Part shown: positions 1 to 64,000 of the stretch, one piece after another
Layout of the letters: every line of letters starts with the position of its first letter
Numbering within the stretch: the stretch's first letter is position 1
Source of the DNA: an uncultured Bacilli bacterium
Lineage (GTDB): Bacteria; Bacillota_I; Bacilli_A; RF39; UBA660
Assembly (NCBI GenBank): GCA_934096555.1
Contig: CAKOMD010000002.1
Location: 3,128 to 67,127, forward strand
Length of the DNA: 64,000 nucleotides
Reading direction: 5' to 3'
Translations under genes and position numbers: made by a program
The notes under the pieces: model-generated
What the model saw: only the letters and a program-made list of their open reading frames with translations
The model's database searches: none
What the model was told of the DNA's origin: nothing

Positions 1-794
<794 letters not shown>

Positions 795-825
795 AATAAT
801 TTAATATATTTTTTCATAAAATTAG

Positions 826-854
826 TTGAAATTTAATATATAATATGGTAAAAT
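826..854 (+). promoter_or_regulatory. sigma-A type promoter upstream of rplS
   Basis: TTGAAA (826-831), 17-nt spacer, TAAAAT (849-854), with TGg directly upstream of the -10 (extended -10). Confidence 0.4.
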
Positions 855-960
855 TAATAGCGTTATGGGATAATCCGCTTAGTATATATAGTATTATATT
901 ATATAAATAATAATATATATAGGTAATGATTATCTGAAAAAGAAAGGAAGTGTATATACG
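855..960 (+). promoter_or_regulatory. long structured 5' leader of rplS (possible L19 autoregulatory leader)
   Basis: There are ~100 nt between the predicted promoter and the start codon. GATAATC (869-875) can pair with GATTATC (928-934), enclosing an AT-rich palindromic segment. L19 leaders are known in low-GC Gram-positives, but identity was not verified. Confidence 0.25.
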
Positions 961-1311
961 ATGAATATCATTGACAAAATTACAGAAAGTCAAATGAAAA
1001 AAGATTTACCAGAGTTCAGAGTAGGAGATTCAGTTACAGTTGGATGTATTATTACTGAAACAAAAGGCGGTAAATCAAAAGAAAGAGTACAGGACTTTAA
1101 AGGAACTGTAATCGCAAGAAAAGGTAAAGGAGTATCTGAAACTTTCACTGTAAGAGGAGAATATTCTGGAGTAGGTGTTGAAAAAACATTCCACGTTCAC
1201 TCTAATAAAGTTGCTTATATTAAGGTTACTAAACCAGGTAAAGTAAGAAGAGCTAAATTATATTTCTTAAGAGACAGACAGAAAAAATTTAATATTAAAG
1301 AAAGAAGATAA
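961..1311 (+). CDS. rplS: 50S ribosomal protein L19
   Basis: 116 aa with FRVGDSV...KERVQDFKGTVIARKG...TFTVR...GVEKTFHVHS...I. This is the typical L19 sequence and length, with a good RBS (GAAAGGAAG). Confidence 0.95.
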   Translation: MNIIDKITESQMKKDLPEFRVGDSVTVGCIITETKGGKSKERVQDFKGTVIARKGKGVSETFTVRGEYSGVGVEKTFHVHSNKVAYIKVTKPGKVRRAKLYFLRDRQKKFNIKERR

Positions 1312-1338
1312 TAGCTTAGCTATTATCTTCTTATTATT
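1304..1338 (+). terminator. rho-independent terminator after rplS
   Basis: GAAGATAATAGC / GCTATTATCTTC 12-bp stem overlapping the stop codon, followed by TTATTATT. Confidence 0.6.
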
Positions 1339-1348
1339 GAGGTGAAAT

Positions 1349-1855
1349 ATGAAAGAAATAATAAAAGAATTATATCCCTATATAATCATAATTCTAGTAG
1401 TAGTATTAGTAAGAAGTTTTATAATTACTCCAGTGATAGTATCGGGTAATTCAATGAAACCAAATCTAAATGATGGCGAACTATTATTAGTAAAAAAGAT
1501 AGGCTATAATGAAAAAACAATCAAAAGATTCGATATAGTAGTAATAAAGAAAGATAAAGAAGAAATAATTAAAAGAGTAATAGGTTTACCTGGAGAACAT
1601 ATATCATATAAAAATAATAAATTATATGTAAATGATAAACTAGTAACTGAAGATTATACTCATCTAGATACTAAAGATTTCAATCTTGAAGAAATATGTA
1701 CATGTAGCACAATACCAGAAGGTAAATATCTTGTACTCGGAGATAATAGACCAATATCAAAAGATAGTAGATCAATAGGTTTAATAGATGAAAAGGATAT
1801 CATAGGAAAATCAGTATTTAGACTATGGCCTATATCTAAAATTGGAACTATATAA
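1349..1855 (+). CDS. lepB: signal peptidase I (S26 family)
   Basis: N-terminal TM helix, catalytic Ser box SGNSMKPNL, RVIGLPGE, and GDNRPISKDSR box. Confidence 0.9.
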   Translation: MKEIIKELYPYIIIILVVVLVRSFIITPVIVSGNSMKPNLNDGELLLVKKIGYNEKTIKRFDIVVIKKDKEEIIKRVIGLPGEHISYKNNKLYVNDKLVTEDYTHLDTKDFNLEEICTCSTIPEGKYLVLGDNRPISKDSRSIGLIDEKDIIGKSVFRLWPISKIGTI

Positions 1856-1919
1856 GATATTATTAAAGTATGTAGTATTTATAGACAATAGTAAAACTAA
1901 AATATAACTTCTTTCATAA

Positions 1920-2882
<963 letters not shown>

Positions 2883-2894
2883 GGAGAATAATTC

Positions 2895-2919
2895 AAACGG
2901 TCTACTAGGCCGTTTTCTT
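2895..2919 (+). terminator. putative terminator after the collagen-like gene
   Basis: AAACGGTC / GGCCGTTT stem (one G:T pair), loop TACTA, then TTCTTAT. Confidence 0.45.
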
Positions 2920-2968
2920 ATAGACAAATATATCTTGACATGATAAAATGATATCAGAGGTGATAATG

Positions 2969-3307
2969 ATGATCCATGAAATGAAATTAAATAATGAGCC
3001 ATTTACTTTAATAAAAGCAGGCACCAAAGTAATAGAAATGCGGTTAAACGATGAAAAGAGAAGAAAAATAAAAATAGGAGACAAAATAGAGTTTACAAGT
3101 AGAGATAGCGGCGAAAAAATTATGACTGAAGTAATAAATTTACATAACTATCAAAGCTTTGCAGAACTGTATAAACATTTCAACAAAAAAGTCTTGGGAT
3201 ATTCTGATAATGAAGCAGCAGATCCAGCTGACATGAATAAATACTATTCTAAAGAAGAACAAGATAAATATGGAGTATTAGGTATTGAAATAAAATTAGT
3301 CAAATAA
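2969..3307 (+). CDS. ASCH domain protein
   Basis: ~112 aa, MIHEMKLNNEPFTLIKAGTKVIEMRLNDEKRRKIKIGDKIEF..., the pattern typical of small ASCH/PUA-like proteins. The start was chosen at the ATG behind AGAGGTGA; the track ORF starts at 2948. Confidence 0.65.
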   Translation: MIHEMKLNNEPFTLIKAGTKVIEMRLNDEKRRKIKIGDKIEFTSRDSGEKIMTEVINLHNYQSFAELYKHFNKKVLGYSDNEAADPADMNKYYSKEEQDKYGVLGIEIKLVK

Positions 3308-3501
3308 TTTTCATAAATTTATATAGCTATAGTGAAGAATAAAAAGAAAAGATGCACTTTGTACAAAGAATATTACCGCTATGCCGACATCATTAGTGCC
3401 AAGATACTTTGATGCATTTGCTATATTCTTAAAAAAAGATTCAAAATATGTACCTTAATTTGCTGCTAGAATAAATAACATTACAAAATATCAATAATAC
3501 G

Positions 3502-3530
3502 AAAGCATAATTTAATATGCTTTTTTCTTT
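3502..3530 (+). terminator. orphan rho-independent terminator with no intact gene upstream
   Basis: AAAGCATA / TATGCTTT 8-bp stem, loop ATTTAA, then TTTTCTTT. Upstream, at ~3352-3460, an open stretch reads ...NITAMPTSLVPRYFDAFAIFLKKDSKYVP*, with no start or RBS. Confidence 0.45.
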
Positions 3531-3551
3531 GGTAATAATCTTACCAGAAAG

Positions 3552-3581
3552 TTGACATTATATTACCATATATATTATAAT
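3552..3581 (+). promoter_or_regulatory. strong consensus promoter with no intact downstream gene
   Basis: TTGACA (3552-3557), 18-nt spacer, TATAAT (3576-3581). It points into the decayed RhuM-like gene. Confidence 0.4.
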
Positions 3582-3685
3582 TAAGTCATGTGTAAGAAAA
3601 ATTATAAACATATTAAAAAAACAACTTATTTCCAAATAAAATTAGTTCAAAAAGAAAAGATAGGGAGCATTTAGTGAAAGAATGA

Positions 3686-4417
3686 ATTTTAAATTTTGAT
3701 GCAATAATATCAGTTGGATATAGAGTAAATTCATTAAGAGCGACACAATTTAGGAGATGGACGGAAAATATACTTAAAACATTTACAATTCAAGGATATG
3801 TATTAGATAAAGAAAGAATGAAAAATGGTTCATTTATTGATAAAGATTATTTTGAAAAGTTATTAGAAGGAGTCCGAGAAATTAGGTTATCTTAAAGAAG
3901 GCTTTATCAAAAAGTAACTGACATTTATGCTAAAAGTATAGATTATGATCCTAAATCTCCTATATCAATCAATTTCTTTAAAAGGATTCAAAATAAAATG
4001 CACTATGCTGTGTCAAAACAAACAGCAGTAGAAATTATATATAGTAGAGTCAATTCAGAAAAGAACATATGGGCTTGACTTCATAGAAAAATATTCCTTA
4101 TGGAATCAGTTGTAATAATTGCTAAAAATTATTTAAATAAAGAAGAATTAAAAGATTTAGAAGGAATTGTTAGTGTATTTTTAGAAATTGCTGAAAATAG
4201 GGCGAGAAGCCATATTCCAATGATGATGGAAGACAGGTCATCTAGAATAGATAAGCTTTTGCTTGCAGATGATAGGGATATATTAAAAGATGCTGGAAAA
4301 ATACCACATGAAATAGCTTACGATAAAGCATTAACTGAATTTGAAAAATATAGAATAAAACAGGATAAATTATATAAGTCAGATTTTGATTTATTAATAG
4401 AAGAAACAAACAAATAA
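3686..4417 (+). pseudogene. RhuM-family (virulence protein RhuM-like) pseudogene, N-terminally truncated with two in-frame stops
   Basis: A single frame reads ILNFDAIISVGYRVNSLRATQFRRWTENILKTFTIQGYVLDKERM...S*RRLYQKVTDIYAKSIDYD...IYSRVNSEKNIWA*L...AKNYLNKEELKDLEGIVSVFLEIAENRA...KYRIKQDKLYKSDFDLLIEE. It is collinear with the intact paralog at 38378..39403. In-frame stops are TAA at 3893-3895 and TGA at 4076-4078, and about 90 N-terminal residues are missing. Confidence 0.85.
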
Positions 4418-4441
4418 TAAAATGAAAAGGAGATTAGAAGT

Positions 4442-4849
4442 ATGCTCAATTTAGAAAAAGTAAAAGAGAAATTAAAAAACTGGGGATTTGATTATAAAAA
4501 TAATATTCTACCAGGACACAGTATTAATAAAGTAAAATGGGTTTTACCAGTAGGACCGGTAATGGTGGTTGCATCTGAACAAGCAACATCATATTTATTT
4601 GGCTTTGATGAAAAAGGAATTTATATTTTTCCGGTTCATGGTGATTGGAATATTTTAGATTGCTGTTTAATCGAATGGAAAAATATTATAAAATTTGAAA
4701 TAAGAAAAGGAATTTTGCTTGAAAATACCATGAATATTACAACTAACGAAATGAATGTATCATTAAAAATAAACAAGGTAGTCGCAGGTAATCCATGGGT
4801 TAAAGAAAATATAAAAAAATTAGAGGATTTAAATTATTATAAAAAATAA
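4442..4849 (+). CDS. hypothetical protein (135 aa)
   Basis: Good RBS (AAAGGAGA) and coherent coding composition. No motif was recognised with certainty. Confidence 0.6.
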   Translation: MLNLEKVKEKLKNWGFDYKNNILPGHSINKVKWVLPVGPVMVVASEQATSYLFGFDEKGIYIFPVHGDWNILDCCLIEWKNIIKFEIRKGILLENTMNITTNEMNVSLKINKVVAGNPWVKENIKKLEDLNYYKK

Positions 4850-4898
4850 ATGTATGCAATTTGATGAATAGATTTTAACAAATGAGGAAGTGAAAATA

Positions 4899-5756
4899 AT
4901 GAATAACGAAAATAAGACAAATATAAACTGGTACCCCGGCCACATGGCCAAGACCAAGAGAGAGATAAAAGAAAAGATAGATTTAATCGATATCGTATTT
5001 GAAGTAGTAGATGCTAGAATACCATATTCTTCAAAAAATAAAGAAATTGAAGAAATAACTAAAAATAAGCCTAGAGTCATTATAATGACCAAAATGGATC
5101 TATGCGACAAAGAAAAAACAAATAAATGGATTAAATATTATGAAGACAAAGGCTATATTGTCGTACCAATGGATCTAATAAATAATCCAAATACTAAGAT
5201 AATATTTGACAAAATAAAGCCCATACTTGAAGACATAAATGGCAAAAGAAAAAGCAAAGGCCTAAAAGAAAGAAAGGCCAGAATCCTAATAATGGGAGTA
5301 CCAAATGTTGGTAAATCAACCCTAATAAATAGATTGGTAGGCAAAAAAGCCACCAATGTAGGAAATAGGCCAGGTGTTACCAAGACCCTAGAATGGATTA
5401 GAATTAATGATAAAGTAGAACTTTTAGATACTCCAGGTATATTATGGCCAAAACTAGATGATGTTACAGTCGCCCATAATTTAGCTAGCATGACTGCTGT
5501 CAAAGAAGAAGTACTAGAACTTGACGATCTTGCCATCTATATAATACAAAAAATGCTATCTGACTATCCAGAAAGCATAATAAATAGGTACAATCTAACA
5601 AAAGTAGAAGATATTGTAGATACCCTAGATGAAATAGGTAAGAAGATAGGAGCTATCCGTAATAATGAAACAGATTATGATAGAGTATACAAAAGAGTAA
5701 TAAAAGATCTGCAAGATGGCTACCTAGGCAAAGTAACATTTGATAATATAAATTAA
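4899..5756 (+). CDS. rbgA: ribosome biogenesis GTPase A (YlqF/RbgA)
   Basis: NWYPGHMAKTKREIKE start with circularly permuted GTPase motifs (DARIP...NKxD-like MTKMDL...GVPNVGKSTLIN...DTPG). The start is placed at ATG 4899, behind GAGGAAG. Confidence 0.9.
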   Translation: MNNENKTNINWYPGHMAKTKREIKEKIDLIDIVFEVVDARIPYSSKNKEIEEITKNKPRVIIMTKMDLCDKEKTNKWIKYYEDKGYIVVPMDLINNPNTKIIFDKIKPILEDINGKRKSKGLKERKARILIMGVPNVGKSTLINRLVGKKATNVGNRPGVTKTLEWIRINDKVELLDTPGILWPKLDDVTVAHNLASMTAVKEEVLELDDLAIYIIQKMLSDYPESIINRYNLTKVEDIVDTLDEIGKKIGAIRNNETDYDRVYKRVIKDLQDGYLGKVTFDNIN

Positions 5757-5785
5757 AAAAGTATAGAAACAAAACTCTATACTTT

Positions 5786-6286
5786 TTATCTAATAATTTT
5801 ATCTAATATTCCATAAGATATAATACTCATAATAATGCTAGCAAGTATTACACCCAAGAAGATAAAGATAGAAGCCTTTTTTCTATTCATTCTTAGAAGT
5901 ACCGCAAGTCCAGCCCCTGTCCAAGCACCAGTACCCGGTAGCGGAATACCCACAAACAATAGAAGACCTAAGTAACCATATTTTTCAATCTGTGCTTTCT
6001 TAGATAGAATTTTATTTTCTATTTTAACAACTAACTTCTCAGTAGTTTTAAATTTCTTAAGCCATTCAAATATTTTATCTAAAAATATAAGAACAAACGG
6101 AATAGGTAGGCAATTACCCAATATACTTATAATGTAAGCAGGTATAAAGTCCATTCCTATAATAGAAGCTGCAAGTAGGCCTCCTCTTAACTCCAATATT
6201 GGTAGCATTGAAATAATAAAAACAGCAATCTCTTTACCAATACCACTTCCAAATAAATCCACAATCTTTTGTACTATTCCTTGCAT
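5786..6286 (-). CDS. small multidrug-export-like membrane protein (COG2426-type)
   Basis: 166 aa, polytopic, with the LELRGGL motif near the N-terminus and glycine-rich helices. RBS is GAGAGG. Confidence 0.65.
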   Translation of the reverse strand: MQGIVQKIVDLFGSGIGKEIAVFIISMLPILELRGGLLAASIIGMDFIPAYIISILGNCLPIPFVLIFLDKIFEWLKKFKTTEKLVVKIENKILSKKAQIEKYGYLGLLLFVGIPLPGTGAWTGAGLAVLLRMNRKKASIFIFLGVILASIIMSIISYGILDKIIR

Positions 6287-6425
6287 TATATCATTCCTCT
6301 CATCTTTTTAATTATAACATTAATGCTTATATATGTAAATTACTTTATCATTACTTGACACTTCGTTTAAACTTATGTTGCCTTTTTAAAATTTATACGA
6401 TATAATCATAAAGAGAGGTATAAAT

Positions 6426-7055
6426 ATGAAAAATAAAATAATGAAACAGTTACCTAACATAATAACCATTACCAGAATAATAAGTCTAATTATAGGTTTT
6501 ATTTTATTTCGCAAAGGAAATTTTATACCAGCAATTATATTCTATATATATGGAGCAGTATCTGATTTTATAGATGGTTATTTAGCTAGAAAGCTAAATG
6601 CCTATAGTAAGCTTGGCAAATATTTAGATGCTGTAAGTGATAAAATGTATTCTCTTTCTGTAATGATACTTCTAATTATCCACCGAAGTCCTTTAATTAT
6701 TATTCCACTACTTTTAGAGTGCATAATTTCACTAATAAATTATAAAATAATAATAAAGTATAAAAGTACTTATACCGAGAGAGTAGGCAAACATAAAATG
6801 AACTTAGAATTTTTAATGTTAATATTCTCAATGATATCTATTAAGATAAAATATTTTTCTATAGTATTTTATATATTTTTAATACTAACAATATATTTTC
6901 AGGTTCAAAGTATATTTTCTTATGTCAATCAGTTACACAATAAATCTGAAGAAGAACGAATAGATTTAAATGGCAAATCTCTTATAGCAAAAGTTAAATT
7001 TTTATTTGAAGAGTTTATCACATACTTAATACATCCAGTTAAAATAATTAAATAA
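6426..7055 (+). CDS. CDP-alcohol phosphatidyltransferase family protein
   Basis: DFIDGYLARKLNAYSKLGKYLDAVSDK matches D-x2-DG-x2-AR-x8-G-x3-D-x3-D. Multiple TM helices are present. Confidence 0.85.
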   Translation: MKNKIMKQLPNIITITRIISLIIGFILFRKGNFIPAIIFYIYGAVSDFIDGYLARKLNAYSKLGKYLDAVSDKMYSLSVMILLIIHRSPLIIIPLLLECIISLINYKIIIKYKSTYTERVGKHKMNLEFLMLIFSMISIKIKYFSIVFYIFLILTIYFQVQSIFSYVNQLHNKSEEERIDLNGKSLIAKVKFLFEEFITYLIHPVKIIK

Positions 7056-7072
7056 TATTTATTTCTTATTAT

Positions 7073-7136
7073 CACTCTAAGCTTGTAATCTTAGAGTGTT
7101 CTTTTAAGCCTTATATTTCATTATAAGGTTTAAAAG
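7073..7136 (+). repeat. paired-hairpin intergenic element, locus 1
   Basis: CACTCTAAG-CTTGTAAT-CTTAGAGTG (7073-7098), then TT, then CTTTTAAGCCTTATA-TTTCAT-TATAAGGTTTAAAAG (7101-7136). It starts 17 nt after the stop codon at 7055. Confidence 0.8.
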
Positions 7137-7268
7137 AATGCCACAATATGCCTATCATATATAAGCCTAAACCATCAATTTAAAATTATTATTATTTCTT
7201 TAAAACATCTTGAAAAAATAATGATTTTATAGTACACTTAGTTATAGAGTATGGAGGCTAGATATTTC

Positions 7269-8801
7269 ATGAATGATAGATTAAAAAAAATAGTAAATAA
7301 CAAATACTTTATTGTGGTATTGGTATTATTACTTATAACCTTAGTAATAGGAACAGGCACTTATGCTTGGCTTACTTGGTCTAGTCCTAGCACAACAAAA
7401 TTAACAGTAAAAATAGGTAATATTGGAGATGTTATATTTGATAATGGTAAAGAAATAAGCACCACAGGTTTAGCCCCAGTATTTAATTCAAATGATGGTG
7501 AAAAGACCAAGTTTTCAATAGTAAAAAGAAGTAGTGCCGCTAGTGCCAATATAAACTATACAGTAACATTAAATGTAACTAGTATAGCAGCAGAATTAAA
7601 GTCTACTAGTTTTAAATATATACTATTACAAAATGGTGAGCAAGTTAAATCTGGTAATTTTAGTACTATATCAAGTGGTAGTACAATAGAACTAAGTTCT
7701 GGAACATTATCAGATACTCGAGCAGATTTTACTTTTATAATTTATATAGATGGTAATGCAGAAAATAACTCTAATATGATGGGTAAAGCTTTTAAAGCTA
7801 CAATTAGTGTTACTGCTGAAGAAGATACAAGTGAAAAATTGGCCCAGCATATTACTGCACTATATAATGATAATATTGATGGTACAATATCAAATAATAA
7901 AATGGGGACAATTTATAATGTATCAGCTGGTGAGATGCTAATGAACGATATGAAGGGTCAGACGGCAGACGATGGAAATATCAGATATTATGGTTCAGAG
8001 CCAAACAATTATATATATTTTAATTGTGATACTTATCCAAATGAAAATTGTGAATTATGGAGGATAATTGGAGTATTTGATGGTAAGGTAAAAATAATAC
8101 GGAACACTCAAATAAGTTCAATAACGGTTCCAATGAATATAGAATCTGATGATGGAAACTGGAAAACATCAACAGTTGGAAAGGCATTCAATAATCAAGA
8201 AGGCGGCTGTCAAACATATTGGAATCCAGAAATTAATGATGATAGCTGTTCAATTCTCGAAACATTTGATACACTAGAAACAAACTATGGCGGATTTTTG
8301 GATGAAGTAAGAGAAAATGGTTTAAAGAATGATACAACAAGAAATATGTTAGCTCCCTTTCCAAAATATAATTATGGTATAGCAGAATTATATCAAAATA
8401 ATGATGCAGGCATAGAAGGACTATATAGGATGTGGGCTGAAACAGCAGACACTAGTGCAGGTGATATTTATGTTGGAGTGCTTGATATAATTGACTATGC
8501 CTATGCCACTGATTTTAGTGGTGATTGCGATGGAATACAGTCTTTAAGTGATATAAGTACATGTGGTACTTTGACATGGCTTAACAAGCAGGTAAATGAA
8601 TTCGAATACTTTATGAATGCAAACGACTATCGTGGATATGTCATTAGAAAAATTGGTACAATTGACTTTGGCACAGATAATAATGGCGTAGAGTTAGATA
8701 CAAATGAAAGCATTTTTAGACCAGTTGTATATTTAAAAGCAAATGTAAAGTATGATAGCGGCACTGGAGCACAAGGTGATCCAATCTTCATAATGCCATA
8801 A
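7269..8801 (+). CDS. N-terminally anchored or secreted protein of unknown function (paralog family)
   Basis: TM/signal segment ending GTGTYAWLTW, similar to the SipW/TasA-class signal region. A Ser/Thr-rich beta domain follows, then a C-terminal Cys-containing domain ending ...FRPVVYLKANV...GDP. The C-terminus resembles the pseudogene at 63115..63924. The start is placed at ATG 7269. Confidence 0.7.
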   Translation: MNDRLKKIVNNKYFIVVLVLLLITLVIGTGTYAWLTWSSPSTTKLTVKIGNIGDVIFDNGKEISTTGLAPVFNSNDGEKTKFSIVKRSSAASANINYTVTLNVTSIAAELKSTSFKYILLQNGEQVKSGNFSTISSGSTIELSSGTLSDTRADFTFIIYIDGNAENNSNMMGKAFKATISVTAEEDTSEKLAQHITALYNDNIDGTISNNKMGTIYNVSAGEMLMNDMKGQTADDGNIRYYGSEPNNYIYFNCDTYPNENCELWRIIGVFDGKVKIIRNTQISSITVPMNIESDDGNWKTSTVGKAFNNQEGGCQTYWNPEINDDSCSILETFDTLETNYGGFLDEVRENGLKNDTTRNMLAPFPKYNYGIAELYQNNDAGIEGLYRMWAETADTSAGDIYVGVLDIIDYAYATDFSGDCDGIQSLSDISTCGTLTWLNKQVNEFEYFMNANDYRGYVIRKIGTIDFGTDNNGVELDTNESIFRPVVYLKANVKYDSGTGAQGDPIFIMP

Positions 8802-8825
8802 AAAAGAAAGAAAGAGGTAATTAAA

Positions 8826-9722
8826 ATGAATGAACAAGAAATGATGATGAATGAAAAAATCAAAAAAAGAGAAAAGGTAGATACAATACTTGCATATATA
8901 CTACTAGTATTCTTACTAGGAGCAATAATATTTATTCTATATTTAAAATTTATAAGAAAAGGAGATAATACTACTCCTGTAGAAAAGCCAAATAATTATA
9001 TAACACTAAATGATATTTCTAATAGTTTAAACAATAGTACTTTGGCTAATAGATATTTAAATGATAACGTTACATTTAGTTCTAAAGTAAATGGTACTTC
9101 ATTAGAAATTGATTATAAAAAAGAAAAAAAAGAAGAAGTGTTAAATGTTAATACTGTAGGTACAGAATTAGAGTTTACTATGAATGATGATAATAGACTA
9201 ATTATAGAGGATATCTATAAAGAAGTAGCTAATATAATATGTGTATACTATAATAATAGTGAAGATGCCTGCAGAAGTACATTAAATAAAGTAGATGAAA
9301 AAAATCCAGTTAATGGTATAAGATATGTTACTTCAGATAATAATATACTTGTATATGTTAATACAACTCAAAGCATAGATGTAGAAAAGACTGAAACTTA
9401 TACTGAAGTTACTAATGTAGAATTATCCAAAACAAATTATGAATTAAAGTTAGATACTGAAGTGATAAATAACATAAAAGTAGATACTACTGATACTTTA
9501 ATTACTTTTACTGGTGATGTAACAACTACTAGTGAAAATAAAAATATGGCAGTAGTAGTAACACTATATGGAGATAATAATACTAAATTAACTGAAGAAA
9601 AGTATGAATTTAATGATACCAACAAGTTAGAGGAAAAAGGAACATTTAAAGTAGAGTTTGCCTTAAGTGATACTCTTACTAAAGATAGTATCAAAACATA
9701 CAGTATAAATATAGAAAAATAG
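8826..9722 (+). CDS. membrane-anchored hypothetical protein
   Basis: One N-terminal TM helix (ILAYILLVFLLGAIIFILYL), then an Asn/Thr/Glu-rich extracytoplasmic part. Good RBS (AGAGGT). Confidence 0.6.
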   Translation: MNEQEMMMNEKIKKREKVDTILAYILLVFLLGAIIFILYLKFIRKGDNTTPVEKPNNYITLNDISNSLNNSTLANRYLNDNVTFSSKVNGTSLEIDYKKEKKEEVLNVNTVGTELEFTMNDDNRLIIEDIYKEVANIICVYYNNSEDACRSTLNKVDEKNPVNGIRYVTSDNNILVYVNTTQSIDVEKTETYTEVTNVELSKTNYELKLDTEVINNIKVDTTDTLITFTGDVTTTSENKNMAVVVTLYGDNNTKLTEEKYEFNDTNKLEEKGTFKVEFALSDTLTKDSIKTYSINIEK

Positions 9723-9731
9723 GAGATAAGT

Positions 9732-10436
9732 ATGAGTGTACATATTGAAAGTAATAAAGATGATATTGCTGAAACTGTATTAATGCCTGGCGATCCAAAA
9801 AGATGTGAATATATAGCTAGAAAGTTTTTAGCTAATGCCAAACTAATTAATAATGTTAGAGGTATGACTGGGTATACAGGATATTATAAGAGTAAAAAAA
9901 TAACAGTATTTCCATCTGGTATGGGAAACCCTAGTATGGGTATTTATTCTTATGAATTATTTAAAGAATATGATGTAAATAATATAATTAGAATAGGTAC
10001 TATGGGCGCATATACTAATTTAAATTTAAAAGATATAGTACTAGTAACTAATTCAGTTACAAATTCTAATTATGGCAAGTTTTTATGTAATTATCCAAAT
10101 ATAAATATAAATGGCAGTATTGAATTAAATAGTGTTATAGAAAGTACAGCAGCAACATTAAATTTAAAAATAAATAAAGGCAATATATACTCATCAGATG
10201 TCTTTTATGAGCAAAATAATGATTTTAATGATAAAGTAAATAAATATGCTGTACTGGGAGTAGAAATGGAATCATTTGCTTTATTTACTAATGCTAATTT
10301 ACTAGGAAAAAGAGCTAGTACCATTCTAATGGTAAGCGATAGCTTTTTATCTAGTGATAAGTTATCCAGTTTAGAAAGAGAACAAGGACTTGATAATTTA
10401 ATAACTTTAGCTTTAGAAACCTGTTTAAAAATATAA
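9732..10436 (+). CDS. deoD: purine nucleoside phosphorylase, DeoD type
   Basis: VLMPGDPKRCEYIA...VRGMTGYTGYYK...SGMGNPSMGIYSYEL...IRIGTMGA...GVEMES. The length (234 aa) is typical. Confidence 0.85.
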   Translation: MSVHIESNKDDIAETVLMPGDPKRCEYIARKFLANAKLINNVRGMTGYTGYYKSKKITVFPSGMGNPSMGIYSYELFKEYDVNNIIRIGTMGAYTNLNLKDIVLVTNSVTNSNYGKFLCNYPNININGSIELNSVIESTAATLNLKINKGNIYSSDVFYEQNNDFNDKVNKYAVLGVEMESFALFTNANLLGKRASTILMVSDSFLSSDKLSSLEREQGLDNLITLALETCLKI

Positions 10437-10469
10437 AACTAGGATATAATATAGGGGAAGAGGTGAATT

Positions 10470-11738
10470 ATGAATATTGAATCACATAATATGGGAGCAT
10501 ATAACCTACATTTTATAAAAACAAACAAATTTAAAACAATATCAGTGGATGTTAACTTTTATCGTGAAATAAAAGAAGAAGAAATTACTAAAAGAAACTT
10601 ATTAAAAATGATATTACTAGATTCTAATAATGACTATAAAACCGAGAGAGAATTAATTATTGAAAGTGAAAGATTATATGATATTAAAATATCTTCAGGT
10701 ATATCTAGAATAGGAAAATTTAGTGATTTATCTTTTCAAACTAAGTTTCTAAATGAAAAATATACAGAAGAGGATATGAATAAAGAGTCTATCATCTTTT
10801 TCTTAAGCTTAATATTTAATCCTTATGTAAAAGATGGTAGGTTTGTTAACATAGACAAGCAAAAGAGTAGATTATATCAAGAAATAAATAGTCTCAAAGA
10901 TAATAAAATTAAGTATTCTATGTTAAAGTTAATGGAAAAAATGAAAGATAAACCATATTCATATAATCCATATGGTAATAAAGAAGATTTAGATGATATA
11001 AGTGGTAAGGAATTATATGAATATTACAAAAAAGTTATAAATGAAGATCAAATAGATATCTTTGTACTAGGAGATTTTTCTCCTAGTGAAATGAAAGAAA
11101 TATTTAAGGAATATTTTAAAGTAAATACATTTAAAAAAGAAAATAAAGATCTTATTATTCCAGAACTAGTACCTAGAAAAAGAATAGTAAAATATCATGA
11201 GTATGATAAAGTTAGTCAGTCTCAGTTAGTACTACTATGCAGTTTAAATAATTTAACTGACTTTGAAAGAAAATATACTATAAAACTATATAGTGAAATA
11301 CTTGGAGGCTCCTCAAGCTCAGTACTTTTTAGTAGAGTTCGTGAAGAAAAAGGCTATTGCTACTACATAAACTCGGGAGTAAAAGCCTATGATAATATTC
11401 TTCTTATAAATTCTGGGGTAGAAAAAAAGAACATAGAACCTGCGATTAAATTAATTAGAAAATGTCTTAAAGATATAAATAATGGCAAGATATCTGATAA
11501 ATTACTTGAGTCGTCAAGAAATACTATTTTATCCTCAATAAAGTCTTCGTCAGATACACCATCAGGAATAATAAATACAGCATTATCTAGAGTACTTGTA
11601 TCATCAGATGATATTGAAGAGAGAATAAATAATTTTAGTAAAATTACTAAAGAAGACATTATTAAGGTAAGTAAAAAAGTTAGTCTTCATACAATTCTTA
11701 CTCTAGAAGATAAGGAGGAAGAACATGGAGAAGATTAG
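10470..11738 (+). CDS. M16 (pitrilysin/insulinase) family protein, non-catalytic partner
   Basis: 422 aa with M16 architecture but no HxxEH motif. It overlaps the downstream M16 gene by 14 nt. Confidence 0.75.
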   Translation: MNIESHNMGAYNLHFIKTNKFKTISVDVNFYREIKEEEITKRNLLKMILLDSNNDYKTERELIIESERLYDIKISSGISRIGKFSDLSFQTKFLNEKYTEEDMNKESIIFFLSLIFNPYVKDGRFVNIDKQKSRLYQEINSLKDNKIKYSMLKLMEKMKDKPYSYNPYGNKEDLDDISGKELYEYYKKVINEDQIDIFVLGDFSPSEMKEIFKEYFKVNTFKKENKDLIIPELVPRKRIVKYHEYDKVSQSQLVLLCSLNNLTDFERKYTIKLYSEILGGSSSSVLFSRVREEKGYCYYINSGVKAYDNILLINSGVEKKNIEPAIKLIRKCLKDINNGKISDKLLESSRNTILSSIKSSSDTPSGIINTALSRVLVSSDDIEERINNFSKITKEDIIKVSKKVSLHTILTLEDKEEEHGED

Positions 11739-12996
11739 AATCAAGGGAGTAGAAGAAGATATCTTTTATGAAAAATTAGATAATGGATTAGAAGTGTACT
11801 TATACACCAAAGATACGGTTCATTCAAATTATGTGACATTTACTACTAAATATGGATCTGTATATAATGAATTTGTTCCTATTGGTACTAGTAAAATGAC
11901 TACTTTTCCAAAAGGAATCGCTCATTTCTTAGAACATAAAGTATTTGCAGAAAAAGAAGATCCACAACCTATGGAATTCTTTGCTAGAAGTGGAGCAGTT
12001 TGCAATGCTTATACAACATTTAAAAATACAACCTATCTATTTTATGCTACCGAATCATTAAAAGAAAATATAGATTATCTATTAAATTATGTTCAGAATA
12101 TCTATTTAACAGATGAATCAGTCGAGAATGAAAAAAATATAATATCAGAAGAAATTCATATGTATGACGATAGACCAATGAGTATTCTTGAAGAAAAAAT
12201 AAGAAAGAATACCTTAAAGACCAATCCATATAAAGATAGTATTATTGGTACTACTGAAGATATAAGAAGTATAACCAAAGAAGATTTAGAAACCTGCTAT
12301 CATACTTTTTATCACCCTTCCAATATGTTTATGGTTATTACTGGTAATTTTGATCCAGAAGAAATAATGAATGTTATTAAAGAAAATCAAAATAAGAAAG
12401 AGTTCTCTAAAGAGGACAGTATAAAAATTAAAGAATTTACTGAAGAAGATAAAGTTGTAAAAGAAAAAGAAATAGTGAAAGTAGAAACTAATATACCTAA
12501 AATAGCTTATACTATCAAATTACCTGTAAAAGATATTAGACTTACCAGAAGAAAATTACACTTATATTTATATATATTATTTACTATTCTTTTTGATGAG
12601 ACATCAGAGTTTGACGAAAAACTAAAGAAAGATGGTATTATAAATAACACTACTTATGTTAATCTAATTAATTGTGATACTCATATTTTAATATCTTTAA
12701 TGAATGAAACAGATAAGTATGAAGAATATATAAATAAAATAAAAGATAAACTAGATAATATTGAAATAAGTGAAGAAGACTTTAATAGAAAGAAAAAAGT
12801 TCTTATAAGTAATGAAGTATTTGCCTACGAAAATACAGAGGCAGTAGGAGATATTATTATTGATAACATAATCTATAATAAACATTTAGAGGATAATCCT
12901 ATTGAAATAATTGATAGTTTAAATATGAAAGAATTTTTAGATTTAATTAAGAAAATAGACATAGATAATACTTCTTTAGTTATCTTAAAAAAATAA
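11725..12996 (+). CDS. M16 family zinc peptidase (catalytic subunit)
   Basis: GIAHFLEHKVF contains the inverted zinc motif HxxEH. 423 aa, paired with the upstream M16 paralog. Confidence 0.85.
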   Translation: MEKIRIKGVEEDIFYEKLDNGLEVYLYTKDTVHSNYVTFTTKYGSVYNEFVPIGTSKMTTFPKGIAHFLEHKVFAEKEDPQPMEFFARSGAVCNAYTTFKNTTYLFYATESLKENIDYLLNYVQNIYLTDESVENEKNIISEEIHMYDDRPMSILEEKIRKNTLKTNPYKDSIIGTTEDIRSITKEDLETCYHTFYHPSNMFMVITGNFDPEEIMNVIKENQNKKEFSKEDSIKIKEFTEEDKVVKEKEIVKVETNIPKIAYTIKLPVKDIRLTRRKLHLYLYILFTILFDETSEFDEKLKKDGIINNTTYVNLINCDTHILISLMNETDKYEEYINKIKDKLDNIEISEEDFNRKKKVLISNEVFAYENTEAVGDIIIDNIIYNKHLEDNPIEIIDSLNMKEFLDLIKKIDIDNTSLVILKK

Positions 12997-13083
12997 AAAA
13001 TATAGATAAAATATGTAAACTAATAAAAAATAGATTTAAAAAAAGATAAAAATATGCTATTATAATAATAGGGATGTGATGAT

Positions 13084-14235
13084 ATGAAGAAAATATTATC
13101 AAAATTAGATAAACCATTATTAATAGTAACAACTATCTTTTTTATTTTTGGTCTTATAATGATCCTTAGTGCTTCTTCAATGGAATCATATATGCGTTAT
13201 AATTATAGTCCATATCATTACTTTTTTAGACAGGCTATCTTTTTAGGAATAGGATTAATTGCCTTTCTCTTTGTAATTATCTTTCCTACTAAGAATTATA
13301 AGAAGCTAGATAAAGTACTACTAGGGGCAATTATATTGGCCTTAGTAGGTTTAATATTTTATGGTCATGTGGCTAATCAAGCTGTTAGCTGGTATAAAAT
13401 AGGACCTTTTGCCATTCAGCCATCTGAGTTTGCTAAAATAATAATAATAATCTATCTAGCAGTTTATTACTCTAAAAATAAAGACAAACTAGACAATCAG
13501 TGGAATATAATAAAACCAATGATATTTATAGTCATAATAGCAGTATTGGTAGCATTACAACCAGATATGGGAACTGCTACTATAATAGGATTAATAGCCC
13601 TTGCTATGTTCTATGCTGCCCCTATGGAGAAAAAGAGTAGGAGTATCTTTAACAAAATAATTATTGGTGGAATTCTCTTAGTAATATTAGTACTAGTAGT
13701 AGCAGGGGGTAAGTTTCTTCAGTCATATCAGTTAGATCGTTTTAATTATTTTAATCCGTGTGATAGGTATCAAGAAAAGACAGGTTATCAGTTATGTAAT
13801 AGCTTTATAGCTTTTAAAAATGGTAGTATAAAAGGCCAAGGCCTTGGTAATTCTACTCAAAAATATTTATATTTACCAGAATCATATACCGACTTTATCT
13901 TTCCTATCATTGTAGAAGAATGGGGGTTAATCGTTGGTATTCTTATAATCTTAGTATATATGTTTGTTCTATTTAGAATAATTCAAATAGCCAGAAGAGC
14001 TAGTAATTTAAAGAATAGTCTTATTTGTTATGGCGTATTTATTTATTTTCTTCTTCACATAATGGTAAATTTACTCGGAGTAACAGGAGTAATACCATTA
14101 ACAGGAGTACCACTTCCATTCTTATCCTATGGAGGCTCATATACAATATGTCTTATGATTGCTTTAGGATTAGTCCAAAGAGTATCAATAGAAACTAATA
14201 TACAAAAACAAAAAGAATTAAAAAAATTATCATAA
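13084..14235 (+). CDS. SEDS family peptidoglycan polymerase (FtsW/RodA/SpoVE)
   Basis: 383 aa, ~10 TM helices, with QPSEFAK, PDMGTA and LPFLSYGGS motifs. It lies directly upstream of ftsA-ftsZ. Confidence 0.9.
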   Translation: MKKILSKLDKPLLIVTTIFFIFGLIMILSASSMESYMRYNYSPYHYFFRQAIFLGIGLIAFLFVIIFPTKNYKKLDKVLLGAIILALVGLIFYGHVANQAVSWYKIGPFAIQPSEFAKIIIIIYLAVYYSKNKDKLDNQWNIIKPMIFIVIIAVLVALQPDMGTATIIGLIALAMFYAAPMEKKSRSIFNKIIIGGILLVILVLVVAGGKFLQSYQLDRFNYFNPCDRYQEKTGYQLCNSFIAFKNGSIKGQGLGNSTQKYLYLPESYTDFIFPIIVEEWGLIVGILIILVYMFVLFRIIQIARRASNLKNSLICYGVFIYFLLHIMVNLLGVTGVIPLTGVPLPFLSYGGSYTICLMIALGLVQRVSIETNIQKQKELKKLS

Positions 14236-14283
14236 CATAGACCTTAGGCTATGTTATGCCTCTTAAGACTTCGGCTTAAGAGG
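14231..14283 (+). repeat. paired-hairpin intergenic element, locus 2 (inverse orientation)
   Basis: CATAACATAG-ACCTTAGG-CTATGTTATG (14231-14258) is directly followed by CCTCTTAAG-ACTTCGG-CTTAAGAGG (14259-14283). The first hairpin overlaps the SEDS stop codon. Confidence 0.8.
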
Positions 14284-14380
14284 AAATAATAAAAAAATAA
14301 ACAAAAAGAAAAGAAAATATATACAATTCTTTCTTTTTTTGTTATAATTAAATTGTATCATTTTAGGGAGAGTCGATATC

Positions 14381-15628
14381 ATGAAAAAAATATATACTTC
14401 AATAGATATTGGATCCGATACAATTAAGTTTGTCGTGGGTGAATACTTCAAAGAAAAAGTAAACATACTATATGCACACGAAGAAAAAGCAAAAGGAATA
14501 AGAAAAGGTTTAATTGTCGATCCTAACTTAGCTATTAATGCTATCAAAGATGGTATTAAAGTAGTTAATAATTATTTAGGTATTAATATAAAAAAAGTAG
14601 TAGTAGGTGTTCCTGACTATAATGCTAAATTTATGTTTGTAACAGGTAGTACAAATATTACAGATGAAGAAGAAATAATTACTACCGAAGATATAAATAA
14701 AGTAATAAAAGAGTCAGTATATTCTAAAATAGCTCAGGATTACGAACTAATAACAGTACTACCATTGGTTTTCTTAATAGATGGAAAACCAGAAACAAAA
14801 CCATGTGGTAAGACAGGAAAAGTTCTAGAAGTTAAAGGAATAATGATTACTGCTCCTAAAAAGAATATCTATTCTGTGCTATCTGTTATGGAAGGTGCAG
14901 GACTAGAGGTTGCCGATATTACTATATCAGGTATTGGAGACTACTACGAAGTAAGAAATAGTGATTTAAATAAAAAAGTTGGAGCTATTATAAATATAGG
15001 TCATGAAACCACTAATGTATCAGTATATAATAAAGGTTGTATTATGAATACTGAAACTATTCAATTAGGTGGCACTAATATTGATAAAGACTTAGCTTAT
15101 ATGTTTAATATAAATATCTTTGATGCTAGGGTAATTAAAGAAAAGTTTGCTTCTAGTCATAAAAGATTTATAGCTCTAAATGATGTATATATGGTAAAAA
15201 ACACTGCTGGTGAAGAAATAAAATTAAATCAAATTGAAGTTACTGAAATAGTAATGGATAGAATAGTAGAAATATTAAATCTAGCACGTAAGCAAATATT
15301 ACTATTGACAAAACAAGACATTTCTTATATAGTAATAACAGGAGGATTAACTGAAATAAGGGCATTTAAAAATTTAGTATATGAAATTTTTGGAAAAGAT
15401 GTTATAATATATTCAGAAGATACCCTCGGAGTAAGAAATAATAAATATACTACAGCAGTAGGTATGATAAAATATTTTGCCGATAAGATGGAAACTAGGG
15501 GGAAAGAGTACTCAATGGTAGATAGAGAGGACGAAGAACTACTTATCAATCCAAATAATAAGAATAAAAAGGACAGAACGAAGATTACCAAAATATTTGG
15601 AAGTTTTATTGGTACTAAGGAGGATTAA
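14381..15628 (+). CDS. ftsA: cell division protein FtsA
   Basis: [14 protein letters not shown] start, actin-fold phosphate motifs ([21 protein letters not shown]), and position upstream of ftsZ. Confidence 0.9.
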
Positions 15629-15630
15629 AA

Positions 15631-16707
15631 ATGAATAATATGTTTGGTTTAGAAATGGATCAGTTAGCAAAAATAAAAGTAATTGGAGTAGGTGGAGGCG
15701 GTTGTAACGCTGTCAATAGAATGATAGAGTCTGGCTTAAAAGGCGTTGAATTCATTGTAGCAAATACTGATCTTCAAGTATTAAATAATTCTTTAGCTCC
15801 AATAAAGTTACAAATAGGTAGAGAATTAACTGATGGGCTAGGAGCTGGTGCTAATCCTGAAATAGGTCGAGAAGCTGCTCTTGAGTCTAAAGCAGAAATA
15901 GAAGAAGCAATTAAAGGTGCTGATATGGTCTTCATAACTTGCGGTATGGGAGGTGGAACTGGTACTGGTGCTGCCCCTGTTATTGCAGAAATATCACAAG
16001 ATTTAGGAGCATTAACCGTAGGTATAGTTACTAAACCATTTAGTTTTGAAGGTAAAAAGAGAATGAGTCAAGCTGTATCAGGACTTGATGAATTAAAGAA
16101 ACACGTTGATACCTTAATCGTAATACCCAACGATAGATTAAGAGAATTAATTGATAAATCTACTCCAATGCTTGAAGCATTTAGAGAAGTAGATAATGTA
16201 CTACATAGAGGTGTACAATCAATATCAGACTTAATCGCTGTATCAGGACTAGTTAACCTAGACTTTGCTGATGTAAAGGCTGTTATGAAAGATAGAGGTA
16301 ATGCTCTAATAGGTATAGGTGTAGGATCAGGTGAAAATAGAGCTGTAGAGGCCGCTAAACAAGCTGTATCATCACCATTATTAGAAACATCAATAAATGG
16401 TGCTACAGATGCTATAATCAATGTTACAGGAGGCGCTTCACTTACTTTATTTGAAGTAGAAGAAGCTGCTGAAGTAATTAGAACTGCCGCTAATACAGAT
16501 ATTAATACTATCTTTGGAGCAGTAATAAATGAAAACTTAAATGATGAAGTAATAGTTACTGTTATAGCAACAGGATTTGAAAACCAAAGTGAACCACTAT
16601 ATCATAGTTTTGATTCCACTAGAAGAGAAGATCTTTATAGAGAAGCAACTGGTGATATGGATAATGATTTAGATATTCCACCATTTTTAAGAGATAGAGA
16701 CTTCTAA
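15631..16707 (+). CDS. ftsZ: cell division protein FtsZ
   Basis: [28 protein letters not shown] and the tubulin signature [11 protein letters not shown] are present. The C-terminal peptide is DIPPFLR. Confidence 0.97.
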
Positions 16708-16816
16708 TTAGAGTCTCTTTTATTATAATTATAATTAGTTTGTCAAATTTATGTAAACAGTATTGTAATTATTTATTTAGTAGTGTATTCTAGTAATAGA
16801 GAGGGAGAGTGATAGT

Positions 16817-17017
16817 GTGATTTATCCATCTATTGATAAAATCTTGAATATAGTAGATTCTAAGTATGCTCTTGTATATATTGTATCTGATAGGGCAAAA
16901 CAAATGACAAGAACAGGCTATTATCAAATGCCTATCAAAGAATATAAGAGTTCTAAAAATATAGGTAGAGCTCTAGAAGAAGTATATAATGGATTAATTC
17001 ACATAGAGAAACGTTAA
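16817..17017 (+). CDS. rpoZ: DNA-directed RNA polymerase subunit omega (probable)
   Basis: 66 aa with PSIDKILNIVDSKYALVYIVSDRAKQM, which resembles the Gram-positive omega N-terminus. GTG start behind GGGAGAG. Confidence 0.65.
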   Translation: MIYPSIDKILNIVDSKYALVYIVSDRAKQMTRTGYYQMPIKEYKSSKNIGRALEEVYNGLIHIEKR

Positions 17018-17036
17018 AAAATGTTTCTCTTTTTCT
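17005..17036 (+). terminator. rho-independent terminator after rpoZ
   Basis: AGAGAAAC / GTTTCTCT stem spanning the stop codon, followed by TTTTTC. Confidence 0.6.
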
Positions 17037-17081
17037 TGATAAAATTAACGTATTAATGTATACTTAAATTAAGGTGATATT

Positions 17082-18107
17082 ATGTATTTTTTACTAGATG
17101 CTTGCAAACATCCAACAATACTTAGAGTATTATATTTTGCATATTTATTTTGGGAAATACTCGCAGTAGTTATACCAATAGGATTAATTATAATGTTAAT
17201 GATAGACTTCACTAAAGCAGTAGTTATTAGTAAAGAAGACGCACAAGTTAAAAGTATGAAACTTGTTGGCAAGAGAATAATGTATGCTGTTCTTATCTTT
17301 GCTACTCCATGGTTAGTTAGTCTAATAATGACTATCCTTGATGGTGCAGGAGTAGAATTGGGCGGAGACTATATGCAGTGTATTAATACCGTGAAAAATA
17401 TAGCAAATGGTACTGATAATATTGAAAAATATGATAGGCTTCTTGAAGAAGAGGAAGAATTAGAAAAAAAGAAATTAGAAGAACAACGTAGGGCAAATGA
17501 TGAGTCCAGAAAAGAATTAGCAGATGAAACCAAATATGTAAATGCCGCTACACAAATGTTAAACATAGCGAAAGGTGAAATAGGCCATAAAGGTGGTAAC
17601 AAATATAGTGGTTATGGTGATTCCACTCCATGGTGTGCCTTCTTTGCAGTATGGTTAACTGAACAAACCAAAATAGATGGTGAAGGAACAGTTCGTAATA
17701 TTATAGAAAAAGAAGGACCAATATATAGTACAGGAGCTGCTGGCGGTACAATGATTAATTTCAATACCGCAAGTAATCTAGAATTCCATTATTCAAAATA
17801 TTATGGTGGAAATTATACTCCTAAAAAAGGTGACTTTATTTATTATAGATTTGATAATCATAATTGGGATAAGAAAATATATGGAAGTATGTTTGATCAA
17901 ACCGATCATGTAGGTATTGTTGATTACGTAGAAGGTAATAAATTACATACAGTAGAAGGCAATATGTCTAATGGAAATGGTGGTGGAAGTGCCAATAACG
18001 TAGTAGCTCCAGTAGATTATTATACACTAGATAGTTCAGATATAATGGGTTATGGTTCTTGGTATAAGACATCAGGTGGCTACAGTGGCAGTGGCGGTAA
18101 ATTCTAA
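17082..18107 (+). CDS. membrane-anchored CHAP-domain (NlpC/P60-like) peptidoglycan hydrolase, cassette A
   Basis: Two N-terminal TM helices, an acidic coiled linker (LLEEEEELEKKKLEEQRR), then a CHAP-like domain. The domain has TPWCAFFAVW (Cys), GDFIYY and DHVGIVDY...HTVEGN (His). Confidence 0.8.
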   Translation: MYFLLDACKHPTILRVLYFAYLFWEILAVVIPIGLIIMLMIDFTKAVVISKEDAQVKSMKLVGKRIMYAVLIFATPWLVSLIMTILDGAGVELGGDYMQCINTVKNIANGTDNIEKYDRLLEEEEELEKKKLEEQRRANDESRKELADETKYVNAATQMLNIAKGEIGHKGGNKYSGYGDSTPWCAFFAVWLTEQTKIDGEGTVRNIIEKEGPIYSTGAAGGTMINFNTASNLEFHYSKYYGGNYTPKKGDFIYYRFDNHNWDKKIYGSMFDQTDHVGIVDYVEGNKLHTVEGNMSNGNGGGSANNVVAPVDYYTLDSSDIMGYGSWYKTSGGYSGSGGKF

Positions 18108-18121
18108 AATAGGAGGCTCTT

Positions 18122-18787
18122 ATGAAAAATAAATTATACTTTATTATACCATTACTACTATTACTTAGTGGTTGTACAGTTAACTATAATCTTGATATCA
18201 ATAAGGATAAAATAACCGAAAATATTAGCGGTACTGTAACTAATGAAGAAATAACTCCAGAAGTAGAAGGAAAAAGCGATGTTAACCCCAAATATTATTA
18301 CCTATACTTGGATGATTCATCATTAATTACAGATAGTAATGAAAAATATACCAAAGATATTACAGATACTAATAATGGTAAGAAGTTCAACTTCAATTAT
18401 ACATATGAAGGTAACTATAATAAATCAAAAGTAATTAATACCTGCTTTGAAAATCATACCATAAATGAAACTGACGACTACTATTATATTAAATTAAGTG
18501 GTAAATTTGCTTGTCTATACTCTGATAAAATTAATATTAATGTAACCAGTAGCTATGAAGTACTAGATAATAACGCTCAAAAAGTAGATGGTAATAAATA
18601 TACTTGGGTAATAGATAATCCAGACAATGTAGACATTACCTTAACAGTATCAAAGACAGTAGAATATAAAACTCCCACTAGAGCAAAAACATTTAGTACA
18701 TTTCAGTTAATAGGCCTTATAATATTTGCATTATTGACTATAATAACATATTTTTTATACAAAAAGAAAAATAGCGGCGAAATATAA
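18122..18787 (+). CDS. lipoprotein with additional C-terminal TM anchor, cassette A partner
   Basis: Lipobox LLLLSGC, and a C-terminal hydrophobic helix FSTFQLIGLIIFALLTIITYFLYKKKNSGEI. Strong RBS (AGGAGG) 14 nt after the upstream stop. Confidence 0.75.
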   Translation: MKNKLYFIIPLLLLLSGCTVNYNLDINKDKITENISGTVTNEEITPEVEGKSDVNPKYYYLYLDDSSLITDSNEKYTKDITDTNNGKKFNFNYTYEGNYNKSKVINTCFENHTINETDDYYYIKLSGKFACLYSDKININVTSSYEVLDNNAQKVDGNKYTWVIDNPDNVDITLTVSKTVEYKTPTRAKTFSTFQLIGLIIFALLTIITYFLYKKKNSGEI

Positions 18788-18919
18788 CCGCTTTTATCTT
18801 ATGGCAAGATTTTAACTATTAAATAGTATAAAGTCAAGTCTAGATTTTTAGTGATATTTGTTATCCATTTTACTTGAAAAAAAACAAATAATAAGTTATA
18901 CTTAAAGCAAGGTGATAGT

Positions 18920-19933
18920 ATGTATTTTTTACTAGATGCTTGTCAGCATCCAACAATACTTAGAGTATTATATTTTGCATATTTATTTTGGGAAATACTC
19001 GCAGTAGTTATACCAATAGGATTAATTATAATGCTAATGGTAGATTTTACTAAAGCTGTAGTTATCAGTAAAGAAAACGAACAAGTTAAAAGTATGAAAC
19101 TTGTCAGTAAGAGAATAATGTACGCTGTTCTTATTTTTGCTACACCATGGTTAGTTAGTCTAGTAATGACTACACTTGATGGCGTTGGCGTAGAATTAGG
19201 CGGCGACTATATGCAGTGTATTACCACAGTTAAAAATATAGCAAATGGTACTGAAAATATTGAAAAGTATGATAAACTTCTTGAAGAAGAGGAAGAAGAA
19301 GAAAGATTAAAATATGCTGCTTCACGTTCATTCAATAATCAGACCGATTTAATAAAAGCTAATTACAGTGCTAATTATGACAATTTACAGCAGTGTACTG
19401 ATTCAAGATGGAGTAGTTATCCGGTTTGCTTAAAATCAAAGACTATATGTTCTTCAGGATGTGGTTATATGGCTTATACTATGGTAGTTAGACACTTTGG
19501 ATATACTAATATAACCCCGCCAAATATTGTTGATATTGCTTGCAATGAATATGGATATACTGGAAGTGCTGCCTCAATACAATTTTTAACTAGTGGTATT
19601 TTAAACAATCGTTATGGAATAAAAGTAAGGGTAATAGCTAATAGTTATGATGCTAGTCCACCAAGCAAAATAAACGAAAACAAAAAATATCTAAGTACAA
19701 TGAAGAAAGGACTACGTGAAGGAAAGGCATACATTATCCTACAACCAGGACACTATCTATCAATACTCGGTATAAATAATGACGATACAATAATTGTTGG
19801 AGATTCAGGCAGGGGCTATGGTAGTACAAATAAATATACACTAGAAAGCTTTTATGAAGCTACTAAAAACAGCCCAAATAATGATTGTGAAACTTCTTGC
19901 GGTTGGACTTTTATAGGTGAGTATAGTAAATAG
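18920..19933 (+). CDS. membrane-anchored papain/C39-like cysteine peptidase-domain protein, cassette B
   Basis: The first ~125 aa are nearly identical to the 17082 protein. The C-terminal domain is unrelated: CSSGCGYMAYTMVV (Cys) ... QPGHYLSILG (His) ... VGDSG. It resembles the C39-like domain of the 31867 protein. Confidence 0.75.
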   Translation: MYFLLDACQHPTILRVLYFAYLFWEILAVVIPIGLIIMLMVDFTKAVVISKENEQVKSMKLVSKRIMYAVLIFATPWLVSLVMTTLDGVGVELGGDYMQCITTVKNIANGTENIEKYDKLLEEEEEEERLKYAASRSFNNQTDLIKANYSANYDNLQQCTDSRWSSYPVCLKSKTICSSGCGYMAYTMVVRHFGYTNITPPNIVDIACNEYGYTGSAASIQFLTSGILNNRYGIKVRVIANSYDASPPSKINENKKYLSTMKKGLREGKAYIILQPGHYLSILGINNDDTIIVGDSGRGYGSTNKYTLESFYEATKNSPNNDCETSCGWTFIGEYSK

Positions 19934-19943
19934 AGGAGATACA

Positions 19944-20612
19944 ATGAAAAGGAAAATAATTATTCTTGCAACAACTTTAATATTACTAACAGGATGTTCC
20001 GCTACTTATGATTTATATTTAGATAAAAATAATATTACTGAAAGAACATACATATATGATAGTACTAAGAAGCTTGAAGGCTTAGAATATTACGATATGA
20101 ATAAAGGAAATGAAGTGAGCATTGACTTATATGCCAATGAAGTAGCAGCCTTTGAAAATAACTTTAAATATGAAAAAGAAGAAATAAAAACTAATAATGG
20201 TAATAATTTTGGATATAGGTATAATACTTCATATAAGTATAATGAATTCAATAAATTATCGGTAGTAGCGGCCTGCTACGACAAAATAGAAATAAAAAAT
20301 GATGATAATATTTCTGTTAAAACATCAAATGAATTTAAATGCTTTGATAAATATTCTCTATTAGAAGATGTGACTATTCGAATTCATTACACAGGAAAAG
20401 TATTAAATACCAATGCTGATAAAGTAGAAAATGATATTTATATATGGAAAATAACTAAAGATAATTATAAAAATAGCAGTATTATCTTTACTGCTGAAAA
20501 AGTAAAAACAAAGATATTTAGTACATTTCAAATAGTAGGATTAATAATACTAACAATATTAATAGTAATAACATATTTATTATATAAAAGAAAAAATAGT
20601 GGTAAAATATAA
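19944..20612 (+). CDS. lipoprotein with additional C-terminal TM anchor, cassette B partner
   Basis: Lipobox ILLTGC and C-terminal FSTFQIVGLIILTILIVITYLLYKRKNSGKI. It is a diverged paralog of 18122..18787. The start is placed at ATG 19944, behind GAGGAG. Confidence 0.75.
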   Translation: MKRKIIILATTLILLTGCSATYDLYLDKNNITERTYIYDSTKKLEGLEYYDMNKGNEVSIDLYANEVAAFENNFKYEKEEIKTNNGNNFGYRYNTSYKYNEFNKLSVVAACYDKIEIKNDDNISVKTSNEFKCFDKYSLLEDVTIRIHYTGKVLNTNADKVENDIYIWKITKDNYKNSSIIFTAEKVKTKIFSTFQIVGLIILTILIVITYLLYKRKNSGKI

Positions 20613-20684
20613 CTGCTATTTTTGTTCTTCTTTCTTTCTTCTAGCATATACTTTAATGTAGAAGAAAGGAATGATAAAATAAAC

Positions 20685-20945
20685 ATGGAAACAATTAAAG
20701 TTTCATCTAAGTCTAATCCCAATTCAGTGGCAGGAGCGCTTGCCAATGTATTCAGAGAAAAAGGAATAGTAGAAGTACAAGCAATAGGCGCGGGAGCTCT
20801 TAACCAAGCCATAAAGGGAGTAGCTATAGCAAGAGGATTTGTTGCTCCATCGGGTAAAAACCTTGTTTGCACGCCAGCCTTTATTGACATATCAATAGAT
20901 GGTGAAGAAAGAACCGCTATTAAACTAATTGTCGAAGCCAAATAG
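20685..20945 (+). CDS. spoVS: stage V sporulation protein S
   Basis: 86 aa: METIKVSSKSNPNSVAGALANVFREKG..EVQAIGAGALNQAIKGVAIARGFVAPSGKNLVCTPAF.DI.IDGEERTAIKLIVE. It is near-collinear with known SpoVS. Confidence 0.92.
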   Translation: METIKVSSKSNPNSVAGALANVFREKGIVEVQAIGAGALNQAIKGVAIARGFVAPSGKNLVCTPAFIDISIDGEERTAIKLIVEAK

Positions 20946-21043
20946 GGCTTCTTTTACTTTATAAAGTAAAATAAATATTAATTTTATTATTGATTAAATC
21001 TGCTATTTATTATATAATTATATTGAAAATAGGTGAGACAATT

Positions 21044-22204
21044 ATGAAATATAAAGATTTAATAAAGAATAATTTGAAGTTTATTATAGCCATGTCTGTT
21101 GTAATAGCCTTTGGTATCATTGGAATAACATTTGCTATAAGTATAGATACCTTTAATCCTATAGGTATAAATGTTAGTACAGCCACACTAGGAGCCAACA
21201 TAACTTATCTTAATGGTAGTAGTGCTGCAATTACTAATACAGGTAACCTCTTGCCAATTAATGATGTAAAAACAGAAATAACGCCAAGTACTACTGATAG
21301 CAGGGTATTAAAGATAGATTTTAAATTATCAGGAGTTTCAACTAATCCTGATAATACAATAATGGATATATCACTTAATAGTGTCGATATAAGCTGTCCT
21401 TTAAGAAACGAATATTTTAAATGGAAACTATATAAAGATGGAACCTTAATAAGTACTGGTAATTTTTCACCAAAATTTGATATTATTGAAAATAATAGAA
21501 TAGTGTTAACAAGTACCCAGGAAAGCTTAGCAATTACAGGTAATACATATTCATTAATATTTTATATTGCCGAAAGTTGTACTGGTGATTTAAGTACTTG
21601 TAATGCCAATAACGAACAATATAATCAGTCTGGTATATTAGCTAAACATTTTTCGGCTATAATGAAAGTCGAACTATCAACTGGTAGTAAGAAAACAAAT
21701 ACTAGGAAAACAAGTAATAATTATTCTTGCTATGTGGAACAAATAGCGGTTCCAACCTGTAATAGCAATTTGACATATAATGGTGGTGCTCAGGAGTTAA
21801 TTACTGATGAAAATGGTAATATTAGATTTACAAACAATTCAGGAACTGATGCTGGTAGTTATACAGTTATAGTTCGTCCAAAATCAAGTTCAATGTCTTG
21901 GAAAGATGGTACAATTGATAGTAAGCCAATAATTTGTACGATTGCCAAAAAAGAAGTAACAATCACACCTAGCGCTCAGACTATAACGCAAGATGGTAAT
22001 GTTGTAAGTGATCCGACTAAATTAACTGTTACAGGTCTAGTTTCAGGTCATTCTATAAGTCACATACACTTATATACCGATCGTTATGCAACTGGTACAG
22101 GAACTATTTATGCTAGTGCAGCCCAAGTAGTAGATTCAAGTGGTAATGATGTTACCGACAATTATAGTTTTACTTATAATACAGGTACAGTTACAATTAA
22201 ATAA
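21044..22204 (+). CDS. N-terminally anchored surface protein with C-terminal MBG-like repeats
   Basis: TM anchor followed by a Ser/Thr-rich beta domain similar in style to 7269..8801. The C-terminus carries TYNGGAQEL...GTDAGSYTVIV and ...SGNDVTDNYSFTYNTGTVTIK, the pattern typical of MBG/YDG-type adhesin repeats. The start is placed at ATG 21044. Confidence 0.6.
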   Translation: MKYKDLIKNNLKFIIAMSVVIAFGIIGITFAISIDTFNPIGINVSTATLGANITYLNGSSAAITNTGNLLPINDVKTEITPSTTDSRVLKIDFKLSGVSTNPDNTIMDISLNSVDISCPLRNEYFKWKLYKDGTLISTGNFSPKFDIIENNRIVLTSTQESLAITGNTYSLIFYIAESCTGDLSTCNANNEQYNQSGILAKHFSAIMKVELSTGSKKTNTRKTSNNYSCYVEQIAVPTCNSNLTYNGGAQELITDENGNIRFTNNSGTDAGSYTVIVRPKSSSMSWKDGTIDSKPIICTIAKKEVTITPSAQTITQDGNVVSDPTKLTVTGLVSGHSISHIHLYTDRYATGTGTIYASAAQVVDSSGNDVTDNYSFTYNTGTVTIK

Positions 22205-22282
22205 TTAATAAGAACAAATTAAACGTTTGTTCTTTCTTTTTCTACTAAATTGTTATATAATATTTGAGAAAGAAGGAATACA

Positions 22283-23317
22283 ATGAAGACTGACGATTTT
22301 GATTATTATTTACCAGAAGAACTAATTGCTCAAGTACCACTAGAACACAGAGAGGAATCAAGACTTCTTGTTATGGATAGAGATACTGGTAAATTAGAAG
22401 ATAAGAAATTTTATAATATAGTAGATTATTTACATAAAGGTGATGTACTAGTACTTAATGATACTAAAGTAATGCCCGCTAGATTAATAGGTGAAAAAGA
22501 AGAAACAGGAGCTGTTATTGAAGTATTACTACTTAAGAATATTGATGGTAATAATTGGGAATGCCTAGTAAAACCCGCTAAAAGAATACATGAAGGTACA
22601 GTAGTATCATTTGGTAATGGTCTATTAAAAGCTAAATGTACTGGTGTAAAAGATGAAGGAATAAGAAATTTTGAATTTATTTATGATGGAATATTCTATG
22701 AAATATTAGATAAATTAGGTACTATGCCACTTCCACCATATATCAAGACAAAATTAGATGATCAATCAAGATATCAGACAGTATATGCTAAAAATGTTGG
22801 TAGTGCCGCCGCTCCAACTGCTGGACTTCACTTTACTAAAGAACTATTAAAACAAATAGAAGATCTAGGAGTAACAGTTTGTTATATAACATTGCATGTA
22901 GGACTAGGAACATTTAGACCTGTAAATGTTGAAGATGTTACTAAACATAAGATGCATAGTGAATTTTATAGTATGAATAAAGTGGCAGCAGATATTCTAA
23001 ATAAAGCCAAAGAAGAAAATAGATGTATAGTAGCAGTAGGAACAACAACTACTAGAACATTGGAAACTATTATGAGTAAATATGATACCTTTAAAGAGTG
23101 TAGTGGTTGGACGGATATATTTATTTATCCTGGTTATGAATTTAAAGGAATAGACTCCTTGATAACAAACTTTCATTTACCAAAATCAACATTAATTATG
23201 CTAGTATCAGCTCTTGCGGGTAAAGAAAATATTATGAATGCTTATAAACATGCTGTAGAGGAAAAATATAGATTCTTTTCATTCGGTGATGCAATGTTTA
23301 TAAAAAAGAACAAATAA
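22283..23317 (+). CDS. queA: S-adenosylmethionine:tRNA ribosyltransferase-isomerase
   Basis: [30 protein letters not shown]...[13 protein letters not shown] and GTTTTRTLE are present. 344 aa. Confidence 0.95.
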
Positions 23318-23320
23318 ATA

Positions 23321-23349
23321 TTTACATTCTACTAAATTTATTATATAAT
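23321..23349 (+). promoter_or_regulatory. promoter of tRNA-Leu, embedded in a 10-bp inverted repeat
   Basis: TTTACA (23321-26), 17-nt spacer, TATAAT (23344-49). CTACTAAATT (23329-38) and AATTTAGTAG (23348-57) form a perfect inverted repeat across the -10. Confidence 0.5.
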
Positions 23350-23360
23350 TTAGTAGTAAT

Positions 23361-23447
23361 GCTTGTGTGGCGGAATTGGTAGACGCACTGGACTCAAAAT
23401 CCAGCGGTATAAAAGCCATGTGGGTCCGAGTCCCACCACAAGCACCA
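23361..23447 (+). tRNA. tRNA-Leu (anticodon CAA)
   Basis: GCTTGTGTGGCGGAATTGGTAGACGCACTGGACTCAAAATCCAG...long variable arm...GGGTCCGAGTCCCACCACAAGCACCA. The acceptor stem GCTTGTG/CACAAGC pairs fully, the anticodon loop is CTCAAAA, and CCA is encoded. Confidence 0.9.
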
Positions 23448-23458
23448 CTGAATACATT

Positions 23459-23483
23459 AAGCCTATGTAAAGTGGGCTTTTTA
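23459..23483 (+). terminator. terminator after tRNA-Leu
   Basis: AAGCC / GGCTT stem with an 11-nt loop, followed by TTTTT. A second hairpin (AGAGGACTAAT..ATTAGTTCTCT) follows at ~23499-23527. Confidence 0.45.
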
Positions 23484-23575
23484 AATATAAGAAAATAGAG
23501 GACTAATAACCAAATTAGTTCTCTTTCTTTATATAACTAGTAATGATGACTAAAAAGGCGAACAGTTAATTGTAA

Positions 23576-23822
23576 TGAAAAAAATAAAAATACAAAAAAA
23601 TCAAAAATAAGAAACAACAGAAAATAGAAAAAACAAGAAAAAGCAAAAAATAATTTACATACATTGCAGCGGCAAATTGAGGACAAACGCTTATAAAATA
23701 AGGAGAAACTAAATATAATATACAAGAAAATGAAAAAACAAAAAATATAAAAAATAGAAAAATTGAAAAAGCGAAAAAAATAAAAATGTAAAAAATGTAA
23801 AAAAATAAAAAAGCAAACAAAA
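23576..23822 (+). repeat. A-tract / polypurine-biased low-complexity block (two segments)
   Basis: 23576-23654 and 23727-23822 consist almost only of A5-8 runs separated by 1-4 nt (e.g. AAAAATGTAAAAAATGTAAAAAAATAAAAAAGCAAACAAAAAAC), with very few T on the + strand. A ~70-nt mixed segment separates them. Confidence 0.8.
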
Positions 23823-23827
23823 AACTA

Positions 23828-23856
23828 TTGACAACTAAATTCACCTAATATATAAT
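23828..23856 (+). promoter_or_regulatory. consensus sigma-A promoter of nrdD
   Basis: TTGACA (23828-33), exactly 17 nt, TATAAT (23851-56). The nrdD ATG lies 32 nt downstream, behind GGAAAGGAAG. Confidence 0.65.
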
Positions 23857-23887
23857 TAACTTGTATCGTAGGAAAGGAAGTAAAACA

Positions 23888-26191
23888 ATGATTGAAACAG
23901 AAGAAAAATTAGAGACAATAGAAGTCGTAAAAAGAAACGGAAAAAAAGTGGAGTTTGATGGTGCTAAAGTAGCCATGGCTATCAAAAAAGGCTTTGATAG
24001 TGTACTATTAGATGCCGAAGAAGACGAAAAAAAATATAACACTAAAGATATTCAAAAAGTATATCAAGCTGTAATTAAAAAAATAGCTAAAGATTATCTA
24101 CCATTAGGTAAAATAAAAATAGAAGAGATACAAGATTTAATTGAAGAGAATCTTAAAAAGTATGATTATCAAGATGTCTATGAAAGCTTTTCAGAATACA
24201 GACAAAGAAGAGCTAATGCTAGAATAGCTTTTAGAGACGATAAAAATATGGCTAAGCTTCAAAAAAGTATTGAAGGCCTTGGCCTTAGAAGTGCTACTGA
24301 AGAAGATTCTAAGAGAGAGAATGCCAATATCGATGGTAACTCTGCGATGGGTACAATGCTTCAGTTTGGTAGTACTATATCAAGAGCGTTTACAGAAGCA
24401 TACTTAATGAAAAAGAAATTTGCTGAAGCTCATGATAATGGTGATATTCATATTCATGATATGGACTTTGAAGCTATGGGTACTACAACTTGTATGCAAA
24501 TAGATTTAAATAAATTATTTAAAGGCGGCTTTTCCACTGGACATGGACACTTAAGAGAACCACAAGATATCATGAGTTATGGAGCCCTAGCGGCCATTGC
24601 TATCCAGTCTAACCAAAATGATCAGCATGGCGGACAGTCAATACCGGCTTTTGACTATTATTTAGCACCAGGAGTATTAAAGACATTTAAAAAGCAATTT
24701 AAACAAGCTGTATATGAACTTTTAGATTTTACAGATTTTATTAGTTTTGTCAATATGGATAGAGTAGAGAAAGAAATAGACAAACTAACTAGTATAGATG
24801 TTGATTTAACAGTATTTGAAGGTATCTATAAAGATAGTACTGAAGTAAAGAAAATTTTTGAAAAAGGTTATGAAACAGCATATAAGAAAACAGATAGAGC
24901 AACATATCAAGCTATGGAAGCTTTTGTTCACAATTTAAATACAATGCACTCAAGAGCAGGAGCTCAAGTACCATTTTCAAGTGTAAACTTTGGCACTGAT
25001 ACTTCACCAGAAGGAAGAATGGTAATGAAAAATTATCTATTAGCGGTAGATGCTGGACTAGGTAAGAATGAAACTCCAATATTCCCAATATCAATATTTA
25101 AAGTAAAAGAAGGAGTTAACTATAATCCAGGAGATCCTAATTATGATTTATTCAAGTTATCTTGTAAAGTATCCGCTAAAAGATTGTTCCCTAACTTCTC
25201 ATTTATGGATTCATCATTCAATAAACCTTATTATAAAGGAGACTATAATACAGAAGTTGGTTATATGGGATGTAGAACTAGGGTAATTGGTAATGTTGTA
25301 GACGAAGATAAGGCTGTAACACCAGGACGTGGTAACTTATCATTTACTTCAATTAACTTACCAAGACTTGGTATTAAACATGGTATTGTCAGAAATGATG
25401 AAACTGATATGAAAGGCTTTTACGAAGAACTAGGAGAATTAATGGACTTAGTAAAAGATCAGCTACTAGAAAGATTTGAAATTCAGTGTAATAAGAGAAT
25501 ATATAACTTCCCATTCCTACTCGGTCAAGGAATATGGATTGATTCTGAAAAATTAAAAATGAATGATAGACTAAGAAAAGTATTAAAACATGGAACATTG
25601 TCAATAGGTTTCATTGGACTAGCAGAATGCTTAAAAGCTTTAATTGGAAAACATCATGGCGAAAGTGATGAGGCTCAAAAACTTGGTCTTGAAATAATTG
25701 AGTTCATGAGAAAAAGATGCGATGAGTATTCAGAAGAATATCATCTAAACTTCACATTACTTGCTACTCCAGCAGAAGGTTTATCAGGAAGATTTGTTAA
25801 TATTGATAAAGCTATATATGGTAAGATTAAAGGAGTTACTGATAGAGAGTACTATACTAACTCATTCCATGTACCAGTATACTATAATATATCAATAGTA
25901 AATAAAATTAAGAAAGAAGGACCATATCATAAATATACAAATGCAGGACATATTAGTTACATTGAATTAGATGGTGATACTACTAATAACCTTGAAGCAT
26001 TTGAAAAGATAGTAAGACTTATGCATGATAATGATATGGGATATGCTGCAATTAACCATCCAGTAGATAGAGATCCAGTATGTGGTTATGTTGGTGTAAT
26101 CGGAGATGTTTGCCCAGGATGCGGCAGAAAAGCCTATGAAGGCGTTCCAGTAGAAAAAGTAAATGAATATAAAAATAGTTGTGATTGTTAA
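23888..26191 (+). CDS. nrdD: anaerobic ribonucleoside-triphosphate reductase (class III), lacking the glycyl-radical tail
   Basis: N-terminal ATP-cone-like VVKRNGKKVEFDGAKV, then DIHIHDMD, catalytic-core motifs, and a C-terminal Cys cluster CGYVGVIGDVCPGCG...SCDC. It ends at TAA 26189-91, before any RxxGY glycyl-radical motif. The start is placed at ATG 23888 because the track start (23861) lies within 5 nt of the -10 box. Confidence 0.9.
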   Translation: MIETEEKLETIEVVKRNGKKVEFDGAKVAMAIKKGFDSVLLDAEEDEKKYNTKDIQKVYQAVIKKIAKDYLPLGKIKIEEIQDLIEENLKKYDYQDVYESFSEYRQRRANARIAFRDDKNMAKLQKSIEGLGLRSATEEDSKRENANIDGNSAMGTMLQFGSTISRAFTEAYLMKKKFAEAHDNGDIHIHDMDFEAMGTTTCMQIDLNKLFKGGFSTGHGHLREPQDIMSYGALAAIAIQSNQNDQHGGQSIPAFDYYLAPGVLKTFKKQFKQAVYELLDFTDFISFVNMDRVEKEIDKLTSIDVDLTVFEGIYKDSTEVKKIFEKGYETAYKKTDRATYQAMEAFVHNLNTMHSRAGAQVPFSSVNFGTDTSPEGRMVMKNYLLAVDAGLGKNETPIFPISIFKVKEGVNYNPGDPNYDLFKLSCKVSAKRLFPNFSFMDSSFNKPYYKGDYNTEVGYMGCRTRVIGNVVDEDKAVTPGRGNLSFTSINLPRLGIKHGIVRNDETDMKGFYEELGELMDLVKDQLLERFEIQCNKRIYNFPFLLGQGIWIDSEKLKMNDRLRKVLKHGTLSIGFIGLAECLKALIGKHHGESDEAQKLGLEIIEFMRKRCDEYSEEYHLNFTLLATPAEGLSGRFVNIDKAIYGKIKGVTDREYYTNSFHVPVYYNISIVNKIKKEGPYHKYTNAGHISYIELDGDTTNNLEAFEKIVRLMHDNDMGYAAINHPVDRDPVCGYVGVIGDVCPGCGRKAYEGVPVEKVNEYKNSCDC

Positions 26192-26209
26192 AGAAAAGAG
26201 GTAATAAAA

Positions 26210-26380
26210 ATGAAAGAAGAAGAAAAAGTTAAATTAGTCGGTGAGGGTGTAGGTTTTGAAAGAATCAGAAGAATTACAGGATATCTAGTAGGAACTGTAG
26301 ACAGATTTAACAATGGTAAAAGAGCCGAGGAAAGAGATAGAGTAAAACACTCTACTGAAGGCTTAATGAAGGCAAAATAA
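26210..26380 (+). CDS. stand-alone NrdD glycyl-radical domain (56 aa)
   Basis: MKEEEKVKLVGEGVGFERIRRITGYLVGTVDRFNNGKRAEERDRVKHSTEGLMKAK carries the class III RNR C-terminal signature R-I-T-G-Y-L...N.GK..E...R..H. It is in the same frame as nrdD, 6 codons after its TAA, and preceded by AAAGAGGT 7 nt upstream of the ATG. It falls below the ORF-track size cutoff. Confidence 0.75.
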   Translation: MKEEEKVKLVGEGVGFERIRRITGYLVGTVDRFNNGKRAEERDRVKHSTEGLMKAK

Positions 26381-26382
26381 AA

Positions 26383-26943
26383 ATGGAAATAAGATTAGCC
26401 TCTCCAGTATTACAAACAGATAGTATTGTAGATGGCGAAGGTGTACGAGCAGTTCTTTGGACTCAAGGGTGCGGACATAAGTGCCCGGGATGTCATAATC
26501 CTGGCACTCATTCCTTTGATGATGGTATACTTCTAGATATTGAAGAAGTAAAGGCTCAAATAGATAACCTTGAAGGTCAAGATGGAATAACCTTCTCGGG
26601 AGGAGATCCAATGTATCAAGCGGATGCCTGTCTTGAACTTGCTAAATATATTAAGTCTAAGAAAATGAATATTTGGTGTTATACAGGATTCACATATGAA
26701 AACTTACTTAAACTAGGAGAAGTAAATCCTAAAATAATAGAACTCCTAAAACAAATAGATATTCTCGTGGATGGACCCTTCATCCTTGATAAGAAAAGTT
26801 ATGACTGCGTTTTTAGAGGCTCTACTAATCAAAGAATTATTGATCCTAAGAAGAGCCTAAAGGAAAAGAAAGTATGCCTCGTAGAGAAGTATTATCCTAA
26901 AGACAAAAAGAAAAATAGCAAAAGAGAGCGAATGTACATTTAA
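26383..26943 (+). CDS. nrdG: anaerobic ribonucleotide reductase activating protein (radical SAM)
   Basis: DGEGVRAVLWTQGCGHKCPGCHN contains the Cx3Cx2C-type cluster, followed by GITFSGGDP. Its position immediately after nrdD fits. Confidence 0.9.
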   Translation: MEIRLASPVLQTDSIVDGEGVRAVLWTQGCGHKCPGCHNPGTHSFDDGILLDIEEVKAQIDNLEGQDGITFSGGDPMYQADACLELAKYIKSKKMNIWCYTGFTYENLLKLGEVNPKIIELLKQIDILVDGPFILDKKSYDCVFRGSTNQRIIDPKKSLKEKKVCLVEKYYPKDKKKNSKRERMYI

Positions 26944-26956
26944 GCTCTCTTTTTAT
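26923..26956 (+). terminator. terminator after nrdG (convergent with the minus-strand gene)
   Basis: AGAGAGC / GCTCTCT stem spanning the nrdG stop, followed by TTTTATA. Confidence 0.55.
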
Positions 26957-27258
26957 AACATATACATTGAACCATCATCTTGGTAAGAATTACTATTAGT
27001 TAGTCTCTGCTCTAAAGATTTAACTCTTGTCTCTAAACTGTTTAGTCTACTATTAATATTATATAAAGTATTATTGCTATTATCATAACCATTTATATTA
27101 TTTTGTAGATTGTTAGGACTATAATTCATTCCCTGAGGAGCGTATGGCATCCCATTCATTAAACTACCTGGAGGCCCTTGATAACCAAAATTACCATACA
27201 TCATATTACCTGGCATATTCTGAAAATAACCATACTGCATCATATCTCTATTATCCAT
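26953..27258 (-). CDS. small low-complexity protein (Met/Asn/Gly/Tyr/Gln-rich) with C-terminal coiled segment
   Basis: The 101-aa translation begins MDNRDMMQYGYFQNMPGNMMYGNFGYQGPPGSLMNGMPYAPQGMNY and continues ...LNSLETRVKSLEQRL. RBS is AAAGGAA. It is the only minus-strand gene in this stretch. Confidence 0.55.
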   Translation of the reverse strand: MDNRDMMQYGYFQNMPGNMMYGNFGYQGPPGSLMNGMPYAPQGMNYSPNNLQNNINGYDNSNNTLYNINSRLNSLETRVKSLEQRLTNSNSYQDDGSMYML

Positions 27259-27329
27259 ATTATCACATTCCTTTACTTTATTATATGCAAATAACGATAA
27301 ATGTGCTATAATACTATTTGTGGTGAGTT

Positions 27330-27965
27330 ATGAGATTAAAAAATATAAAAGGTGCAAGTGAAAAAATACTATTAGGAAAATACTTTATAAATAATCCTAA
27401 TGAATATAAGGGTAAATGGCATGAACTATTTAAAAATAATAATCCTATCTATATAGAAATAGGTATGGGTAAAGGGAACTTCATTATAAAGAATGCTCTT
27501 GATAATCCAAATATTAATTACATAGGAATAGAAATGTATGATTCTGTTATCTTAAGAGCAGTAGAAAAAACTAATGAATTAGAACTTAATAATTTATATC
27601 TAATAAGAATGGATGCTAGATTAATTGAAGAAGTATTTGATAAAGAAATTGATTTAATATATCTAAACTTCTCTGATCCATGGCCTAAAGATAGACATGC
27701 TAAAAGAAGATTAACTAGTCCTAGATTCTTAGAAAGATATAGTAAAATATTTAGAGGCAATAATAAAATTATAATGAAGACAGATAATATAGATTTATTT
27801 AATTACTCAGTAGAATCTTTAAAAGAATATGGTTATAATATTGATTATTTAACTAATGATTTACATAGTGATAAAGATAATATTATTACTACTGAATATG
27901 AAGATAAGTTTACTAGTAAAGGTATTAAAATAAATTATTTTGAGGCCACTAAGGAGGTAAAATAA
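27330..27965 (+). CDS. trmB: tRNA (guanine-N7)-methyltransferase
   Basis: IEIGMGKGNF..., GIE..., LNFSDPWPK.RH.KRRL are typical TrmB motifs. 211 aa. Confidence 0.9.
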   Translation: MRLKNIKGASEKILLGKYFINNPNEYKGKWHELFKNNNPIYIEIGMGKGNFIIKNALDNPNINYIGIEMYDSVILRAVEKTNELELNNLYLIRMDARLIEEVFDKEIDLIYLNFSDPWPKDRHAKRRLTSPRFLERYSKIFRGNNKIIMKTDNIDLFNYSVESLKEYGYNIDYLTNDLHSDKDNIITTEYEDKFTSKGIKINYFEATKEVK

Positions 27966-28615
27966 TGAAAGTATTTAATAATATAGATGTTAATCCTACG
28001 GATATGAATTTATATATAACAGCAGTTACTCATTCATCTTATACTAATGAAAATCCTAGTTATCCTGATTATGAGAGATTAGAGTTTCTAGGAGATGCTG
28101 TTTTAGAGATAGTAATTAGTGATTATTTATATAAAGAAAGAAAGTATGAAGAAGGATTAATGACTAAGATGAGAGCATCTTATGTTTGTGAAGAAGCCTG
28201 TGCTACTTATGCTAAAGAAATGGGCTTAGATGAAGATATTAAAGTTGGATCTGGTGAAGAGGTAAATCAAACAATACTTGCTGATGTTTTTGAAGCCTTT
28301 GTAGCGGCTATTTACTTAGACCATGGTTTTGACTTTGTTAAGAAGTTTGTTCTTGATATTATTGTTAAATATATTGATAGGGGAGAGAACTTCTTGCATG
28401 ACTATAAGTCTACTCTTCAGGAATTAGTTCAGACTGTTAAGAAGTCTGTTACTTATGAAGTGGTAGATGAAGATGGACCTTCACATAACAAGACTTTTAC
28501 CTCTATTGTTAAGATAGATGGTATTGTTATGGGAAAGGGAACTGCAGGTAGTAAGAAGGCTTCTGAACAAGAAGCTGCAAGAGATGCTTTAAGTAAGAGA
28601 TCAGAAATTAATTAA
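27965..28615 (+). CDS. rnc: ribonuclease III
   Basis: RNase III signature ERLEFLGDAVLE, DVFEAFVAAIY, and a C-terminal dsRBD (GPSHNKTFT...GSKKASEQEAARDAL). Its start overlaps the trmB stop (TAATG). Confidence 0.9.
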   Translation: MKVFNNIDVNPTDMNLYITAVTHSSYTNENPSYPDYERLEFLGDAVLEIVISDYLYKERKYEEGLMTKMRASYVCEEACATYAKEMGLDEDIKVGSGEEVNQTILADVFEAFVAAIYLDHGFDFVKKFVLDIIVKYIDRGENFLHDYKSTLQELVQTVKKSVTYEVVDEDGPSHNKTFTSIVKIDGIVMGKGTAGSKKASEQEAARDALSKRSEIN

Positions 28616-28630
28616 TATTTATTATATGTT

Positions 28631-28688
28631 CACTCTAAGCCTCAGGTCTTAGAGTGTTATTTCGAGCCTAATTTTAGTCTCGAAATAA
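28631..28688 (+). repeat. paired-hairpin intergenic element, locus 3
   Basis: CACTCTAAG-CCTCAGGT-CTTAGAGTG (28631-56) is directly followed by TTATTTCGAG-CCTAATTTTAGT-CTCGAAATAA (28657-88). It starts 15 nt after the rnc stop. Confidence 0.85.
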
Positions 28689-28709
28689 AATCTATTATAT
28701 ATAAGCCAG

Positions 28710-28750
28710 GAATAAATACCTATGTAAAGTCAGGTATTTATTCTTTTATT
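28710..28750 (+). terminator. rho-independent terminator downstream of rnc
   Basis: GAATAAATACCT / AGGTATTTATTC 12-bp stem, 10-nt loop, then TTTTATT. Confidence 0.7.
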
Positions 28751-28796
28751 ATACTAAAAACTATGATACAATTAGTGTAGATAAGTGAGGTAAGAT

Positions 28797-29318
28797 ATGA
28801 AAATAGATAGAGTTATTACTGGTTCTTTAGAAGAAAACTGTTATATACTTGGAATAGAAGATAAAGTATTGGTAATAGATCCAGGTGATAATATAGATAA
28901 AATAAATAAAGTAATAAATAATAGAAAAGTACTTGGAGTATTAATTACTCATAGACATTTTGATCATATAGGAGCTTTATCTTATTTTGACAAAAATATA
29001 ATCTATGATAGAAGTAATACTGAAGAAAAAGAATATAAAATAGATAAATTTAATTTTAATGTTATATTTAATCCAGGTCATTCTAGTGATAGTATAAGTT
29101 TTTACTTTAAGAAAGAAAATATTCTCTTCTGTGGTGATTTTATCTTTTATGAAAGTATAGGAAGATGTGATTTATCTACTGGAGACTATAATATTATGAA
29201 AGAAAGTCTTAATAAGATAAAAAGTTATCCATTAAATATGCTAATATATCCAGGTCATGGAAGAGAGACTACTCTCAGACATGAACTAGAAAATAATATA
29301 TATTTTAGTGAGGTTTAA
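28797..29318 (+). CDS. MBL-fold metallo-hydrolase
   Basis: THRHFDHIG (HxHxDH) plus later His/Asp ligands (PGHSSDS, YPGHG). 173 aa. Confidence 0.8.
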   Translation: MKIDRVITGSLEENCYILGIEDKVLVIDPGDNIDKINKVINNRKVLGVLITHRHFDHIGALSYFDKNIIYDRSNTEEKEYKIDKFNFNVIFNPGHSSDSISFYFKKENILFCGDFIFYESIGRCDLSTGDYNIMKESLNKIKSYPLNMLIYPGHGRETTLRHELENNIYFSEV

Positions 29319-29320
29319 TT

Positions 29321-30067
29321 ATGAATATAATGAAGTTATTTAAAGATAAAAAAGTTGTGATCGCAGGTCCTTGTTCCTTTGGTACTTATGAAGAATTAGA
29401 TAGTATTACTAAAAAATTAAAAGAATTAAATGTCGATATACTTCGTGCGGGTACATTTAAAGGAAGAACAAGTCCTTATGCTTTTCAAGGATTAAGAGAT
29501 GAAGGCGTAGAAATATTAATTGATATTGGTAAGAAATATAATATACCAGTAGTTACTGAACTAACTAGTATAGAGCAAGTTAAAAAGTATGGTAATAAAC
29601 TAGATATAATTCAAATAGGAGCTAGAAATATGTATAACTATGAATTATTAAAAGAAGTAGGTAAATTAAAGACTCCAGTTATACTAAAAAGAGGACTATC
29701 TGCAACATATAATGAATGGCTTTTAGCGGCTGAATATATAAAAAATGAAGGTAATAATAATATAATTCTTTGCGAAAGAGGAATAAGAGGATTTGATCCG
29801 ACTACTAGAAACATTCTTGATATAGCGGCAGTTCCTTATATAAAGAAAAATACGAGTTATCCAATTATTGTTGATCCATCTCATGCTACTGGAACAAGAT
29901 ACATGATAAGACCATTATCTATAGCCTCAATAGCAGCAGGTGCAGATGGTATAATGGTTGAGGCTCATATAAGACCAGAAAAAAGTCTTTCTGATGCAGG
30001 GCAAACAATAAATATAAGTACATTAAAAGATATAATTAGTGATATAAATAAATATGAAAATATATAA
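29321..30067 (+). CDS. 3-deoxy-7-phosphoheptulonate (DAHP) synthase, class I-beta core type
   Basis: AGPCS, RAGTFKGRTSPYAFQGL, QIGARN, LKRG, CERG and VDPSH are motifs of the DAHPS/KDO8PS family. No other aro genes are adjacent. Confidence 0.75.
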   Translation: MNIMKLFKDKKVVIAGPCSFGTYEELDSITKKLKELNVDILRAGTFKGRTSPYAFQGLRDEGVEILIDIGKKYNIPVVTELTSIEQVKKYGNKLDIIQIGARNMYNYELLKEVGKLKTPVILKRGLSATYNEWLLAAEYIKNEGNNNIILCERGIRGFDPTTRNILDIAAVPYIKKNTSYPIIVDPSHATGTRYMIRPLSIASIAAGADGIMVEAHIRPEKSLSDAGQTINISTLKDIISDINKYENI

Positions 30068-30085
30068 TTAAGTAGGTGATATGTA

Positions 30086-31087
30086 ATGAAAAAAATAAAA
30101 TTAGGTGTAATATATGGCGGTTTATCCACGGAACATGAAGTATCTATTAATTCTGCGAAAAGTGTAATAGATAATTTAGATAAAGATAAATACGATATAT
30201 ATAAAATATATATTGATAAAAAAGGTGAATGGTATAAAGAAGATAATAAAATAGATAATGTCTTTGATTACTTAAGAAGCTTAGATGTTGTCTTTCCAGT
30301 TTTACATGGTCTATATGGTGAAGACGGTACTATTCAGGGATTATTTGAGTTACTTGGAGTACCTTATGTAGGCTGCGGAGTACTATCTAGTTCTTTAGGT
30401 ATGGATAAAGTATATGCAAAAATGATATTTGATAAAGTAGGAATAGAAAATGCTAAATACATTTATATCAAAAAAGTAGAGGATAAATATATCTATATAG
30501 ATGATAAGTTTAATGAAAAAGAATTATCACTTCAAGATATTGCATTAATTGTCGAATCTGAATTATCTCTACCAGTCTTTATAAAACCATCAAGAAGTGG
30601 TTCTTCAGTTGGAATAAATAAGGCTCATACTAGAGAAGAAGTAATTAAATACATAGAATATGCTTCAGGTTTTGATAATAAAATATTAATTGAAGAAAAT
30701 ATTGTTGGTAGAGAAATAGAATGTGCTGTATTAGGAAATAATGAGGTAGAAGCTTCACCACTTGGTGAGATATTACCTAAAGGTGAATTTTATAGTTATA
30801 ATGCCAAATATGTAGACGACTCTAAAACAATAATACCAGATGATATAGATAAAAACATTAGCGATAAAATAAGAAAAACTGCAATTAAAGCCTATAAGTC
30901 TCTTGATTGCTCTGGACTATCTAGAGTGGATTTCTTCTTAGAAAAAGATACCAACAGAATAATATTAAATGAAATAAATACTATGCCAGGATTTACTACG
31001 ATAAGTATGTATCCTAAGTTATGGGAAAGTACAGGATTATCTTATAGTGAGTTATTAGATAAACTAATTAGTCTTGCTTTAGAATAG
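30086..31087 (+). CDS. ddl: D-alanine--D-alanine ligase
   Basis: GVIYGGLSTEHEVS, FPVLHG.YGEDGTIQG, KP...GSSVGI and EINTMPGFT are present. 333 aa. Confidence 0.95.
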   Translation: MKKIKLGVIYGGLSTEHEVSINSAKSVIDNLDKDKYDIYKIYIDKKGEWYKEDNKIDNVFDYLRSLDVVFPVLHGLYGEDGTIQGLFELLGVPYVGCGVLSSSLGMDKVYAKMIFDKVGIENAKYIYIKKVEDKYIYIDDKFNEKELSLQDIALIVESELSLPVFIKPSRSGSSVGINKAHTREEVIKYIEYASGFDNKILIEENIVGREIECAVLGNNEVEASPLGEILPKGEFYSYNAKYVDDSKTIIPDDIDKNISDKIRKTAIKAYKSLDCSGLSRVDFFLEKDTNRIILNEINTMPGFTTISMYPKLWESTGLSYSELLDKLISLALE

Positions 31088-31093
31088 GTAATT

Positions 31094-31744
31094 ATGAAAA
31101 AGATAAAAGTAATAATAATGATAGTAACACTAGTACTAGTAATAGGACTTATATATTTATTATATATACTTAATATAATACCACATAGAAAGTATAGTAA
31201 TAGTGATTTTAATATTAATACTTATATTAGTAGTATAGATAAAGATAATGATGGTATAGATGATCAAACAGATATCTTAAATAGCGTTAGAGAATATATA
31301 AAGACAAAACCAAAATACAAAAGTAAATATTATAGTACAGGTTATCCTAATGATGAATATGGAGTATGTTCTGATGTAGTAGCCTTTGGATTAAAAGGAG
31401 CAGGTTATGATCTAAGAGAACTAGTAAATAATGATATTATAAATAATAAAGATAGTTATGATATTAAAACTATAGATAAAAATATAGACTTCAGAAGAGT
31501 AAGAAACTTAAAAGTATATTTTGAAAGAAATAGTATTAAATTAACTACTGATATTAATGATATTTCTTCTTGGCAAGGAGGAGATATAATTATATTTAAA
31601 AAACATATTGGTATTGTATCAGATAAAAGAAATAGTAAAGGAATACCATTTATTATCCATCATGCTAATCCATATCAATTACATTATGAAGAAGATATAT
31701 TAGAAAATAGAAATGATATTATAGGTCATTATAGAGTAAGTTAA
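31094..31744 (+). CDS. DUF1287-like (NlpC/P60-related) membrane-anchored protein
   Basis: N-terminal TM helix. GVCSDVVAFGLKGAGYDL, NIDFRRVRNL, GGDIIIF..HIGIV and IIHHA follow the pattern of the DUF1287 family. Confidence 0.65.
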   Translation: MKKIKVIIMIVTLVLVIGLIYLLYILNIIPHRKYSNSDFNINTYISSIDKDNDGIDDQTDILNSVREYIKTKPKYKSKYYSTGYPNDEYGVCSDVVAFGLKGAGYDLRELVNNDIINNKDSYDIKTIDKNIDFRRVRNLKVYFERNSIKLTTDINDISSWQGGDIIIFKKHIGIVSDKRNSKGIPFIIHHANPYQLHYEEDILENRNDIIGHYRVS

Positions 31745-31784
31745 TGTAATTAAGAAAAAATTAATATAATTATAAGAAAAACTT

Positions 31785-31849
31785 AAAAAACAATCATTAA
31801 AAAACTGGTATAATGTATTTATCAGCTATAATGATTGTTTTTTAATAAG
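31785..31849 (+). terminator. long hairpin terminator with a -10-like box in its loop
   Basis: AAAAAACAATCAT (31785-97) and ATGATTGTTTTTT (31831-43) form a 13-bp perfect stem. The 33-nt loop contains TGGTATAAT. Confidence 0.45.
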
Positions 31850-31866
31850 AATTGAGGTAATAATTT

Positions 31867-32694
31867 ATGAAAAAAGAAACAAAGAAAAAAACTAAAAGAA
31901 AGATATTAATATTTGTTATTATTTTAGTATCCATTATTTTTATAAGAACTGAATATTATAATTATAAATTTAATCACCAATATAAGAGCGCAGAAGAGAC
32001 TATAAATAATAAAAATATAGATAGTATTAATTATTTAGAGACTTTAGCAAATGAAAATCCAGATATTGCAAAGATTATGAAAAATAAAGATAGTTATCCT
32101 AAAATATTATTAGAAATGCTTTCTAGAAATCTTGATATGACTGACTATGTATTAAATTATTTAGATTATAAAGGACAAGTATTTTCTAATGATATAGGTA
32201 AAGTTACCAAAGGTAAATATCCATTACTACTTCAATATGATACTAGATGGGGATATGGAATGTATGGTGACGATGTTATTGCAATAAATGGCTGTGGACC
32301 AACATCTCTTGCTATGATAATCGCAGGTCTTACTGGTAGAAATGATATTACTCCTTATGATATTGCAACATACTCATATCAAAAAGGTTATTATACTGGT
32401 GGTACAAGCTGGAGTCTTTTTACTGAAGGAACCAGTAAATATGGAATTATAGGAACAGAAATACCATTATCAAAGGCTTCAATAATAAATGAATTAGAAC
32501 AAAACCATCCCATTATTTGTAGTATGAAAAAAGGAGACTTTACAACGACAGGACATATAATTACAATTGTAGGAACAAAGAATAAACAATTTATCATAAA
32601 TGATCCTAATAGTAGGGAAAGAAGCAATGAACTATGGAGTTATGAAACATTAGAACCTCAAATAAGAAATTTATGGTCGTTTAGACTAAAGTAA
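31867..32694 (+). CDS. membrane-anchored C39-like (papain-fold) peptidase domain protein
   Basis: N-terminal TM helix. YDTRWGY, INGCGPTSLAMIIAG (Cys), TTGHIITIVG (His) and INDPNS are present. Confidence 0.7.
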   Translation: MKKETKKKTKRKILIFVIILVSIIFIRTEYYNYKFNHQYKSAEETINNKNIDSINYLETLANENPDIAKIMKNKDSYPKILLEMLSRNLDMTDYVLNYLDYKGQVFSNDIGKVTKGKYPLLLQYDTRWGYGMYGDDVIAINGCGPTSLAMIIAGLTGRNDITPYDIATYSYQKGYYTGGTSWSLFTEGTSKYGIIGTEIPLSKASIINELEQNHPIICSMKKGDFTTTGHIITIVGTKNKQFIINDPNSRERSNELWSYETLEPQIRNLWSFRLK

Positions 32695-32731
32695 ATTAAG
32701 ATAAATATTTTAATAAAACCAAAAATTATAC

Positions 32732-32760
32732 TTGCATATTGTAACCTGATAAGTTATAAT
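32732..32760 (+). promoter_or_regulatory. promoter of the toxin-antitoxin-like pair
   Basis: TTGCAT (32732-37), 17-nt spacer, TATAAT (32755-60). Confidence 0.45.
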
Positions 32761-32777
32761 ATATTTGAGGCATAAAT

Positions 32778-33104
32778 TTGGTTATAAACGAGAGTACAGC
32801 ATACAAGAGGGACTATAAAAAAATTATAATTAATAAGCATATGATAAAAGAAAAAGAAAAAATAGAAAATATAAAAAATATTATATTATCTAGTAATAAT
32901 CTTCAAGAACTATTATGCAGCCCATATAAAGATATATATTATATTACTAAGAAAAGCGGTAATCTTAAAGAATATTATACCGCAAGAATAAACAGTAAAT
33001 TGAGATTAATAATGAAACCAGAAGGAGAATATCCTTATAATAATTTAACAATTGATAAAATAGAATTCGTATCAATAGATGATAAACACTATGGGGAGGG
33101 ATAA
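32778..33104 (+). CDS. RelE/ParE-superfamily-like toxin (putative)
   Basis: 108 aa, basic, with AYKRDYKK near the N-terminus and ...YYTARINSKLRLIMKP... in the core. TTG start. Its stop lies 2 nt before the HTH-peptidase gene. Confidence 0.5.
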   Translation: MVINESTAYKRDYKKIIINKHMIKEKEKIENIKNIILSSNNLQELLCSPYKDIYYITKKSGNLKEYYTARINSKLRLIMKPEGEYPYNNLTIDKIEFVSIDDKHYGEG

Positions 33105-33106
33105 TA

Positions 33107-34123
33107 ATGCAAGGATTTGGAAGCATGTTAAAAGATTATTTAGAGTACTATAAAATATCACAAACTGATTTTGCAGAAAGATTAGGTATTTCTACTAAAC
33201 ATATGAATGAAATACTAAATGGTAAAACTAATATATCAGAAGAACTTATGTTAGGTATAAGCTTAATTACTGATATAGATGTTAATTTAATATTTTACGT
33301 AGAAACAAAAAAGAGAATATATGGATATTTAAACAAAAAATTTAATAGTGAAAAAGAAATAAATAAATACTTAAATACTTTTTGCATAAAAGAAATGGCT
33401 AAGAAGAAATGGATAACATTAAAAGATAGTTCGTCATATACGCAAAATGCTATGGATTTACTTGATTATTTAGGTATAGCAAGTTTTGATAATGTTAGTA
33501 ATTATCTTAATCATAAAATATTATATAAGAAAAAAGAAGATGCTGATATTAATAAAATATATCTATGGATAAAAAGATGTGATAAGAAAATAGAAAAGAT
33601 AAATATACCAGAATATTCAAGTAGTAACTTAACATTGTTATTAAAAGAATTAAAAATTATTAGAAATAAAAAATTTAATGAAGAAGAATTAACAAAATTA
33701 TTTAATAAACAAGGTATTTATTTAGCAATTGAAGAAGCTTTAAATGGTACTAAAATAAGAGGCTGTACTATGGTAAAAAATAATAATCCATGTATATATA
33801 TAACTAGGTATTTTAAAGAAAAGGCTAGTTTCTATTTTACTCTATATCATGAAATAGGACATATTAAAAGTGATTATAATAAATTAAAGAATAAAATAAT
33901 GGTAAATAATGAAGAAACTAGTGAAAAAGAAATAGATAATTTTGCATTAAATCAAATGATACCAGATAATATTTGGAATAAAGTTAAAATAGATCCATCA
34001 AAAAGAGAAAAAATATGTAAAGATAATAATATTCCATTATGTTTCTTATATTCAAGGTTAGCATATGAAGGAATAATATCATATAAAAGTAAAGAGTATA
34101 ATAGTCATAAAGAAGCAATATAA
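33107..34123 (+). CDS. XRE-family HTH fused to ImmA/IrrE-type zinc metallopeptidase domain
   Basis: N-terminal HTH (ISQTDFAERLGISTKHMNEILNGK) and a C-terminal HExxH (LYHEIGHIKSD). Confidence 0.8.
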   Translation: MQGFGSMLKDYLEYYKISQTDFAERLGISTKHMNEILNGKTNISEELMLGISLITDIDVNLIFYVETKKRIYGYLNKKFNSEKEINKYLNTFCIKEMAKKKWITLKDSSSYTQNAMDLLDYLGIASFDNVSNYLNHKILYKKKEDADINKIYLWIKRCDKKIEKINIPEYSSSNLTLLLKELKIIRNKKFNEEELTKLFNKQGIYLAIEEALNGTKIRGCTMVKNNNPCIYITRYFKEKASFYFTLYHEIGHIKSDYNKLKNKIMVNNEETSEKEIDNFALNQMIPDNIWNKVKIDPSKREKICKDNNIPLCFLYSRLAYEGIISYKSKEYNSHKEAI

Positions 34124-34206
34124 ATAGATAGTCCTAATACTAGGATTGTCTTTTTAATTAAAAAATGATATACTAAGTACATAAAGTAATAAGGAGAATA
34201 TATATT

Positions 34207-34851
34207 ATGAAGTTAGAGGAAATTATAGATATTAGTAAAACAGTAGGAAATAGTTTATTTAAAGATATTACTTATATATGGGAAGTATTACCTAAGATAG
34301 AAGATAATATTATAGATATAGGTAATTCTTTAGATAAAGATAAATATACTATGATTGAAGAAAATATATGGGTAGGTAATAATACTAAGATAGATAAATT
34401 ATCTACGATAATAGCTCCATGTATAATTGGAGAGAATACTGAAATAAGACCAGGAGCCTATTTAAGGGGAAATGTCATAATTGGGGATAACTGTGTAATA
34501 GGAAATAGTGTTGAAGTAAAAAATTCTATTATATTTGATAATAGTCAAATACCACACTTTAACTATGTTGGAGACTCTATACTTGGCTATCATTCTCATC
34601 TAGGAGCAGGAGTAATCTTAAGTAATCTAAAGAATGATGAGAGTAATATTGTAATTAAAGGTATAGATACAAATATGATTAAATTAGGATCTATAATAGG
34701 TAATAATGTAAATATAGGTAGTAATAGTGTATTATATCCAGGTACTATCATAGGATGTAATACAAGTATATATCCCTTAACAAGAGTACGAGGAATAATA
34801 CCAAGTAATAGTATTATGAAAGATGAAAATAACATCATAGAGAAAGGATAA
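34207..34851 (+). CDS. left-handed beta-helix (hexapeptide repeat) acyltransferase, GlmU C-terminal-domain-like
   Basis: Successive [LIV]-G-x-x-x-x hexads (IGENTEIRPGAYLRGNVIIGDNCVIGNSVEVKNSII...IGNNVNIGSNSVL). 214 aa with no nucleotidyltransferase domain. It lies directly upstream of glmM. Confidence 0.7.
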   Translation: MKLEEIIDISKTVGNSLFKDITYIWEVLPKIEDNIIDIGNSLDKDKYTMIEENIWVGNNTKIDKLSTIIAPCIIGENTEIRPGAYLRGNVIIGDNCVIGNSVEVKNSIIFDNSQIPHFNYVGDSILGYHSHLGAGVILSNLKNDESNIVIKGIDTNMIKLGSIIGNNVNIGSNSVLYPGTIIGCNTSIYPLTRVRGIIPSNSIMKDENNIIEKG

Positions 34852-34854
34852 AAT

Positions 34855-36204
34855 ATGAAAAGATTATTTGGAACAGATGGTATAAGAGGTATAGCTTATA
34901 AGGATATAACTAAAGAGTTAGTTATCAAAGTAGCGGATGCTATAGCCTATATATTTAATAAGGAAGATAAAGACATTAAAGTTATAATAGGAAATGATGG
35001 AAGAGAATCTGCTGATATGATATTAAGTACATTAAAAGAAGAACTATTATCATGTGGTATCTCAGTATTAGATGCTGGTTTAATACCAACACCAGGTATA
35101 TCATATCTAGTAAAATATTATAATTATGATTTAGGTATTATGATTAGTGCCTCACATAATCCTCATGAATATAATGGTATTAAAATATTTGATAAAGAAG
35201 GAACTAAAATATCTGATAATTTAGAAGAAAATATCGAAGATCTAATATTTAATAATATAAAATATCCTAGTACTAAAAGAGGCATAATTTTAGATAATAG
35301 AGATGTAATAAAAGATTATGGTAATCATTTATTAGTTTCATTAAATAAATATAATAATAATGTTAATTATAATAATTTAAATATAGGAATAGATGCCTCT
35401 AATGGAGCTTCTTCTAAAGTATGTGAATATATCTTTTCTAAATTAGGCTCTAAATATCATATAATAAATAATACCCCAAATGGTACTAATATTAATGATA
35501 ATTGTGGTTCTACGCATCCAGAAGTATTAAGTAGTTATGTTATTAATAATAAATTAGATATAGGTATAGCTTTTGATGGCGACGCCGATAGAGTAGTATT
35601 CATAGATGAACTGGGTAATATAATCAATGGAGATTATATATTAGCTATCATAAGTAATGATTTAAAAAATAAAAATAAATTAAATAAAAATACTATCGTA
35701 GGTACAATACTAAGTAATCTAGGACTATTAGAATATTGTAAAAATAACAATATAGAATTTATAACTACCAAAGTAGGAGATAAATATGTCTATGAGTACT
35801 TAAGAGATAACAATCTATCATTAGGTGGTGAAGAAGCAGGTCATATCATTCTAAAGGAATATTGTAGTACTGGAGATGGACCGCTTATTTCATTAATTAT
35901 GTTATCTATTCTTGCTAGTAGTAATACTACTTTAAGTAATTTAACTAAGATTATGCATAAATATCCCGAAGTACATATAAATATTAAAGTAAATAGTAAA
36001 AATGATTTTACTACCAGTAATATGATTGAAGATAGTATTAAAGAAATAAGAAATAATCTTAAGGGTAACTATAGATTAGTAGTAAGACCATCAGGTACTG
36101 AACCATTAGTTAGAATTATAATTGAAGGTGAAGATCCTAAAGTACTCGAAGAGTCTTCAAATAAAATAAAAAGTATCATCAAAAATTTAAATATGGAGGT
36201 ATAA
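34855..36204 (+). CDS. glmM: phosphoglucosamine mutase
   Basis: LFGTDGIRG, phosphoserine loop SASHNP, DGDADR and GGEEAGH are present. 449 aa. Confidence 0.95.
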   Translation: MKRLFGTDGIRGIAYKDITKELVIKVADAIAYIFNKEDKDIKVIIGNDGRESADMILSTLKEELLSCGISVLDAGLIPTPGISYLVKYYNYDLGIMISASHNPHEYNGIKIFDKEGTKISDNLEENIEDLIFNNIKYPSTKRGIILDNRDVIKDYGNHLLVSLNKYNNNVNYNNLNIGIDASNGASSKVCEYIFSKLGSKYHIINNTPNGTNINDNCGSTHPEVLSSYVINNKLDIGIAFDGDADRVVFIDELGNIINGDYILAIISNDLKNKNKLNKNTIVGTILSNLGLLEYCKNNNIEFITTKVGDKYVYEYLRDNNLSLGGEEAGHIILKEYCSTGDGPLISLIMLSILASSNTTLSNLTKIMHKYPEVHINIKVNSKNDFTTSNMIEDSIKEIRNNLKGNYRLVVRPSGTEPLVRIIIEGEDPKVLEESSNKIKSIIKNLNMEV

Positions 36205-36206
36205 CA

Positions 36207-37262
36207 ATGGCTACAATTAAAGATTATTTAAAATACTATAAAAGTATTTCTTTTAAAGATAATAAACTAAATATAAATGATGTTATAATATTTACAGAAC
36301 TATCTTATATAGATTGGAGTAATATAGTACCTACTGGTAATAATAAAATAACACTAAAAGAAGCTTTTACCACTTACCAAGAATTTAAAAAAGACATCTA
36401 TCTAACTAGTTTTATGAAAGAAAATGTTAGTAATCTAAAAGATATTTATAATAGTAATAGATATAAAGATATCTATCTAAGTAATTATAGGAAACTTGTT
36501 GATAATGAAAAACAGTTTGGAGCTATTACTATTCATTTTGCTGATAAAGTATTTATATCATTTATGGGTACTAATGGTACAGTAATAGGTTGGAAAGAGG
36601 ATTTATCACTAGCTTATAACTTCCCAGTAGTAGCCCAAGAGTATGCTATTAACTATTTAGAGGAAGTTATTACTCCAAGTGATAATGAAATATATATCGG
36701 AGGCCATTCTAAAGGTGGTAATCTTGCTATGACATCTGCGATGTATACTAAAGAAGATATATTTAATAGAGTAAAAACTATATATAATTTAGATGGTCCT
36801 GGTTTTAGAGATAAGGAATATACAAGTAGTAACTTTAAGAAAATACTACCAAAACTACAAGTATATGTACCAGAAGATACTATAGTAGGCATGCTTCTAA
36901 ATACTTCAAATAATAAATACATCGTAAAAAGTACTGCAATAGGAGTACTAAGTCATGATGTCAATTCGTGGCAGTGTTTTGGAGAGTTTCTAGAAAAAGG
37001 AAAACAATCCAAACTAAGTATTACTATTGATAATAGAATTAAATCTTGGTTCAAAAACTATAACGATAAAGAAATAGAAAGAATGATAAATGCTATATTT
37101 GATATTCTAGAAAATAATAATATCAAAGAATTTAAAGAAATAAAGAATTTAAAATGGAATCAAATAGTAAAAATAATTAATGAAGTAAGTGATATAGATA
37201 GTGCTACGAAAAAGTTATACTTAGACACTATCAAAGATCTAATATGGGTAAATACTAAGTAA
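36207..37262 (+). CDS. DUF2974/Mbeg1-like alpha/beta hydrolase (lipase-like)
   Basis: Nucleophile-elbow-like GGHSKGGNLA with a preceding FMGTNGT..WKEDL pattern. 351 aa. Confidence 0.6.
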   Translation: MATIKDYLKYYKSISFKDNKLNINDVIIFTELSYIDWSNIVPTGNNKITLKEAFTTYQEFKKDIYLTSFMKENVSNLKDIYNSNRYKDIYLSNYRKLVDNEKQFGAITIHFADKVFISFMGTNGTVIGWKEDLSLAYNFPVVAQEYAINYLEEVITPSDNEIYIGGHSKGGNLAMTSAMYTKEDIFNRVKTIYNLDGPGFRDKEYTSSNFKKILPKLQVYVPEDTIVGMLLNTSNNKYIVKSTAIGVLSHDVNSWQCFGEFLEKGKQSKLSITIDNRIKSWFKNYNDKEIERMINAIFDILENNNIKEFKEIKNLKWNQIVKIINEVSDIDSATKKLYLDTIKDLIWVNTK

Positions 37263-37316
37263 TTTGCAAATTAAATAGTTTTGTAGTATAATATCTCTCA
37301 CTTAAAGGGGGATATT

Positions 37317-37976
37317 ATGGATAAATTAAATGAATTAAATAAATATGTCTATGAAGAATATAAACATTTACCTAATAGAGAGGAGTTATCTATACCTCTT
37401 CTTATTTCTTCAAATGATGATTATACCAATAATTTAGAAAGAAGAGTATTATATATTGGTCAAGAGACCAATTGCTGGATGAATTATGATGATAGCACTT
37501 ATTTACCTGATGTAGATGCTATCGAAGATAGATATTTTAAATTTCTAAAAGACGGTGCTAGAAATAGAGACTTTTGGGTATTTATAAGAAATGTTCTAGA
37601 ACTTCAAAAAGAAGATTTATTATCAAATGTTATTTGGAATAATGTCTTTATTGCGGGTAAAAGAAGAAGTATGGGTCATCCCGAAACAAATGATAAACTA
37701 GAAAATTTAAGTATGGAATACTTACTTGAAATAACAAAGATATTTAATCCAGAACATATTATATTTGTATGTGGCCCTACTAATCCTTATTATAGAGTAG
37801 TAACCAAATACTTAAAAGAAATTAATTCAGGGTTAGTCTATGATTATCCAACTCCTGATAAATTAGTAATAAATGATGATAGAGTCATATGGACTTATCA
37901 TCCTGCATATCAAAATAGAATTCATAAAAAAGATGAAGTATTAACTAAAGTAAGAAGTTTAGTTAATAATAGATAA
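37317..37976 (+). CDS. hypothetical protein with possible uracil-DNA glycosylase-superfamily fold
   Basis: Ordered motifs VLYIGQETNCW, VIWNNVFIAG, IIFVCGP and VIWTYHPAY parallel the UDG family blocks (GQDPY, LLN, LLWG, HPSP). The coding call is good, but the function is only pattern-level. Confidence 0.5.
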   Translation: MDKLNELNKYVYEEYKHLPNREELSIPLLISSNDDYTNNLERRVLYIGQETNCWMNYDDSTYLPDVDAIEDRYFKFLKDGARNRDFWVFIRNVLELQKEDLLSNVIWNNVFIAGKRRSMGHPETNDKLENLSMEYLLEITKIFNPEHIIFVCGPTNPYYRVVTKYLKEINSGLVYDYPTPDKLVINDDRVIWTYHPAYQNRIHKKDEVLTKVRSLVNNR

Positions 37977-38040
37977 AGAAGAATAGTAAAGTTCTTCTTT
38001 TATTATTTGTAGTACAAGCAAACAAATGTATGAAAACATA

Positions 38041-38069
38041 TTGACATTAATAATTCTATATGATATATT
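38041..38069 (+). promoter_or_regulatory. promoter upstream of the uvrB leader
   Basis: TTGACA (38041-46), 17-nt spacer ending TGA, TATATT (38064-69). Confidence 0.5.
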
Positions 38070-38143
38070 AAATTAGCAGTAAGAAATAAGTCTACATATT
38101 AAATTAATATTAGGTATATAGTATCTGCTTATATATAATAGAC

Positions 38144-38210
38144 TCTATATTAAGACTTAGAATAAGACTTAATATAGCAGTGTGAGACTTAATTTATTAA
38201 GGCTCAAACT
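38144..38210 (+). repeat. paired-hairpin intergenic element, locus 7 (inverse orientation, degenerate)
   Basis: CTATATTAAG-ACTTAGAATAAGA-CTTAATATAG (38144-76) is directly followed by CAGTGTGAG-ACTTAATTTATTAAGG-CTCAAACTG (38177-210). Confidence 0.65.
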
Positions 38211-38278
38211 GAATAAAAATAATATATTGTTTAATATTAATATTTATGATAAAATACATAAAGAAGTGGGTGATAACT

Positions 38279-38377
38279 ATGTTTGAACTAATATCAAAAT
38301 ATAAACCAGCTGGTGATCAGCCTGAAGCCATAAAAGAATTAGTAGATGGTATAAAGGAAGGAAAAGGAGTAGCATAA
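38279..38377 (+). pseudogene. duplicated 5' fragment of uvrB (32 codons), now a leader ORF abutting rhuM
   Basis: [32 protein letters not shown] matches the first 27 residues of the real UvrB at 39463 except for one change. Its TAA (38375-77) directly abuts the ATG of the RhuM-family gene. Confidence 0.85.
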
Positions 38378-39403
38378 ATGAATAATATAACAATTGGTAA
38401 TGAAAAAAATATTTTATTTTATAGTGATGAAAACGGGCAAACAAAAGTAGAAGTAATTCTTCAAGATGAAAATGTTTGGTTAAATGCAAATGCAATAGCT
38501 ACTCTTTTTGATGTACAAAGACCTGCTGTTGTAAAGCATATAAATAATATATACAATGATGAAGAATTAAGTAAGGAGTCAACTTGTTCCATTTTGGAAC
38601 AAGTTCAAGTAGAGGGAACCCGAAGTGTTAAAAGGCAAAAGGAATATTATAATCTGGATATGATTATTTCTATCGGATTTAGAGTTAATTCTAAAAAAGC
38701 AATTAAATTTAGAACTTGGGCGAATGAGATAATTAAAGATTACATGATACAAGGTTTTGCACTTGATGATGATAGATTTATGAAGGCAAGAAAAACAGAT
38801 CAAGAATATTTTAAAAGACTACTTGAAAGAATAAAATTAATTCGCACTAGTGAAAGAATGTTTTATCAGAAAATTACAGATATCTTTGCTGAGTGTTCTA
38901 TTGATTATGATAAAAATAGCGATATTGCAAAGGATTTTTATGCAACTATTCAAAATAAATTTCATTATGCTATTACTGGAAATACTGCTGCTGAAATTAT
39001 TTATAATAGAGTTGATAGTCAAAAAGTGAATATGGGATTAACAAATTGGAATAAATCTCCTGATGGAAAAATCTTAAAATCAGATGTTTGTATTGCTAAA
39101 AATTATTTAGATGTAAAAGAAATAAAAAATTTAAATAATTTGGTGAACTTGTTTTTAGATATTGCAGAGAATAATGCGGAAAGAAACTTACCAATGAGTA
39201 TGAAAGATTGGAAGAATGAAGTAGAAATATCTTTAAACTTATTTCATTATGAAGTATTAGAAGGTAAAGGTAAAATTTCTGCTGAAAAGGCAAAACAAAA
39301 AGCAGAAAGTGAATATGAAAAATACAAAATTATACAAGATAAAAAATTTGTTTCTGATTTTGATAAATTACTAATTGAAACAGAAAAAATAGATAATCAT
39401 TAG
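38378..39403 (+). CDS. RhuM-family protein (intact)
   Basis: 341 aa with ...VWLNANAIATLFDVQRPAVVKHINNIY..., YYNLDMIISIGFRVNSKKAIKFRTWANEIIKDYMIQGFALDDDRF and ...FYQKITDIFAECSIDYD.... This is the typical RhuM family core. Confidence 0.85.
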   Translation: MNNITIGNEKNILFYSDENGQTKVEVILQDENVWLNANAIATLFDVQRPAVVKHINNIYNDEELSKESTCSILEQVQVEGTRSVKRQKEYYNLDMIISIGFRVNSKKAIKFRTWANEIIKDYMIQGFALDDDRFMKARKTDQEYFKRLLERIKLIRTSERMFYQKITDIFAECSIDYDKNSDIAKDFYATIQNKFHYAITGNTAAEIIYNRVDSQKVNMGLTNWNKSPDGKILKSDVCIAKNYLDVKEIKNLNNLVNLFLDIAENNAERNLPMSMKDWKNEVEISLNLFHYEVLEGKGKISAEKAKQKAESEYEKYKIIQDKKFVSDFDKLLIETEKIDNH

Positions 39404-39462
39404 TAATAATTACACGATAATTTGAATTAATTTTAATAAAAAAATATAGGAGGTGAATAACT
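38378..39462 (+). mobile_element. possible single-gene insertion cassette (RhuM-family gene) bounded by ~98-nt direct repeats of the uvrB start region
   Basis: Direct repeats at ~38269-38366 and ~39452-39551 (GGTGA.TAACTATGTTTGAACTAATATCAAAATATAAACCAGCTGGTGATCAGCCTGA...) show only a handful of mismatches. No recombinase gene is present. Confidence 0.35.
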
Positions 39463-41412
39463 ATGTTTGAACTAATATCAAAATATAAACCAGCTGGTGA
39501 TCAGCCTGAGGCTATTAAAGAATTAGTAGATGGTATAAACGAAGGTAAAAGAGATCAAGTATTACTAGGAGCAACTGGTACAGGTAAAACATTTACTATA
39601 GCCAATGTTATAGCTAGTGTAAATAAACCAACACTAGTACTTGCTCATAATAAAACTCTCGCGGGTCAACTTTATGCAGAATTTAAAGAATTATTTCCAA
39701 ATAATAAAGTAGAACTATTTATTTCCTATTATGACTATTACCAGCCTGAAGCCTATGTACCTAGTTCCGATACCTATATAGAAAAAGATTCATCAATAAA
39801 TGATGAAATAGATGAATTAAGACATAGAGCTACATCAAGTTTAATATCTAGAAATGATGTCATAGTGGTAGCCTCAGTATCATGTATATATGGAATAGGT
39901 GAAGTAGAAGAATATCGTAAGAAGATGTTAACTCTTAATGTCGGTGATACTACTCCAAGAGATGATGTATTAAAGAAATTAGTAGAAATGTTATATGAAA
40001 GAAATGACTTTGATTTAAAAAGAGGCACTTTCAGAGTAAGAGGAGACTCTCTTGAAATAATACCTGCGAATGAAAGAACTAATGGTTTGCTAATAGAGTG
40101 GTTTGGTGACGAAATAGATCGTATTAGCGAAGTAGATACTGTAACAGGACATATTCTAAAAGATAAAAAGACAGTCTCTATCTTCGCGGCATCTCACTTT
40201 GTTACTGATGAAGAAAAACTAAAGATAAGTATTGATAGGATATTAAAAGAAAAAGACGAAAGAGTAAAATACTTTAAAGAAAACAATAAATTAATCGAAG
40301 CTCAAAGAATAGAAGAAAGAGTTAACTATGATATGGAAATGCTTTCTGAAACAGGTTTCTGCAGAGGTATTGAAAACTATTCTAGACATATTGCTCTAAA
40401 AGAAGAAGGAGTACCACCATGTACCTTAATAGATTTCTTTCCCAAAGATTTCCTACTTGTAATAGATGAATCTCATGTAAGTATTCCTCAGGTAAGGGCT
40501 ATGTATAATGGAGATAGAGCAAGAAAAATGAACCTTGTAGACTATGGTTTTAGACTACCTAGTGCTCTAGATAATAGACCTCTTAAATTTGAAGAGTTTG
40601 AAAGTAAACTAAATAATGTTATATATGTTAGTGCTACTCCTGGTGATTATGAACTAGGAAGAACGGGTAACCACTATATCCAGCAGATTATTCGTCCAAC
40701 AGGACTACTTGATCCAAAGATTGAAGTAAGACCTACTAAAAACCAAATAGATAATTTACTTGAAGAAATAGAAAAGAATAATAGTGCTAATGAAAGAACA
40801 ATTATTACTACCCTTACTATTCGTATGGCCGAAGAATTAACTAACTATTTAAAGAGTCTAGATATCAAAGTAGCCTATTTACATAATGAAGTAAAATCAT
40901 TAGAAAGATTAAAAATAATAAGAGACTTAAGACTAGGTAAGTATGATGTTCTCGTAGGTATCAATCTATTAAGAGAAGGACTAGATATACCTGAAGTATC
41001 TCTAATAGCCATTATGGATGCTGATAAACAAGGCTTCCTACGTAGTACCAGAAGTTTAATTCAAACCATTGGAAGAGCTGCTAGAAACGCTAAAGGTAGG
41101 GTAATAATGTATGCAGATACTATATCTGATAGTATGAATGAAGCCATTACTGAGACCGAAAGAAGAAGAACTATACAGGAAGAATATAATAGAGTACATA
41201 ACATTATACCAAAGACTATTATCAAAGAAATACCTGAAGTAGTATCAAATGAAATAGAAGTAAAACCAAAGAAAGAAAAGAAACTAACTAAAGAAGAAAA
41301 ACTATCTATGATTGAAGATTTAACTAAAGAAATGAAAGAAGCCGCTGGTAACTTAGACTTTGAAAGAGCTATGGGGCTTAGAGATATAATATTTGAATTA
41401 GAAAGCGAATAA
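39463..41412 (+). CDS. uvrB: excinuclease ABC subunit B
   Basis: [36 protein letters not shown] and the helicase motifs are present, with a C-terminal UVR domain ([16 protein letters not shown]). 649 aa. Confidence 0.97.
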
Positions 41413-41426
41413 TACTTTCTTTTCTT

Positions 41427-41630
41427 TTAACAGCCAAATATTAACCAAAATCCCAAACATATAAGCGCAGCATACTCTATAAGAAGTATAAATACATTAC
41501 CAAAACAAGGTGCAAACAAAGTAATTAACATCTGATAAAAAGTAATAATCATAAGTATGATAACCATAACAAGAAAAAATAACTTCCATCCGGCACATAA
41601 CCTAAAAAAATTAAAAAAGTTATTAAACAT
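41427..41630 (-). CDS. small hydrophobic membrane protein (putative)
   Basis: ~67 aa with two or three hydrophobic helices. The internal ATG behind AGGTGA is preferred over the GTG track start. No recognisable family. Confidence 0.35.
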   Translation of the reverse strand: MFNNFFNFFRLCAGWKLFFLVMVIILMIITFYQMLITLFAPCFGNVFILLIEYAALICLGFWLIFGC

Positions 41631-41749
41631 TACTATCACCTATAATAGTTTATGAATACATAATAAAAATGCTAATGTAAAGTTTAATAAATACTCTTGT
41701 TAAATAATTTAAATTATGGTAGAATAAAATTGTAATAGAGGTGATATAG

Positions 41750-41995
41750 ATGGATAGTAATACTACAATACATTTTGATATATCAGAAGTAAATGATGAA
41801 GTTGTTAAAAGTACCCTTCGTGATGTTCTTGAATCCCTTGAAGAGAGAGGATATAATCCAATTAACCAAATAGTAGGATATATAATATCTGGTGATTTAG
41901 GTTATATCTCTTCATATAAAGAAGCACGAAATAAAATAGCCAAGATAGATCGTACTGTACTAGTAGAAGTACTACTTAAGAATTATTTAAAATGA
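41750..41995 (+). CDS. IreB-family regulatory phosphoprotein (UPF0297)
   Basis: 81 aa with ...VLESLEERGYNPINQIVGYIISGDLGYISSYKEARNKI..., which is characteristic of UPF0297/IreB. It lies upstream of ruvX, as in many Firmicutes. Confidence 0.8.
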   Translation: MDSNTTIHFDISEVNDEVVKSTLRDVLESLEERGYNPINQIVGYIISGDLGYISSYKEARNKIAKIDRTVLVEVLLKNYLK

Positions 41996-42417
41996 GATAT
42001 TTAGGAATAGATTTAGGTAGTAAGACAGTAGGCCTTGCTATGTCTGATACAACCTTAACAATTGCATCTACTTACAAAACTATATTCTTTAAAGATGAAG
42101 ATTATAGGAGCACTATTAGCGAAATAAAAGATATTATTAAAGAATACAATATTACCAAAATAATATTAGGTCTTCCCAAGAATATGAATAATACCTTAGG
42201 AGAACGTGCCGAGATAACATTAAAATATAAAGAACTACTTGAACAGTCTACTGGTCTTCCTGTCGTAATGTTTGATGAAAGACTAACTTCAGTAATATCG
42301 AATAGCATCCTAATCGAGGCTGATATGTCTCGTAAAAAGAGAAAGAAAAAAGTAGATAGTATTGCCGCTCAAATAATATTACAAGACTATTTAAATAAGG
42401 AGAAAAGCAATGGATAA
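41992..42417 (+). CDS. ruvX: Holliday junction resolvase-like RuvX (YqgF)
   Basis: LGIDLGSKTVGLAMSD, LGLPKNMNNT.GERA and DERLTS are present. 141 aa. Its start overlaps the upstream TGA (ATGA). Confidence 0.9.
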   Translation: MRYLGIDLGSKTVGLAMSDTTLTIASTYKTIFFKDEDYRSTISEIKDIIKEYNITKIILGLPKNMNNTLGERAEITLKYKELLEQSTGLPVVMFDERLTSVISNSILIEADMSRKKRKKKVDSIAAQIILQDYLNKEKSNG

Positions 42418-42697
42418 AGAAAATAAATTTAAAGTAATAGATAAAGATGGAAAAGAAATAGAATTTGAAGTACTATTTACTTTTGAATCAGACGAAACAA
42501 AGAAGAATTATATGGTTTATACTGATAATAGTACTGATGAAGAAGGTAATGTTAGAGTATATGCTAGTGTATTTAAACCTGATGCTGAACCGCTAGAACT
42601 ATTACCAGTAGAAACAGAAAGAGAATGGAAAATAATAGAAACAATACTAGATTCCATTCAAGAAGAAAACAAAAAGAATAGTGAAGAAAGTAATTAA
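42410..42697 (+). CDS. DUF1292 family protein
   Basis: 95 aa, acidic, with the ...DGKEIEFEVLFTFE....NYMVYTD... pattern. It sits between ruvX and mltG in the usual conserved order. Confidence 0.7.
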   Translation: MDKENKFKVIDKDGKEIEFEVLFTFESDETKKNYMVYTDNSTDEEGNVRVYASVFKPDAEPLELLPVETEREWKIIETILDSIQEENKKNSEESN

Positions 42698-42720
42698 TTA
42701 CTTTTTTTCATGGAGGTATT

Positions 42721-43797
42721 ATGAAGAATTTTAGAAATATGGCAATAATATTACTCGTAGTATTTACTACTGTAATACTTGCTTTAGGGGTATATTATAA
42801 AGTAAATATGGCTGGTACATCTAGTTCTGATACTAAGAAGATAGTAAATATTGAAGAGGGTACTATTAATGATATAGCAAAGACTTTAAAAGATAATAAT
42901 CTTATTAAGAATGTATCTATATTTAAAGTATATATAAAACTAACTAATAAGACTAATCTAAAAGCAGGCACTTATGAATTATCTGAAAATATGGGCGTTG
43001 AAAAGATTGTGAAGATCCTTGAAGAAGGTACTAAGTATAATCCTAATGAGATATCTATTACTTTTAAAGAGGGAATTAATATAAGAAAGATAGCTACATT
43101 AATTAGTGAAAGTACTAATAATAGTTATGACGATGTCATAAAGAAAGCATCTGACGAAACATTTATAGATACTTTAATAGATAAGTACTGGTTTTTGACT
43201 GAGGATATTAAAAATAAGAATATTTATTATAGCTTAGAGGGGTATTTATTTCCTGATACTTATAGATTTAATAATAGGGAAGTAACTACTGAGGAAATAT
43301 TTACTAAGATGTTAGATGAAATGGATAAGAAATTATCTAAATATAAAGATGAAATTAATAAGAGTGATTTAAGCATACATGAGATAATTACTTTGGCCTC
43401 TATTGTTGAGTTAGAAGGGGCTAAAGCTACTGATCGAAAGGGAGTAGCAGGCGTCTTTTATAACAGACTTGCTAGCAGTGCTTATCCTACTTTAGGTAGT
43501 GATGCTACTACTTATTATGCATCAAAGATCGACGATTGGAGTTATAGTTTAACTTATAAAGAACTTAATGACTGCAAGAACAAATACAATACTAGATGTA
43601 GTAGTAATACTGGTCTTCCGGTAGGACCAATATGTAATCCTGGTCTTGAATCTATTGAGGCTACGATTAATCCAGATAAACATGAATATTATTACTTTGT
43701 TGCAGATTGTAATGGTAAAGTATACTTAACTAAGAATAGTACTGAACATAATAATATAATTAATAAATTAAAAAAAGAGAATAACTGGTGTGCTTAA
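42721..43797 (+). CDS. mltG: endolytic murein transglycosylase MltG (YceG-like)
   Basis: N-terminal TM helix. LEGYLFPDTY, ASIVELEG, VFYNRL, LGSDATTYY and NTR...GLPVGPICNPG are present. Confidence 0.9.
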   Translation: MKNFRNMAIILLVVFTTVILALGVYYKVNMAGTSSSDTKKIVNIEEGTINDIAKTLKDNNLIKNVSIFKVYIKLTNKTNLKAGTYELSENMGVEKIVKILEEGTKYNPNEISITFKEGINIRKIATLISESTNNSYDDVIKKASDETFIDTLIDKYWFLTEDIKNKNIYYSLEGYLFPDTYRFNNREVTTEEIFTKMLDEMDKKLSKYKDEINKSDLSIHEIITLASIVELEGAKATDRKGVAGVFYNRLASSAYPTLGSDATTYYASKIDDWSYSLTYKELNDCKNKYNTRCSSNTGLPVGPICNPGLESIEATINPDKHEYYYFVADCNGKVYLTKNSTEHNNIINKLKKENNWCA

Positions 43798-43816
43798 GTT
43801 ATTCTTCTTTTATTTT

Positions 43817-43870
43817 CCCCTTAAGCCTATAGTCTTGCGGGGCATTATGAAGCCTAGGGTCTTCATAATG
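43817..43870 (+). repeat. paired-hairpin intergenic element, locus 4
   Basis: CCCCTTAAG-CCTATAGT-CTTGCGGGG (43817-42, two imperfect stem pairs) is directly followed by CATTATGAAG-CCTAGGGT-CTTCATAATG (43843-70). It starts 19 nt after the mltG stop. Confidence 0.8.
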
Positions 43871-43926
43871 AAATATTTTGTTTAAATTAGCTATTTATAT
43901 GATATACTTGTATTAGGGGGAAAATT

Positions 43927-45069
43927 ATGGGTAACGAATTATCAAAAGAGCAATTAGAACAAATGATAACTATATTTAATTATAAATATGCTAAAGCAAA
44001 TACTAAGTCTAAAAAGAAATTAATAGCTAGCGATCTAATTCTATTATCGTCAATGTGCGAAAAGTACTTTTCTAATTTTGAATTTGATATATCCTGGAAT
44101 AATGACAATACCCTATGTTGTGATGCAATATTAGCTTATTGTAAATTTATAACAAATGCTTCAGGCAATCGAGAAAAGTACTTAAAAATATTTAAGTCTT
44201 CACTAAAACAAATATTAAGTACAAGTCCTAAATTTTATAAGTACTATGGTAAAACATATTCAAGACATTCCACGGCGGATTTAGAAGAAATATTTTGTGA
44301 CTTTTTAAATACATTTAGTCCTAAATTATGTAATGAATATAGAAGTATGAGAGATAAGGGGAATATTTTTGCTGTATCAACTGACGAAGATTATACTGGT
44401 GAAAATTATGCGTTTTCAACTTTAAACGATACCATGATATTACTAGACGAAACTTTAGATGATAGTATAGAACTATATACCGTATTAAGTCATGAACTTG
44501 GTCATAGTTATGAAGCAAAACTATACTTAAATAATCATAAAATGCGTGACTATGATAAAATAATGAATAGTCCATTTTATGAAGTATCGTCAATCTTTTT
44601 AGAATATGCTTATATTAATTATCTTATAGAAAACAATATATACAGGGAAGAAAATAATATGCTTTTACATGGTTATATAATAGATTTATTAACAGATAGT
44701 CTATATGCAGTAGCAATACTTAGAAATCCTAGTATTATAGATGATGTTGACGACGAAATGATAATCAGTATTGAAAAAAGTAAGTATTATCTAGAGAGTA
44801 TTCAAAGAGATTATAATATGCATATTATTCCTGAGGATAATAAAGTATCATTAAGCGATACACTTATATATGGTTTTGGTAAGTTATTTAGTATCTATAT
44901 GTATGAAAATTATAAGAAGGATCCTAAATATTTTATGAAAGAATTTAATAAAGCACTATTAGATTATTCGCTTACTGAAGATATGTCTTCATTTGCTAGA
45001 GTAGGAGTGTCTTATAATAAAATAAAGAAAGGCGATGCCTTAAAAAGAGTACTAACTAAAATTAATTAG
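43927..45069 (+). CDS. putative gluzincin-type (M3-like) metallopeptidase
   Basis: VLSHELGHSYE (HExxH at 44491-44505), with a downstream FYEVSSIFLE that could supply the third ligand. 380 aa, cytoplasmic-looking. Confidence 0.5.
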   Translation: MGNELSKEQLEQMITIFNYKYAKANTKSKKKLIASDLILLSSMCEKYFSNFEFDISWNNDNTLCCDAILAYCKFITNASGNREKYLKIFKSSLKQILSTSPKFYKYYGKTYSRHSTADLEEIFCDFLNTFSPKLCNEYRSMRDKGNIFAVSTDEDYTGENYAFSTLNDTMILLDETLDDSIELYTVLSHELGHSYEAKLYLNNHKMRDYDKIMNSPFYEVSSIFLEYAYINYLIENNIYREENNMLLHGYIIDLLTDSLYAVAILRNPSIIDDVDDEMIISIEKSKYYLESIQRDYNMHIIPEDNKVSLSDTLIYGFGKLFSIYMYENYKKDPKYFMKEFNKALLDYSLTEDMSSFARVGVSYNKIKKGDALKRVLTKIN

Positions 45070-46364
45070 TACTCTTTTACTTTTAAATATTTATATGTAT
45101 AATAAATATGATGAATAGTAACAGTTAATATATTTAATATACTAGATATAATTAAACTCCATAATCCTATCTTTAAATAACTTAGAATAGTTAGACTAAG
45201 TAGTTTGATTATACCGCCATATAAAGTTCCTTTCATGGCTTCTTTGGAGTAGCCCATACCATTTAGACTACTGGTAAGAGGAGCCTGAATATAATGAAGT
45301 AAAAAGAAGGGAGCAGTTACTTTTATATATTCTAGTCCTAGATTAGTATTATATACTAGTTTTAATGGTATATCTGGTATAAAGATAAATATTAAAGTAG
45401 AGGGTACTCCGATAAGTAGTGAGAGGATAATAGCTTCCTTTATTTTCTTTTTAGTATGTAATATATTGCCTCTACTGTAAGAATTAGATACTACTGGTAA
45501 AATTGCAGACGATATAGCTAGGGTAAAGAAACTAGGTAGTAATAATAATGGATATACATAACCATTAATAATACCATATTCTAAAGTAATATAATCACTT
45601 GAGTAGCCAACATATTTAAGTATATTAGTAAGTATAATTGGTTCAAAGAAATAAGTAATAGAACCAATCATTCTTGCGGTAGTAGTGGGTATACTAATAC
45701 CAAGTATCTCTCTAATAATTTTATTATCTTTATGAAAATCTTCTTTAACTATTTTCTCTTTTGGTAAAAAGAAGAGAAGAACAATAATAGAAAAGCCTTC
45801 ACTAAATATATTAATTAGTACAACGAAAGTAATAGCTACAGTAAGACCACGGCTCATCATATTACCAACAATTAATATAGTGAGAATAAGTCTAACTATT
45901 TGTTCGATAATATTAGATAAAGTACAGGGAAAAACTCTTTCTTTACCAAAGAAATATCCTTTAATAATACTAGATACCGCAATAAAAGGAAGAGTAATAC
46001 CAATAGATATTAAAGGATAATATAAATCACTAGTGTGTAATAGATTTTTAGCTAGAATAGGGGATATAATAAATAATATAATGATAAGTAATATATTATA
46101 TATTAGTACTAAGTACATTGTGGGTATAACAATCTTTTTACTACTTTTCTTTCTTTCTGATACCATCTTAGCAATAGCGGTAGGTACACCAAGATTACAT
46201 AAAGTAATAAATAAGTTAAAAGTAGGCAGTACAAGCATATATTTACTAATACCTTCGGTACCAATAGTTCTAGTAAGAACAATCTTAATAGCCATACCAA
46301 GTATTTTCGTAATAAGACCACCAATAATTAATATAATTGTTGATTTAATAAATTTATTTTTCAT
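45066..46364 (-). CDS. MOP-superfamily flippase (polysaccharide biosynthesis / SpoVB / MurJ-like)
   Basis: 432 aa, ~12-14 TM helices, with an N-terminal ...LIIGGLITKILGMAIKIVLTRTIGTEGI... pattern typical of Wzx/SpoVB-type proteins. No clear RBS at the annotated start. Confidence 0.7.
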   Translation of the reverse strand: MKNKFIKSTIILIIGGLITKILGMAIKIVLTRTIGTEGISKYMLVLPTFNLFITLCNLGVPTAIAKMVSERKKSSKKIVIPTMYLVLIYNILLIIILFIISPILAKNLLHTSDLYYPLISIGITLPFIAVSSIIKGYFFGKERVFPCTLSNIIEQIVRLILTILIVGNMMSRGLTVAITFVVLINIFSEGFSIIVLLFFLPKEKIVKEDFHKDNKIIREILGISIPTTTARMIGSITYFFEPIILTNILKYVGYSSDYITLEYGIINGYVYPLLLLPSFFTLAISSAILPVVSNSYSRGNILHTKKKIKEAIILSLLIGVPSTLIFIFIPDIPLKLVYNTNLGLEYIKVTAPFFLLHYIQAPLTSSLNGMGYSKEAMKGTLYGGIIKLLSLTILSYLKIGLWSLIISSILNILTVTIHHIYYTYKYLKVKEY

Positions 46365-46387
46365 AATAAATTATATGATATAGTACT

Positions 46388-46412
46388 AAAAAAAGAAGTA
46401 GATAGTTACTTC
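46388..46412 (-). terminator. terminator downstream of the 71-aa minus-strand ORF
   Basis: AAGAAGTA / TACTTCTT stem. On the minus strand it is followed by a run of seven T. Confidence 0.5.
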
Positions 46413-46416
46413 TTAT

Positions 46417-46632
46417 TTAGTCTTTTACTCCTTCAAGTATTTTTAAGTAAATAGGAGCATTAATAATCAAATTATTAGATTTAATAGCTTCAGTAATAAT
46501 TTCTATTTTAGTTTGATAATCAATATTTTCATACCAACCTATTGGAAATAAATCCTCTTCATTAATATTCTTAAAATGATCTTTATATGCTAGTTCCGCT
46601 AATGTATATAATTCAAATAATTTATCTTCCAT
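46417..46632 (-). CDS. small hypothetical protein (71 aa) overlapping the end of the upstream large gene
   Basis: The ATG is preceded by GAAAGG. It overlaps the 3' end of the 46599..49166 gene by 34 nt. Acidic, with no TM segment. Confidence 0.45.
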   Translation of the reverse strand: MEDKLFELYTLAELAYKDHFKNINEEDLFPIGWYENIDYQTKIEIITEAIKSNNLIINAPIYLKILEGVKD

Positions 46633-49166
46633 ATTCTATTTACCTTTCTTGATTTACCTATTTCTAATTTTTCAGTATCTAGTTTGATTATTTCGTTATA
46701 GTAGAACTTACTTATCATGTTATATACATCAGAACCCACAATACTTTTAAGTAAAGATAGATATTCTTCAGCATCTTTTGACTTAGATATTAAAGCAAAG
46801 TTAGCAATCATTTCACAAAAACCATTATCCGTTTCATAGTAGTAGTAGATTCCATGACCAGGAGCCCATTTAATTTTTTTATTTTTGGCATTATATAGAG
46901 CTCCGCTATGAAACTTACCATCAAATATAGCATCTAATATATCACATATAGCATATAATTCACCATAGTTACTTCGCATCATTGCATCAACATTTTGACT
47001 AATATATATTCTCTTTTGATGATTAATATATTCTTCTTCAGTATACATTTTATTTAAAATTATATCCATTTGCTCTTCAGGTATTTTAAGTACTTCAAAT
47101 TCTCTTTTTTTCTCTTCTTTACTTTTCTCAAGCATAGTTCTTATTTCAGACTTTTTCTCTTCACTATAATAGGTATCAAAATAGCTTTCACATTTCTTTT
47201 TAATAAACGCTGCAATTTGTTTATATAATTTTCTGTAGTTATTAGCGCATAATTCCGCTCTTGCTATTAGATTTGGATCTTCTTTGACTTTTCTAATTAT
47301 TTTATTATAGTCTTCAGGTATTTTATCTTTAGCTATATAGTAGTGTAGTGCATGACCTGTTTCATGTAGAAGTGCACTAACAGATGTACTATTACAAAAC
47401 ACAGACTTACAATTTGCTGAAAAATAACAATTATCATTATCTTCCATATAAAAGAATTTATTTCTATTTTGTTTTTTTATCTCAATTAGAGTTCTTATTT
47501 CAGCTACTACAGCCTCATAATTATATCCTGCTACAAGGGCAGTTCTATAGCCATTTACTAAAGCTGCAATTAATTTTGAACTACTCATATTATCGTCAAA
47601 GACATCATTAAGCTCTCTAAGTAGTTCTTCACCTTCACTATATAGAGGTCCAATACCTAAATGATTACTAACATTTTTAAGATAATCAGAAGCAAAGTTT
47701 TTCTTTTCTTTAGAAACATTAATATCCTTTTGTTCAAACCCTTTAGTTTTTATAATAAAGGCTACTCTAGGATCGGCTTTTACATCACCGGTAATAATTT
47801 TACTTAGAGCAAGACTAGAGCTGGCTTCAAGTAGAGATTCTAATAAAGTTTTATTATCATATCTTTTTAATAGTTTATCTTCAGAAAGTCTATCAACATA
47901 TTCTATCATATCATGCTCTGCTAATGTGATATAAAACCTAGTGGCTGTATTAATATCATTTAAATGAACTGCTATATCATTAATGTTAACTCTTACTATT
48001 TCATATTTAACATTATCTAAAATATAATCAAAATAAGTATAACTATCATTTTTATTAATAGGCTTTAAGAGTTTTTTAGGGCTTATGACCGCTAGTAAAT
48101 CAGGTCTTTCTTTTTTTAATAATATTTTAATTATTTCTTCATCACTACATAAGAAAAGACATTTCTTTAAATTAAAATTAATATCAATTAGATATTCTAA
48201 GAAAGTTTCTTCTTTATCTATTGATTTAATTACTTCTGAAACATTTCTAAGTAAAATATCATTAGAAATATAGCCTATAAGATCTAGTTTTTGGTAGCGG
48301 TATAATATATCTATTGTTTTAATATTACGAATATAAGTAAAATTAATAGTGCATTCTTTTTCAATAAGAATTTCAAGTAATGTTTTATTTGGTTCTACTT
48401 CCATTAATAAGACTGCTTCACTAACTTTCCCAAGATAATCATAATAATTATTCATCATAAGAAATTTAATAAATTTAATATCATTGGGAATACTAGTAAG
48501 AGCCTTGGGAATTATCTTTTTATCATTGATAAGAAAATCTAAAACAGTACTATTTTCCTTAGTCCTACTCATTAAAATAGCAGTATTTGCATATTCCATT
48601 AAGTGATAATTATTATACTTAGTACATAATTCATTTAGTGGTTCCTTATTATCAATCATAGGGACAATAATATTTAATATACTATCATCATTTAAGTATT
48701 TTTCAATTAAATAAGTACCATTACTGTTTCTAGTAGTTAATTTCTTTACTAGTTCAGGATTGATATAATTTAAAGCAAATTTCATATTATACTGTGATAG
48801 TAAATCAATTATTTCAGTATGTTCTTTGATAGCATAAATAATATTATCAGATAAAAGATTATTTCTATTTAAAATATAATCAATAATTCTTTTGCCATTG
48901 ACATAAGAAAATAGTGTTTCTTCGTCTAATTTATAAGAGTATAAAGATGCATTGTTTTTACAAAATAAATAGGCGATAAGAGCATCGTTAGCTATTATAT
49001 TTTCTAATGAATATAATGGTATGTTATTTCTTAAAAGATATTCTATAAAATAAGTACCATTACTATCTTTACTTAGAAGTTCTTCTTTTGTTAAGTTAAG
49101 TCCGTATATATGCCATCTAGTACCATCGTTAATTTCTTTTAAAATATTTAGTAACTTTTCAGACAT
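46599..49166 (-). CDS. large repeat protein (ankyrin-like ~45-55 aa units) with C-terminal HExxH metallopeptidase-like domain
   Basis: At least 8 degenerate units carry a (D/N)xNG(T/K)(Y/L)(F/L)(I/L)E(Y/I)LL-type core (NGTYFIEYLL, NGKRIIDYIL, NGTYLIEKYL, STVLDFLI, KTLLEILI, ETFLEYLI, YTYFDYIL, KTLLESLL). LLHETGHALH follows (HETGH at 47352-47366 on the + strand). The start is placed at ATG 49166 (MSEKLLN). Confidence 0.6.
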   Translation of the reverse strand: MSEKLLNILKEINDGTRWHIYGLNLTKEELLSKDSNGTYFIEYLLRNNIPLYSLENIIANDALIAYLFCKNNASLYSYKLDEETLFSYVNGKRIIDYILNRNNLLSDNIIYAIKEHTEIIDLLSQYNMKFALNYINPELVKKLTTRNSNGTYLIEKYLNDDSILNIIVPMIDNKEPLNELCTKYNNYHLMEYANTAILMSRTKENSTVLDFLINDKKIIPKALTSIPNDIKFIKFLMMNNYYDYLGKVSEAVLLMEVEPNKTLLEILIEKECTINFTYIRNIKTIDILYRYQKLDLIGYISNDILLRNVSEVIKSIDKEETFLEYLIDINFNLKKCLFLCSDEEIIKILLKKERPDLLAVISPKKLLKPINKNDSYTYFDYILDNVKYEIVRVNINDIAVHLNDINTATRFYITLAEHDMIEYVDRLSEDKLLKRYDNKTLLESLLEASSSLALSKIITGDVKADPRVAFIIKTKGFEQKDINVSKEKKNFASDYLKNVSNHLGIGPLYSEGEELLRELNDVFDDNMSSSKLIAALVNGYRTALVAGYNYEAVVAEIRTLIEIKKQNRNKFFYMEDNDNCYFSANCKSVFCNSTSVSALLHETGHALHYYIAKDKIPEDYNKIIRKVKEDPNLIARAELCANNYRKLYKQIAAFIKKKCESYFDTYYSEEKKSEIRTMLEKSKEEKKREFEVLKIPEEQMDIILNKMYTEEEYINHQKRIYISQNVDAMMRSNYGELYAICDILDAIFDGKFHSGALYNAKNKKIKWAPGHGIYYYYETDNGFCEMIANFALISKSKDAEEYLSLLKSIVGSDVYNMISKFYYNEIIKLDTEKLEIGKSRKVNRIWKINYLNYIH

Positions 49167-49273
49167 ATATAAATGCACCTTTCTTTCTAAACTATAATAA
49201 CATATTTAAAGTATTTAGTAAATAATTTTGTATATTTTCTACCAGCTCGTTTAATACTATTAGTGGTGATTAT

Positions 49274-49714
49274 ATGGATAAAAAAATATATAAAGAAATA
49301 GTAGATAAACATACTCCAAAAGAAAATGTTATAGGTAATGCTCTCATAGCCTTTGTAGTGGGAGGTCTCCTTGGTAGCCTATCAGAGTTATTACTTAGAT
49401 GTTATATGATGTGGTTTAATTTACCTAGAAAAGAATCAGGGGTAATGGTAATCCTTACTTTAATAACGATAGCCTCGGTACTTACAGCTTGTGGTGTCTT
49501 TGATGTACTGGTAAGTAAAGTAAGAGCGGCTCTTATAATACCAATAACAGGCTTTGCTCATTCAATGACTTCAGCAGCCTTAGAGTATAAACATGAAGGC
49601 TTAGTACTTGGAATTGGGTCTAATATATTCAAATTAGCAGGAACTGTAATTCTATATGGTGTAGTAGCAGTATATTTCTTTGGATTAATAAGACTACTGG
49701 TGATGGGAGGATAA
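49274..49714 (+). CDS. spoVAC: stage V sporulation protein AC
   Basis: 146 aa, 4 TM helices, with ...KHTPKE....NALIAFVVGGLLG... and ITGFAHSM patterns. It lies upstream of spoVAD. Confidence 0.85.
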   Translation: MDKKIYKEIVDKHTPKENVIGNALIAFVVGGLLGSLSELLLRCYMMWFNLPRKESGVMVILTLITIASVLTACGVFDVLVSKVRAALIIPITGFAHSMTSAALEYKHEGLVLGIGSNIFKLAGTVILYGVVAVYFFGLIRLLVMGG

Positions 49715-49715
49715 T

Positions 49716-50711
49716 ATGACAACTAAATATAATAATGTTTTTATTGAGGATGCTTATACAGTGTGTGGCAATTATGAGAATGATGGACCATTATCAAAAT
49801 ATTTTGATAAGAAACATAAGAAAGATTTATACTTTGGTGAAAAGTCTTGGGAGAAGGCTGAAGTCCATCTTTTAAAAGAGGCTAATGAAAACATTCTAAA
49901 AAAGAATAAACTAAAAGAACAAGATATTGATCTTTTAATATCAGGAGATTTACAGAATCAGATAGCGGCTTCTGACTATATGGCTAGAGACTTTGATATA
50001 CCTTTTCTTGGGATATTTGAAGCTTGCTCGACAAGTAGTGAAGGGTTAATTATTGGAAGTAATTTTATTGAAGGAAAGCTATGTAAAAGAGTACTAGTAT
50101 CAACATCTAGTCACAACATGGTTAGTGAAAAACAGTTTAGAAATCCTACTGAATATGGTACTCCTAAACCAAAGACTGCTACTTTTACTGCTACTGGGGC
50201 TGTATCAATACTGCTTACTAATAAGAAAACTAAAATTAAAATAGAGTCTTCAACAATAGGGAAGGTAGTAGATATGGGAACTACTGATGCTAATCATATG
50301 GGAGCAGTAATGGCTCCAGCAGCAGGAGATGTTATATATAATCATTTGACTGATACTAAAAGAGATACATCTTATTATGACTTAATATTAACTGGAGATT
50401 TAGGAGTATATGGTAAAGAAATACTAAGAGAATATATGCTTACTAAGTATAATATAGAACTAGGAGATAATTATAATGACTGTGGTACTATGTTATATGA
50501 TATAGGGCATCAGCCTGTCTTTGCCGGAGGTTCTGGACCAGTATGTTCGGGTTTAGTTAATTTTGGCTATATATATAAAGAAATGTTAAAGGGTAAGTTT
50601 AAGAGGGTATTAATAGTACCAACAGGAGCCATCTTCTCACCGACATTTACTTTTCAAAAAGAATCAATACCTGCGATAGCAAACTGTGTTAGTTTGGAGG
50701 TAGTAGAATGA
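49716..50711 (+). CDS. spoVAD: stage V sporulation protein AD
   Basis: 331 aa, thiolase-like fold, with EACSTS (Cys), ...TATGA... and GGSGPVCS. Its position between spoVAC and spoVAE fits. Confidence 0.9.
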   Translation: MTTKYNNVFIEDAYTVCGNYENDGPLSKYFDKKHKKDLYFGEKSWEKAEVHLLKEANENILKKNKLKEQDIDLLISGDLQNQIAASDYMARDFDIPFLGIFEACSTSSEGLIIGSNFIEGKLCKRVLVSTSSHNMVSEKQFRNPTEYGTPKPKTATFTATGAVSILLTNKKTKIKIESSTIGKVVDMGTTDANHMGAVMAPAAGDVIYNHLTDTKRDTSYYDLILTGDLGVYGKEILREYMLTKYNIELGDNYNDCGTMLYDIGHQPVFAGGSGPVCSGLVNFGYIYKEMLKGKFKRVLIVPTGAIFSPTFTFQKESIPAIANCVSLEVVE

Positions 50712-51061
50712 TGACTTATGTTTATGCTTTTCTATTTTGCGGCTTTGTCTGTATGATGGCTCAGCTTATTCTAGATAACACAAAGCTTACTCCAGGCCAT
50801 GTAACGAGTATCTTTGTTGTAGTAGGAGCCTTACTTGATGTAGCGGGTATATATGATAGAATAGTCTTGTATGCTGGAGCGGGAGCTTTAATTCCTATTA
50901 CTTCATTCGGTCATCTACTAATTCATGGAGCTATGGAAACAGGAACTGCTTTAGGACCGTTAGGACTTGCCTTTGGTATATTTGATTTAACATCTGCTGG
51001 TATATCAGTAGCCTTATTTTTATCATTTATCTTAGCTTTAATATTTAAACCTAGACATTAA
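50708..51061 (+). CDS. spoVAE: stage V sporulation protein AE (AEB type)
   Basis: 117 aa, membrane protein, with ...TPGHV...GAGALIPITSFGH.... It overlaps the spoVAD stop. Confidence 0.85.
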   Translation: MMTYVYAFLFCGFVCMMAQLILDNTKLTPGHVTSIFVVVGALLDVAGIYDRIVLYAGAGALIPITSFGHLLIHGAMETGTALGPLGLAFGIFDLTSAGISVALFLSFILALIFKPRH

Positions 51062-51076
51062 TTAATTTATTATATT

Positions 51077-51136
51077 CCTCTTAAGCCGACGGTCTTAAGA
51101 GGCAAAAGGAAGCCTTAAATATAAGTCTTCCTTTTG
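51077..51136 (+). repeat. paired-hairpin intergenic element, locus 5
   Basis: CCTCTTAAG-CCGACGGT-CTTAAGAGG (51077-102) is directly followed by CAAAAGGAAG-CCTTAAATATAAGT-CTTCCTTTTG (51103-36), then TTTTATTTATT. It lies between convergent genes. Confidence 0.85.
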
Positions 51137-51138
51137 TT

Positions 51139-53367
51139 TTATTTATTATTTATAACACTATTTAAAAGATTGCCAAGATATGTATTACCATCTCTATTCA
51201 AATGAATATTATCAGGAGCCAAATAATTAAGATTTTTTATTTCACTATAGATATTAATATATTTAACATTATCCTCATCAAATATAATCTTACTAAGTTT
51301 TTTATCAGTAGAAATAATATAAATATTATGACCATTACATAACTTAATTAAACTATCATATTCTTTCTTGCTAATATTTATAGTATTATCAAATAAAAAT
51401 ACAACATTATGATTAAGAGTATTATCTTTAATCTCTTTTTTAATTTCTTTTTTCAAATTATTATAATTAAAATCTTTATCAGTTATATAATTAGCATTAG
51501 TAAAATTAGTTTTAATATTATCAAAAGCATTGAGTAGTAAATCATTACCATAGAAGCTAACTTTATTTCTAATTTCCTCTTCGTGCTTATTAATCATACT
51601 ATTTTTCTTTTCAATATATTTTTCTTTATAAACATTATATATGGCATTATAAATAGTATCTGTATATATCTTTCTACCTTCACTAGTTAAATGAATACCA
51701 TCATATGCAAAGTATTCACTATGGCCTCTTGAAATAGAATACCAGTCAATAATATGTAGGTTAGAGTGAGACAAAGCTAAATTATTCAATCTGACATTAA
51801 CATCAGGTAAATTAACGGTATTAATCCAAAATATATCTCTGTCTTCACAAGTTCTAAGTATTTCTTCTTTACACTCCAGAGAACAGTCACCATTAGTTCC
51901 CAAATTAAATACTACTGGACTACCAAGTGTATTTTTATTTTTTAAGTCTAATAAAATATCATTAACATACCAAGCTGTACGTGATACCTTACCATCAAAG
52001 TAGCCATTAGGAAATCTATTATATAGGTTACTAACCGCTCCAAGAAGTACTGAGTCGCCAATTCCTACTACAGGTAGATTAGTAACTATCTCATCTAATT
52101 TGCTTTCGTCTTCTTCAATAGAGGCCAGTTCTTTTTCCCAAGTTTCTTTATCTTCCTTTAATTTGAGTGCATAATTATCTTTACTATCTTTAATTAATAT
52201 TTCATTTTCTTCAAGCTGTTTCTTTAAATCATTTATATCGTTAGTATAATCTTTAGCTATAATAAATTCATATATGCCATACAATAATATCCATAAGCAC
52301 ATAAATGATAATAGGCATTTCATATTATGTTTCTTTTTATCTTTATTCGTAGTCATAAAGTGTAATAGTATTGATAAAAGTATTGTAATTATAATAATCA
52401 AAAATAACTCTAAATATCTATTCCAATCTATATGTTCAAATAAATAAATTATCACATACTCTATTAAATATATTTCATAACTAATACTTGAAATATAACT
52501 TATAACATTATCAAGTTTAGTAGTATTAGCCCAATTATTAATCATTAAAGTAGCATATTCAGTAATTCTTACACCGAGTAGGGTAGTAATAATCATACTT
52601 AAATAAATATATTTAGAACCAGGACTAATAAAAATACATAATAGTAACAAAATTACTAAGTAAGCATAAAAAATATATTTCTTTAAATTAGAATCTTTAA
52701 TTTTAGAAGGAACTAAATTCCCATAGTAATGATGTATAAATCCAAGTGTCACACCAGAAAATAAAGCAAACATTCTAGTAAAAGTATTATAATAAGTAAA
52801 CAAAATATCATTATTTATTCCAGAGTAATAAAAATAAGCTCCTCCTAGCAAAGAAACAACCGAAGTAATTATAATAGGAATATTTTTATTAATTTTACTT
52901 CCTATCTTTTTTAGTAGGAGAAAGATAAAAGGAAATACTAAATCAAATTGTATTAATATAGCCATATACCATAGATGTATAAATGGCGTTTCCGAGGCAC
53001 TCCTGAAATAATCCATATTAGTCATAATTTGCCAAAAATTATTATACCCCAGCACAATTGAAGTTACCTCAGGTTTCAAATTAAACCAGTTAACATTCAG
53101 TAAAAGTTTAACAATTCCAACTGAAGTAAATACCACAATTAACATTGGTAAATATAATCTAAATAATTTATTTAAATAATATTCTTTAAAAGATATCTTA
53201 TCTTTTTTAAAAAGTTTTATCGTAGAGAGATATCCACTTAGAACAAAAAAGATCGATACCGCTAAAAAACCGCCCTTTAGTATATTTAAATGATATAAGA
53301 ATATTGTTATACAAGCAAATATTCTAAGAATATCAAGATATTTAAAATGTTTATTATTACTACTCAT
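51139..53367 (-). CDS. acyltransferase-3 family membrane protein fused to SGNH-like domain (OatA-like O-acetyltransferase)
   Basis: N-terminal ~340 aa with ~10 TM helices (FKYLDILRIFACITIFLYH...). A coiled linker follows, then VVGIGDSVLLG and ...DGIHLTSEGR... SGNH-type blocks, plus an extra C-terminal domain. Confidence 0.8.
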   Translation of the reverse strand: MSSNNKHFKYLDILRIFACITIFLYHLNILKGGFLAVSIFFVLSGYLSTIKLFKKDKISFKEYYLNKLFRLYLPMLIVVFTSVGIVKLLLNVNWFNLKPEVTSIVLGYNNFWQIMTNMDYFRSASETPFIHLWYMAILIQFDLVFPFIFLLLKKIGSKINKNIPIIITSVVSLLGGAYFYYSGINNDILFTYYNTFTRMFALFSGVTLGFIHHYYGNLVPSKIKDSNLKKYIFYAYLVILLLLCIFISPGSKYIYLSMIITTLLGVRITEYATLMINNWANTTKLDNVISYISSISYEIYLIEYVIIYLFEHIDWNRYLELFLIIIITILLSILLHFMTTNKDKKKHNMKCLLSFMCLWILLYGIYEFIIAKDYTNDINDLKKQLEENEILIKDSKDNYALKLKEDKETWEKELASIEEDESKLDEIVTNLPVVGIGDSVLLGAVSNLYNRFPNGYFDGKVSRTAWYVNDILLDLKNKNTLGSPVVFNLGTNGDCSLECKEEILRTCEDRDIFWINTVNLPDVNVRLNNLALSHSNLHIIDWYSISRGHSEYFAYDGIHLTSEGRKIYTDTIYNAIYNVYKEKYIEKKNSMINKHEEEIRNKVSFYGNDLLLNAFDNIKTNFTNANYITDKDFNYNNLKKEIKKEIKDNTLNHNVVFLFDNTINISKKEYDSLIKLCNGHNIYIISTDKKLSKIIFDEDNVKYINIYSEIKNLNYLAPDNIHLNRDGNTYLGNLLNSVINNK

Positions 53368-53482
53368 ATTATTACCTCTAACTATTATAAATAAATTATA
53401 TCATGAAGAAATATAAAGATAAATATTAAAAAGTAAAATAGTTTATAATTTCTAGTTTAATGTGTAAAATAAATATTTTTAA

Positions 53483-53511
53483 TTGACAAAGTAATAAAAA
53501 TATACTACAAT
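53483..53511 (+). promoter_or_regulatory. promoter of the helD-like gene
   Basis: TTGACA (53483-88), 17-nt spacer, TACAAT (53506-11). Confidence 0.5.
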
Positions 53512-53551
53512 GAAATAGACATTTGCGAAGTAACTATTTTCATCTTAATGT

Positions 53552-53580
53552 AAAACTACAATGAGAATGTAGTTTTTTGT
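53552..53580 (+). promoter_or_regulatory. terminator-like hairpin in the helD leader (possible attenuator)
   Basis: AAAACTACA / TGTAGTTTT 9-bp stem, 7-nt loop, then TTGT. It lies between the promoter and the RBS (GAAGGAGGG). Confidence 0.4.
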
Positions 53581-53599
53581 CGTGAAGGAGGGAGATATT

Positions 53600-55600
53600 A
53601 TGAAAATTGAAAGAGAAGAATTTGAAAAAGAAAGAAACTATCTTAACAAGACGGTCAGCTTAATTAGGAAGAAAATTTCTAATTTAGGACAAGAACTATT
53701 TGATGACGATTCTAAGGTACTAGAGTTTAAAAAATTTATTTGGGATTCCCATGCCGAAATGGATCCAAATGAAATGCGTACAATGATGGCAGAATCCGAT
53801 CTTCAAGTATCAATTATGCAAGGTAAAGGAAACTATCTTCAGAGATTGTTTAGAATTCAAGATAAACCATATTTTGGTTCTATTAGATTTAAAGACGAAG
53901 ATGGCGAAGAAAACATCTATATTGGTATAACCCATGTTGAAGATAAACTTAACTATTATGTTCATGACTGGAGAAGTCCAATATGCAGTATGTTCTATGA
54001 TTATGAAACAGGACCCGCTAGTTACAAGGCTCCTAGTGGAATAATAAAAGGGGAAATAACAAGAAAAAGACAGTATATAATAGAAAATGCCGAATTAAAA
54101 CACATTTTTGATAATGACTTAAATATTAGTGATAGTCTTCTTCAAGAAGTATTAGCAGAAGAATCTTCAGATAAAATGAAAAATATTGTTAATACTATTC
54201 AAGAAGAACAGAACAAAGTAATAAGAAATACTGAAGACAAAAATCTTATTGTGGAAGGTATTGCTGGTTCAGGTAAAACAAGCGTAGCCTTACATAGAAT
54301 AGCCTTCTTATTATATAGAATACCAAACTTAACATCCTCAAATATCGTAGTATTTACTCCTAATAAAGTGTTTTCAGAGTATATATCTAATGTTTTACCA
54401 GAACTTGGTGAAGATAATACTTATGATATGACCTTCTACGACTTATTGTGTCAGAATATTAATGAATATAAAGATATTGAAAATTTCACTGATTTTATAT
54501 CAAGATATTATAAAAAAGAAGTAACAAATTATGATTTAGTTAAGTATAAACAATCAGACGAAATAATTAAAGATCTAGATGATTATGTAAAAGATATATT
54601 AAATAATATTAGTTTTACTAAAAATTTAGAGTTTGATGGTTTTATTGATATTAGTACTGAAGAATTAAATAAAATGTTAACTTATAAATATAGTAATTTT
54701 CCTTTATTTGAAAGAATAAAAGAAATGAGTGAAAAGATAGCTTATAATAATTATGATGGAAATACTAAAAATGCTAGAAGCATTGAAAAGATATTAAAAG
54801 AAAACTTAAATATTAAATTAGATCTAAAAGTTATATTTAATAATTTCTTTACTAGTAAATATGCTAAGTATAAAGATAAAATTGATGGTAATTATTTATA
54901 TTATGAAGATGCATGTATATTCTTATATTTAAAGAGTCTACTAGTGGGATTTAATACTAATCATGTAATAAAGCAAGTTGTAATAGATGAAGCTCAAGAC
55001 TATAATAAATTACAATATATAATTATTAAGAAAACATTTAAAACAGCTAATTACACTATACTAGGTGATTCTAATCAAACAATAAACCCTTATTATAAAT
55101 ATGAATCATTAAAAGAATTAACAAATATGTTTGAAGGATCAAAGTATATTACTCTTACTAAGACATATCGTTCTACTGATAAGATAATAGATTATACCAA
55201 TAAGATATTAGGATTAACTTTATCAGTAGCTATTAGAAATCAAAAGTCTAACGATATAATCTTTAGAAACAATGTTAAAAAAGAAGATTTTATTAAAGAT
55301 ATAAATTATTTAAAAGAAATGTCTAAGAGTATAGCCATTATTACCAAGGATGATAAAGAAGCAGAAGAAGTATATAATATGTTAAAAGATGATTTTGATA
55401 TCATGTTACTTGGTGGTTATGGTCATATAAAGAGAGATTTAGTAGTAGTTCCTTCTTACACCGCTAAAGGGCTAGAATTTGATTCAGTAATCATTTATAA
55501 TGATATAGATAATAAGTATACTGAAGAAGATAAATATTTATACTATGTTGCTTGTACTAGAGCACAGCATAACTTAATTATATACAATGGAGAAGAGTAA
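53600..55600 (+). CDS. helD: HelD-like (helicase IV / UvrD-family) RNA polymerase-associated helicase
   Basis: N-terminal coiled region, PYFGSIRF block, Walker A GIAGSGKTSVALHRIAFLLY, DEAQDY, TKTYRST and AKGLEFDSVII are present. The start is placed at ATG 53600. Confidence 0.8.
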   Translation: MKIEREEFEKERNYLNKTVSLIRKKISNLGQELFDDDSKVLEFKKFIWDSHAEMDPNEMRTMMAESDLQVSIMQGKGNYLQRLFRIQDKPYFGSIRFKDEDGEENIYIGITHVEDKLNYYVHDWRSPICSMFYDYETGPASYKAPSGIIKGEITRKRQYIIENAELKHIFDNDLNISDSLLQEVLAEESSDKMKNIVNTIQEEQNKVIRNTEDKNLIVEGIAGSGKTSVALHRIAFLLYRIPNLTSSNIVVFTPNKVFSEYISNVLPELGEDNTYDMTFYDLLCQNINEYKDIENFTDFISRYYKKEVTNYDLVKYKQSDEIIKDLDDYVKDILNNISFTKNLEFDGFIDISTEELNKMLTYKYSNFPLFERIKEMSEKIAYNNYDGNTKNARSIEKILKENLNIKLDLKVIFNNFFTSKYAKYKDKIDGNYLYYEDACIFLYLKSLLVGFNTNHVIKQVVIDEAQDYNKLQYIIIKKTFKTANYTILGDSNQTINPYYKYESLKELTNMFEGSKYITLTKTYRSTDKIIDYTNKILGLTLSVAIRNQKSNDIIFRNNVKKEDFIKDINYLKEMSKSIAIITKDDKEAEEVYNMLKDDFDIMLLGGYGHIKRDLVVVPSYTAKGLEFDSVIIYNDIDNKYTEEDKYLYYVACTRAQHNLIIYNGEE

Positions 55601-55720
55601 AATATCTTCTCTTTTTAATAAAAATAAAAGAATTAGCATATTCTACATAGAATTATTGATACTTGCATAAAACTAGATTTTATGCTAGACTAGTAGTCAC
55701 GCAAAGGAGAAGAACTATAT

Positions 55721-56707
55721 ATGGGGAAAATTCTTAGTAGAATAAATAAAAGAGCAAAGTTAAAAGTATATAGAAAAGCTAGGGAAAACTATCTAAAAAG
55801 ATTCATTTGTGATATTGGTAAGATTACTGAAGAAGAAGATAGGATTATATGTTATGTTAAACAAAAACCGCTAAATAAATACAAAGGAAACGAAGAAACA
55901 TATAATATAAAACTTAATGGTATGGATTTAATAACTGAAGGTATTAAAGAAATAACTGAAGAGTTTAAATTAAATAAACCAGTATATTATATATTTGATG
56001 ATATTAAGTTTAATACTAGCTTAGAAATAACTTCTATAGGAGCCAATATAATATTTAGAAATTGTACTTTTGATAAGAATATAGATATTTGTTGTGGTAA
56101 CGAAATAACTTTTGAAAATAATAAATATGCTAGTAACTGTCAAGTATCGTATCTTGGCGATTGCTATTTTACTACAGGTATGGTAAGCAAAATAACATTT
56201 AAAAATGATAAATTTATAAATAATGGTAATTTAAATGAATATAATGGTTTATCTTTTGACATGAAAATAGATGCTAAATTAGTTGAATTTATAAATGCTG
56301 AAGTAGCCGCTGAAAGTACATCTATGATAAAAATTAAAGCCGAAAAGACAAGAATTGATAGTTCTATACTTAAAGCAAATAAAGTTTTTATAGATTCAAA
56401 AAGTATCGACTGTACTGATAGTTCAATAATTGCTCAAGATGTTGTAATTGAAAATGTCAAACATATTTTTGCAAGTACCAAGGGTGATTCACATGCCTTT
56501 TATTCAGAACGAAATTTAACCAGTAATATAAATAAAGTATCTAAAGAAAGTAAGGAAGAATTATCCTTAAAAGAAGCTAGACAAGAGCTAATTAAAAAGT
56601 TACAAAGTCTAAGTAATTATTGCCAGCAGATAAATGACGATAGACTTCAAAAAGATAGAGAAAAATATAATAATCAAACAATTGTTAAAACGTTAAAACT
56701 AAGATAA
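55721..56707 (+). CDS. hypothetical protein with beta-solenoid-like internal periodicity and C-terminal coiled coil
   Basis: 328 aa. Recurring short blocks (IIFRNCTF, ITFENNKY, ITFKNDKF, VEFINAEV, TRIDSSIL, VFIDSKSI, VVIENV) occur every ~15-25 residues. Good RBS (AAAGGAGAAG). Confidence 0.55.
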   Translation: MGKILSRINKRAKLKVYRKARENYLKRFICDIGKITEEEDRIICYVKQKPLNKYKGNEETYNIKLNGMDLITEGIKEITEEFKLNKPVYYIFDDIKFNTSLEITSIGANIIFRNCTFDKNIDICCGNEITFENNKYASNCQVSYLGDCYFTTGMVSKITFKNDKFINNGNLNEYNGLSFDMKIDAKLVEFINAEVAAESTSMIKIKAEKTRIDSSILKANKVFIDSKSIDCTDSSIIAQDVVIENVKHIFASTKGDSHAFYSERNLTSNINKVSKESKEELSLKEARQELIKKLQSLSNYCQQINDDRLQKDREKYNNQTIVKTLKLR

Positions 56708-56795
56708 AATATGAAGAAAAAACAATCAAAGTAATGAAGATTAATATATCTTTTGATGTAGTTTATGGTATAATATAAATCAAGGAGACATTAGA

Positions 56796-57332
56796 ATGGG
56801 AAAAATAGAAAATCTTTTTATATTAAATAATGGTGCGTTTGATGGCGTATTATTTAGTACTGATAATTATAGTATTGAAAATAAATTAGAAGATTGTTTT
56901 TGTGTAGAAAACATGAGAACATGCACTAATCCTAAAATATATGTTACTGAAAAGAAAAATGGTGAGTGGGTTAGAACAATATATATTGATGGCTATGAAT
57001 CACTTATGGATTTTATTGCCAATAATAGATTAAGTATTATGTGTATAAGAGGCTTTGATAGAAAGACTATGAATCAATTTATATCAAAGCTTAATAAAAC
57101 AAAAGATACAAGTATTGTACCGATTAAATTTTCAAATGTTGCAGAGCAAGCAAAATACGAAAGACACTTAATTACTAAAAAATATAGAATGAAAAGGGTA
57201 CATCAAAAACTAGAAAGTATAAATGAAATTGCATCAGCAGAAGACTATATGAAAATGTTAAATAGTGCCTTTAACAAAGGAAAACATGAATCACGTAAAA
57301 AAATTATAAACCTAAAAAGAGACAGAAAATAA
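56796..57332 (+). CDS. hypothetical protein (178 aa, basic C-terminus)
   Basis: Good RBS (AAGGAGA). No family recognised. Confidence 0.55.
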   Translation: MGKIENLFILNNGAFDGVLFSTDNYSIENKLEDCFCVENMRTCTNPKIYVTEKKNGEWVRTIYIDGYESLMDFIANNRLSIMCIRGFDRKTMNQFISKLNKTKDTSIVPIKFSNVAEQAKYERHLITKKYRMKRVHQKLESINEIASAEDYMKMLNSAFNKGKHESRKKIINLKRDRK

Positions 57333-57339
57333 AAATTAA

Positions 57340-57392
57340 CAAGGAAGACCATAGGGCTTCCTTGTTTCTCTTAAGACTGCAGGCTTAAGAGA
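57340..57392 (+). repeat. paired-hairpin intergenic element, locus 6 (inverse orientation)
   Basis: CAAGGAAG-ACCATAGGG-CTTCCTTG (57340-64), TT, then TCTCTTAAG-ACTGCAGG-CTTAAGAGA (57367-92). Confidence 0.85.
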
Positions 57393-57396
57393 CAAT

Positions 57397-57425
57397 AAAA
57401 AAAAACTAACTCATTCATGAGTTAG
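57397..57425 (-). terminator. rho-independent terminator of tRNA-Met
   Basis: CTAACTCA / TGAGTTAG stem. The + strand A9 run (57397-405) becomes the T-tract on the minus strand, downstream of the tRNA. Confidence 0.6.
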
Positions 57426-57438
57426 TAGTAAACAATAT

Positions 57439-57515
57439 TGGTAGCGAGAGGGGGATTCGAACCCTCGACCCTTCGGGTATGAACCGAATGCTCTAGCCAA
57501 CTGAGCTATCTCGCC
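57439..57515 (-). tRNA. tRNA with CAT anticodon (elongator Met, or Ile2 if lysidine-modified)
   Basis: The reverse complement is GGCGAGATAGCTCAGTTGGCTAGAGCATTCGGTTCATACCCGAAGGGTCGAGGGTTCGAATCCCCCTCTCGCTACCA. It gives a 77-nt cloverleaf with anticodon loop TTCATAC and CCA encoded. One A:C mismatch in the T stem and a G1:U72 pair were noted. Confidence 0.85.
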
Positions 57516-57571
57516 GTGAAACGTAATATAATTATATTACATTTTTTTTGGTTTGGCAAGTACTTTTTTAA

Positions 57572-58453
57572 TTATTTATACAATTCTTTATTTAAAAGAT
57601 CTAAATTGTTGTTCATAATAGTTATATAATTCTCATTAGAATTAGTAATTCCACCATCAATAGTTTCCATAGTATTTAAAGTAACTAAATCAATACCATA
57701 GTTATCAATAATACTTTTACAAATATCATTAGTTTCATCTTTCGAAGAATATATATATTTAATAGTACCATTATTAACTAATTTTTTAACCTCATTAATA
57801 GTACTATCAGTTAAATTATCATTATCTTCAAGAGATATAACTCTTAAATTATATTTTTCCAAAAATTTAAACATATCATTATCAACAACAATAGTTTTAT
57901 AAGTAGCAAGATTAATATCTTCTTTATAATCAGCATCCAATCTAGATAAATTATATTTTAATTCTTCATATTTATCCTCAATACCAGTACCATCAGAATT
58001 AGATATCAAATAAGGATTATCAATATATTCAAGTAAACCATCTTTAGTATTTTGTGCCATCATCAAATAATTATAAGGATTAAGCCATAGTTCAGTAATA
58101 TCATTGGCATAAGTAATACCAAGAGACACATCAATAACTTTTAAATTTTTATTCTTATTTATCATTTTAACAGCGTAGTCTCTATCTTTATCCAAACTAT
58201 TAAATACAAATAAATCAGTCTTAGAATATTCTTCAAGTTTTTTATCAGATAATTCATAATCAGCAGTATCAACTCCTGATGGATAAATACTATTTATCGT
58301 AGCATTATCTCCATACAAACTATCCAGTAAATACTTAATAGGGTAGATAGTCGTATAAATAGTTATATCCTCCATAGAGTCTTTAGTTATACTACATCCT
58401 GGGGTTATTAATATTATTAAAAGTGCTAAAATTAAAAATTTTTTTATTTTCAT
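57572..58453 (-). CDS. cluster A-I (ZnuA/TroA-like) substrate-binding lipoprotein homolog, orphan
   Basis: Lipobox LITPGC and overall ZnuA-like order (IYTTIYPIKYLLDSL..., DLFVFNS, ...WLNPYN...). The usual His ligands appear replaced (DTADYE, TELWL). No ABC permease or ATPase genes are adjacent. Confidence 0.6.
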   Translation of the reverse strand: MKIKKFLILALLIILITPGCSITKDSMEDITIYTTIYPIKYLLDSLYGDNATINSIYPSGVDTADYELSDKKLEEYSKTDLFVFNSLDKDRDYAVKMINKNKNLKVIDVSLGITYANDITELWLNPYNYLMMAQNTKDGLLEYIDNPYLISNSDGTGIEDKYEELKYNLSRLDADYKEDINLATYKTIVVDNDMFKFLEKYNLRVISLEDNDNLTDSTINEVKKLVNNGTIKYIYSSKDETNDICKSIIDNYGIDLVTLNTMETIDGGITNSNENYITIMNNNLDLLNKELYK

Positions 58454-58622
58454 TATATTATTTCCTTCTTTCTATTACTATAATAATATTACTATATTTT
58501 TATTTTTTTGTAAATAGAGTAGAGATAATTTATTTTTATCTTCATAATGTAAGTAAAAAGCATAATAATATAAAAAATTGCATAAAATATTGCGTATTTT
58601 CCTAAAAAGTAGATAAAAGGTA

Positions 58623-58651
58623 TTGACTTTAAAAGACAATAATATTATAAT
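58623..58651 (+). promoter_or_regulatory. promoter of the rpsL-rpsG-fusA(-tuf) operon
   Basis: TTGACT (58623-28), 17-nt spacer, TATAAT (58646-51), followed by a ~95-nt leader with the hairpin GTTTTGTC..GGCAAAAC. Confidence 0.6.
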
Positions 58652-58746
58652 TAAATCACTTGCGAGTTTAGGTTTTGTCATGGGCAAAACTTAAATTTAA
58701 GGAAGAATATGAAACACCAGGATATGTGTAAGAAAGGAGTGAGATT

Positions 58747-59160
58747 ATGCCTACAATTAATCAGTTAACTAAGAAGCCAAGAACTAAGAAAACTAGAAAG
58801 AGTAAATCTCCAGTATTATTAGTTGGTAAAAATAGTATTCAAAAGAAACAAACAATCCAAGTATCACCTCAAAAAAGAGGAGTATGTACTAGGGTTGGTA
58901 CTATTACCCCTAAGAAGCCAAACTCAGCATTAAGAAAATATGCCAGAGTAAGACTTTCTAATGGTATGGAAGTTACTTGCTATATTCCAGGAATTGGCCA
59001 CAACTTACAAGAACACAGTGTTGTTTTAATAAGAGGTGGAAGAGTTAAAGACCTAATTGGTGTTAGATATCACATCATTAGAGGTACTTTAGATACTGCT
59101 GGAGTTCAAAACAGAAAGCAAGGTAGAAGTAAATACGGTGCTAAAAAAGACAAAAAATAA
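58747..59160 (+). CDS. rpsL: 30S ribosomal protein S12
   Basis: MPTINQL...[61 protein letters not shown]. Confidence 0.97.
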
Positions 59161-59194
59161 AAATTAATAATATTGGAAGGAGGATATAAAGATT

Positions 59195-59662
59195 ATGAGA
59201 AAAAGAAGAGCTACTAAAAGAGATGTTTTAGCAGATCCTATATATAATTCAAAAGTAGTTACTAAATTAGTTAACCATATCATGAAAGATGGTAAAAAAG
59301 GTACTGCTCAAAACATTATATATGATGCTTTTGATATAATCAAAGAAAAAACTGGTGAAGATGCTATGGTAGTATTTAACAAGGCTATGGATAACATTAA
59401 ACCTGCTCTTGAAGTTAAATCAAGAAGAGTTGGTGGAGCTAACTACCAAGTACCAGTAGAAGTTAAGCCAGATAGAGCACAAGCACTAGCATTCAGATGG
59501 CTTGCTCAATATGCAAGATTAAGAAATGGTCATTCTATGGCTGAAAATCTTGCTAACGAAATAATTGATGCATCTAACGGAACAGGTGCTTCAGTTAAGA
59601 AGAAAGACGATACACACAAGATGGCAGAAGCTAATAAAGCATTTGCTCATTATAGATGGTAA
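59195..59662 (+). CDS. rpsG: 30S ribosomal protein S7
   Basis: 155 aa with DPIYNS..V.KL.N.IM.DGKK..A..I.Y.AF...E and a C-terminal ...KAFAHYRW. Confidence 0.97.
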
Positions 59663-59678
59663 GAAAGGAAAATGAATT

Positions 59679-61751
59679 ATGGCTCGTGAAATAAGCTTAG
59701 ATCATACAAGAAACATTGGAATCATGGCCCATATCGATGCAGGTAAAACAACTTGTACTGAGAGAATTCTATTCCATACACATAAGATTCACAAGATTGG
59801 TGAAACTCATGATGGTGAATCTCAAATGGACTGGATGGCTCAAGAGCAAGAAAGAGGTATTACAATTACTAGTGCCGCTACTACTGCATTCTGGAAGGGT
59901 TATAGATTCAATATAATAGATACTCCAGGACACGTTGACTTCACAATCGAAGTACAAAGAAGTTTAAGAGTATTAGATGGTGCTGTTTTACTTATTGATG
60001 CTCAAGCTGGTGTAGAACCACAAAGTGAGACAGTATGGAGACAAGCAAATGAATATGGTGTACCTAGAATTATATTTGCTAATAAAATGGATAAAATGGG
60101 AGCAGATTTCTATTTTAGCTTAGGTACAATCAAAGATAGATTAGGAGCAAATACTGCTGCTCTAGAACTTCCTATCGGAGCTGAATCAGATTTTAATGGT
60201 GTAATTGACCTAGTTACTATGAAAGCATATCACTTTGATGGTAAACAAGAAGAAAATTATACTGAAATAGAGATTCCTGAAGATATGAAGGCTAAAGCAG
60301 AAGAATATAGAAATATATTAATTGAAGCTGCTGCTGATTTTGACGAAGATTTAATGATGAAATATCTTGATGGTGAAGAAGTTACTGTAGAAGAACTTAA
60401 GAAAGCTATCAGAAAAGGTGTATTAAAAGCAGAATTCTTCCCAGTTATGTGTGGAACTGCTTTAGGTAATATGGGTGTTAAGTTATTACTTGATGCTGTA
60501 GTAGATTACTTACCAGCTCCTACTGATGTTCCATCAATTGAATGTACTGATATGAAAGGTAATGTTGTATTAAGACACCCATCAGATTCAGAACCATTTA
60601 CAGCATTAGCATTTAAGATTGCTACTGACCCATTCGTAGGAAGATTAACATTCTTCAGAGTATATTCTGGTACTTTAAAGAGTGGTTCTTATGTACTTAA
60701 CTCTACTAAAGATGTTAAGGAAAGAATTGGTAGAATATTGTTAATGCATGCTAATCACAGAGAAGAAATTCCAGAAATATATGCTGGTGAAATTGGTGCT
60801 GCAGTAGGACTTAAGAATACTACAACTGCTGATACTCTATGTGATGAAAAGAAACCAGTAATAATGAAAGGTATGGAATTCCCAGAACCAGTTATTACTC
60901 AGGCTGTTGAACCAAAAACAAAAGCAGACCAAGAGAAGATGGCAATTGCCCTTCAAAAACTTGCTGAAGAAGATCCAACATTTAGAATGCATACAGATCC
61001 AGAAACTGGTCAAACAACTATTTCTGGTATGGGTGAATTACACCTTGATATCATCGTAGATAGAATGAGAAGAGAATTTAATGTTGAAGCTACAGTTGGT
61101 GCACCAATGGTTGCATACAGAGAAACAATCACTCAAATGGGTGAATGTGAAGGTAAACACATTAAACAATCAGGTGGACGTGGACAATACGGACATGTTT
61201 GGGTTAGATTTGAACCAAATCCTGAAAAAGGTTATGAATTCGTTGATAACATTGTTGGTGGTGTAGTTCCTAGAGAATACATTTCAGTTATCGATAAAGG
61301 ACTTCAAGAAGCAATGCAAACTGGTATTTTAGCAGGTTACCCAATGGTAGATGTTAAAGCTACATTATTCGATGGATCATACCACGATGTAGACTCATCA
61401 GAAATGGCATTTAAGATTGCTGCTTCACTTGCAGTAAAAGAAATGAGAAATAAATGTAAACCAGTATTGCTTGAACCAATAATGAAAGTAGTAGTTACTG
61501 CTCCAGACGAATACACTGGTGCTGTAATCGGCGACTTAACTGCAAGACGTGGTAAACCACAAGGACAAGAATCTAGAGGAAACGCTATTGCATTCACTGC
61601 AATGGTACCACTAGCAGAAATGTTCGGTTATGCAACTAGTTTAAGAAGTTCTACTCAAGGTAGAGGAAACTATGTAATGGAACTAGATCATTACGAAGAA
61701 GTTCCAAAATCAATTGCTGATGAAATCATCAAAAAAAATGGTGGAAATTAG
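59679..61751 (+). CDS. fusA: elongation factor G
   Basis: [38 protein letters not shown] and NKMD are present. 690 aa. Confidence 0.97.
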
Positions 61752-61760
61752 TAAAAATAC

Positions 61761-61788
61761 TTGAAAAATAATAATAATATGATAAAAT
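61761..61788 (+). promoter_or_regulatory. internal promoter upstream of tuf
   Basis: TTGAAA (61761-66), 16-nt spacer ending TGA, TAAAAT (61783-88). Confidence 0.4.
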
Positions 61789-61822
61789 AGAATATGTAAA
61801 TTAAGAAAGAGAGGAAATTATT

Positions 61823-63007
61823 ATGGCAAAAGCTAAATTTGATCGTTCAAAACCACACGTTAACATTGGTACTATCGGCCACGTTGACCATGGTAAAACA
61901 ACATTAACAGCTGCTATTACAAAAGTATTATCAGCTAAAGGCGGAGCAGAATTCATGGATTATGCAAACATTGATAAAGCTCCAGAAGAAAGAGAAAGAG
62001 GTATTACAATCAACACTGCACACGTTGAATACCAAACTGAAAAGAGACACTATGCTCACGTTGACTGTCCAGGACACGCAGACTATGTTAAAAACATGAT
62101 TACTGGTGCTGCTCAAATGGATGGAGCAATCCTAGTTATTGCTGCAACTGATGGTCCTATGGCTCAAACAAGAGAGCACATCTTACTTGCTAGACAAGTT
62201 GGTGTACCTAGAATGGTTGTATTCTTAAATAAATGTGATATGGTTGATGATGAAGAATTATTAGACCTAGTTGAAATGGAAGTAAGAGAATTACTTACTG
62301 AATACGGATTTGATGGAGACAATACTCCAATCATTAGAGGTTCTGCTCTTAAAGCTCTTGAAGGAGATCCTAAGTATGTTAAGGCTATCGAAGACTTAAT
62401 GGATGCTGTTGATGAATGGATTCCAACTCCTGAAAGAGATAATGACAAACCATTCTTAATGTCAATTGAAGACGTATTTACTATTACTGGTAGAGGAACA
62501 GTTGTTACTGGTAGAGTTGAAAGAGGACAATTAAAACTTAATGATGAAGTTGAAATCGTTGGTTTAAAAGATACTAAGAAAACAGTTGTTACTGGTATTG
62601 AAATGTTTAGAAAACAACTTGACTATGCTGAAGCTGGAGATAATGCTGGTGTATTATTAAGAGGAATCGACAGAAGTGAAGTTGAAAGAGGACAAGTTCT
62701 TGCTAAACCTGGATCAGTTCATCCACATAAGAAATTTAAAGCACAAGTTTATGTACTTTCTAAAGAAGAAGGTGGAAGACATACTCCATTCTTTACAAAC
62801 TATAGACCTCAATTCTATTTCAGAACTACTGATGTTACTGGTGTAGTTACATTACCAGAAGGAACTGAAATGGTTATGCCTGGTGACAATGTTACTATGA
62901 CAGTTGAATTAATTGCTCCAATCGCAGTTGAAAACGGAACTAAGTTCTCAATTCGTGAAGGTGGACACACTGTTGGTGCTGGTTCAGTAACTAACATTAT
63001 TGAATAA
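61823..63007 (+). CDS. tuf: elongation factor Tu
   Basis: [27 protein letters not shown] and NKCD are present. 394 aa. Confidence 0.98.
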
Positions 63008-63016
63008 TTAAATTAA

Positions 63017-63043
63017 AAGGTACTCATTTGAGTATCTTTTTTT
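63017..63043 (+). terminator. rho-independent terminator after tuf
   Basis: AAGGTACTC / GAGTATCTT stem (one G:T pair) followed by a T-tract. Confidence 0.7.
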
Positions 63044-63114
63044 GTAATAAATCATTTGCATTAAATACTACTTTATGGTAAAATTACATATAGAGTAGAA
63101 TAGAACATGATTAC

Positions 63115-63924
63115 ATGAATCAAAAGAGAATAGTAATAGTTATTTCTATCATTTTATTAGTAATTATAATTTCACTAGGAATAGTAAAGTTATATCAAAC
63201 ATATGCTTTAAACAATTATATTGGTAGTACTACTAATACCGGTATTGATGTATATGTTAATGACGATTCCTAGTTTCTATTCCTGCGAATAGTTCAAGTA
63301 GTGTCTATTATATGCTAACAAATACAAATCCAGGTACTATAAAGTATGGCGTAGCCTATGAAACAACATCAGGTATAACAGTAAAAGTATTATAGTACCT
63401 CAAAAGATTTACCTAGTGGTACAATAGAAGAAAACGAAAGAAAATATATCAGATTACGAATAAAAAATACCAATAGCACATCCAAAACAAAAAAACTATC
63501 TACAATATTAGGCTATGAAAATAGTAAAACAATATTTACAAACCAAATATATGCTTATGAAAGAGGAACAACAGTATATTCAGGAAGAACAACAACATGG
63601 ACTGGTAACATAGGTCTAATATATCCATCAGATTATGGTTATGCTGCAGACTTAAGTAGCTGTACACAAAATTTATACAATTATGACAATACATCATGTA
63701 AAAATAACGATTGGATGTATAATGGCGTTATCCAATGGACAATAACACAAAATTCAGCTCGTTCATATGGTACTTGGGGAATAAGTTCAACAAACCATAT
63801 AAATAGCCTTAGTAATGTATATGCCTCCTACGGCGTTCACTCAGTAGTTTTTCTAGATTCAGATTTAGCCATAGAAGTAGGAGATGGTACTTCAAGTAAT
63901 CCATATCAATTATCTGAGAATTAA
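63115..63924 (+). pseudogene. disrupted paralog of the N-anchored secreted protein family (see 7269..8801)
   Basis: ATG 63115 gives MNQKRIVIVISIILLVIIISLGIVKLYQTYAL...VNDDS* (stop ~63269). The reading continues in other frames (VSIPANSSSSVYYMLTNTNPGTIKYGVAYETTSGITVKVL*, then ...LPSGTIEENERKYIRLRIKN...WTGNIGLIYPSDYGYAADLSSC...YGVHSVVFLDSDL...GDGTSSNPYQL). At least two frame disruptions are present. Confidence 0.7.
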
Positions 63925-64000
63925 TAATTTTAATAACAATAATATTGCATAAAATATATCTTTATGATAAAATTAATTTATAGAATAGAGAGTGATTATA

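Follow-up and report, generated by a model that had tools for sequence, protein, structure and literature searches.

The window (the whole 64-kb stretch of DNA that was analysed) carries, between rpoZ and spoVS and close to ftsA and ftsZ, two paralogous two-gene modules, hydA-lipA and hydB-lipB, which on balance we take to encode membrane-tethered autolysins, each with a partner lipoprotein. The two enzymes share a nearly identical N-terminal two-helix hairpin (the N-module) related to VirB2-like T4SS pilins, and they bear different catalytic heads.

Organization of the locus

The coordinates of the two cassettes are collected in Table 1. The gene upstream of cassette A is rpoZ, identified by a Pfam match to PF01192, and a terminator-like hairpin parts the cassette from the ftsW-ftsA-ftsZ-rpoZ genes. 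The start codon of lipB is likely to be the ATG at 19944 (MKRK..., with GAGGAG before it) and not the GTG at 19917.

Table 1. Features of the two hydrolase-lipoprotein cassettes (positions in the window; aa, residues of the encoded protein)
Feature	Position	Strand	Remarks
Intrinsic-terminator-like hairpin, 3' end of rpoZ	17005..17030	+	11-bp stem, then T-run
Sigma-70-like promoter, cassette A, TTGATA-17-TATACT	17036..17064	+	Consensus match only; counterpart equivalently placed before cassette B
Gene-conversion tract, copy A	17058..17465	+	Pairs with 18896-19303; sliding identity 85-100%
hydA	17082..18107	+	341 aa; VirB2-like two-TM hairpin, acidic helical stalk, CHAP head
hydA hairpin	17085-17399 (aa 2-106)	+	
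hydA CHAP head	17613-17963 (aa 178-294)	+	
lipA	18122..18787	+	221 aa; lipobox, LppM-like beta-rich ectodomain (predicted), C-terminal TM helix, basic tail
lipA 3' end (TM helix and tail)	18684..18795	+	Repeats at 20509-20620, 78% nt identity
Sigma-70-like promoter, cassette B, TTGAAA-17-TATACT	18874..18902	+	Consensus match; position equivalent to that of cassette A
Gene-conversion tract, copy B	18896..19303	+	Pairs with 17058-17465
hydB	18920..19933	+	337 aa; hairpin module as in hydA, Glu-rich stalk, predicted papain-fold C39-like cysteine-peptidase head
hydB hairpin	18923-19237 (aa 2-106)	+	
hydB C39-like head	about aa 150-337	+	
lipB	19944..20612	+	222 aa; lipA paralogue, lipobox and C-terminal TM helix

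Gene conversion between the two N-modules

HydA and HydB are 84% identical over aa 1-142 (BLASTP, E = 9e-81), and beyond aa 142 BLASTP found nothing significant between them. The preliminary description had put the number of substitutions at 11 for the first ~125 residues, followed by complete divergence after the linker, and had described the DNA as near-identical, including a stretch upstream of the genes; all of this was borne out. The N-modules differ by 11 substitutions within the first 125 residues (91% identity over aa 1-120), and the DNA is 85-100% identical per 60-nt window from about 17067 to about 17470, and then falls to the ~40% background that is found across the heads. The shared DNA reaches upstream through TATACTTAAA..AAGGTGATA.TATG, and since promoter-like elements are equivalently placed in both cassettes, the repeat takes in the -10 box and the RBS; from there the tracts run through the hairpin codons into the start of the stalk. 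Neither this likeness nor the anatomy of the cassettes is due to chance.

Within the same genome, N-modules A and B are 91-97% identical, whereas the N-modules of the window and their orthologues in the related locus L007 are only 79-84% identical; the heads and lipoproteins of these two loci are clearly orthologous (81-85% identity). Because the paralogues are closer to each other than the orthologues, the near-identity of the N-modules is attributed to recurrent within-genome gene conversion at the 5' ends of both genes, and the N-modules are not a recently shuffled delivery domain. The 3' ends of lipA and lipB are a second homogenisation-prone region, being 91% identical in L007 as against 81% and 87% between orthologues. 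Cassette B represents an old paralogue, which at present stands in tandem with cassette A. The tandem arrangement is not strain-specific, a possibility that had been raised earlier: the two-cassette form occurs in three lineages, one comprising the window and L006, the second L007 and the third L037.

Catalytic heads of HydA and HydB

The head of HydA is a CHAP domain (PF05257, E = 2.6e-8; 34.7 bits against a cut-off of 26 bits), as had been proposed from its PWCAFF, DHVGIV and EGN motifs. Its C185, H276 and N294 are invariant among 35 homologues, and it also matches PHROG endolysin families. The head of HydB contains the motifs SGCGYMAY and GHYLSILG, and its match to Peptidase_C39_2 is weak (14.6 bits, under the 24-bit cut-off; E = 0.05). 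Given this weak match, the C39-like assignment, also proposed earlier, is backed by homologues and by the predicted fold: twelve proteins of the N-module family reach PF13529 (up to 9.5e-19), 19 sequences share N155, Q158 and C181 without exception and H278 almost without (>= 90%), and the AF2 model (pLDDT 85) has Foldseek matches that are weak and all of the papain fold (UfSP at E = 4.7e-3, the C39 domain of PCAT1, and SpeB). These sequence and model data indicate that the HydB head is a putative papain-fold C39-like cysteine peptidase. The usual substrates of papain-fold C39 domains are proteins or peptides, and peptidoglycan need not be among them. The window has a third C39_2 protein, encoded beside ddl, which ties this domain type to wall metabolism here.

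The N-module and VirB2-like pilins

The N-module family comprises 1,413 representative clusters at E <= 1e-3. As had been anticipated, other head domains are found behind the same module in relatives: family-wide, no fewer than 15 kinds of envelope-enzyme head are attached to it, which include CHAP, C39_2, GDSL, M23, VanY, glucosaminidase, amidase_3, beta-lactamase-like, GH114, alpha/beta-hydrolase and ELLD domains. With its lipases, amidases, M23 and muramidase-like types, this range of heads is also similar to sets of antibacterial effectors.

The module itself had not been recognised in the preliminary description, yet it is no orphan. Among 60 isolated modules, 14 match PF18895 (T4SS_pilin; best 4.5e-7), and matches to Mollicutes ICE families were obtained with ten (MMCAP2_0566), six (Mbov_0396) and five (the pilin-like Mbov_0395). 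The module profile retrieves PF18895-annotated proteins at E = 1e-17 to 1e-22, and stand-alone homologues of the module bear precomputed PF18895 annotation. HydA and HydB themselves have no PF18895 match at E <= 1 and their relatives do, so that membership of the superfamily is a matter of transitive homology; judged from these profile matches, the N-module appears to be homologous to the VirB2-like T4SS_pilin proteins and to the conjugation-related, pilin-like proteins of Mollicutes ICEs. In nine MAG loci (L027-L035), stand-alone homologues have as neighbours the genes for a VirB4 that belongs to the Mbov_0397 family (E = 1e-103), for a TM protein resembling Mbov_0396 and for a VirB11-like ATPase.

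The AF2 model places two helices in the N-module, at aa 11-48 and 52-88 (pLDDT about 89). The short hairpin loop, predicted to be cytoplasmic, is basic and bears the invariant or near-invariant D42, K45, K57, K64 and R65, and Cys8 and Cys100 are conserved in the family. Some members have a signal peptide and a ~250-aa domain N-terminal to the hairpin, which supports an N-out orientation, and the topology is probably N-out/C-out. The hairpin is predicted to anchor the enzyme, uncleaved, in the membrane of the producer; since its relatives are pilin-like parts of T4SS clusters, it may do more than anchor passively.

The lipoprotein partners

Each hydrolase gene is followed, as the preliminary description had stated, by a gene for a lipoprotein with a lipobox (LLSGC in LipA, with Cys18, and LLTGC in its paralogue), a C-terminal TM helix (about aa 193-217 in LipA) and a YKK(R)KNSG tail. 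The LipA ectodomain is beta-rich, with conserved Cys108/Cys131. At 36% identity (E = 7e-23), LipA and LipB are much more diverged from each other than the N-modules are, again in agreement with the earlier reading. Neither has a significant Pfam or NCBIfam match, and a Pfam domain is present in none of 117 homologues, so by these searches the Lip proteins form an unannotated family. The top Foldseek match of the LipA model (pLDDT 80) is LppM (2nc8; E = 3.1e-7, probability 1.0), with a moderate TM-score (0.43 query-normalised, 0.54 target-normalised) that indicates likeness of fold and is no proof of homology. When the whole Lip family is compared, conservation of the TM helix does not exceed that of the ectodomain, and thus gives no support to a specific TM-TM contact. 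LipA-type partners stand behind both CHAP heads and C39-like heads (L015, L037), and the ELLD head in L025 has a Lip-family partner; the lipoprotein type follows the N-module, not the head.

Synteny and selection

The order rpoZ, hydrolase, lipoprotein, spoVS is kept in some 17 genomes of related, uncultured gut Bacilli (L006-L018, partial in some, L021, L001 and L037), and the hydrolase-lipoprotein pair is inherited vertically and belongs to the core chromosome of this small-genome clade. All four genes are under purifying selection, with dN/dS of 0.06-0.16 for modules, heads and lipoproteins. Orthologous heads diverge gradually across the synteny set, from 93% down to 30% identity, and the type of head at the orthologous slot varies, being C39-like in L015 and CHAP elsewhere. 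There are no T4SS genes within the window, no T4SS core genes in the 5-6 kb next to each of some 20 loci with a fused hydrolase, and no secretion or mobile genes near the locus (window and flanks). No N-module relatives were found in 50,697 phage records, 72,556 plasmids and IMG/VR contigs.

Possible functions of the locus

According to the explanation that we favour, each two-gene module would be transcribed from its own promoter, and its wall hydrolase would be tethered to the producer's own membrane by the VirB2-like N-out/C-out hairpin, while the acidic helical stalk would project the catalytic head into the wall. HydA would act as a CHAP amidase/endopeptidase and HydB as a papain-fold C39-like cysteine peptidase, and the tethered enzymes would remodel the cell's own peptidoglycan in growth or division. 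The LppM-like lipoprotein, which would be pinned at both ends by its N-terminal lipid and its C-terminal TM helix, may be the membrane-proximal partner of the hairpin module and may position, scaffold or regulate the enzyme; it is probably not a head-specific immunity protein. The preliminary description had instead seen the architecture of a polymorphic effector-immunity locus, in which the N-module would serve for delivery, the heads would be antibacterial toxins that can be exchanged, and each lipoprotein would confer cognate immunity. The anatomy it described, an anchor module with swapped heads and a small downstream gene, is confirmed, but the functional reading now seems improbable. One N-module does occur with many heads, among them lipases and peptidoglycan hydrolases of kinds that are typical of antibacterial effectors, a small envelope-located gene does follow each hydrolase, and the head can differ at an orthologous slot. 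However, the locus is core and syntenic, with heads that diverge gradually and purifying selection on every part, the module is predicted to be an uncleaved integral-membrane hairpin, and its surroundings contain neither a secretion system nor orphan cassettes or mobile elements. The lipoproteins, moreover, are homologous whatever the head, and their predicted fold is of the LppM-like, lipid-binding type and not a known hydrolase-inhibitor fold; co-variation of lipoprotein and head, as immunity would show, was not found behind CHAP, C39-like or ELLD heads. Regulated autolysins, which the preliminary description had offered as its alternative with the lipoproteins as dedicated inhibitors, fit these data better; the lipoproteins would be dedicated partners, which may or may not inhibit the enzymes.

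The pilin relationship of the hairpin raises the possibility, which we consider unlikely, that it docks into a T4SS-like apparatus of the Mollicutes ICE type whose genes lie in another part of the genome, or is polymerised by it, with the head serving as a VirB1-like wall opener or displayed on a pilus against neighbours, and the lipoprotein as an assembly or self-protection factor. This would accord with the apparent homology to the PF18895, Mbov_0395/0396 and MMCAP2_0566 families, with the clustering of stand-alone and C-terminal modules with VirB11-like, VirB6-like and VirB4 genes in the nine MAG loci, with an N-out/C-out topology, which would expose a C-terminal fusion, and with divergent VirB2-like pilin arrays being common in Patescibacteria, where one is reported to be essential (PMC12102498, PMC12857230). 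It is opposed by the lack of T4SS core genes in the window and around the fused hydrolases, by stand-alone modules that also lie away from complete T4SS clusters (L002; L004 keeps part of one), and by the housekeeping look of a fixed site by ftsAZ/rpoZ under steady purifying selection, and it requires the assembly of a pilin that bears a 200-aa head. In a still bolder version, which strikes us as highly improbable, the hairpin would be a working pilin: a chromosomal T4SS-like machine of the Mollicutes ICE type would pull the hairpin proteins out of the membrane, a pilus-like structure would carry interchangeable heads that degrade wall or membrane (CHAP, C39, M23, amidase, GDSL and others) to neighbours, and the LppM-like lipoprotein would be a holding or self-protection factor. 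If true, this would be a new contact-dependent delivery of polymorphic envelope-attacking enzymes in monoderm bacteria, to which epibiotic Patescibacteria, with their essential VirB2-like pilin arrays, would offer a parallel. The chances are extremely remote that the locus is a prophage or mobile-element lysis cassette, in which an endolysin would be joined to a holin-like two-TM domain: the PHROG endolysin matches of the CHAP head, the ELLD 'endolysin-like domain' head in L025 and two-TM segments sized like class II holins would suit it, but phage genes are absent from the flanks, the housekeeping synteny is conserved, the module is unmatched in the phage, plasmid and IMG/VR collections, and the two ends of the hairpin probably face outwards, with a basic loop.

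Comparison with known systems

The locus is an undescribed form of an already familiar kind of system. The VirB2-like T4SS pilins (PF18895; NCBIfam Mbov_0395, MMCAP2_0566 and Mbov_0396) are likewise two-TM hairpins of about 100 aa with a basic loop, and stand-alone relatives adjoin VirB4, VirB6-like and VirB11 genes; here, in contrast, the hairpin makes up the first third of an enzyme of 340 aa, and HydA and HydB have a conserved Cys8/Cys100 pair and no T4SS context in the window. Among the VirB1-like hydrolases of Gram-positive conjugation, PrgK (pCF10), TraG (pIP501), Orf14 (Tn916) and CwlT (ICEBs1) are membrane-anchored, extracytoplasmic wall hydrolases of the CHAP/NlpC-P60 type (PMC12857230), as the Hyd enzymes are predicted to be. 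The VirB1-like enzymes have a single N-terminal TM helix or signal sequence, are encoded within transfer operons and in many cases join SLT/muramidase to CHAP, whereas the Hyd enzymes combine a pilin-like hairpin with a site in the core chromosome and a lipoprotein partner of their own; no hyd gene was found within a conjugation or T4SS operon in the window or the related loci.

M. tuberculosis LppM (Rv2171; 2nc8) has a lipobox signal peptide, a ~160-aa beta-rich pseudo-barrel and a C-terminal TM helix (PMC5217060, PMC6151718). The layout of lipobox and C-terminal TM helix is the same in the Lip proteins (PMC5217060), but at 11% identity the sequences are not recognisably similar, and no Pfam family is common to both. 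What is known of LppM concerns the binding of glycolipid (PIM) and effects on macrophages, not the partnering of hydrolases, and the conserved Cys pair of the Lip family is its own. Polymorphic toxin and effector-immunity loci likewise combine a constant N-module with variable C-terminal heads and a small downstream gene; the Hyd-Lip pairs lack a delivery system, head-immunity co-variation and strain-level polymorphism, and have core synteny and purifying selection instead. In SagB-SpdC and LytH-ActH of S. aureus, and in FtsEX-PcsB/CwlO, a membrane-held wall hydrolase is controlled by a membrane-protein partner, and one of these hydrolases, PcsB, is a CHAP enzyme with a link to division. The Hyd-Lip pairs may be likened to these systems in concept, but have unrelated sequences and partners of another type.

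Two hydrolases with near-identical N-termini carry unlike heads

The preliminary description had proposed tandem hydrolase-lipoprotein cassettes, an observation that our analysis confirmed in full. HydA and HydB are 84% identical over residues 1-142 (E = 9e-81) and unrelated in the rest of their length, and our count of substitutions in the first 125 residues was likewise 11. At the DNA level, hydA and hydB are 85-100% identical from about 17067 to 17470, a tract that includes the -10 box and the ribosome-binding site, and identity then falls to background level. The downstream lipoproteins each combine a lipobox with a C-terminal TM helix and are more diverged than the N-modules, the lipA and lipB products being 36% identical. 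The CHAP-type head suggested for HydA was borne out by a CHAP domain scoring above the Pfam threshold, and C185, H276 and N294 are invariant among 35 homologues. The papain/C39-like assignment of the HydB head stood as well: its own match to Peptidase_C39_2 is weak (E = 0.05), but its homologues match strongly and show no variation at N155, Q158 and C181 and hardly any at H278, and the structural matches of the AF2 model (pLDDT 85) are exclusively papain-fold (UfSP, the C39 domain of PCAT1 and SpeB). Searches of PDB sequences with HydA and HydB gave no match.

Features of the two cassettes and their surroundings in the window
Feature	Position	Strand	Description
ftsW-ftsA-ftsZ-rpoZ	13084-17017		upstream flank
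Promoter-like site	17036-17064		cassette A
hydA	17082-18107		N-module, CHAP head
lipA	18122-18787		lipobox, C-terminal TM helix
Promoter-like site	18874-18902		cassette B
hydB	18920-19933		N-module, C39-like head
lipB	19944-20612		lipobox, C-terminal TM helix
Surface protein gene	20990-22204	+	404 aa; N-terminal TM/signal anchor; weak MBG/antigen I/II-like C-terminal matches
ddl	30086-31087
DUF1287 gene	31094-31744
Third C39_2 gene	31867-32694	+	275 aa; anchored by one N-terminal TM; matches Peptidase_C39_2 strongly (3e-18)

The window DNA is chromosomal and of low GC content (~28%). The cassettes lie between the ftsW-ftsA-ftsZ-rpoZ genes and, on the other flank, spoVS, the surface protein gene, queA and nrdD; a terminator follows rpoZ, and each cassette has its own promoter-like site. 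A third C39_2 protein in the window is 29% identical to the HydB head, and its gene lies directly 3' of ddl and the DUF1287 gene, which supports a link between the C39_2 domain and wall metabolism in this organism. The nearest public relatives, found in a genome scan seeded with an alignment of 12 closer sequences (an alignment of 60 lacked a conserved stretch of 7-10 columns), are MAGs of uncultured gut 'Bacilli/Tenericutes', among them UMGS1185 and Clostridium sp. CAG:302, which we take to belong to the order RF39 in GTDB. The surface protein gene is syntenic 3' of spoVS in relatives, yet it evolves fast (69% amino-acid identity and dN/dS 0.22 against the related locus L007). Local GC content reaches 0.35-0.39 at 2001-4000 and 60001-62000, compared with a background of ~0.27.

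The N-module as a putative relative of VirB2-like pilins

The N-module spans about 104 residues (HydA residues 2-106), with C8, P32, R65 and F73 invariant and L14, F19, I33, D42, K45, K57, K64, P76 and C100 near-invariant. Its AF2 model is a long helical hairpin (11-48 and 52-88) followed by a short helix and a Glu-rich stalk (114-140). The hairpin is predicted to be N-out/C-out, because its loop is basic and some relatives carry a signal peptide and a domain of about 250 residues before it. A word-indexed homology search with the N-module alone recovered just 9 close fragments, so that exhaustive phmmer was required; it returned 1,413 representative clusters at E <= 1e-3 and 207 at E <= 1e-10. 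Among 60 isolated modules, 14 matched the Pfam family PF18895 'T4SS_pilin' (best 4.5e-7), and the Mollicutes ICE families MMCAP2_0566, Mbov_0396 and the 'pilin-like' Mbov_0395 were matched by 10, 6 and 5, respectively; HydA and HydB themselves did not reach the PF18895 model, which has been used as a marker of the VirB2-like pilins of Patescibacteria (PMC12102498). The module profile also recovered stand-alone proteins of 100-190 residues, some annotated with PF18895. Nine MAG loci (L027-L035) share a conserved cluster that encodes both a stand-alone module and another protein with the module at its C-terminal end, alongside a VirB4 of the Mbov_0397 family (E = 1e-103), a VirB11-like ATPase and an Mbov_0396-like polytopic protein (E = 1e-10). 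These family matches and the stand-alone relatives in VirB4/VirB11-like clusters suggest that the N-module is a member of the VirB2-like pilin superfamily. Matches to GPCRs, which were all that the module profile gave in the PDB (TM5-loop-TM6) and which also arose as Pfam 7TM_GPCR hits, were set aside as a compositional artefact.

The clusters themselves (for example, L027:730-11981) comprise 11-13 genes in related Bacilli MAGs, some of them binned as Muribaculaceae, and also hold two proteins of about 300 and 260 residues; of their two pilin-like hairpin genes, one encodes an N-terminal domain that varies. Their VirB4 is of the Mycoplasma ICE type, and no relaxase gene was seen in the stretch examined. 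Two further stand-alone hairpin proteins (L002:10001-10405 and L004:10001-10300) are encoded outside complete T4SS clusters, one directly 5' of an ATP-synthase operon and the other between a mannosyltransferase gene and polA, where a partial VirB11-type cluster lies 5-9 kb upstream.

Head repertoire of the hairpin family

As the preliminary description had anticipated, other heads occur behind the same N-module: the 119 full-length members carry many types, including CHAP (24), Peptidase_C39_2 (12), GDSL lipase (10), M23 (5), VanY (3) and glucosaminidase (2), as well as amidase_3, M15_4, C70, beta-lactamase-like, GH114, several alpha/beta hydrolases and, additionally, ELLD. All are enzymes acting on the envelope.

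One 790-residue member, from a spore-former with a GerA operon nearby (L036:8001-10373), consists of a signal peptide, an N-terminal ectodomain of about 250 residues, the hairpin, and GDSL and M23 heads; its gene lies directly 3' of queA without a Lip partner. The second gene downstream (11230-12027) has a hydrophobic start that by eye resembles a putative pilin- or camelysin-like anchor. A SleB/CwlJ-like identity, seen by eye for the N-terminal extension (~250 residues) of family proteins P0052 and P0059, was dropped, as Pfam gave no such match.

The Lip lipoproteins

A profile search recovered 117 Lip-family proteins of 206-254 residues, plus fragments. None of the 117 contains a Pfam domain, and every named one comes from a Bacilli MAG as a 'hypothetical' protein. 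Across the family, Y22 and N151 do not vary, and C108, C131 and W162 vary very little. AF2 models LipA (pLDDT 80) as a beta-rich ectodomain with a TM helix behind it at 193-217, and the best PDB match of this model is LppM of M. tuberculosis (2nc8; E = 3.1e-7, probability 1.0; TM-score 0.43 by query and 0.54 by target). An NCBIfam match of LipA to a 'T6SS immunity lipoprotein' family was rejected as weak (15 bits, cut-off 43); it extends over the first ~100 residues, signal peptide included.

Conservation and concerted evolution of the cassettes

The order rpoZ, hairpin-hydrolase, Lip, spoVS is kept, whole or in part, in the related loci L006-L018, L021, L001 and L037. Most genomes have a single cassette (CHAP with a LipA-type partner), and the identity of their CHAP heads to HydA is graded from 93% to 30%, a spread that amounts to ordinary orthologous divergence. 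An apparent head replacement in L001 (GCA_009741515.1, VOFJ01000477.1), where the CHAP part is 33% identical, was rejected in view of this graded series: the locus is syntenic, with 86-89% nucleotide identity in the flanks, but its genes are broken into many short ORFs, and it looks like an error-rich, frameshift-rich assembly whose single cassette gives no reliable reading.

Two cassettes are found in the window and L006, in L007, and in the separate lineage L037, where Hyd1 combines CHAP and beta-lactamase-like domains, Hyd2 has a C39-like head and each is partnered by a LipA-type protein. One MAG has a C39-like/LipB-type cassette that is not linked to its first cassette (L019 and L014, respectively), in L015 a LipA-type partner accompanies a C39-like head at the position between rpoZ and spoVS, and L025 pairs an ELLD head with a Lip-family partner without a lipobox; in the more distant spore-former L036 the Lip partner is absent. 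The occurrence of LipA-type partners with C39-like heads (L015 and L037), and of a Lip-family partner with ELLD, indicates that the partner follows the hairpin and not the head. In L037, an IS605-family OrfB/TnpB (Cas12f-like) gene (9738-10856) lies just 3' of spoVS.

Between the window and L007, dN/dS is 0.07-0.16 for the modules, the heads and both lipoproteins, which points to purifying selection, with dN about 10 times that of ftsZ or queA. The two N-modules within a genome are 91% (window), 95% (L006) and 97% (L007) identical, whereas orthologous modules of the window and L007 are 79-84% identical; orthology is nonetheless clear for the HydB head (85%) and for LipB (81%). Since the paralogous modules are closer than the orthologous ones, they have evolved in concert through gene conversion that postdates the separation of the lineages. 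The two modules of L037 are 62% identical, so that homogenisation is lineage-specific. Over the last 105 nt (3' end) of the lip genes, the effect recurs in L007, whose paralogues are 91% identical, compared with 81% and 87% for orthologues, while the window paralogues (77%) show no such effect. The high similarity of LipA and LipB at the C-terminal TM is better explained by occasional gene conversion than by a specially conserved docking helix, an idea that gains no support from conservation across the family. The near-identity of the N-modules is thus the product of recombination between two old paralogues at their homologous ends and not the sign of a freshly shuffled delivery domain. The locus illustrates cleanly how concerted evolution can be restricted to those parts of tandem cassettes that encode membrane-embedded ends.

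Discussion

Growth and division of Gram-positive cells depend centrally on membrane-tethered autolysins and on the regulators of these enzymes. The best-supported reading of the locus, which we favour with some reserve, is that the hydrolases are the producer's own membrane-tethered autolysins, anchored by a pilin-derived hairpin, and that each would be co-expressed with an LppM-like, doubly anchored lipoprotein partnering the hairpin module. The specificities of the CHAP and C39-like enzymes are probably complementary, and separate lineages show the same tandem pairing.

The kinship of the hairpin to pilins also raises a T4SS-linked role for the cassettes, which is conceivable but doubtful: apart from the two modules, the 64-kb window contains no homologue of the T4SS cluster proteins, and none occurs in the flanks of any fused-hydrolase locus. 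The polymorphic effector-immunity locus preferred in the preliminary description has the expected outline and is nevertheless improbable, as it fails the tests of co-variation, delivery and polymorphism; a conserved N-module, a variable head and a small downstream gene are insufficient for calling such a system. A phage lysis cassette is very unlikely, because module searches of phage, plasmid and IMG/VR collections were empty.

In this clade of gut Bacilli, abundant and uncultured, a single hairpin that was taken over from conjugation pilins or is common to both seems to bear a large part of the envelope-enzyme toolkit, and the core hydrolase is paired with an unannotated LppM-like lipoprotein. 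The analysis provides a first functional context for the hairpin family with its more than 1,400 clusters, for an uncharacterised lipoprotein family and for the LppM fold outside mycobacteria. Neither pilin-hairpin/hydrolase fusions nor the Lip family turned up as described in the literature searches; the parts of the locus are of known kinds, and their combination and conservation are undescribed in the literature searched. The closest counterpart of the lipoproteins, LppM, binds PIM glycolipids (PMC6151718) and has, like Lip, the unusual layout of a lipobox together with a C-terminal TM (PMC5217060).

Follow-up and report, generated by a model that had tools for sequence, protein, structure and literature searches.

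The nrdD gene in the window (the whole 64-kb stretch of DNA analysed here, from a gut bacterium) raises the question of how a class III ribonucleotide reductase (RNR) could work when its reading frame stops before the glycyl-radical (Gly) loop and the missing motif lies in a separate small ORF downstream. As read from the sequence, the long ORF ends in CPGCGRKAYEGVPVEKVNEYKNSCDC before its TAA; six in-frame codons follow (AGA AAA GAG GTA ATA AAA), and the small ORF then encodes MKEEEKVKLVGEGVGFERIRRITGYLVGTVDRFNNGKRAEERDRVKHSTEGLMKAK. Its R-x-x-G-Y motif is the sole instance within the window. The original prediction had described exactly this, an nrdD that stops after the zinc ribbon without the motif and a 56-codon ORF with its own Shine-Dalgarno (SD) sequence that carries it, and we found every coordinate of the stop, as well as the reading of the small ORF, to be right (Table 1). 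A mechanical ORF list had nrdD start at TTG 23861. This start was rejected, given that ATG 23888 is called in six independent assemblies; the latter is most likely the true start and gives a protein of 767 aa. A scan for internal promoters and terminators from nrdD to nrdG gave nothing beyond chance level, and the lack of any terminator-like site between nrdD, the small ORF and nrdG is consistent with a single operon. An Rfam scan of the whole window returned two tRNAs only, with neither a riboswitch nor a recoding element near nrdD.

Table 1. Positions of the features of the split nrdD locus in the window
Feature	Position	Strand	Description
Promoter-like site TTGACA-17-TATAAT	23828..23856	+	12/12 match, to the consensus only; 32 nt 5′ of nrdD start
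nrdD body	23888..26191	+	767 aa plus TAA; ATP-cone, NxN flap, alpha/beta barrel and zinc ribbon, without glycyl-radical loop
Cys462 codon, finger-loop motif Y-M-G-C-R-T-R	25271..25273	+	Expected thiyl-radical cysteine (role predicted from homology)
Zinc-ribbon segment D729-x2-C732 ... C742-P-G-C745	26072..26122	+	From alignment to 8P23; Asp replaces the usual first Cys
Body tail GRKAYEGVPVEKVNEYKNSCDC	26123..26188	+	C-terminal to zinc ribbon
TAA stop codon of nrdD body	26189..26191	+	Same stop in six independent assemblies of the species
SD-like sequence AAAGAGGT	26195..26202	+	7 nt 5′ of ATG 26210
Small subunit gene (putative)	26210..26380	+	56 aa plus TAA (26378-26380); Gly loop and C-terminal helix/tail of class III RNR
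GGA codon, Gly24 of R-I-T-G-Y	26279..26281	+	Predicted radical site; aligns with the family R-x-x-G-Y motif
nrdG, radical-SAM activase	26383..26943	+	186 aa; starts 2 nt past the small-ORF stop

The long ORF matches NCBIfam NF005497 (anaerobic RNR) over profile positions 3-715 of 746 (1006.6 bits; cut-off, 764), and the small ORF matches the same profile over positions 711-745 of 746 (E = 4.7e-12). Because of these spans, the two ORFs are exactly complementary pieces of one profile, in a match far above chance. The body, i.e., the product of the long ORF, also matches TIGR02487 (568 bits; cut-off, 326) and PF13597 (profile positions 1-531 of 562, E = 3.4e-187), its ATP-cone is PF03477, and its nearest solved structure is Prevotella copri NrdD (8P23, E = 6.7e-168). 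The small ORF falls only in PF13597 (NRDD) in Pfam and only in NrdD models in NCBIfam, and the nrdG product matches TIGR02491 (145.5 bits; cut-off, 126.1) together with PF13353 and PF04055. In an alignment of 74 relatives, M460, G461, C462 and R463 of the finger loop are invariant, as are H188-x-H190-D191 and N145-x-N147, whose functions are predicted from homology. The M-G-C-R form of the finger loop is a mark of the formate-dependent class III type (PMC9669993). The R-x-x-G-Y loop that a class III enzyme carries on its barrel polypeptide is missing from this one, which ends at profile position 715.

The stop might simply be an error of sequencing or assembly, or stem from a nonsense mutation that recently turned nrdD into a pseudogene, and the only point in favor of this explanation is the presence of a stop inside a usually single gene. 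The identical 56-aa protein, however, is called on 326 contigs from many samples, and the stop recurs in the independent assemblies of the species. The best 120 homologues of the body (81-92% identical) are all of split-type length (749-791 aa); the Gly loop is absent from 119 and present in one, P0329, which is fused. The split architecture is kept even in bodies only 52-80% identical to that of the window, whose score exceeds the curated family cut-off. Similarly, the best 120 homologues of the small ORF are all 55-77 aa long, and the best 150 of 2098 matching clusters at 50% identity (E ≤ 0.001) are all short (54-196 aa). Nucleotide changes in the 38-codon core of the small ORF are mostly synonymous, with a pN of 0.011 and a pS of 0.584 between the window and one locus of its closest sister lineage (L087), and a median pN of 0.11 versus a median pS of 0.82 in 85 comparisons; the Gly-loop core is under strong purifying selection. 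These results refute the nonsense mutation or sequencing error that the original prediction had listed among its readings, and the uninterrupted nrdD in all close relatives that it expected in such a case was not seen. We regard an artefact or decaying gene as having a negligible probability. Split NrdD with its small protein is instead conserved in many anaerobes, with two cultured isolates (Acutalibacter caecimuris M00118 and Bacterium 1XD42-1) among the split loci. Fused NrdD makes up 110 of the 238 proteins from two NrdD homologue searches.

It could also be argued that recoding (readthrough of the TAA, a frameshift or a hop) yields one fused NrdD and that the small ORF gives no independent protein, since the two ORFs of the window share a frame and only six sense codons lie between them. 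Among the 80 species-level genome loci with a close relative of the small ORF, a set that was chosen by similarity to this ORF and does not give an unbiased prevalence, it stands free in 75; 73 of these 75 adjoin a body without the Gly loop. Across the free-standing loci, the gap between body and small ORF varies between -1 and about 300 nt, each of the three relative frames is represented, and the closest sister lineage (L087-L091) has a TAG stop, a 16-nt gap and a +1 frame. ATG is the start codon of the small ORF in 74 of the 75, and nearly all have an SD-like sequence (mostly AGGAGG or AAGGAG) 5′ of the chosen start, the script having preferred such starts. The original prediction had looked to an alignment of relatives for conservation of the stop, the ATG and the SD sequence, and the split, the ATG and an SD-like sequence recur among the free-standing loci. 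Splicing meets further obstacles, in that the gaps could not accommodate an intron, nor the ORF an intein, and no cis mechanism can join the unlinked or phage-borne copies described below. Because gaps and frames vary whereas ATG and SD-like starts are the rule, TAA readthrough is excluded as a conserved mechanism, and the common frame of the two window ORFs is a coincidence. Recoding in any form seems very improbable to us.

The small gene is also found apart from any split nrdD. Two genome loci (L032 and L071) carry it without any nrdD within 4 kb, flanked in L032 by a Crp-type regulator and rubrerythrin, and a third locus (L040) has an extra small gene, for a 94-aa protein, beside an intact fused nrdD. 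On IMG/VR viral contigs, the small gene occurs alone in 73 of 80 cases. The five viral loci whose neighbours were checked are phage contexts, with terminase, RusA, replication initiator and endolysin among the neighbours, and pN is lower than pS in all 2145 pairs of phage copies. Among GenBank phage records, nine short unannotated metagenomic fragments and no others match the small protein, and PHROGs has no family of its own for it. The unlinked copies, the extra copy in L040 and the lone viral copies all point to action of the small protein in trans. An autonomous radical-bearing small subunit, another reading of the original prediction, is thus supported by the free-standing loci with their ATG and SD-like starts, by variable placement and purifying selection, and by the two unlinked genomes and the lone viral copies.

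The evidence is best explained by a functional two-gene class III reductase, which we consider quite probable, with the radical on an exchangeable 6-kDa protein that NrdG activates. In such an enzyme, the 767-aa body would supply the ATP-cone, the substrate flap, the barrel with the thiyl Cys462 in an M-G-C-R loop of the formate type, and an Asp/Cys3 zinc ribbon. The 56-aa protein, translated separately from its own ribosome-binding site, would supply the buried Gly loop with radical site Gly24 plus the C-terminal helix and tail, which in ordinary NrdD run over the top of the barrel. NrdG would take a hydrogen atom from Gly24 of the small protein, the loop of which, assembled in trans, would sit in the barrel of the body facing Cys462, and the radical would shuttle between Gly24 and Cys462 like in fused enzymes. 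Glycyl-radical enzymes are lost on exposure to oxygen, which cleaves their chain at the radical glycine. Exchange could be advantageous for this reason, as a cell or a phage might re-arm an 88-kDa enzyme after oxygen damage by swapping the 6-kDa piece only.

Two properties of NrdD count against such an arrangement: the zinc ribbon and the Gly loop of the fused protein move as one domain, and the zinc site is linked to radical generation. Precedents speak in its favor: the glycyl-radical domain of NrdD is a mobile, largely rigid unit (PMC11226230), and the activase of pyruvate formate-lyase (PFL) can place the radical on a 7-residue peptide (PMC13450708). When the body, the six-codon spacer (X at the stop) and the small protein were joined and modelled with AlphaFold2, the small protein appeared as an undocked helix, and the body tail and small protein (residues 749-830) as well as the zinc ribbon had a pLDDT below 50. 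The zinc ribbon and Gly loop of a naturally fused control (P0420) were also below 50. The low pLDDT in both models is explained by the shallow alignment, in which all rows are at least 69% identical, and the models weigh neither for nor against docking.

Alternatively, the small protein could be mainly a spare or a regulator, with another complete RNR doing the work and the Gly-less body being inactive or acting, for example, as an ATP-cone nucleotide sensor. The copies beside fused NrdD (L040) and in phages show that the small protein can occur as an extra, the L032 copy lies between a Crp-type regulator and rubrerythrin, and grcA of E. coli, which encodes a spare part, is FNR-regulated. Our coverage of this genome is 64 kb, and another intact RNR may exist elsewhere in it. 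On the other hand, the catalytic residues of the body are invariant, and the body, the small ORF and nrdG are tightly packed, with nrdG within 400 nt 3′ of the small ORF in 61 of the 80 genome loci. An inactive relic is hard to square with the 119 loopless proteins among the best 120 body homologues. We find this explanation unlikely, and prefer the two-gene reductase. Since the window body itself lacks a Gly loop, it would need the small protein as an obligate partner rather than as a spare.

By curated profiles, the split enzyme belongs to the same family as the canonical single-chain class III RNRs (P. copri NrdD 8P23, phage T4 NrdD 1H79 and E. coli NrdD). It shares with them the ATP-cone, the NxN flap, H-x-H-D, M-G-C-R, a predicted zinc ribbon, the sequence of the R-x-x-G-Y loop and the adjacent activase gene. 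It differs from them in that a gene of its own encodes the Gly loop and C-terminal tail, that the split body has an extra tail of 20-45 residues, and that Asp stands at the first zinc ligand position. The glycyl-radical domain of P. copri NrdD comprises residues 676-739, the zinc site followed by the Gly loop (PMC11226230), and the break in the window lies inside this domain, between the zinc ribbon and the loop.

YfiD/GrcA of E. coli restores oxygen-cleaved PFL (PMC8683613). Like YfiD/GrcA and Y06I of phage T4, the window protein is a small free-standing glycyl-radical-loop protein that would complement a loopless large enzyme, phage-encoded versions are known, and, as for YfiD/GrcA, the radical-SAM activase of the large enzyme is expected to activate it. 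Unlike YfiD/GrcA, it matches the C-terminus of NrdD (PF13597) and not PF01228, it is 56 aa long versus about 127 aa, and it would be obligate, as the only Gly loop available to its body. The GrcA-like spare part to which the original prediction had likened it is thus a better description of L040 and the phage copies, which would fit a spare-part role, than of the window, where the body is loopless. In Pseudomonas aeruginosa, NrdJa and NrdJb represent an RNR C-terminal domain on a separate adjacent gene in one subclass that is fused in others (PMC5704485). NrdJa+b is a class II (B12-dependent) enzyme whereas that of the window is class III by profile, so the likeness is architectural only, and what is detached there is a Cys-rich reduction domain of 150-220 aa rather than the part that bears the radical. 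Small subunits bound to the catalytic chain, as proposed here, also occur in the glycyl radical enzymes HPAD (gamma), BSS (beta/gamma) and MASS (beta/gamma/delta); these are Fe-S or rubredoxin-like accessories, and none carries the radical glycine (PMC13450708).

In the searchable literature we found no description of a split NrdD or an NrdD-type spare part, in keeping with the original prediction, which was aware of no detached radical domain described for NrdD. PF13597 in an endolysin paper was rejected as a precedent, being a misannotated full-length T4-like NrdD. In reviews of glycyl radical enzymes, the radical glycine is always on the catalytic chain, and spare parts are confined to PFL (PMC13450708, PMC8683613). 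The split NrdD would, if true, be the first glycyl radical enzyme with its radical residue obligately on another polypeptide, and the small proteins the first spare-part system beyond formate lyases. A natural and widespread split NrdD would call for a new view of which subunits make up class III RNR. It would also offer a natural system for addressing activase access to the glycine, off-enzyme activation of the loop and the contribution of the zinc ribbon, which are hard to approach in fused enzymes because the loop is buried there, and it suggests cheap repair after transient oxygen exposure in gut anaerobes.

More broadly, we see even chances that Gly-loop miniproteins of the NrdD type make up a large family, so far unrecognised, that provides class III RNR with exchangeable radical cartridges and includes obligate subunits, spares and phage auxiliary genes. 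If so, a member would be an obligate subunit for a body that no longer has a loop, such as that of the window, and a spare where an intact NrdD lies next to it (L040) or where it is unlinked and close to oxidative-stress genes (L032). Phages of anaerobes would use theirs to arm or re-arm the host reductase and secure the dNTP supply in infection, and the phage small genes point to a new class of auxiliary genes acting on this supply. Annotation would be affected as well, since the small genes now go without a name or carry the label of an NrdD fragment, and the bodies are liable to be flagged as truncated.

The zinc ribbon of the body is unusual in itself. By sequence, the class III site C-x-x-C ... 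C-x-x-C reads D-x-x-C ... C-x-x-C in the window (D-R-D-P-V-C-G-Y, compared with N-R-C-L-D-C-G-Y in P. copri NrdD), so the first zinc Cys is indeed missing, as originally predicted. Of the 80 related genome loci, 78 have Asp at this position, and the five whose Gly loop is fused are all among them. Because the fused loci have it as well, the missing Cys is a clade-wide trait unconnected with the split. A C-x-C in the body tail was considered as a general stand-in for this Cys and rejected: Asp is also found in fused relatives without such a tail, and numerous split bodies have Cys-free tails. We then compared column frequencies among 128 split bodies, 104 fused proteins and 279 small proteins. 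In the split bodies, the tail sequence E-G-V-x-V-E-K-V after C-x-x-C-G-R is in the same register as D-G-V-K-F-E-R-I of the fused relatives, and the body tail therefore resembles a vestigial copy of the first part of the Gly-loop segment. We infer that the split arose by partial tandem duplication of the start of this segment.

The catalytic nrdD ORF ends with ...DRDPVCGYVGVIGDVCPGCGRKAYEGVPVEKVNEYKNSCDC at a TAA codon (26189-26191), and six in-frame codons separate this stop from an ATG at 26210, which follows AAAGAGGT (26195-26202) and opens a 56-codon ORF with R-I-T-G-Y inside. All of these features had been described in the original prediction and are confirmed by direct reading of the sequence. 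Curated profiles show that the long ORF product (the body) and the small ORF are complementary halves of a single family model, NF005497. The true nrdD start is likely the ATG at 23888, giving 767 aa, and the same call is made in six independent assemblies. No terminator-like sites were found between nrdD, the small ORF and nrdG, and no second glycyl-radical (Gly) loop motif was found elsewhere in the 64-kb window, whose G+C content is 28.4%. The same locus is present in a human-gut MAG (GCA_902477185.1).

Features of the split nrdD locus and its flanks (window coordinates)
Feature	Position	Strand	Details
tRNA	23361-23444		upstream flank of the A-rich stretch
Terminator-like hairpin	23497-23524		after the tRNA, before the A-rich stretch
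A-rich stretch	23540-23830	+	~300 nt directly upstream of the nrdD promoter
Promoter-like TTGACA-17-TATAAT	23828-23856	+	perfect -35/-10 consensus match
nrdD body	23888-26191	+	767 aa; NF005497 positions 3-715 of 746, 1006.6 bits (cut-off 764)
Small ORF	26210-26380	+	56 codons; NF005497 positions 711-745, E 4.7e-12
nrdG	starts 26383	+	TIGR02491, 145.5 bits (cut-off 126.1)
101-aa ORF	26953-27258	-	convergent with nrdG

Such a layout could have come from a sequencing error or a recent nonsense mutation, as was considered originally. Against this reading stand the identical 56-aa protein, recorded on 326 contigs (NCBI, ENA and Logan assemblies), and the split-type homologues. When 5.8 billion proteins were searched with the small ORF, the best 120 matches were all of 55-77 aa. 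Among 1.84 billion cluster representatives, 2098 match it at E <= 0.001, 714 of them at E <= 1e-10; the top 150 of the 2098 all measure 54-196 aa, and the longer ones among these look like over-extended calls or fragments. The best 120 homologues of the body (81-92% identity) are all 749-791 aa long, and the Gly loop is absent in 119 of them, protein P0329 being the sole one with a loop on the same chain (fused). The split is thus neither an error nor recent decay, and the split nrdD architecture is real and conserved.

A species-level scan (one genome each) yielded at least 559 confirmed relatives among at least 599 matched stretches, of which the best 80 were fetched. The small ORF is free-standing and adjoins a body without Gly loop in 73 of these 80 loci, and in two others (L032 and L071) it is free-standing with no nrdD body within 4 kb. 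One locus (L040) has an additional small Gly-loop ORF after a fused NrdD, and four loci (L031, L060, L064 and L074) have a fused NrdD only. In the free-standing loci the body stop and the small-ORF start lie between -1 and about 300 nt apart, and all three relative frames and all three stop codons are represented. Of the 75 starts chosen, 74 are ATG, and nearly all 75 are preceded by an SD-like sequence, in most cases AGGAGG or AAGGAG; the start-picking script favoured such starts. In the sister lineage closest to the window (L087-L091) the body stops at TAG, the gap is 16 nt and the frame is +1; therefore the in-frame layout in the window is incidental, and readthrough of the TAA, another reading proposed originally, cannot be a conserved mechanism. 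The free-standing loci, their varied gaps and frames, and the ATG and SD-like sequences bear out the remaining proposal of an autonomous small gene: the small ORF is a separate gene and not a recoding site. In 61 of the 80 loci, nrdG is found no more than 400 nt downstream of the small ORF. Carriers include two cultured strains (Acutalibacter caecimuris M00118 and Bacterium 1XD42-1) and MAGs labeled as Bacilli, Tenericutes, Erysipelotrichaceae, Oscillospiraceae, Lachnospiraceae, Mogibacterium, Fibrobacter, Desulfovibrio, Succinatimonas and Anaerobiospirillum; the labels thaumarchaeote, Rickettsiales and Muribaculaceae are probably binning errors.

Both parts show strong conservation. Between the 38-codon core of the small ORF (VGEGVGFERIRRITGYLVGTVDRFNNGKRAEERDRVKH) in the window and that of 85 loci, differences reach median proportions of 0.11 at non-synonymous and 0.82 at synonymous sites, and proportions of 0.011 and 0.584 against L087; the synonymous values are saturated, meaning "far larger" and not usable as distances. 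In 74 aligned relatives of the body, H188-x-H190-D191, N145-x-N147, C202 and the finger loop M460-G461-C462-R463 are invariant. Judged by sequence, the body retains all residues expected for an active enzyme, and the M-G-C-R form of the finger loop is that of the formate-dependent type (PMC9669993).

It had also been noted that the first Cys of the zinc site is missing, and indeed Asp is found instead at window 26072-26083 (within N-H-P-V-D-R-D-P-V-C-G-Y). Asp occupies this position in 78 of the 80 genome loci; only L061 and L067, both gammaproteobacterial-type, keep Cys (D-R-C-P-V-C). Because Asp is also found in all five loci with a fused Gly loop, it characterises the clade and has no relation to the split. 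Not all split bodies have the C-x-C that ends the body tail in the window. Across L001-L091, a Cys pair ends many split bodies (NSCDC, NCCK, ECCR, CGCQ, HCDC), as well as several small proteins and two fused NrdDs (KTCC, CSCTK, ECNCD, VDCCN); the tail in other lineages is instead a conserved ...ELRKKYPxMPxFxGxE.

The solved structure closest to the body is Prevotella copri NrdD (8P23, E 6.7e-168), in which the glycyl-radical domain (residues 676-739) comprises in order the zinc site, the buried Gly711 loop and a tail crossing the barrel top (PMC11226230). The split falls within this domain: the zinc ribbon remains part of the body, and the small protein consists of the loop, helix and tail. 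By column statistics, the sequence from the end of the zinc ribbon onwards reads C-x-x-C-G-R-[TH]-E-x-D-G-V-K-F-E-R-I-R-R-I-T-G-Y in fused relatives and C-x-x-C-G-R-x-x-x-E-G-V-[SP]-[VI]-[ED]-[KR]-[VIL]... in split bodies; small proteins have V-G-E-G-V-G-F-E-R-I-R-R-I-T-G-Y. Since split bodies keep the fused register after C-x-x-C-G-R, their tail appears to retain, in degenerate form, the eight residues that open the loop segment. We infer that the split originated by partial tandem duplication, and re-fusion by deletion between the two copies of the loop-segment start is possible. Fused relatives are common (110 of 238 proteins from two NrdD homologue searches). Split bodies form two groups, 68-80% and 52-57% identical to that in the window; fused L031 (73.5%) sits in the former and the remaining four fused forms (54-55%) in the latter. 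This interleaving, in a neighbour-joining tree without bootstrap, is consistent with duplication and possible re-fusion. P0329 (791 aa; ENA, two contigs, the longest 5.2 kb) is 86% identical to the body in the window, with an almost identical N-terminus and a fused-type C-terminus (C-G-F...C-N-R-T-E-A-D-G-V-K-F-E-R-I-R-R-I-T-G-Y). This protein reflects either very recent re-fusion or recombination, or else chimeric assembly.

Unlinked, extra and phage copies suggest a trans-acting small protein. In L032, a Candidatus Crickella equi MAG, the small protein is 53 aa long and its gene has a Crp-type regulator (PF13545, PF00027) on one side and, on the other, a rubrerythrin (PF21349, PF02915) (L032:3278-4740), neighbours that hint at oxygen-stress regulation; nrdD is absent within 4 kb. 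The small gene in a Desulfovibrio MAG (L071:3908-4123) is likewise unlinked, with no nrdD within 4 kb, and is preceded by a 797-aa ORF that, by eye, we take to be a GGDEF/HD-GYP-like signalling protein. L040 (1500-4678; MAG Bacillota OH_SBrB_46, JAEWRE010000033.1) encodes a complete fused NrdD of 779 aa with its own Gly loop and, 29 nt after it, a 94-aa ORF with a ~50-aa N-terminal extension and a second, near-identical Gly loop, followed by nrdG and then presumably NrdR. The 94-aa ORF could represent either a genuine spare part or an intermediate of duplication.

Unexpectedly, the finding extends to orphan copies carried by phages. A scan of IMG/VR viral contigs gave at least 565 confirmed relatives, and the best 80, with the small ORF near position 3501, were classified. 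In 73 the Gly loop is encoded by a solitary short frame (44-216 codons), and neither an NrdD body nor nrdG lies within 3.5 kb; four have a fused NrdD, and three a split form with the body nearby. From the best start, the orphan ORFs are mostly ~40-70 aa, nearly all with ATG and most with an SD-like sequence upstream. Neighbours in five loci checked include terminase large subunit, RusA, a replication initiator, DNA repair exonuclease and endolysin. The viral cores comprise 66 distinct DNA and 49 distinct protein sequences, and pN < pS in all 2145 pairs. PHROGs has no family for the phage small proteins. The solitary minigene looks like a phage auxiliary gene, a counterpart of T4 Y06I for PFL. 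Two phage copies (L148 and L152) have a 96-aa long form whose N-terminal domain resembles that of L040 by eye.

As a whole, we infer a mechanism in which the body and the small protein would assemble into a functional alpha unit, NrdG would make the radical on Gly24 of the small protein, and the radical would pass to Cys462 of the body, with formate as reductant. The cell would probably gain in that oxygen, which cuts the chain at the radical glycine, would cost it only a replaceable 6-kDa protein. A small free substrate may also be more accessible to the activase. As precedents, oxygen-cleaved PFL is rescued by YfiD (PMC8683613), and PFL activase takes a 7-residue peptide (PMC13450708). By family the enzyme belongs to class III RNR, departing from it solely in lacking the Gly loop on the catalytic chain. 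The small protein is proposed to work like GrcA/YfiD, yet its lack of PF01228 homology places it outside that family, and the parallel with split class II NrdJa+b (PMC5704485) is architectural. According to a 2026 review of glycyl radical enzymes, spare parts are known for formate lyases only, and the known small subunits, none radical-bearing, are limited to HPAD, BSS and MASS (PMC13450708). Full-text searches, mainly of papers outside subscription journals, turned up neither a split NrdD nor an NrdD-type spare part, and the architecture is apparently undescribed so far.

Two further observations concern the flanks. The stretch upstream of the promoter is extremely A-rich, its A runs being interrupted by short words containing G/C. 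The 101-aa ORF has no Pfam match and is called as a gene in six of six assemblies of the species; it is M/N/Q/Y/G-rich (MDNRDMMQYGYFQNMPGNMMYGNFGYQGPPG...) with a coiled-coil-like C-terminus.

Follow-up and report, generated by a model that had tools for sequence, protein, structure and literature searches.

A family of paired hairpins behind the genes of uncultured human-gut Bacilli: a possible miniature mobile element

Introduction

What kind of element sets two hairpins with the same unusual tip back to back behind a bacterial gene? The question is raised by position 51077 of a 64,000-nucleotide stretch of DNA from an uncultured Bacilli bacterium (GCA_934096555.1, contig CAKOMD010000002.1), which we call the window. 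The initial annotation of the window listed seven intergenic loci of this type and compared them to REP and BIME elements. REP, BIME and REPIN elements, together with RAYT (TnpA_REP) transposases, are known from Proteobacteria, Cyanobacteria and Bacteroidetes. Some forty years of work on REP-type elements, nearly all of it in Proteobacteria, have given only a partial understanding of how they are mobilised and what they do for their hosts. In RAYT systems, the gene for the cognate Y1 (HUH) transposase is usually flanked by its REPs. Here we describe what is apparently an undescribed family of two-hairpin repeats of about 55 nt, situated behind genes in uncultured human-gut bacteria, and we weigh the possible explanations for its existence.

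Results

Modules in the window

At the index locus, hairpin A occupies positions 51077..51102 of the plus strand (CCTCTTAAG-CC-GACG-GT-CTTAAGAGG) and starts 15 nt after the stop codon of a spoVAE-like gene. Hairpin B follows on the same strand at 51103..51136 (CAAAAGGAAG-CC-TTAAATATAA-GT-CTTCCTTTTG). The sequence continues with TTTTATTTATT from 51137, and the 3' neighbour is a convergent acyltransferase gene, which ends at 51139. Another plus-strand module, at 43817..43870 (A = CCCCTTAAG..CTTGCGGGG, B = CATTATGAAG), lies downstream of a yceG/mltG-like gene and is directly preceded by a terminator-like hairpin with a T-tract (43778-43805). The module at 57338..57392 is on the minus strand, co-oriented with a tRNA-Met gene (57439-57515, minus strand), and begins 12 nt past the terminator stem of this gene (57405-57426) and its T-tract. 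Also on the minus strand, the module at 14231..14283 is antisense to both of its flanking genes, which are ftsW-like and ftsA-like. The ftsW stop codon (14233-14235) falls inside hairpin B of this module, and its 5' flank is T-rich on the minus strand.

The loci at 7073, 28631 and 38145 form a variant sub-family, in which hairpin A is of the CACTCTAAG type and a conserved TAT[TC]ATATATAAG motif lies 3' of the module. The variant, which we call family 2, extends beyond the hairpins by 15 nt on the A side and by about 19 nt on the B side. Its 92-nt element at 28616..28707 on the plus strand consists of TATTTATTATATGTT, the hairpins A' (CACTCTAAG type) and B' at 28631-28688, and then AATCTATTATATATAAGCC. 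The other two are degenerate. On the plus strand, 7073..7167 comprises a module at 7073-7138 and a TATCATATATAAGCC motif at 7153-7167, downstream of a CDP-alcohol phosphatidyltransferase gene. On the minus strand, 38126..38211 comprises a module at 38145-38211 and a TATTATATATAAGCA motif at 38126-38140, and adjoins a RhuM-family gene.

A covariance model, run over the window with filters off, recovered exactly these seven sites. Five scored 63-71 bits, and the two degenerate ones reached 43 bits (7073) and 38 bits (38145). The other matches above 15 bits all overlapped the seven modules, as antisense or partial hits, and elsewhere in the window this model found nothing above 15 bits. All seven loci fold as two abutting hairpins (RNA folding z-scores from -2.8 to -7.9), as had been claimed for them. 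The hairpin-A pattern matched five times in the window, against 0.52 matches expected. Ten hairpins combined 9-10 perfect pairs with the CC..GT apex, while Markov shuffles gave a mean of 3.3 even at the looser threshold of at least 5 pairs, so the motif is not equally frequent in shuffled sequence. Although 88.6% of the window is coding, all seven modules are intergenic (probability about 2.5e-7).

Architecture of the module

The module is about 53-60 nt long (about 92 nt in family 2) and consists of hairpin A followed by hairpin B, with 0 nt between the two, on one defined strand. Hairpin A is a nearly fixed sequence, CCTCTTAAG-CC-N3-5-GT-CTTAAGAGG, with the close variants CCCCTTAAG, TCTCTTAAG and CACTCTAAG and a 5' start of CCTC, TCTC or CACT. 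Hairpin B has a 10-bp stem, the sequence of which varies by paired changes that preserve the helix. The stem feet read CCTCTTAAG in hairpin A and NANNNNNRAG in hairpin B. The proposal that stems differ between loci with compensatory changes therefore applies to hairpin B, but not to hairpin A, which is essentially one sequence. The motif 5'-AGCC...GTCT-3' is common to both hairpins and lies on the same strand in both, and the arrangement is thus a direct tandem, not an inverted one. At the tip of both helices, 5'-AG-C-C...G-T-CT-3' forms a G-C pair, an unpaired C•T (or a bulged T), a C-G pair and a small loop. Hairpin B, with the same apex, directly followed 80 of 82 exact hairpin-A matches.

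In an unselected model alignment, the mismatch column held C•T in 97 of the 104 distinct A hairpins; for B hairpins the figure was 98 of 104. The remainder were almost all T•T, and a Watson-Crick pair never occurred there. The conserved, strand-asymmetric C:T mismatch first noticed in the window is thus a constant feature of the family. In the same alignment, 97.4% of 2175 stem cells were Watson-Crick paired. Covariation was detected at 8 of 11 hairpin-B pairs, with 32 distinct B stems; the paired fraction of hairpin-B cells was 99.5%, compared to 83% in shuffles, with the reservation that the B hairpins in that alignment had been chosen for perfect stems. G•T wobbles were not in excess over A•C in the stem cells of the model alignment (17 versus 12), which does not favour a purely RNA-level constraint. 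The bases at the junctions avoid lengthening either helix: complementarity between the base before A and the first base of B, which would lengthen helix A, was seen in only 2 modules out of 81, where about 15 were expected, and position +1 after hairpin B was never C. Inspection of the copies argued against two further features. A closing helix between the 5' and 3' flanks, which would create a three-way junction, was inconsistent across copies. The AAGAGG of the hairpin-A 3' arm was also considered as a Shine-Dalgarno or other translational signal, and was rejected because no start codon follows at constant spacing and the next gene lies at varying distances.

Host range and genomic position

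The prediction that copies would exist beyond the window proved correct. We found 77 loci across about 15 species genomes and more than 120 module loci in gut metagenomes. Nearly all of the 77 belong to one clade of uncultured human-gut Bacilli, with records such as UMGS1185, Clostridium sp. CAG:302 and Firmicutes CAG:321. The density is about one module per 9-20 kb, and there are roughly a hundred sites per genome, at gene ends. None of 142 copies lay inside an ORF, nor did any of the 141 covariance-model hits in 770 kb, in line with the extragenic location seen in the window. Within a genome the B stems are mostly unique to their locus, as exemplified by UMGS1185 with 15 distinct B stems among 18 sites. 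Viral contigs contained no exact hairpin-A match and hence gave no sign of phage carriage. The initial annotation knew of no described equivalent, and neither did our searches reveal one: at the gathering threshold, Rfam matched only two tRNAs in the whole window; around 51077, at permissive E-values, nothing scored better than 22 bits against thresholds of at least 40; and a full-text literature search with the hairpin-A sequence returned only unrelated primers and viral sequences.

Among 78 non-redundant copies, 66 (85%) share the orientation of the upstream gene, as do five of the seven in the window. The earlier statement that the hairpins occur in both orientations relative to the upstream gene is accurate in that 12 of the 78 are antisense, some of them conserved across species (e.g. 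the ftsW-ftsA copy), but it understates this bias to the sense strand. Only 2 of the 78 copies are situated between divergent genes. In six cases, the direction of the gene conflicted with the local GC skew, and the orientation of the module followed the gene in five of them. Orientation relative to the replication strand, as judged from GC skew, is confounded by gene strand, and six discordant cases are too few to settle the matter.

On the 5' side, positions -10 to -1 are rich in T and often belong to the T-tract of a terminator; judging from the individual copies, this holds for the antisense ones as well. The flank ends in TAT in 35 of 81 modules (43%), with TTAT in 20 and ATAT in 14 of the 81, and the junction is T|A in 54 of 81. 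The TAT or T-rich sequence is thus a bias and not a fixed target. After hairpin B, A occupies +1 in 89% and +2 in 70% of copies. An enrichment of T follows at +6 to +8, and 34 of 81 modules have four or more consecutive T within 12 nt. Two kinds of position recur: 37 of 81 modules begin 6-15 nt past a terminator stem and its T-tract, and 30 of 81 begin within 20 nt of a stop codon, about 60% of the latter having no other terminator before the next gene.

Filled and empty sites

Paralogous intergenic units of about 190 nt, with flanks 93-98% identical, differ by exactly 59 nt, made up of the module and one T. At empty sites the sequence is ...TTTTTTTCTTTA|AAAATATTTG. One contig can contain both the filled and the empty state, and these were seen in contigs of three different assemblies. 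In the alignment of filled and empty sites, the 59-nt unit is bounded by the feet of hairpins A and B, the sole ambiguity being the TTA junction. The module has no terminal inverted repeats, and a general target-site duplication was not found at its borders; a TA/TTA junction repeat appears only where hairpin B ends in TA. As this best case concerns paralogous units, precise deletion cannot be formally distinguished from insertion. In addition, the whole 92-nt family-2 element is missing between the rnc stop codon and terminator in a relative with a 90% identical Rnc, and identical A+B units with sharp boundaries are present at non-orthologous loci of one genome. Discrete presence or absence, together with identical units at unrelated loci, means that copying at the DNA level is needed in any case. 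The notion that the B stem is copied from the local flank was rejected: the best match was 7.99 of 10 positions, compared to 7.87 for control stems.

Most sites are nevertheless stable. Orthologous comparisons yielded 1489 filled-filled and 24 filled-empty cases. The orthologous copies persist across species with stems and apex far more conserved than loops: divergence was 0.039 and 0.014 for the stems and 0.03 and 0.006 for the apex, compared to 0.27 and 0.13 for the loops and 0.19-0.41 for the 3' flank.

Search for a mobilising enzyme

We searched the stop-to-stop ORFs of at least 50 aa in 0.77 Mb plus 0.90 Mb of module-centred DNA for a Y1 (IS200/RAYT-type) transposase. With E. coli RayT and an approximate IS608 TnpA sequence as phmmer queries, no such ORF was found in this 1.67 Mb at E-values up to 10. 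In the module-centred DNA, no gene family recurred beside the modules (the largest cluster had 6 members and consisted of ordinary genes), and about 1.7 Mb yielded no complete insertion sequence whose ends match the module. Repeated blocks of 0.5-4 kb that resembled insertion sequences were discarded, since the highest-ranking ones proved to be conserved blocks of the spoVA operon whose flanks vary.

Discussion

We propose, with a probability of roughly one half, that the module is a miniature non-autonomous mobile element of the REP/PATE kind, specific to this clade, which acts as a folded single strand and has been retained at gene 3' ends. A putative structure-specific enzyme would recognise the folded strand, cleave it at the feet of both hairpins, and insert it on the 3' side of T-rich sequence, a process involving neither terminal inverted repeats nor a general duplication of the target. 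The typical target would be the T-tract of a terminator, or AT-rich DNA just past a stop codon, and such placement would explain why copies lie behind genes on the sense strand. Once inserted, the element is kept for a long time under selection on both helices, the mismatch and the clean two-helix junction. The likely reason for its retention would be use by the host as an extra 3'-end structure (back-up termination, protection of the mRNA 3' end or insulation), or its continued role as a substrate of the same protein. IS200/IS605-derived hairpin elements (PATEs, palindrome-associated transposable elements) and REP/REPIN elements are thought to move by such cut-and-paste of a folded strand. 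Several findings speak against mobility: the module-centred DNA that we searched yielded neither a Y1 transposase-like ORF nor a recurrent neighbour gene or matching full-length insertion sequence; turnover is very low, most copies being ancient and orthologous, which fits a host cis-element as well or better; and the mostly locus-unique B stems (15 among the 18 UMGS1185 sites) are unlike those expected from recent amplification. Insertion directed purely by the replication strand is at odds with the 5 to 1 precedence of gene direction over GC skew.

Alternatively, the module might act for the host at the RNA level, as a cis-element in 3' untranslated regions that is transcribed together with the upstream gene and seldom spreads, and then by recombination; we regard this as possible, though less likely. 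Its hairpins, with their C•U mismatch or bulged U, could be bound by a clade-specific RNA-binding protein or ribonuclease, or could block 3' exonucleases and aid termination. Such a role agrees with the stable predicted folds, the T enrichment at +6 to +8 past hairpin B, the purifying selection on stems and apex at orthologous sites, and the way in which orientation tracks the gene in five of six discordant cases. The 85% co-orientation (66 of 78) and the copies 3-19 nt past stop codons without another terminator, which belong to the 30 of 81 modules close to a stop codon, can be read in its favour and so count against a mobile element. On the other hand, little transcription is expected for the 37 of 81 copies just past a canonical terminator and T-tract, 12 of 78 copies are antisense, some of them conservedly so, as between ftsW and ftsA, the stems show no excess of G•U over A•C (17 versus 12), no Rfam family matches, and the discrete presence or absence and the identical units at unrelated loci would still require DNA copying. 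It is highly improbable that the modules are ordinary Rho-independent terminators in tandem, with an apex that is a by-product of the shared descent of a few. They do lie at gene 3' ends, mostly co-oriented, and a T-run directly follows some B hairpins, as at 51137 (TTTTATTTATT), or occurs as at least four T within 12 nt in 34 of 81. But +1 and +2 are A in 89% and 70% of copies and the T enrichment is 5-8 nt from the stem, hairpin A leads into hairpin B and not into T, many modules stand directly behind a separate canonical terminator, and many ordinary terminators in the window do not have the apex. An invariant 26-nt sequence with its mismatch over more than 100 loci in about 15 species is neither needed nor shown by terminators. 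As a sole explanation, this reading is already contradicted, and the initial annotation was right to consider the hairpins not simply intrinsic terminators.

Equally hard to sustain, and just as improbable, is the idea that a dimeric nucleoid or regulatory protein binds the modules as double-stranded inverted repeats, without any hairpin being formed. In its favour, the two arms of hairpin A form a fixed inverted repeat, spaced by 4 nt, that includes the palindrome CTTAAG, and about a hundred sites per genome at gene ends recall the sites of some nucleoid proteins. However, hairpin B stays self-complementary while its sequence changes freely, which is a signature of intra-strand pairing and not of sequence readout; the C/T asymmetry between half-sites is unexpected for a symmetric dimer, and junction bases avoid extending the helices. 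Least probable of all is that each module is a small RNA gene, transcribed from a promoter of its own within the AT-rich 5' flank. This flank often ends in TATAT, similar to a -10 box, and two stable hairpins come next, but a start 6-8 nt past such a box would land in the 5' arm of hairpin A, a conserved -35 element is missing, the flank is a plain terminator T-tract in half of the cases, and no consistent terminator is found past hairpin B.

Returning to the folded-strand element, we also suggest, tentatively and with some doubt, that the module may be the substrate or tag of a putative structure-specific protein, not of the Y1/RAYT type, which would read the C•T-mismatched helix tip on a folded single strand in a domesticated partnership between element and host. 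If so, this partnership would label about a hundred transcription units at their ends, in a gut Bacilli lineage with reduced genomes, as a functional parallel to REP/RAYT of independent origin. The family is an independent and very compact (about 55 nt) example in a small-genome, low-GC, uncultured gut lineage, with unusually clear recognition features: one invariant hairpin, one hairpin conserved in structure only and one invariant pyrimidine mismatch. Such features, combined with the direct presence/absence evidence and with no RAYT in sight, could reveal a new mobilising enzyme or a new use that bacteria make of folded single strands behind genes. In practice, the covariance model is a clade marker for metagenomes, and it lets annotators avoid miscalling the modules as terminators or small RNAs.

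The comparison with REP and BIME elements, with which the annotation of the window began, stands in part. Like these, the modules are dispersed, short, extragenic, strand-asymmetric imperfect palindromes in tens to hundreds of copies, lineage-specific, found at gene 3' ends and rarely between divergent genes. In both, a conserved unpaired base gives the hairpin its strand identity, and vertical inheritance is accompanied by long persistence and by several possible host roles (termination, mRNA protection). The likeness fails in other respects. REP palindromes, of 20-40 bp, carry a conserved GTAG or CGTC tetranucleotide at one end (PMC3733652), whereas the hairpin feet of the module carry no such tag; where GTAG does occur, in some copies with the variable loop TGTA-GT, it is a matter of chance. 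The module hairpins abut (0 nt) in direct tandem, whereas REP pairs (BIME, REPIN) are inverted; the second hairpin of the module conserves structure only; and no RAYT-like gene was seen near modules in the 1.67 Mb of module-centred DNA. With its hairpins in direct tandem and no GTAG/CGTC tag, the module is not a REP by definition. Its host belongs to a low-GC Bacilli lineage, for which two surveys of REP/RAYT (PMC3733652, PMC6006769) name no such systems. Firmicutes are unnamed among the REP hosts in these surveys, one of which reports no Y1 genes in 35 Mollicute genomes. Neither this lineage nor this layout is reported for REP-type elements.

The ends of IS200/IS605 elements and PATEs provide a second likeness. 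They have an imperfect, strand-specific hairpin at each end, no terminal inverted repeats and no target duplication, they insert beside a short AT-rich or T-rich target, and an unpaired T serves as a recognition feature of the hairpin. The 15 nt and about 19 nt outside the hairpins of family 2 also resemble the offset cleavage sites of IS608-type elements. PATEs share their ends with a full-length insertion sequence that carries tnpA and/or tnpB in the same genomes, and they enter on one strand 3' of a specific tetra- or pentanucleotide. The main family differs in that it consists of two hairpins only, with unrelated stems and ends at the hairpin feet, its target is loose (TAT in 43%), and the module-centred DNA contained no tnpA/tnpB partner and no full-length insertion sequence with module ends. 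Class C group II introns insert preferentially just after intrinsic terminators, on the transcribed strand, and the modules share this choice of site. The introns, however, are retroelements of about 2 kb or ribozyme fragments, and the module contains no intron domains and has no Rfam match. Finally, integron attC sites are recognised as folded single strands, as is proposed for the modules, keep their structure while their sequence varies, and have extrahelical bases that set the strand. The modules differ from attC sites in having neither R/L core sites (GTTRRRY) nor cassette arrays, and occur as single copies dispersed behind housekeeping genes.

Two-hairpin modules in the window

All hairpin sequences quoted in the initial annotation were found where it had placed them. 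In an unbiased listing of all perfect hairpins in the window, the module hairpins are conspicuous by their 9-10-bp stems and common apex. Ten hairpins with the CC...GT apex have at least nine perfect pairs, and Markov shuffles gave a mean of 3.3 even at the looser threshold of five pairs. The hairpin-A pattern occurred five times, above the chance expectation of 0.52. We built a covariance model, R1, from 39 non-identical modules and searched the window with filters off. This returned exactly the seven reported sites: 14231 (-), 51077 (+), 57338 (-), 43817 (+) and 28631 (+) at 63-71 bits, 7073 (+) at 43 bits and 38145 (-) at 38 bits. All other matches above 15 bits overlapped these modules, being antisense or partial matches to the same hairpins, and outside them no match in the window exceeded 15 bits. 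Two abutting hairpins were predicted for all seven (RNA z-scores -2.8 to -7.9), and all seven are intergenic, as had been proposed, though the window is 88.6% coding. The finding is real and non-random and, judged by Rfam and the literature searched, the module family is undescribed.

Anatomy of the module

On the canonical strand hairpin A precedes hairpin B, with a spacing of 0 nt in 93 of 97 cases. Hairpin A reads C-C-T-C-T-T-A-A-G / CC-N3-5-GT / C-T-T-A-A-G-A-G-G, and hairpin B has a 10-bp stem N-A-N6-A-G, followed by CC-N3-15-GT and the complementary arm. The proposal that stems differ between loci therefore has to be divided: it holds for hairpin B, with 32 different stem sequences and changes on both sides in 8 of 11 B pairs, but not for hairpin A, which is practically one sequence. 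Both hairpins carry 5'-AGCC...GTCT-3', and in both the tip runs from a G-C pair through C opposite T and a C-G pair to a small loop or extra stem; for loops ending in GG, fold programs prefer an equivalent bulged-T form. Pairing statistics were taken from 104 distinct model-found modules, for which perfect stems were not required. Watson-Crick pairs occupy 97.4% of 2175 stem positions, and the conserved mismatch stands, with C•T in 97 of the 104 A hairpins and 98 of the 104 B hairpins. The exceptions are nearly all T•T, and Watson-Crick repair was never seen in these modules. The covariation alignment admitted only perfect B stems, which makes the 100% pairing there partly a matter of construction; the 104-module figures are unselected. 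Pairing between the base 5' of A and the first base of B is possible in only 2 of 81 modules (about 15 expected), and a C, able to pair with the last G of A, never stands directly 3' of B: the A/B junction is kept clean.

Placement relative to genes and terminators

None of 142 copies lies inside an ORF. Context was examined at 81 non-redundant sites. Taken in module orientation, the upstream gene is on the same strand in 66 of 78 cases and on the opposite strand in 12, and only two modules lie between divergent genes. Thirty of the 81 modules start within 20 nt past a stop codon, and 37 are preceded, 6-15 nt before their start, by a canonical terminator stem and T-tract, as at 43778-43805 and 57405-57426. 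The 5' flank is T-rich (T 0.54-0.77 per position from -10 to -1) and ends in TAT in 35 of 81 modules; the 3' flank begins with A (89%) and A (70%), with T enriched only at +6 to +8. Antisense copies also show the T-rich 5' flank, which is therefore a broader rule than gene co-orientation. Flank composition and adjacency to terminators thus uphold the earlier view that the modules are not simply intrinsic terminators; usually they adjoin a terminator or stand in for one.

Several window loci deserve separate mention. The antisense module at 14231-14283 holds the stop codon of the ftsW-like gene (TAA, 14233-14235) within its hairpin B, so that the reading frame is closed by the element; this is the single such case, and the layout is kept in several species (module-carrying pieces L038, L080 and L081). 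At tRNA-Met (57439-57515, -), small unknown genes and a phage-type integrase replace the znuA/ribosomal-protein region beyond in some strains (L002:16847-20354, L005:13727-15482), which points to a possible hot spot of integration at or near the tRNA gene; the adjoining module is retained in both versions of the region. The most degenerate module is flanked by a RhuM-family/Bro-N gene (38378-39403) and an ORF without Pfam match (37317-37976), and the stretch 37317-39403 resembles an accessory island. No Pfam match at E<=0.001 was obtained for six sizeable ORFs (7251-8801, 37317-37976, 43927-45069, 46599-49178, 55721-56707, 56796-57332). Four of them directly adjoin modules, which may be coincidence given the absence of a recurrent neighbour family across loci. 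An identical 24-nt hairpin, ACAAGTT-AAAAGTATGA-AACTTGT, occurs at 17243-17266 and 19081-19104, once in each of two adjacent, similarly sized ORFs (17082-18107, 18920-19933), probably a tandem gene duplication.

Evidence for the module as a discrete, copyable unit

Identical A+B units recur at non-orthologous loci of one and the same genome; their flanks are unrelated, and the similarity breaks off right at the hairpin feet of A and B. In one genome, four sites share B = TATTTTATAG and an identical B loop. An intergenic unit of ~190 nt, a terminator followed by a promoter-like region, exists in several paralogous copies that are either filled with the module or precisely empty (L055:2037-2223 and 4007-4202; also L149, L183 and L146). 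Its layout, a terminator-like hairpin, a T-tract and then TTGTGTTGTATTATATATAAGCC..., recurs between unrelated operons, several times in each genome. Filled and empty units, with flanks 93-98% identical, occur in the same contig, and such copies were seen in contigs of three different assemblies. They differ by 59 nt, namely T plus the module. The empty site, ...TTTTTTTCTTTA|AAAATATTTG, is the end of the terminator T-tract; the junction is ambiguous by a 3-nt TTA only, with no general target duplication.

A 92-nt element of family 2, a variant sub-family, lies at 28616-28707 between the rnc stop codon and the rnc terminator. It is missing in relatives with Rnc identities of 90%, 83% and ~80%, the closest of which (90%) conserves the terminator and downstream promoter, and it has no terminal inverted repeats. 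In family 2, hairpin A belongs to the CACTCTAAG type and hairpin B to the TTATTTSGAG type; ~15 nt of the element precede A, and B is followed by a spacer and TAT[TC]ATATATAAG(CC). There are 36 occurrences of the 13-mer TAT[TC]ATATATAAG in 1.7 Mb, often with CC next to it, including window positions 7153-7167 (+), 28693-28707 (+) and 38126-38140 (-), and, for example, L012:3935, L129:825 and L146:5752. By eye, about 35 of the 36 lie 4-25 nt downstream of a module or in an empty ~190-nt unit, those linked to a module being on its strand. Its presence in the empty copy shows that the 13-mer does not just belong to the main element; it may mark the end of an element, form a piece of a promoter or be a separate protein site.

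A third sub-family, with hairpin A TYTTTGAAG, was found at three loci (L023:379-434, L041:1464-1518, L042:85-139). It is preceded by unusually G+C-rich sequence instead of the usual T-rich flank. This flank may represent the 3' end of a structured RNA not yet recognised; Rfam at gathering threshold gave no match at these loci. At L028:1859-1911 hairpin B is unpaired, its 5' arm being that of one sub-family (CACAATAGAG) and its 3' arm that of a different one (CTATGTTATG), which looks like recombination or conversion between two modules.

Retention at orthologous loci

Orthologous comparisons with alignable flanks gave 1489 filled-filled and 24 filled-empty pairs (332 and 3 in an earlier subset), a filled-filled share biased upward by choosing loci for module presence, although modules outside this ascertainment behave alike. 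Divergence between orthologues was 0.27 in the A loop, 0.13 in the B loop and 0.19-0.41 in the 3' flank, against 0.039 in the A stem, 0.014 in the B stem, and 0.03 (A) and 0.006 (B) at apex positions. Distant orthologues keep the module with the B stem largely rewritten under full compensation; behind yceG it is CATTATGAAG in the window and TAAATTGGAG in another species. Within a genome, B stems are mostly particular to one site: UMGS1185 has 15 different ones over 18 sites, and in the window all seven differ. Site-specific stems and compensated rewriting indicate that the family is old and each copy maintained. A related species (L046:2-2586, compared with window 50673-55590) is without the 742-aa acyltransferase gene (51139-53367) and keeps the module behind spoVAE; its B stem carries a compensated C-G to T-A change at the base.

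Mobile DNA or RNA element

The best-supported reading, to which we give a probability of about 0.5, is that of a miniature mobile element of two hairpins, REP/PATE-like and kept at the 3' ends of genes. Its main rival, a host RNA cis-element of 3' ends, is possible but rather unlikely. Co-orientation with genes and copies directly past stop codons without another terminator agree with an RNA role, as does the predominance of gene direction over local GC skew, 5 to 1 in discordant cases, though numbers are small and skew is confounded by gene strand. Discrete insertion and deletion speak for DNA, as do placement directly behind terminators, where transcription should have ended, the conserved antisense copies, and G•U without excess over A•C in the stems (17 versus 12). 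The two roles are not exclusive: the module could move as single-stranded DNA and be kept for transcript or DNA action at gene ends. For REPs, such a dual picture is likewise the view now held (PMC3733652).

The closest known systems are REP/REPIN-RAYT and the hairpin ends of IS200/IS605 with their gene-less derivatives. Like these, the module is an extragenic, multi-copy imperfect palindrome with an unpaired base defining the strand, lacks inverted terminal repeats and a general target duplication, inserts beside AT-rich or T-rich sequence and persists vertically. It differs in that it has no GTAG/CGTC tag, its hairpins are direct tandem, not inverted, and its second hairpin conserves structure only. 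The REP/BIME likeness first proposed survives in the module's working, but the module is not filed as REP, since two defining features failed. Single-sequence phmmer searches with two queries, E. coli RayT and an approximate IS608 TnpA, found no Y1-transposase-like ORF in 1.67 Mb of module-centred DNA, where a RAYT gene flanked by its own repeats, as is usual, should be enriched. No gene family was found recurring beside modules. TnpA_REP-class genes are few and found mainly in Cyanobacteria, Bacteroidetes and several proteobacterial classes, and 35 Mollicute genomes have no Y1 homologues (PMC6006769); by text search, Firmicutes are not mentioned in PMC3733652.

Distribution

In the GTDB set with one genome per species, the hairpin-A pattern was found at 77 loci, nearly all from about 15 genomes, including a complete 1.46-Mb chromosome. 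The record titles include 'uncultured Tenericutes bacterium UMGS1185/UMGS610/UMGS1661', 'Clostridium sp. CAG:302', 'Firmicutes bacterium CAG:321' and 'MAG: (uncultured) Bacilli bacterium'. A Trichocoleus match is without hairpin B and was rejected as chance; a match in a 'Paludibacteraceae' bin has hairpin B and is probably a mis-binned contig. The scanned viral contigs contained no hairpin-A pattern. The covariance model found 141 modules in 770 kb, and the window density of 7 per 64 kb would extrapolate, without being a count, to ~100-160 copies per 1.46-Mb genome. Over 8 kb the window matches a UMGS1185 contig with 96.7% identity. Its G+C ranges from 24 to 34% along its length, and its gene content includes spoVA, rnc, ftsW/ftsA and the str operon. 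In metagenomes, at least 120 loci carry the pattern, apparently from human-gut assemblies, as several contig names say.
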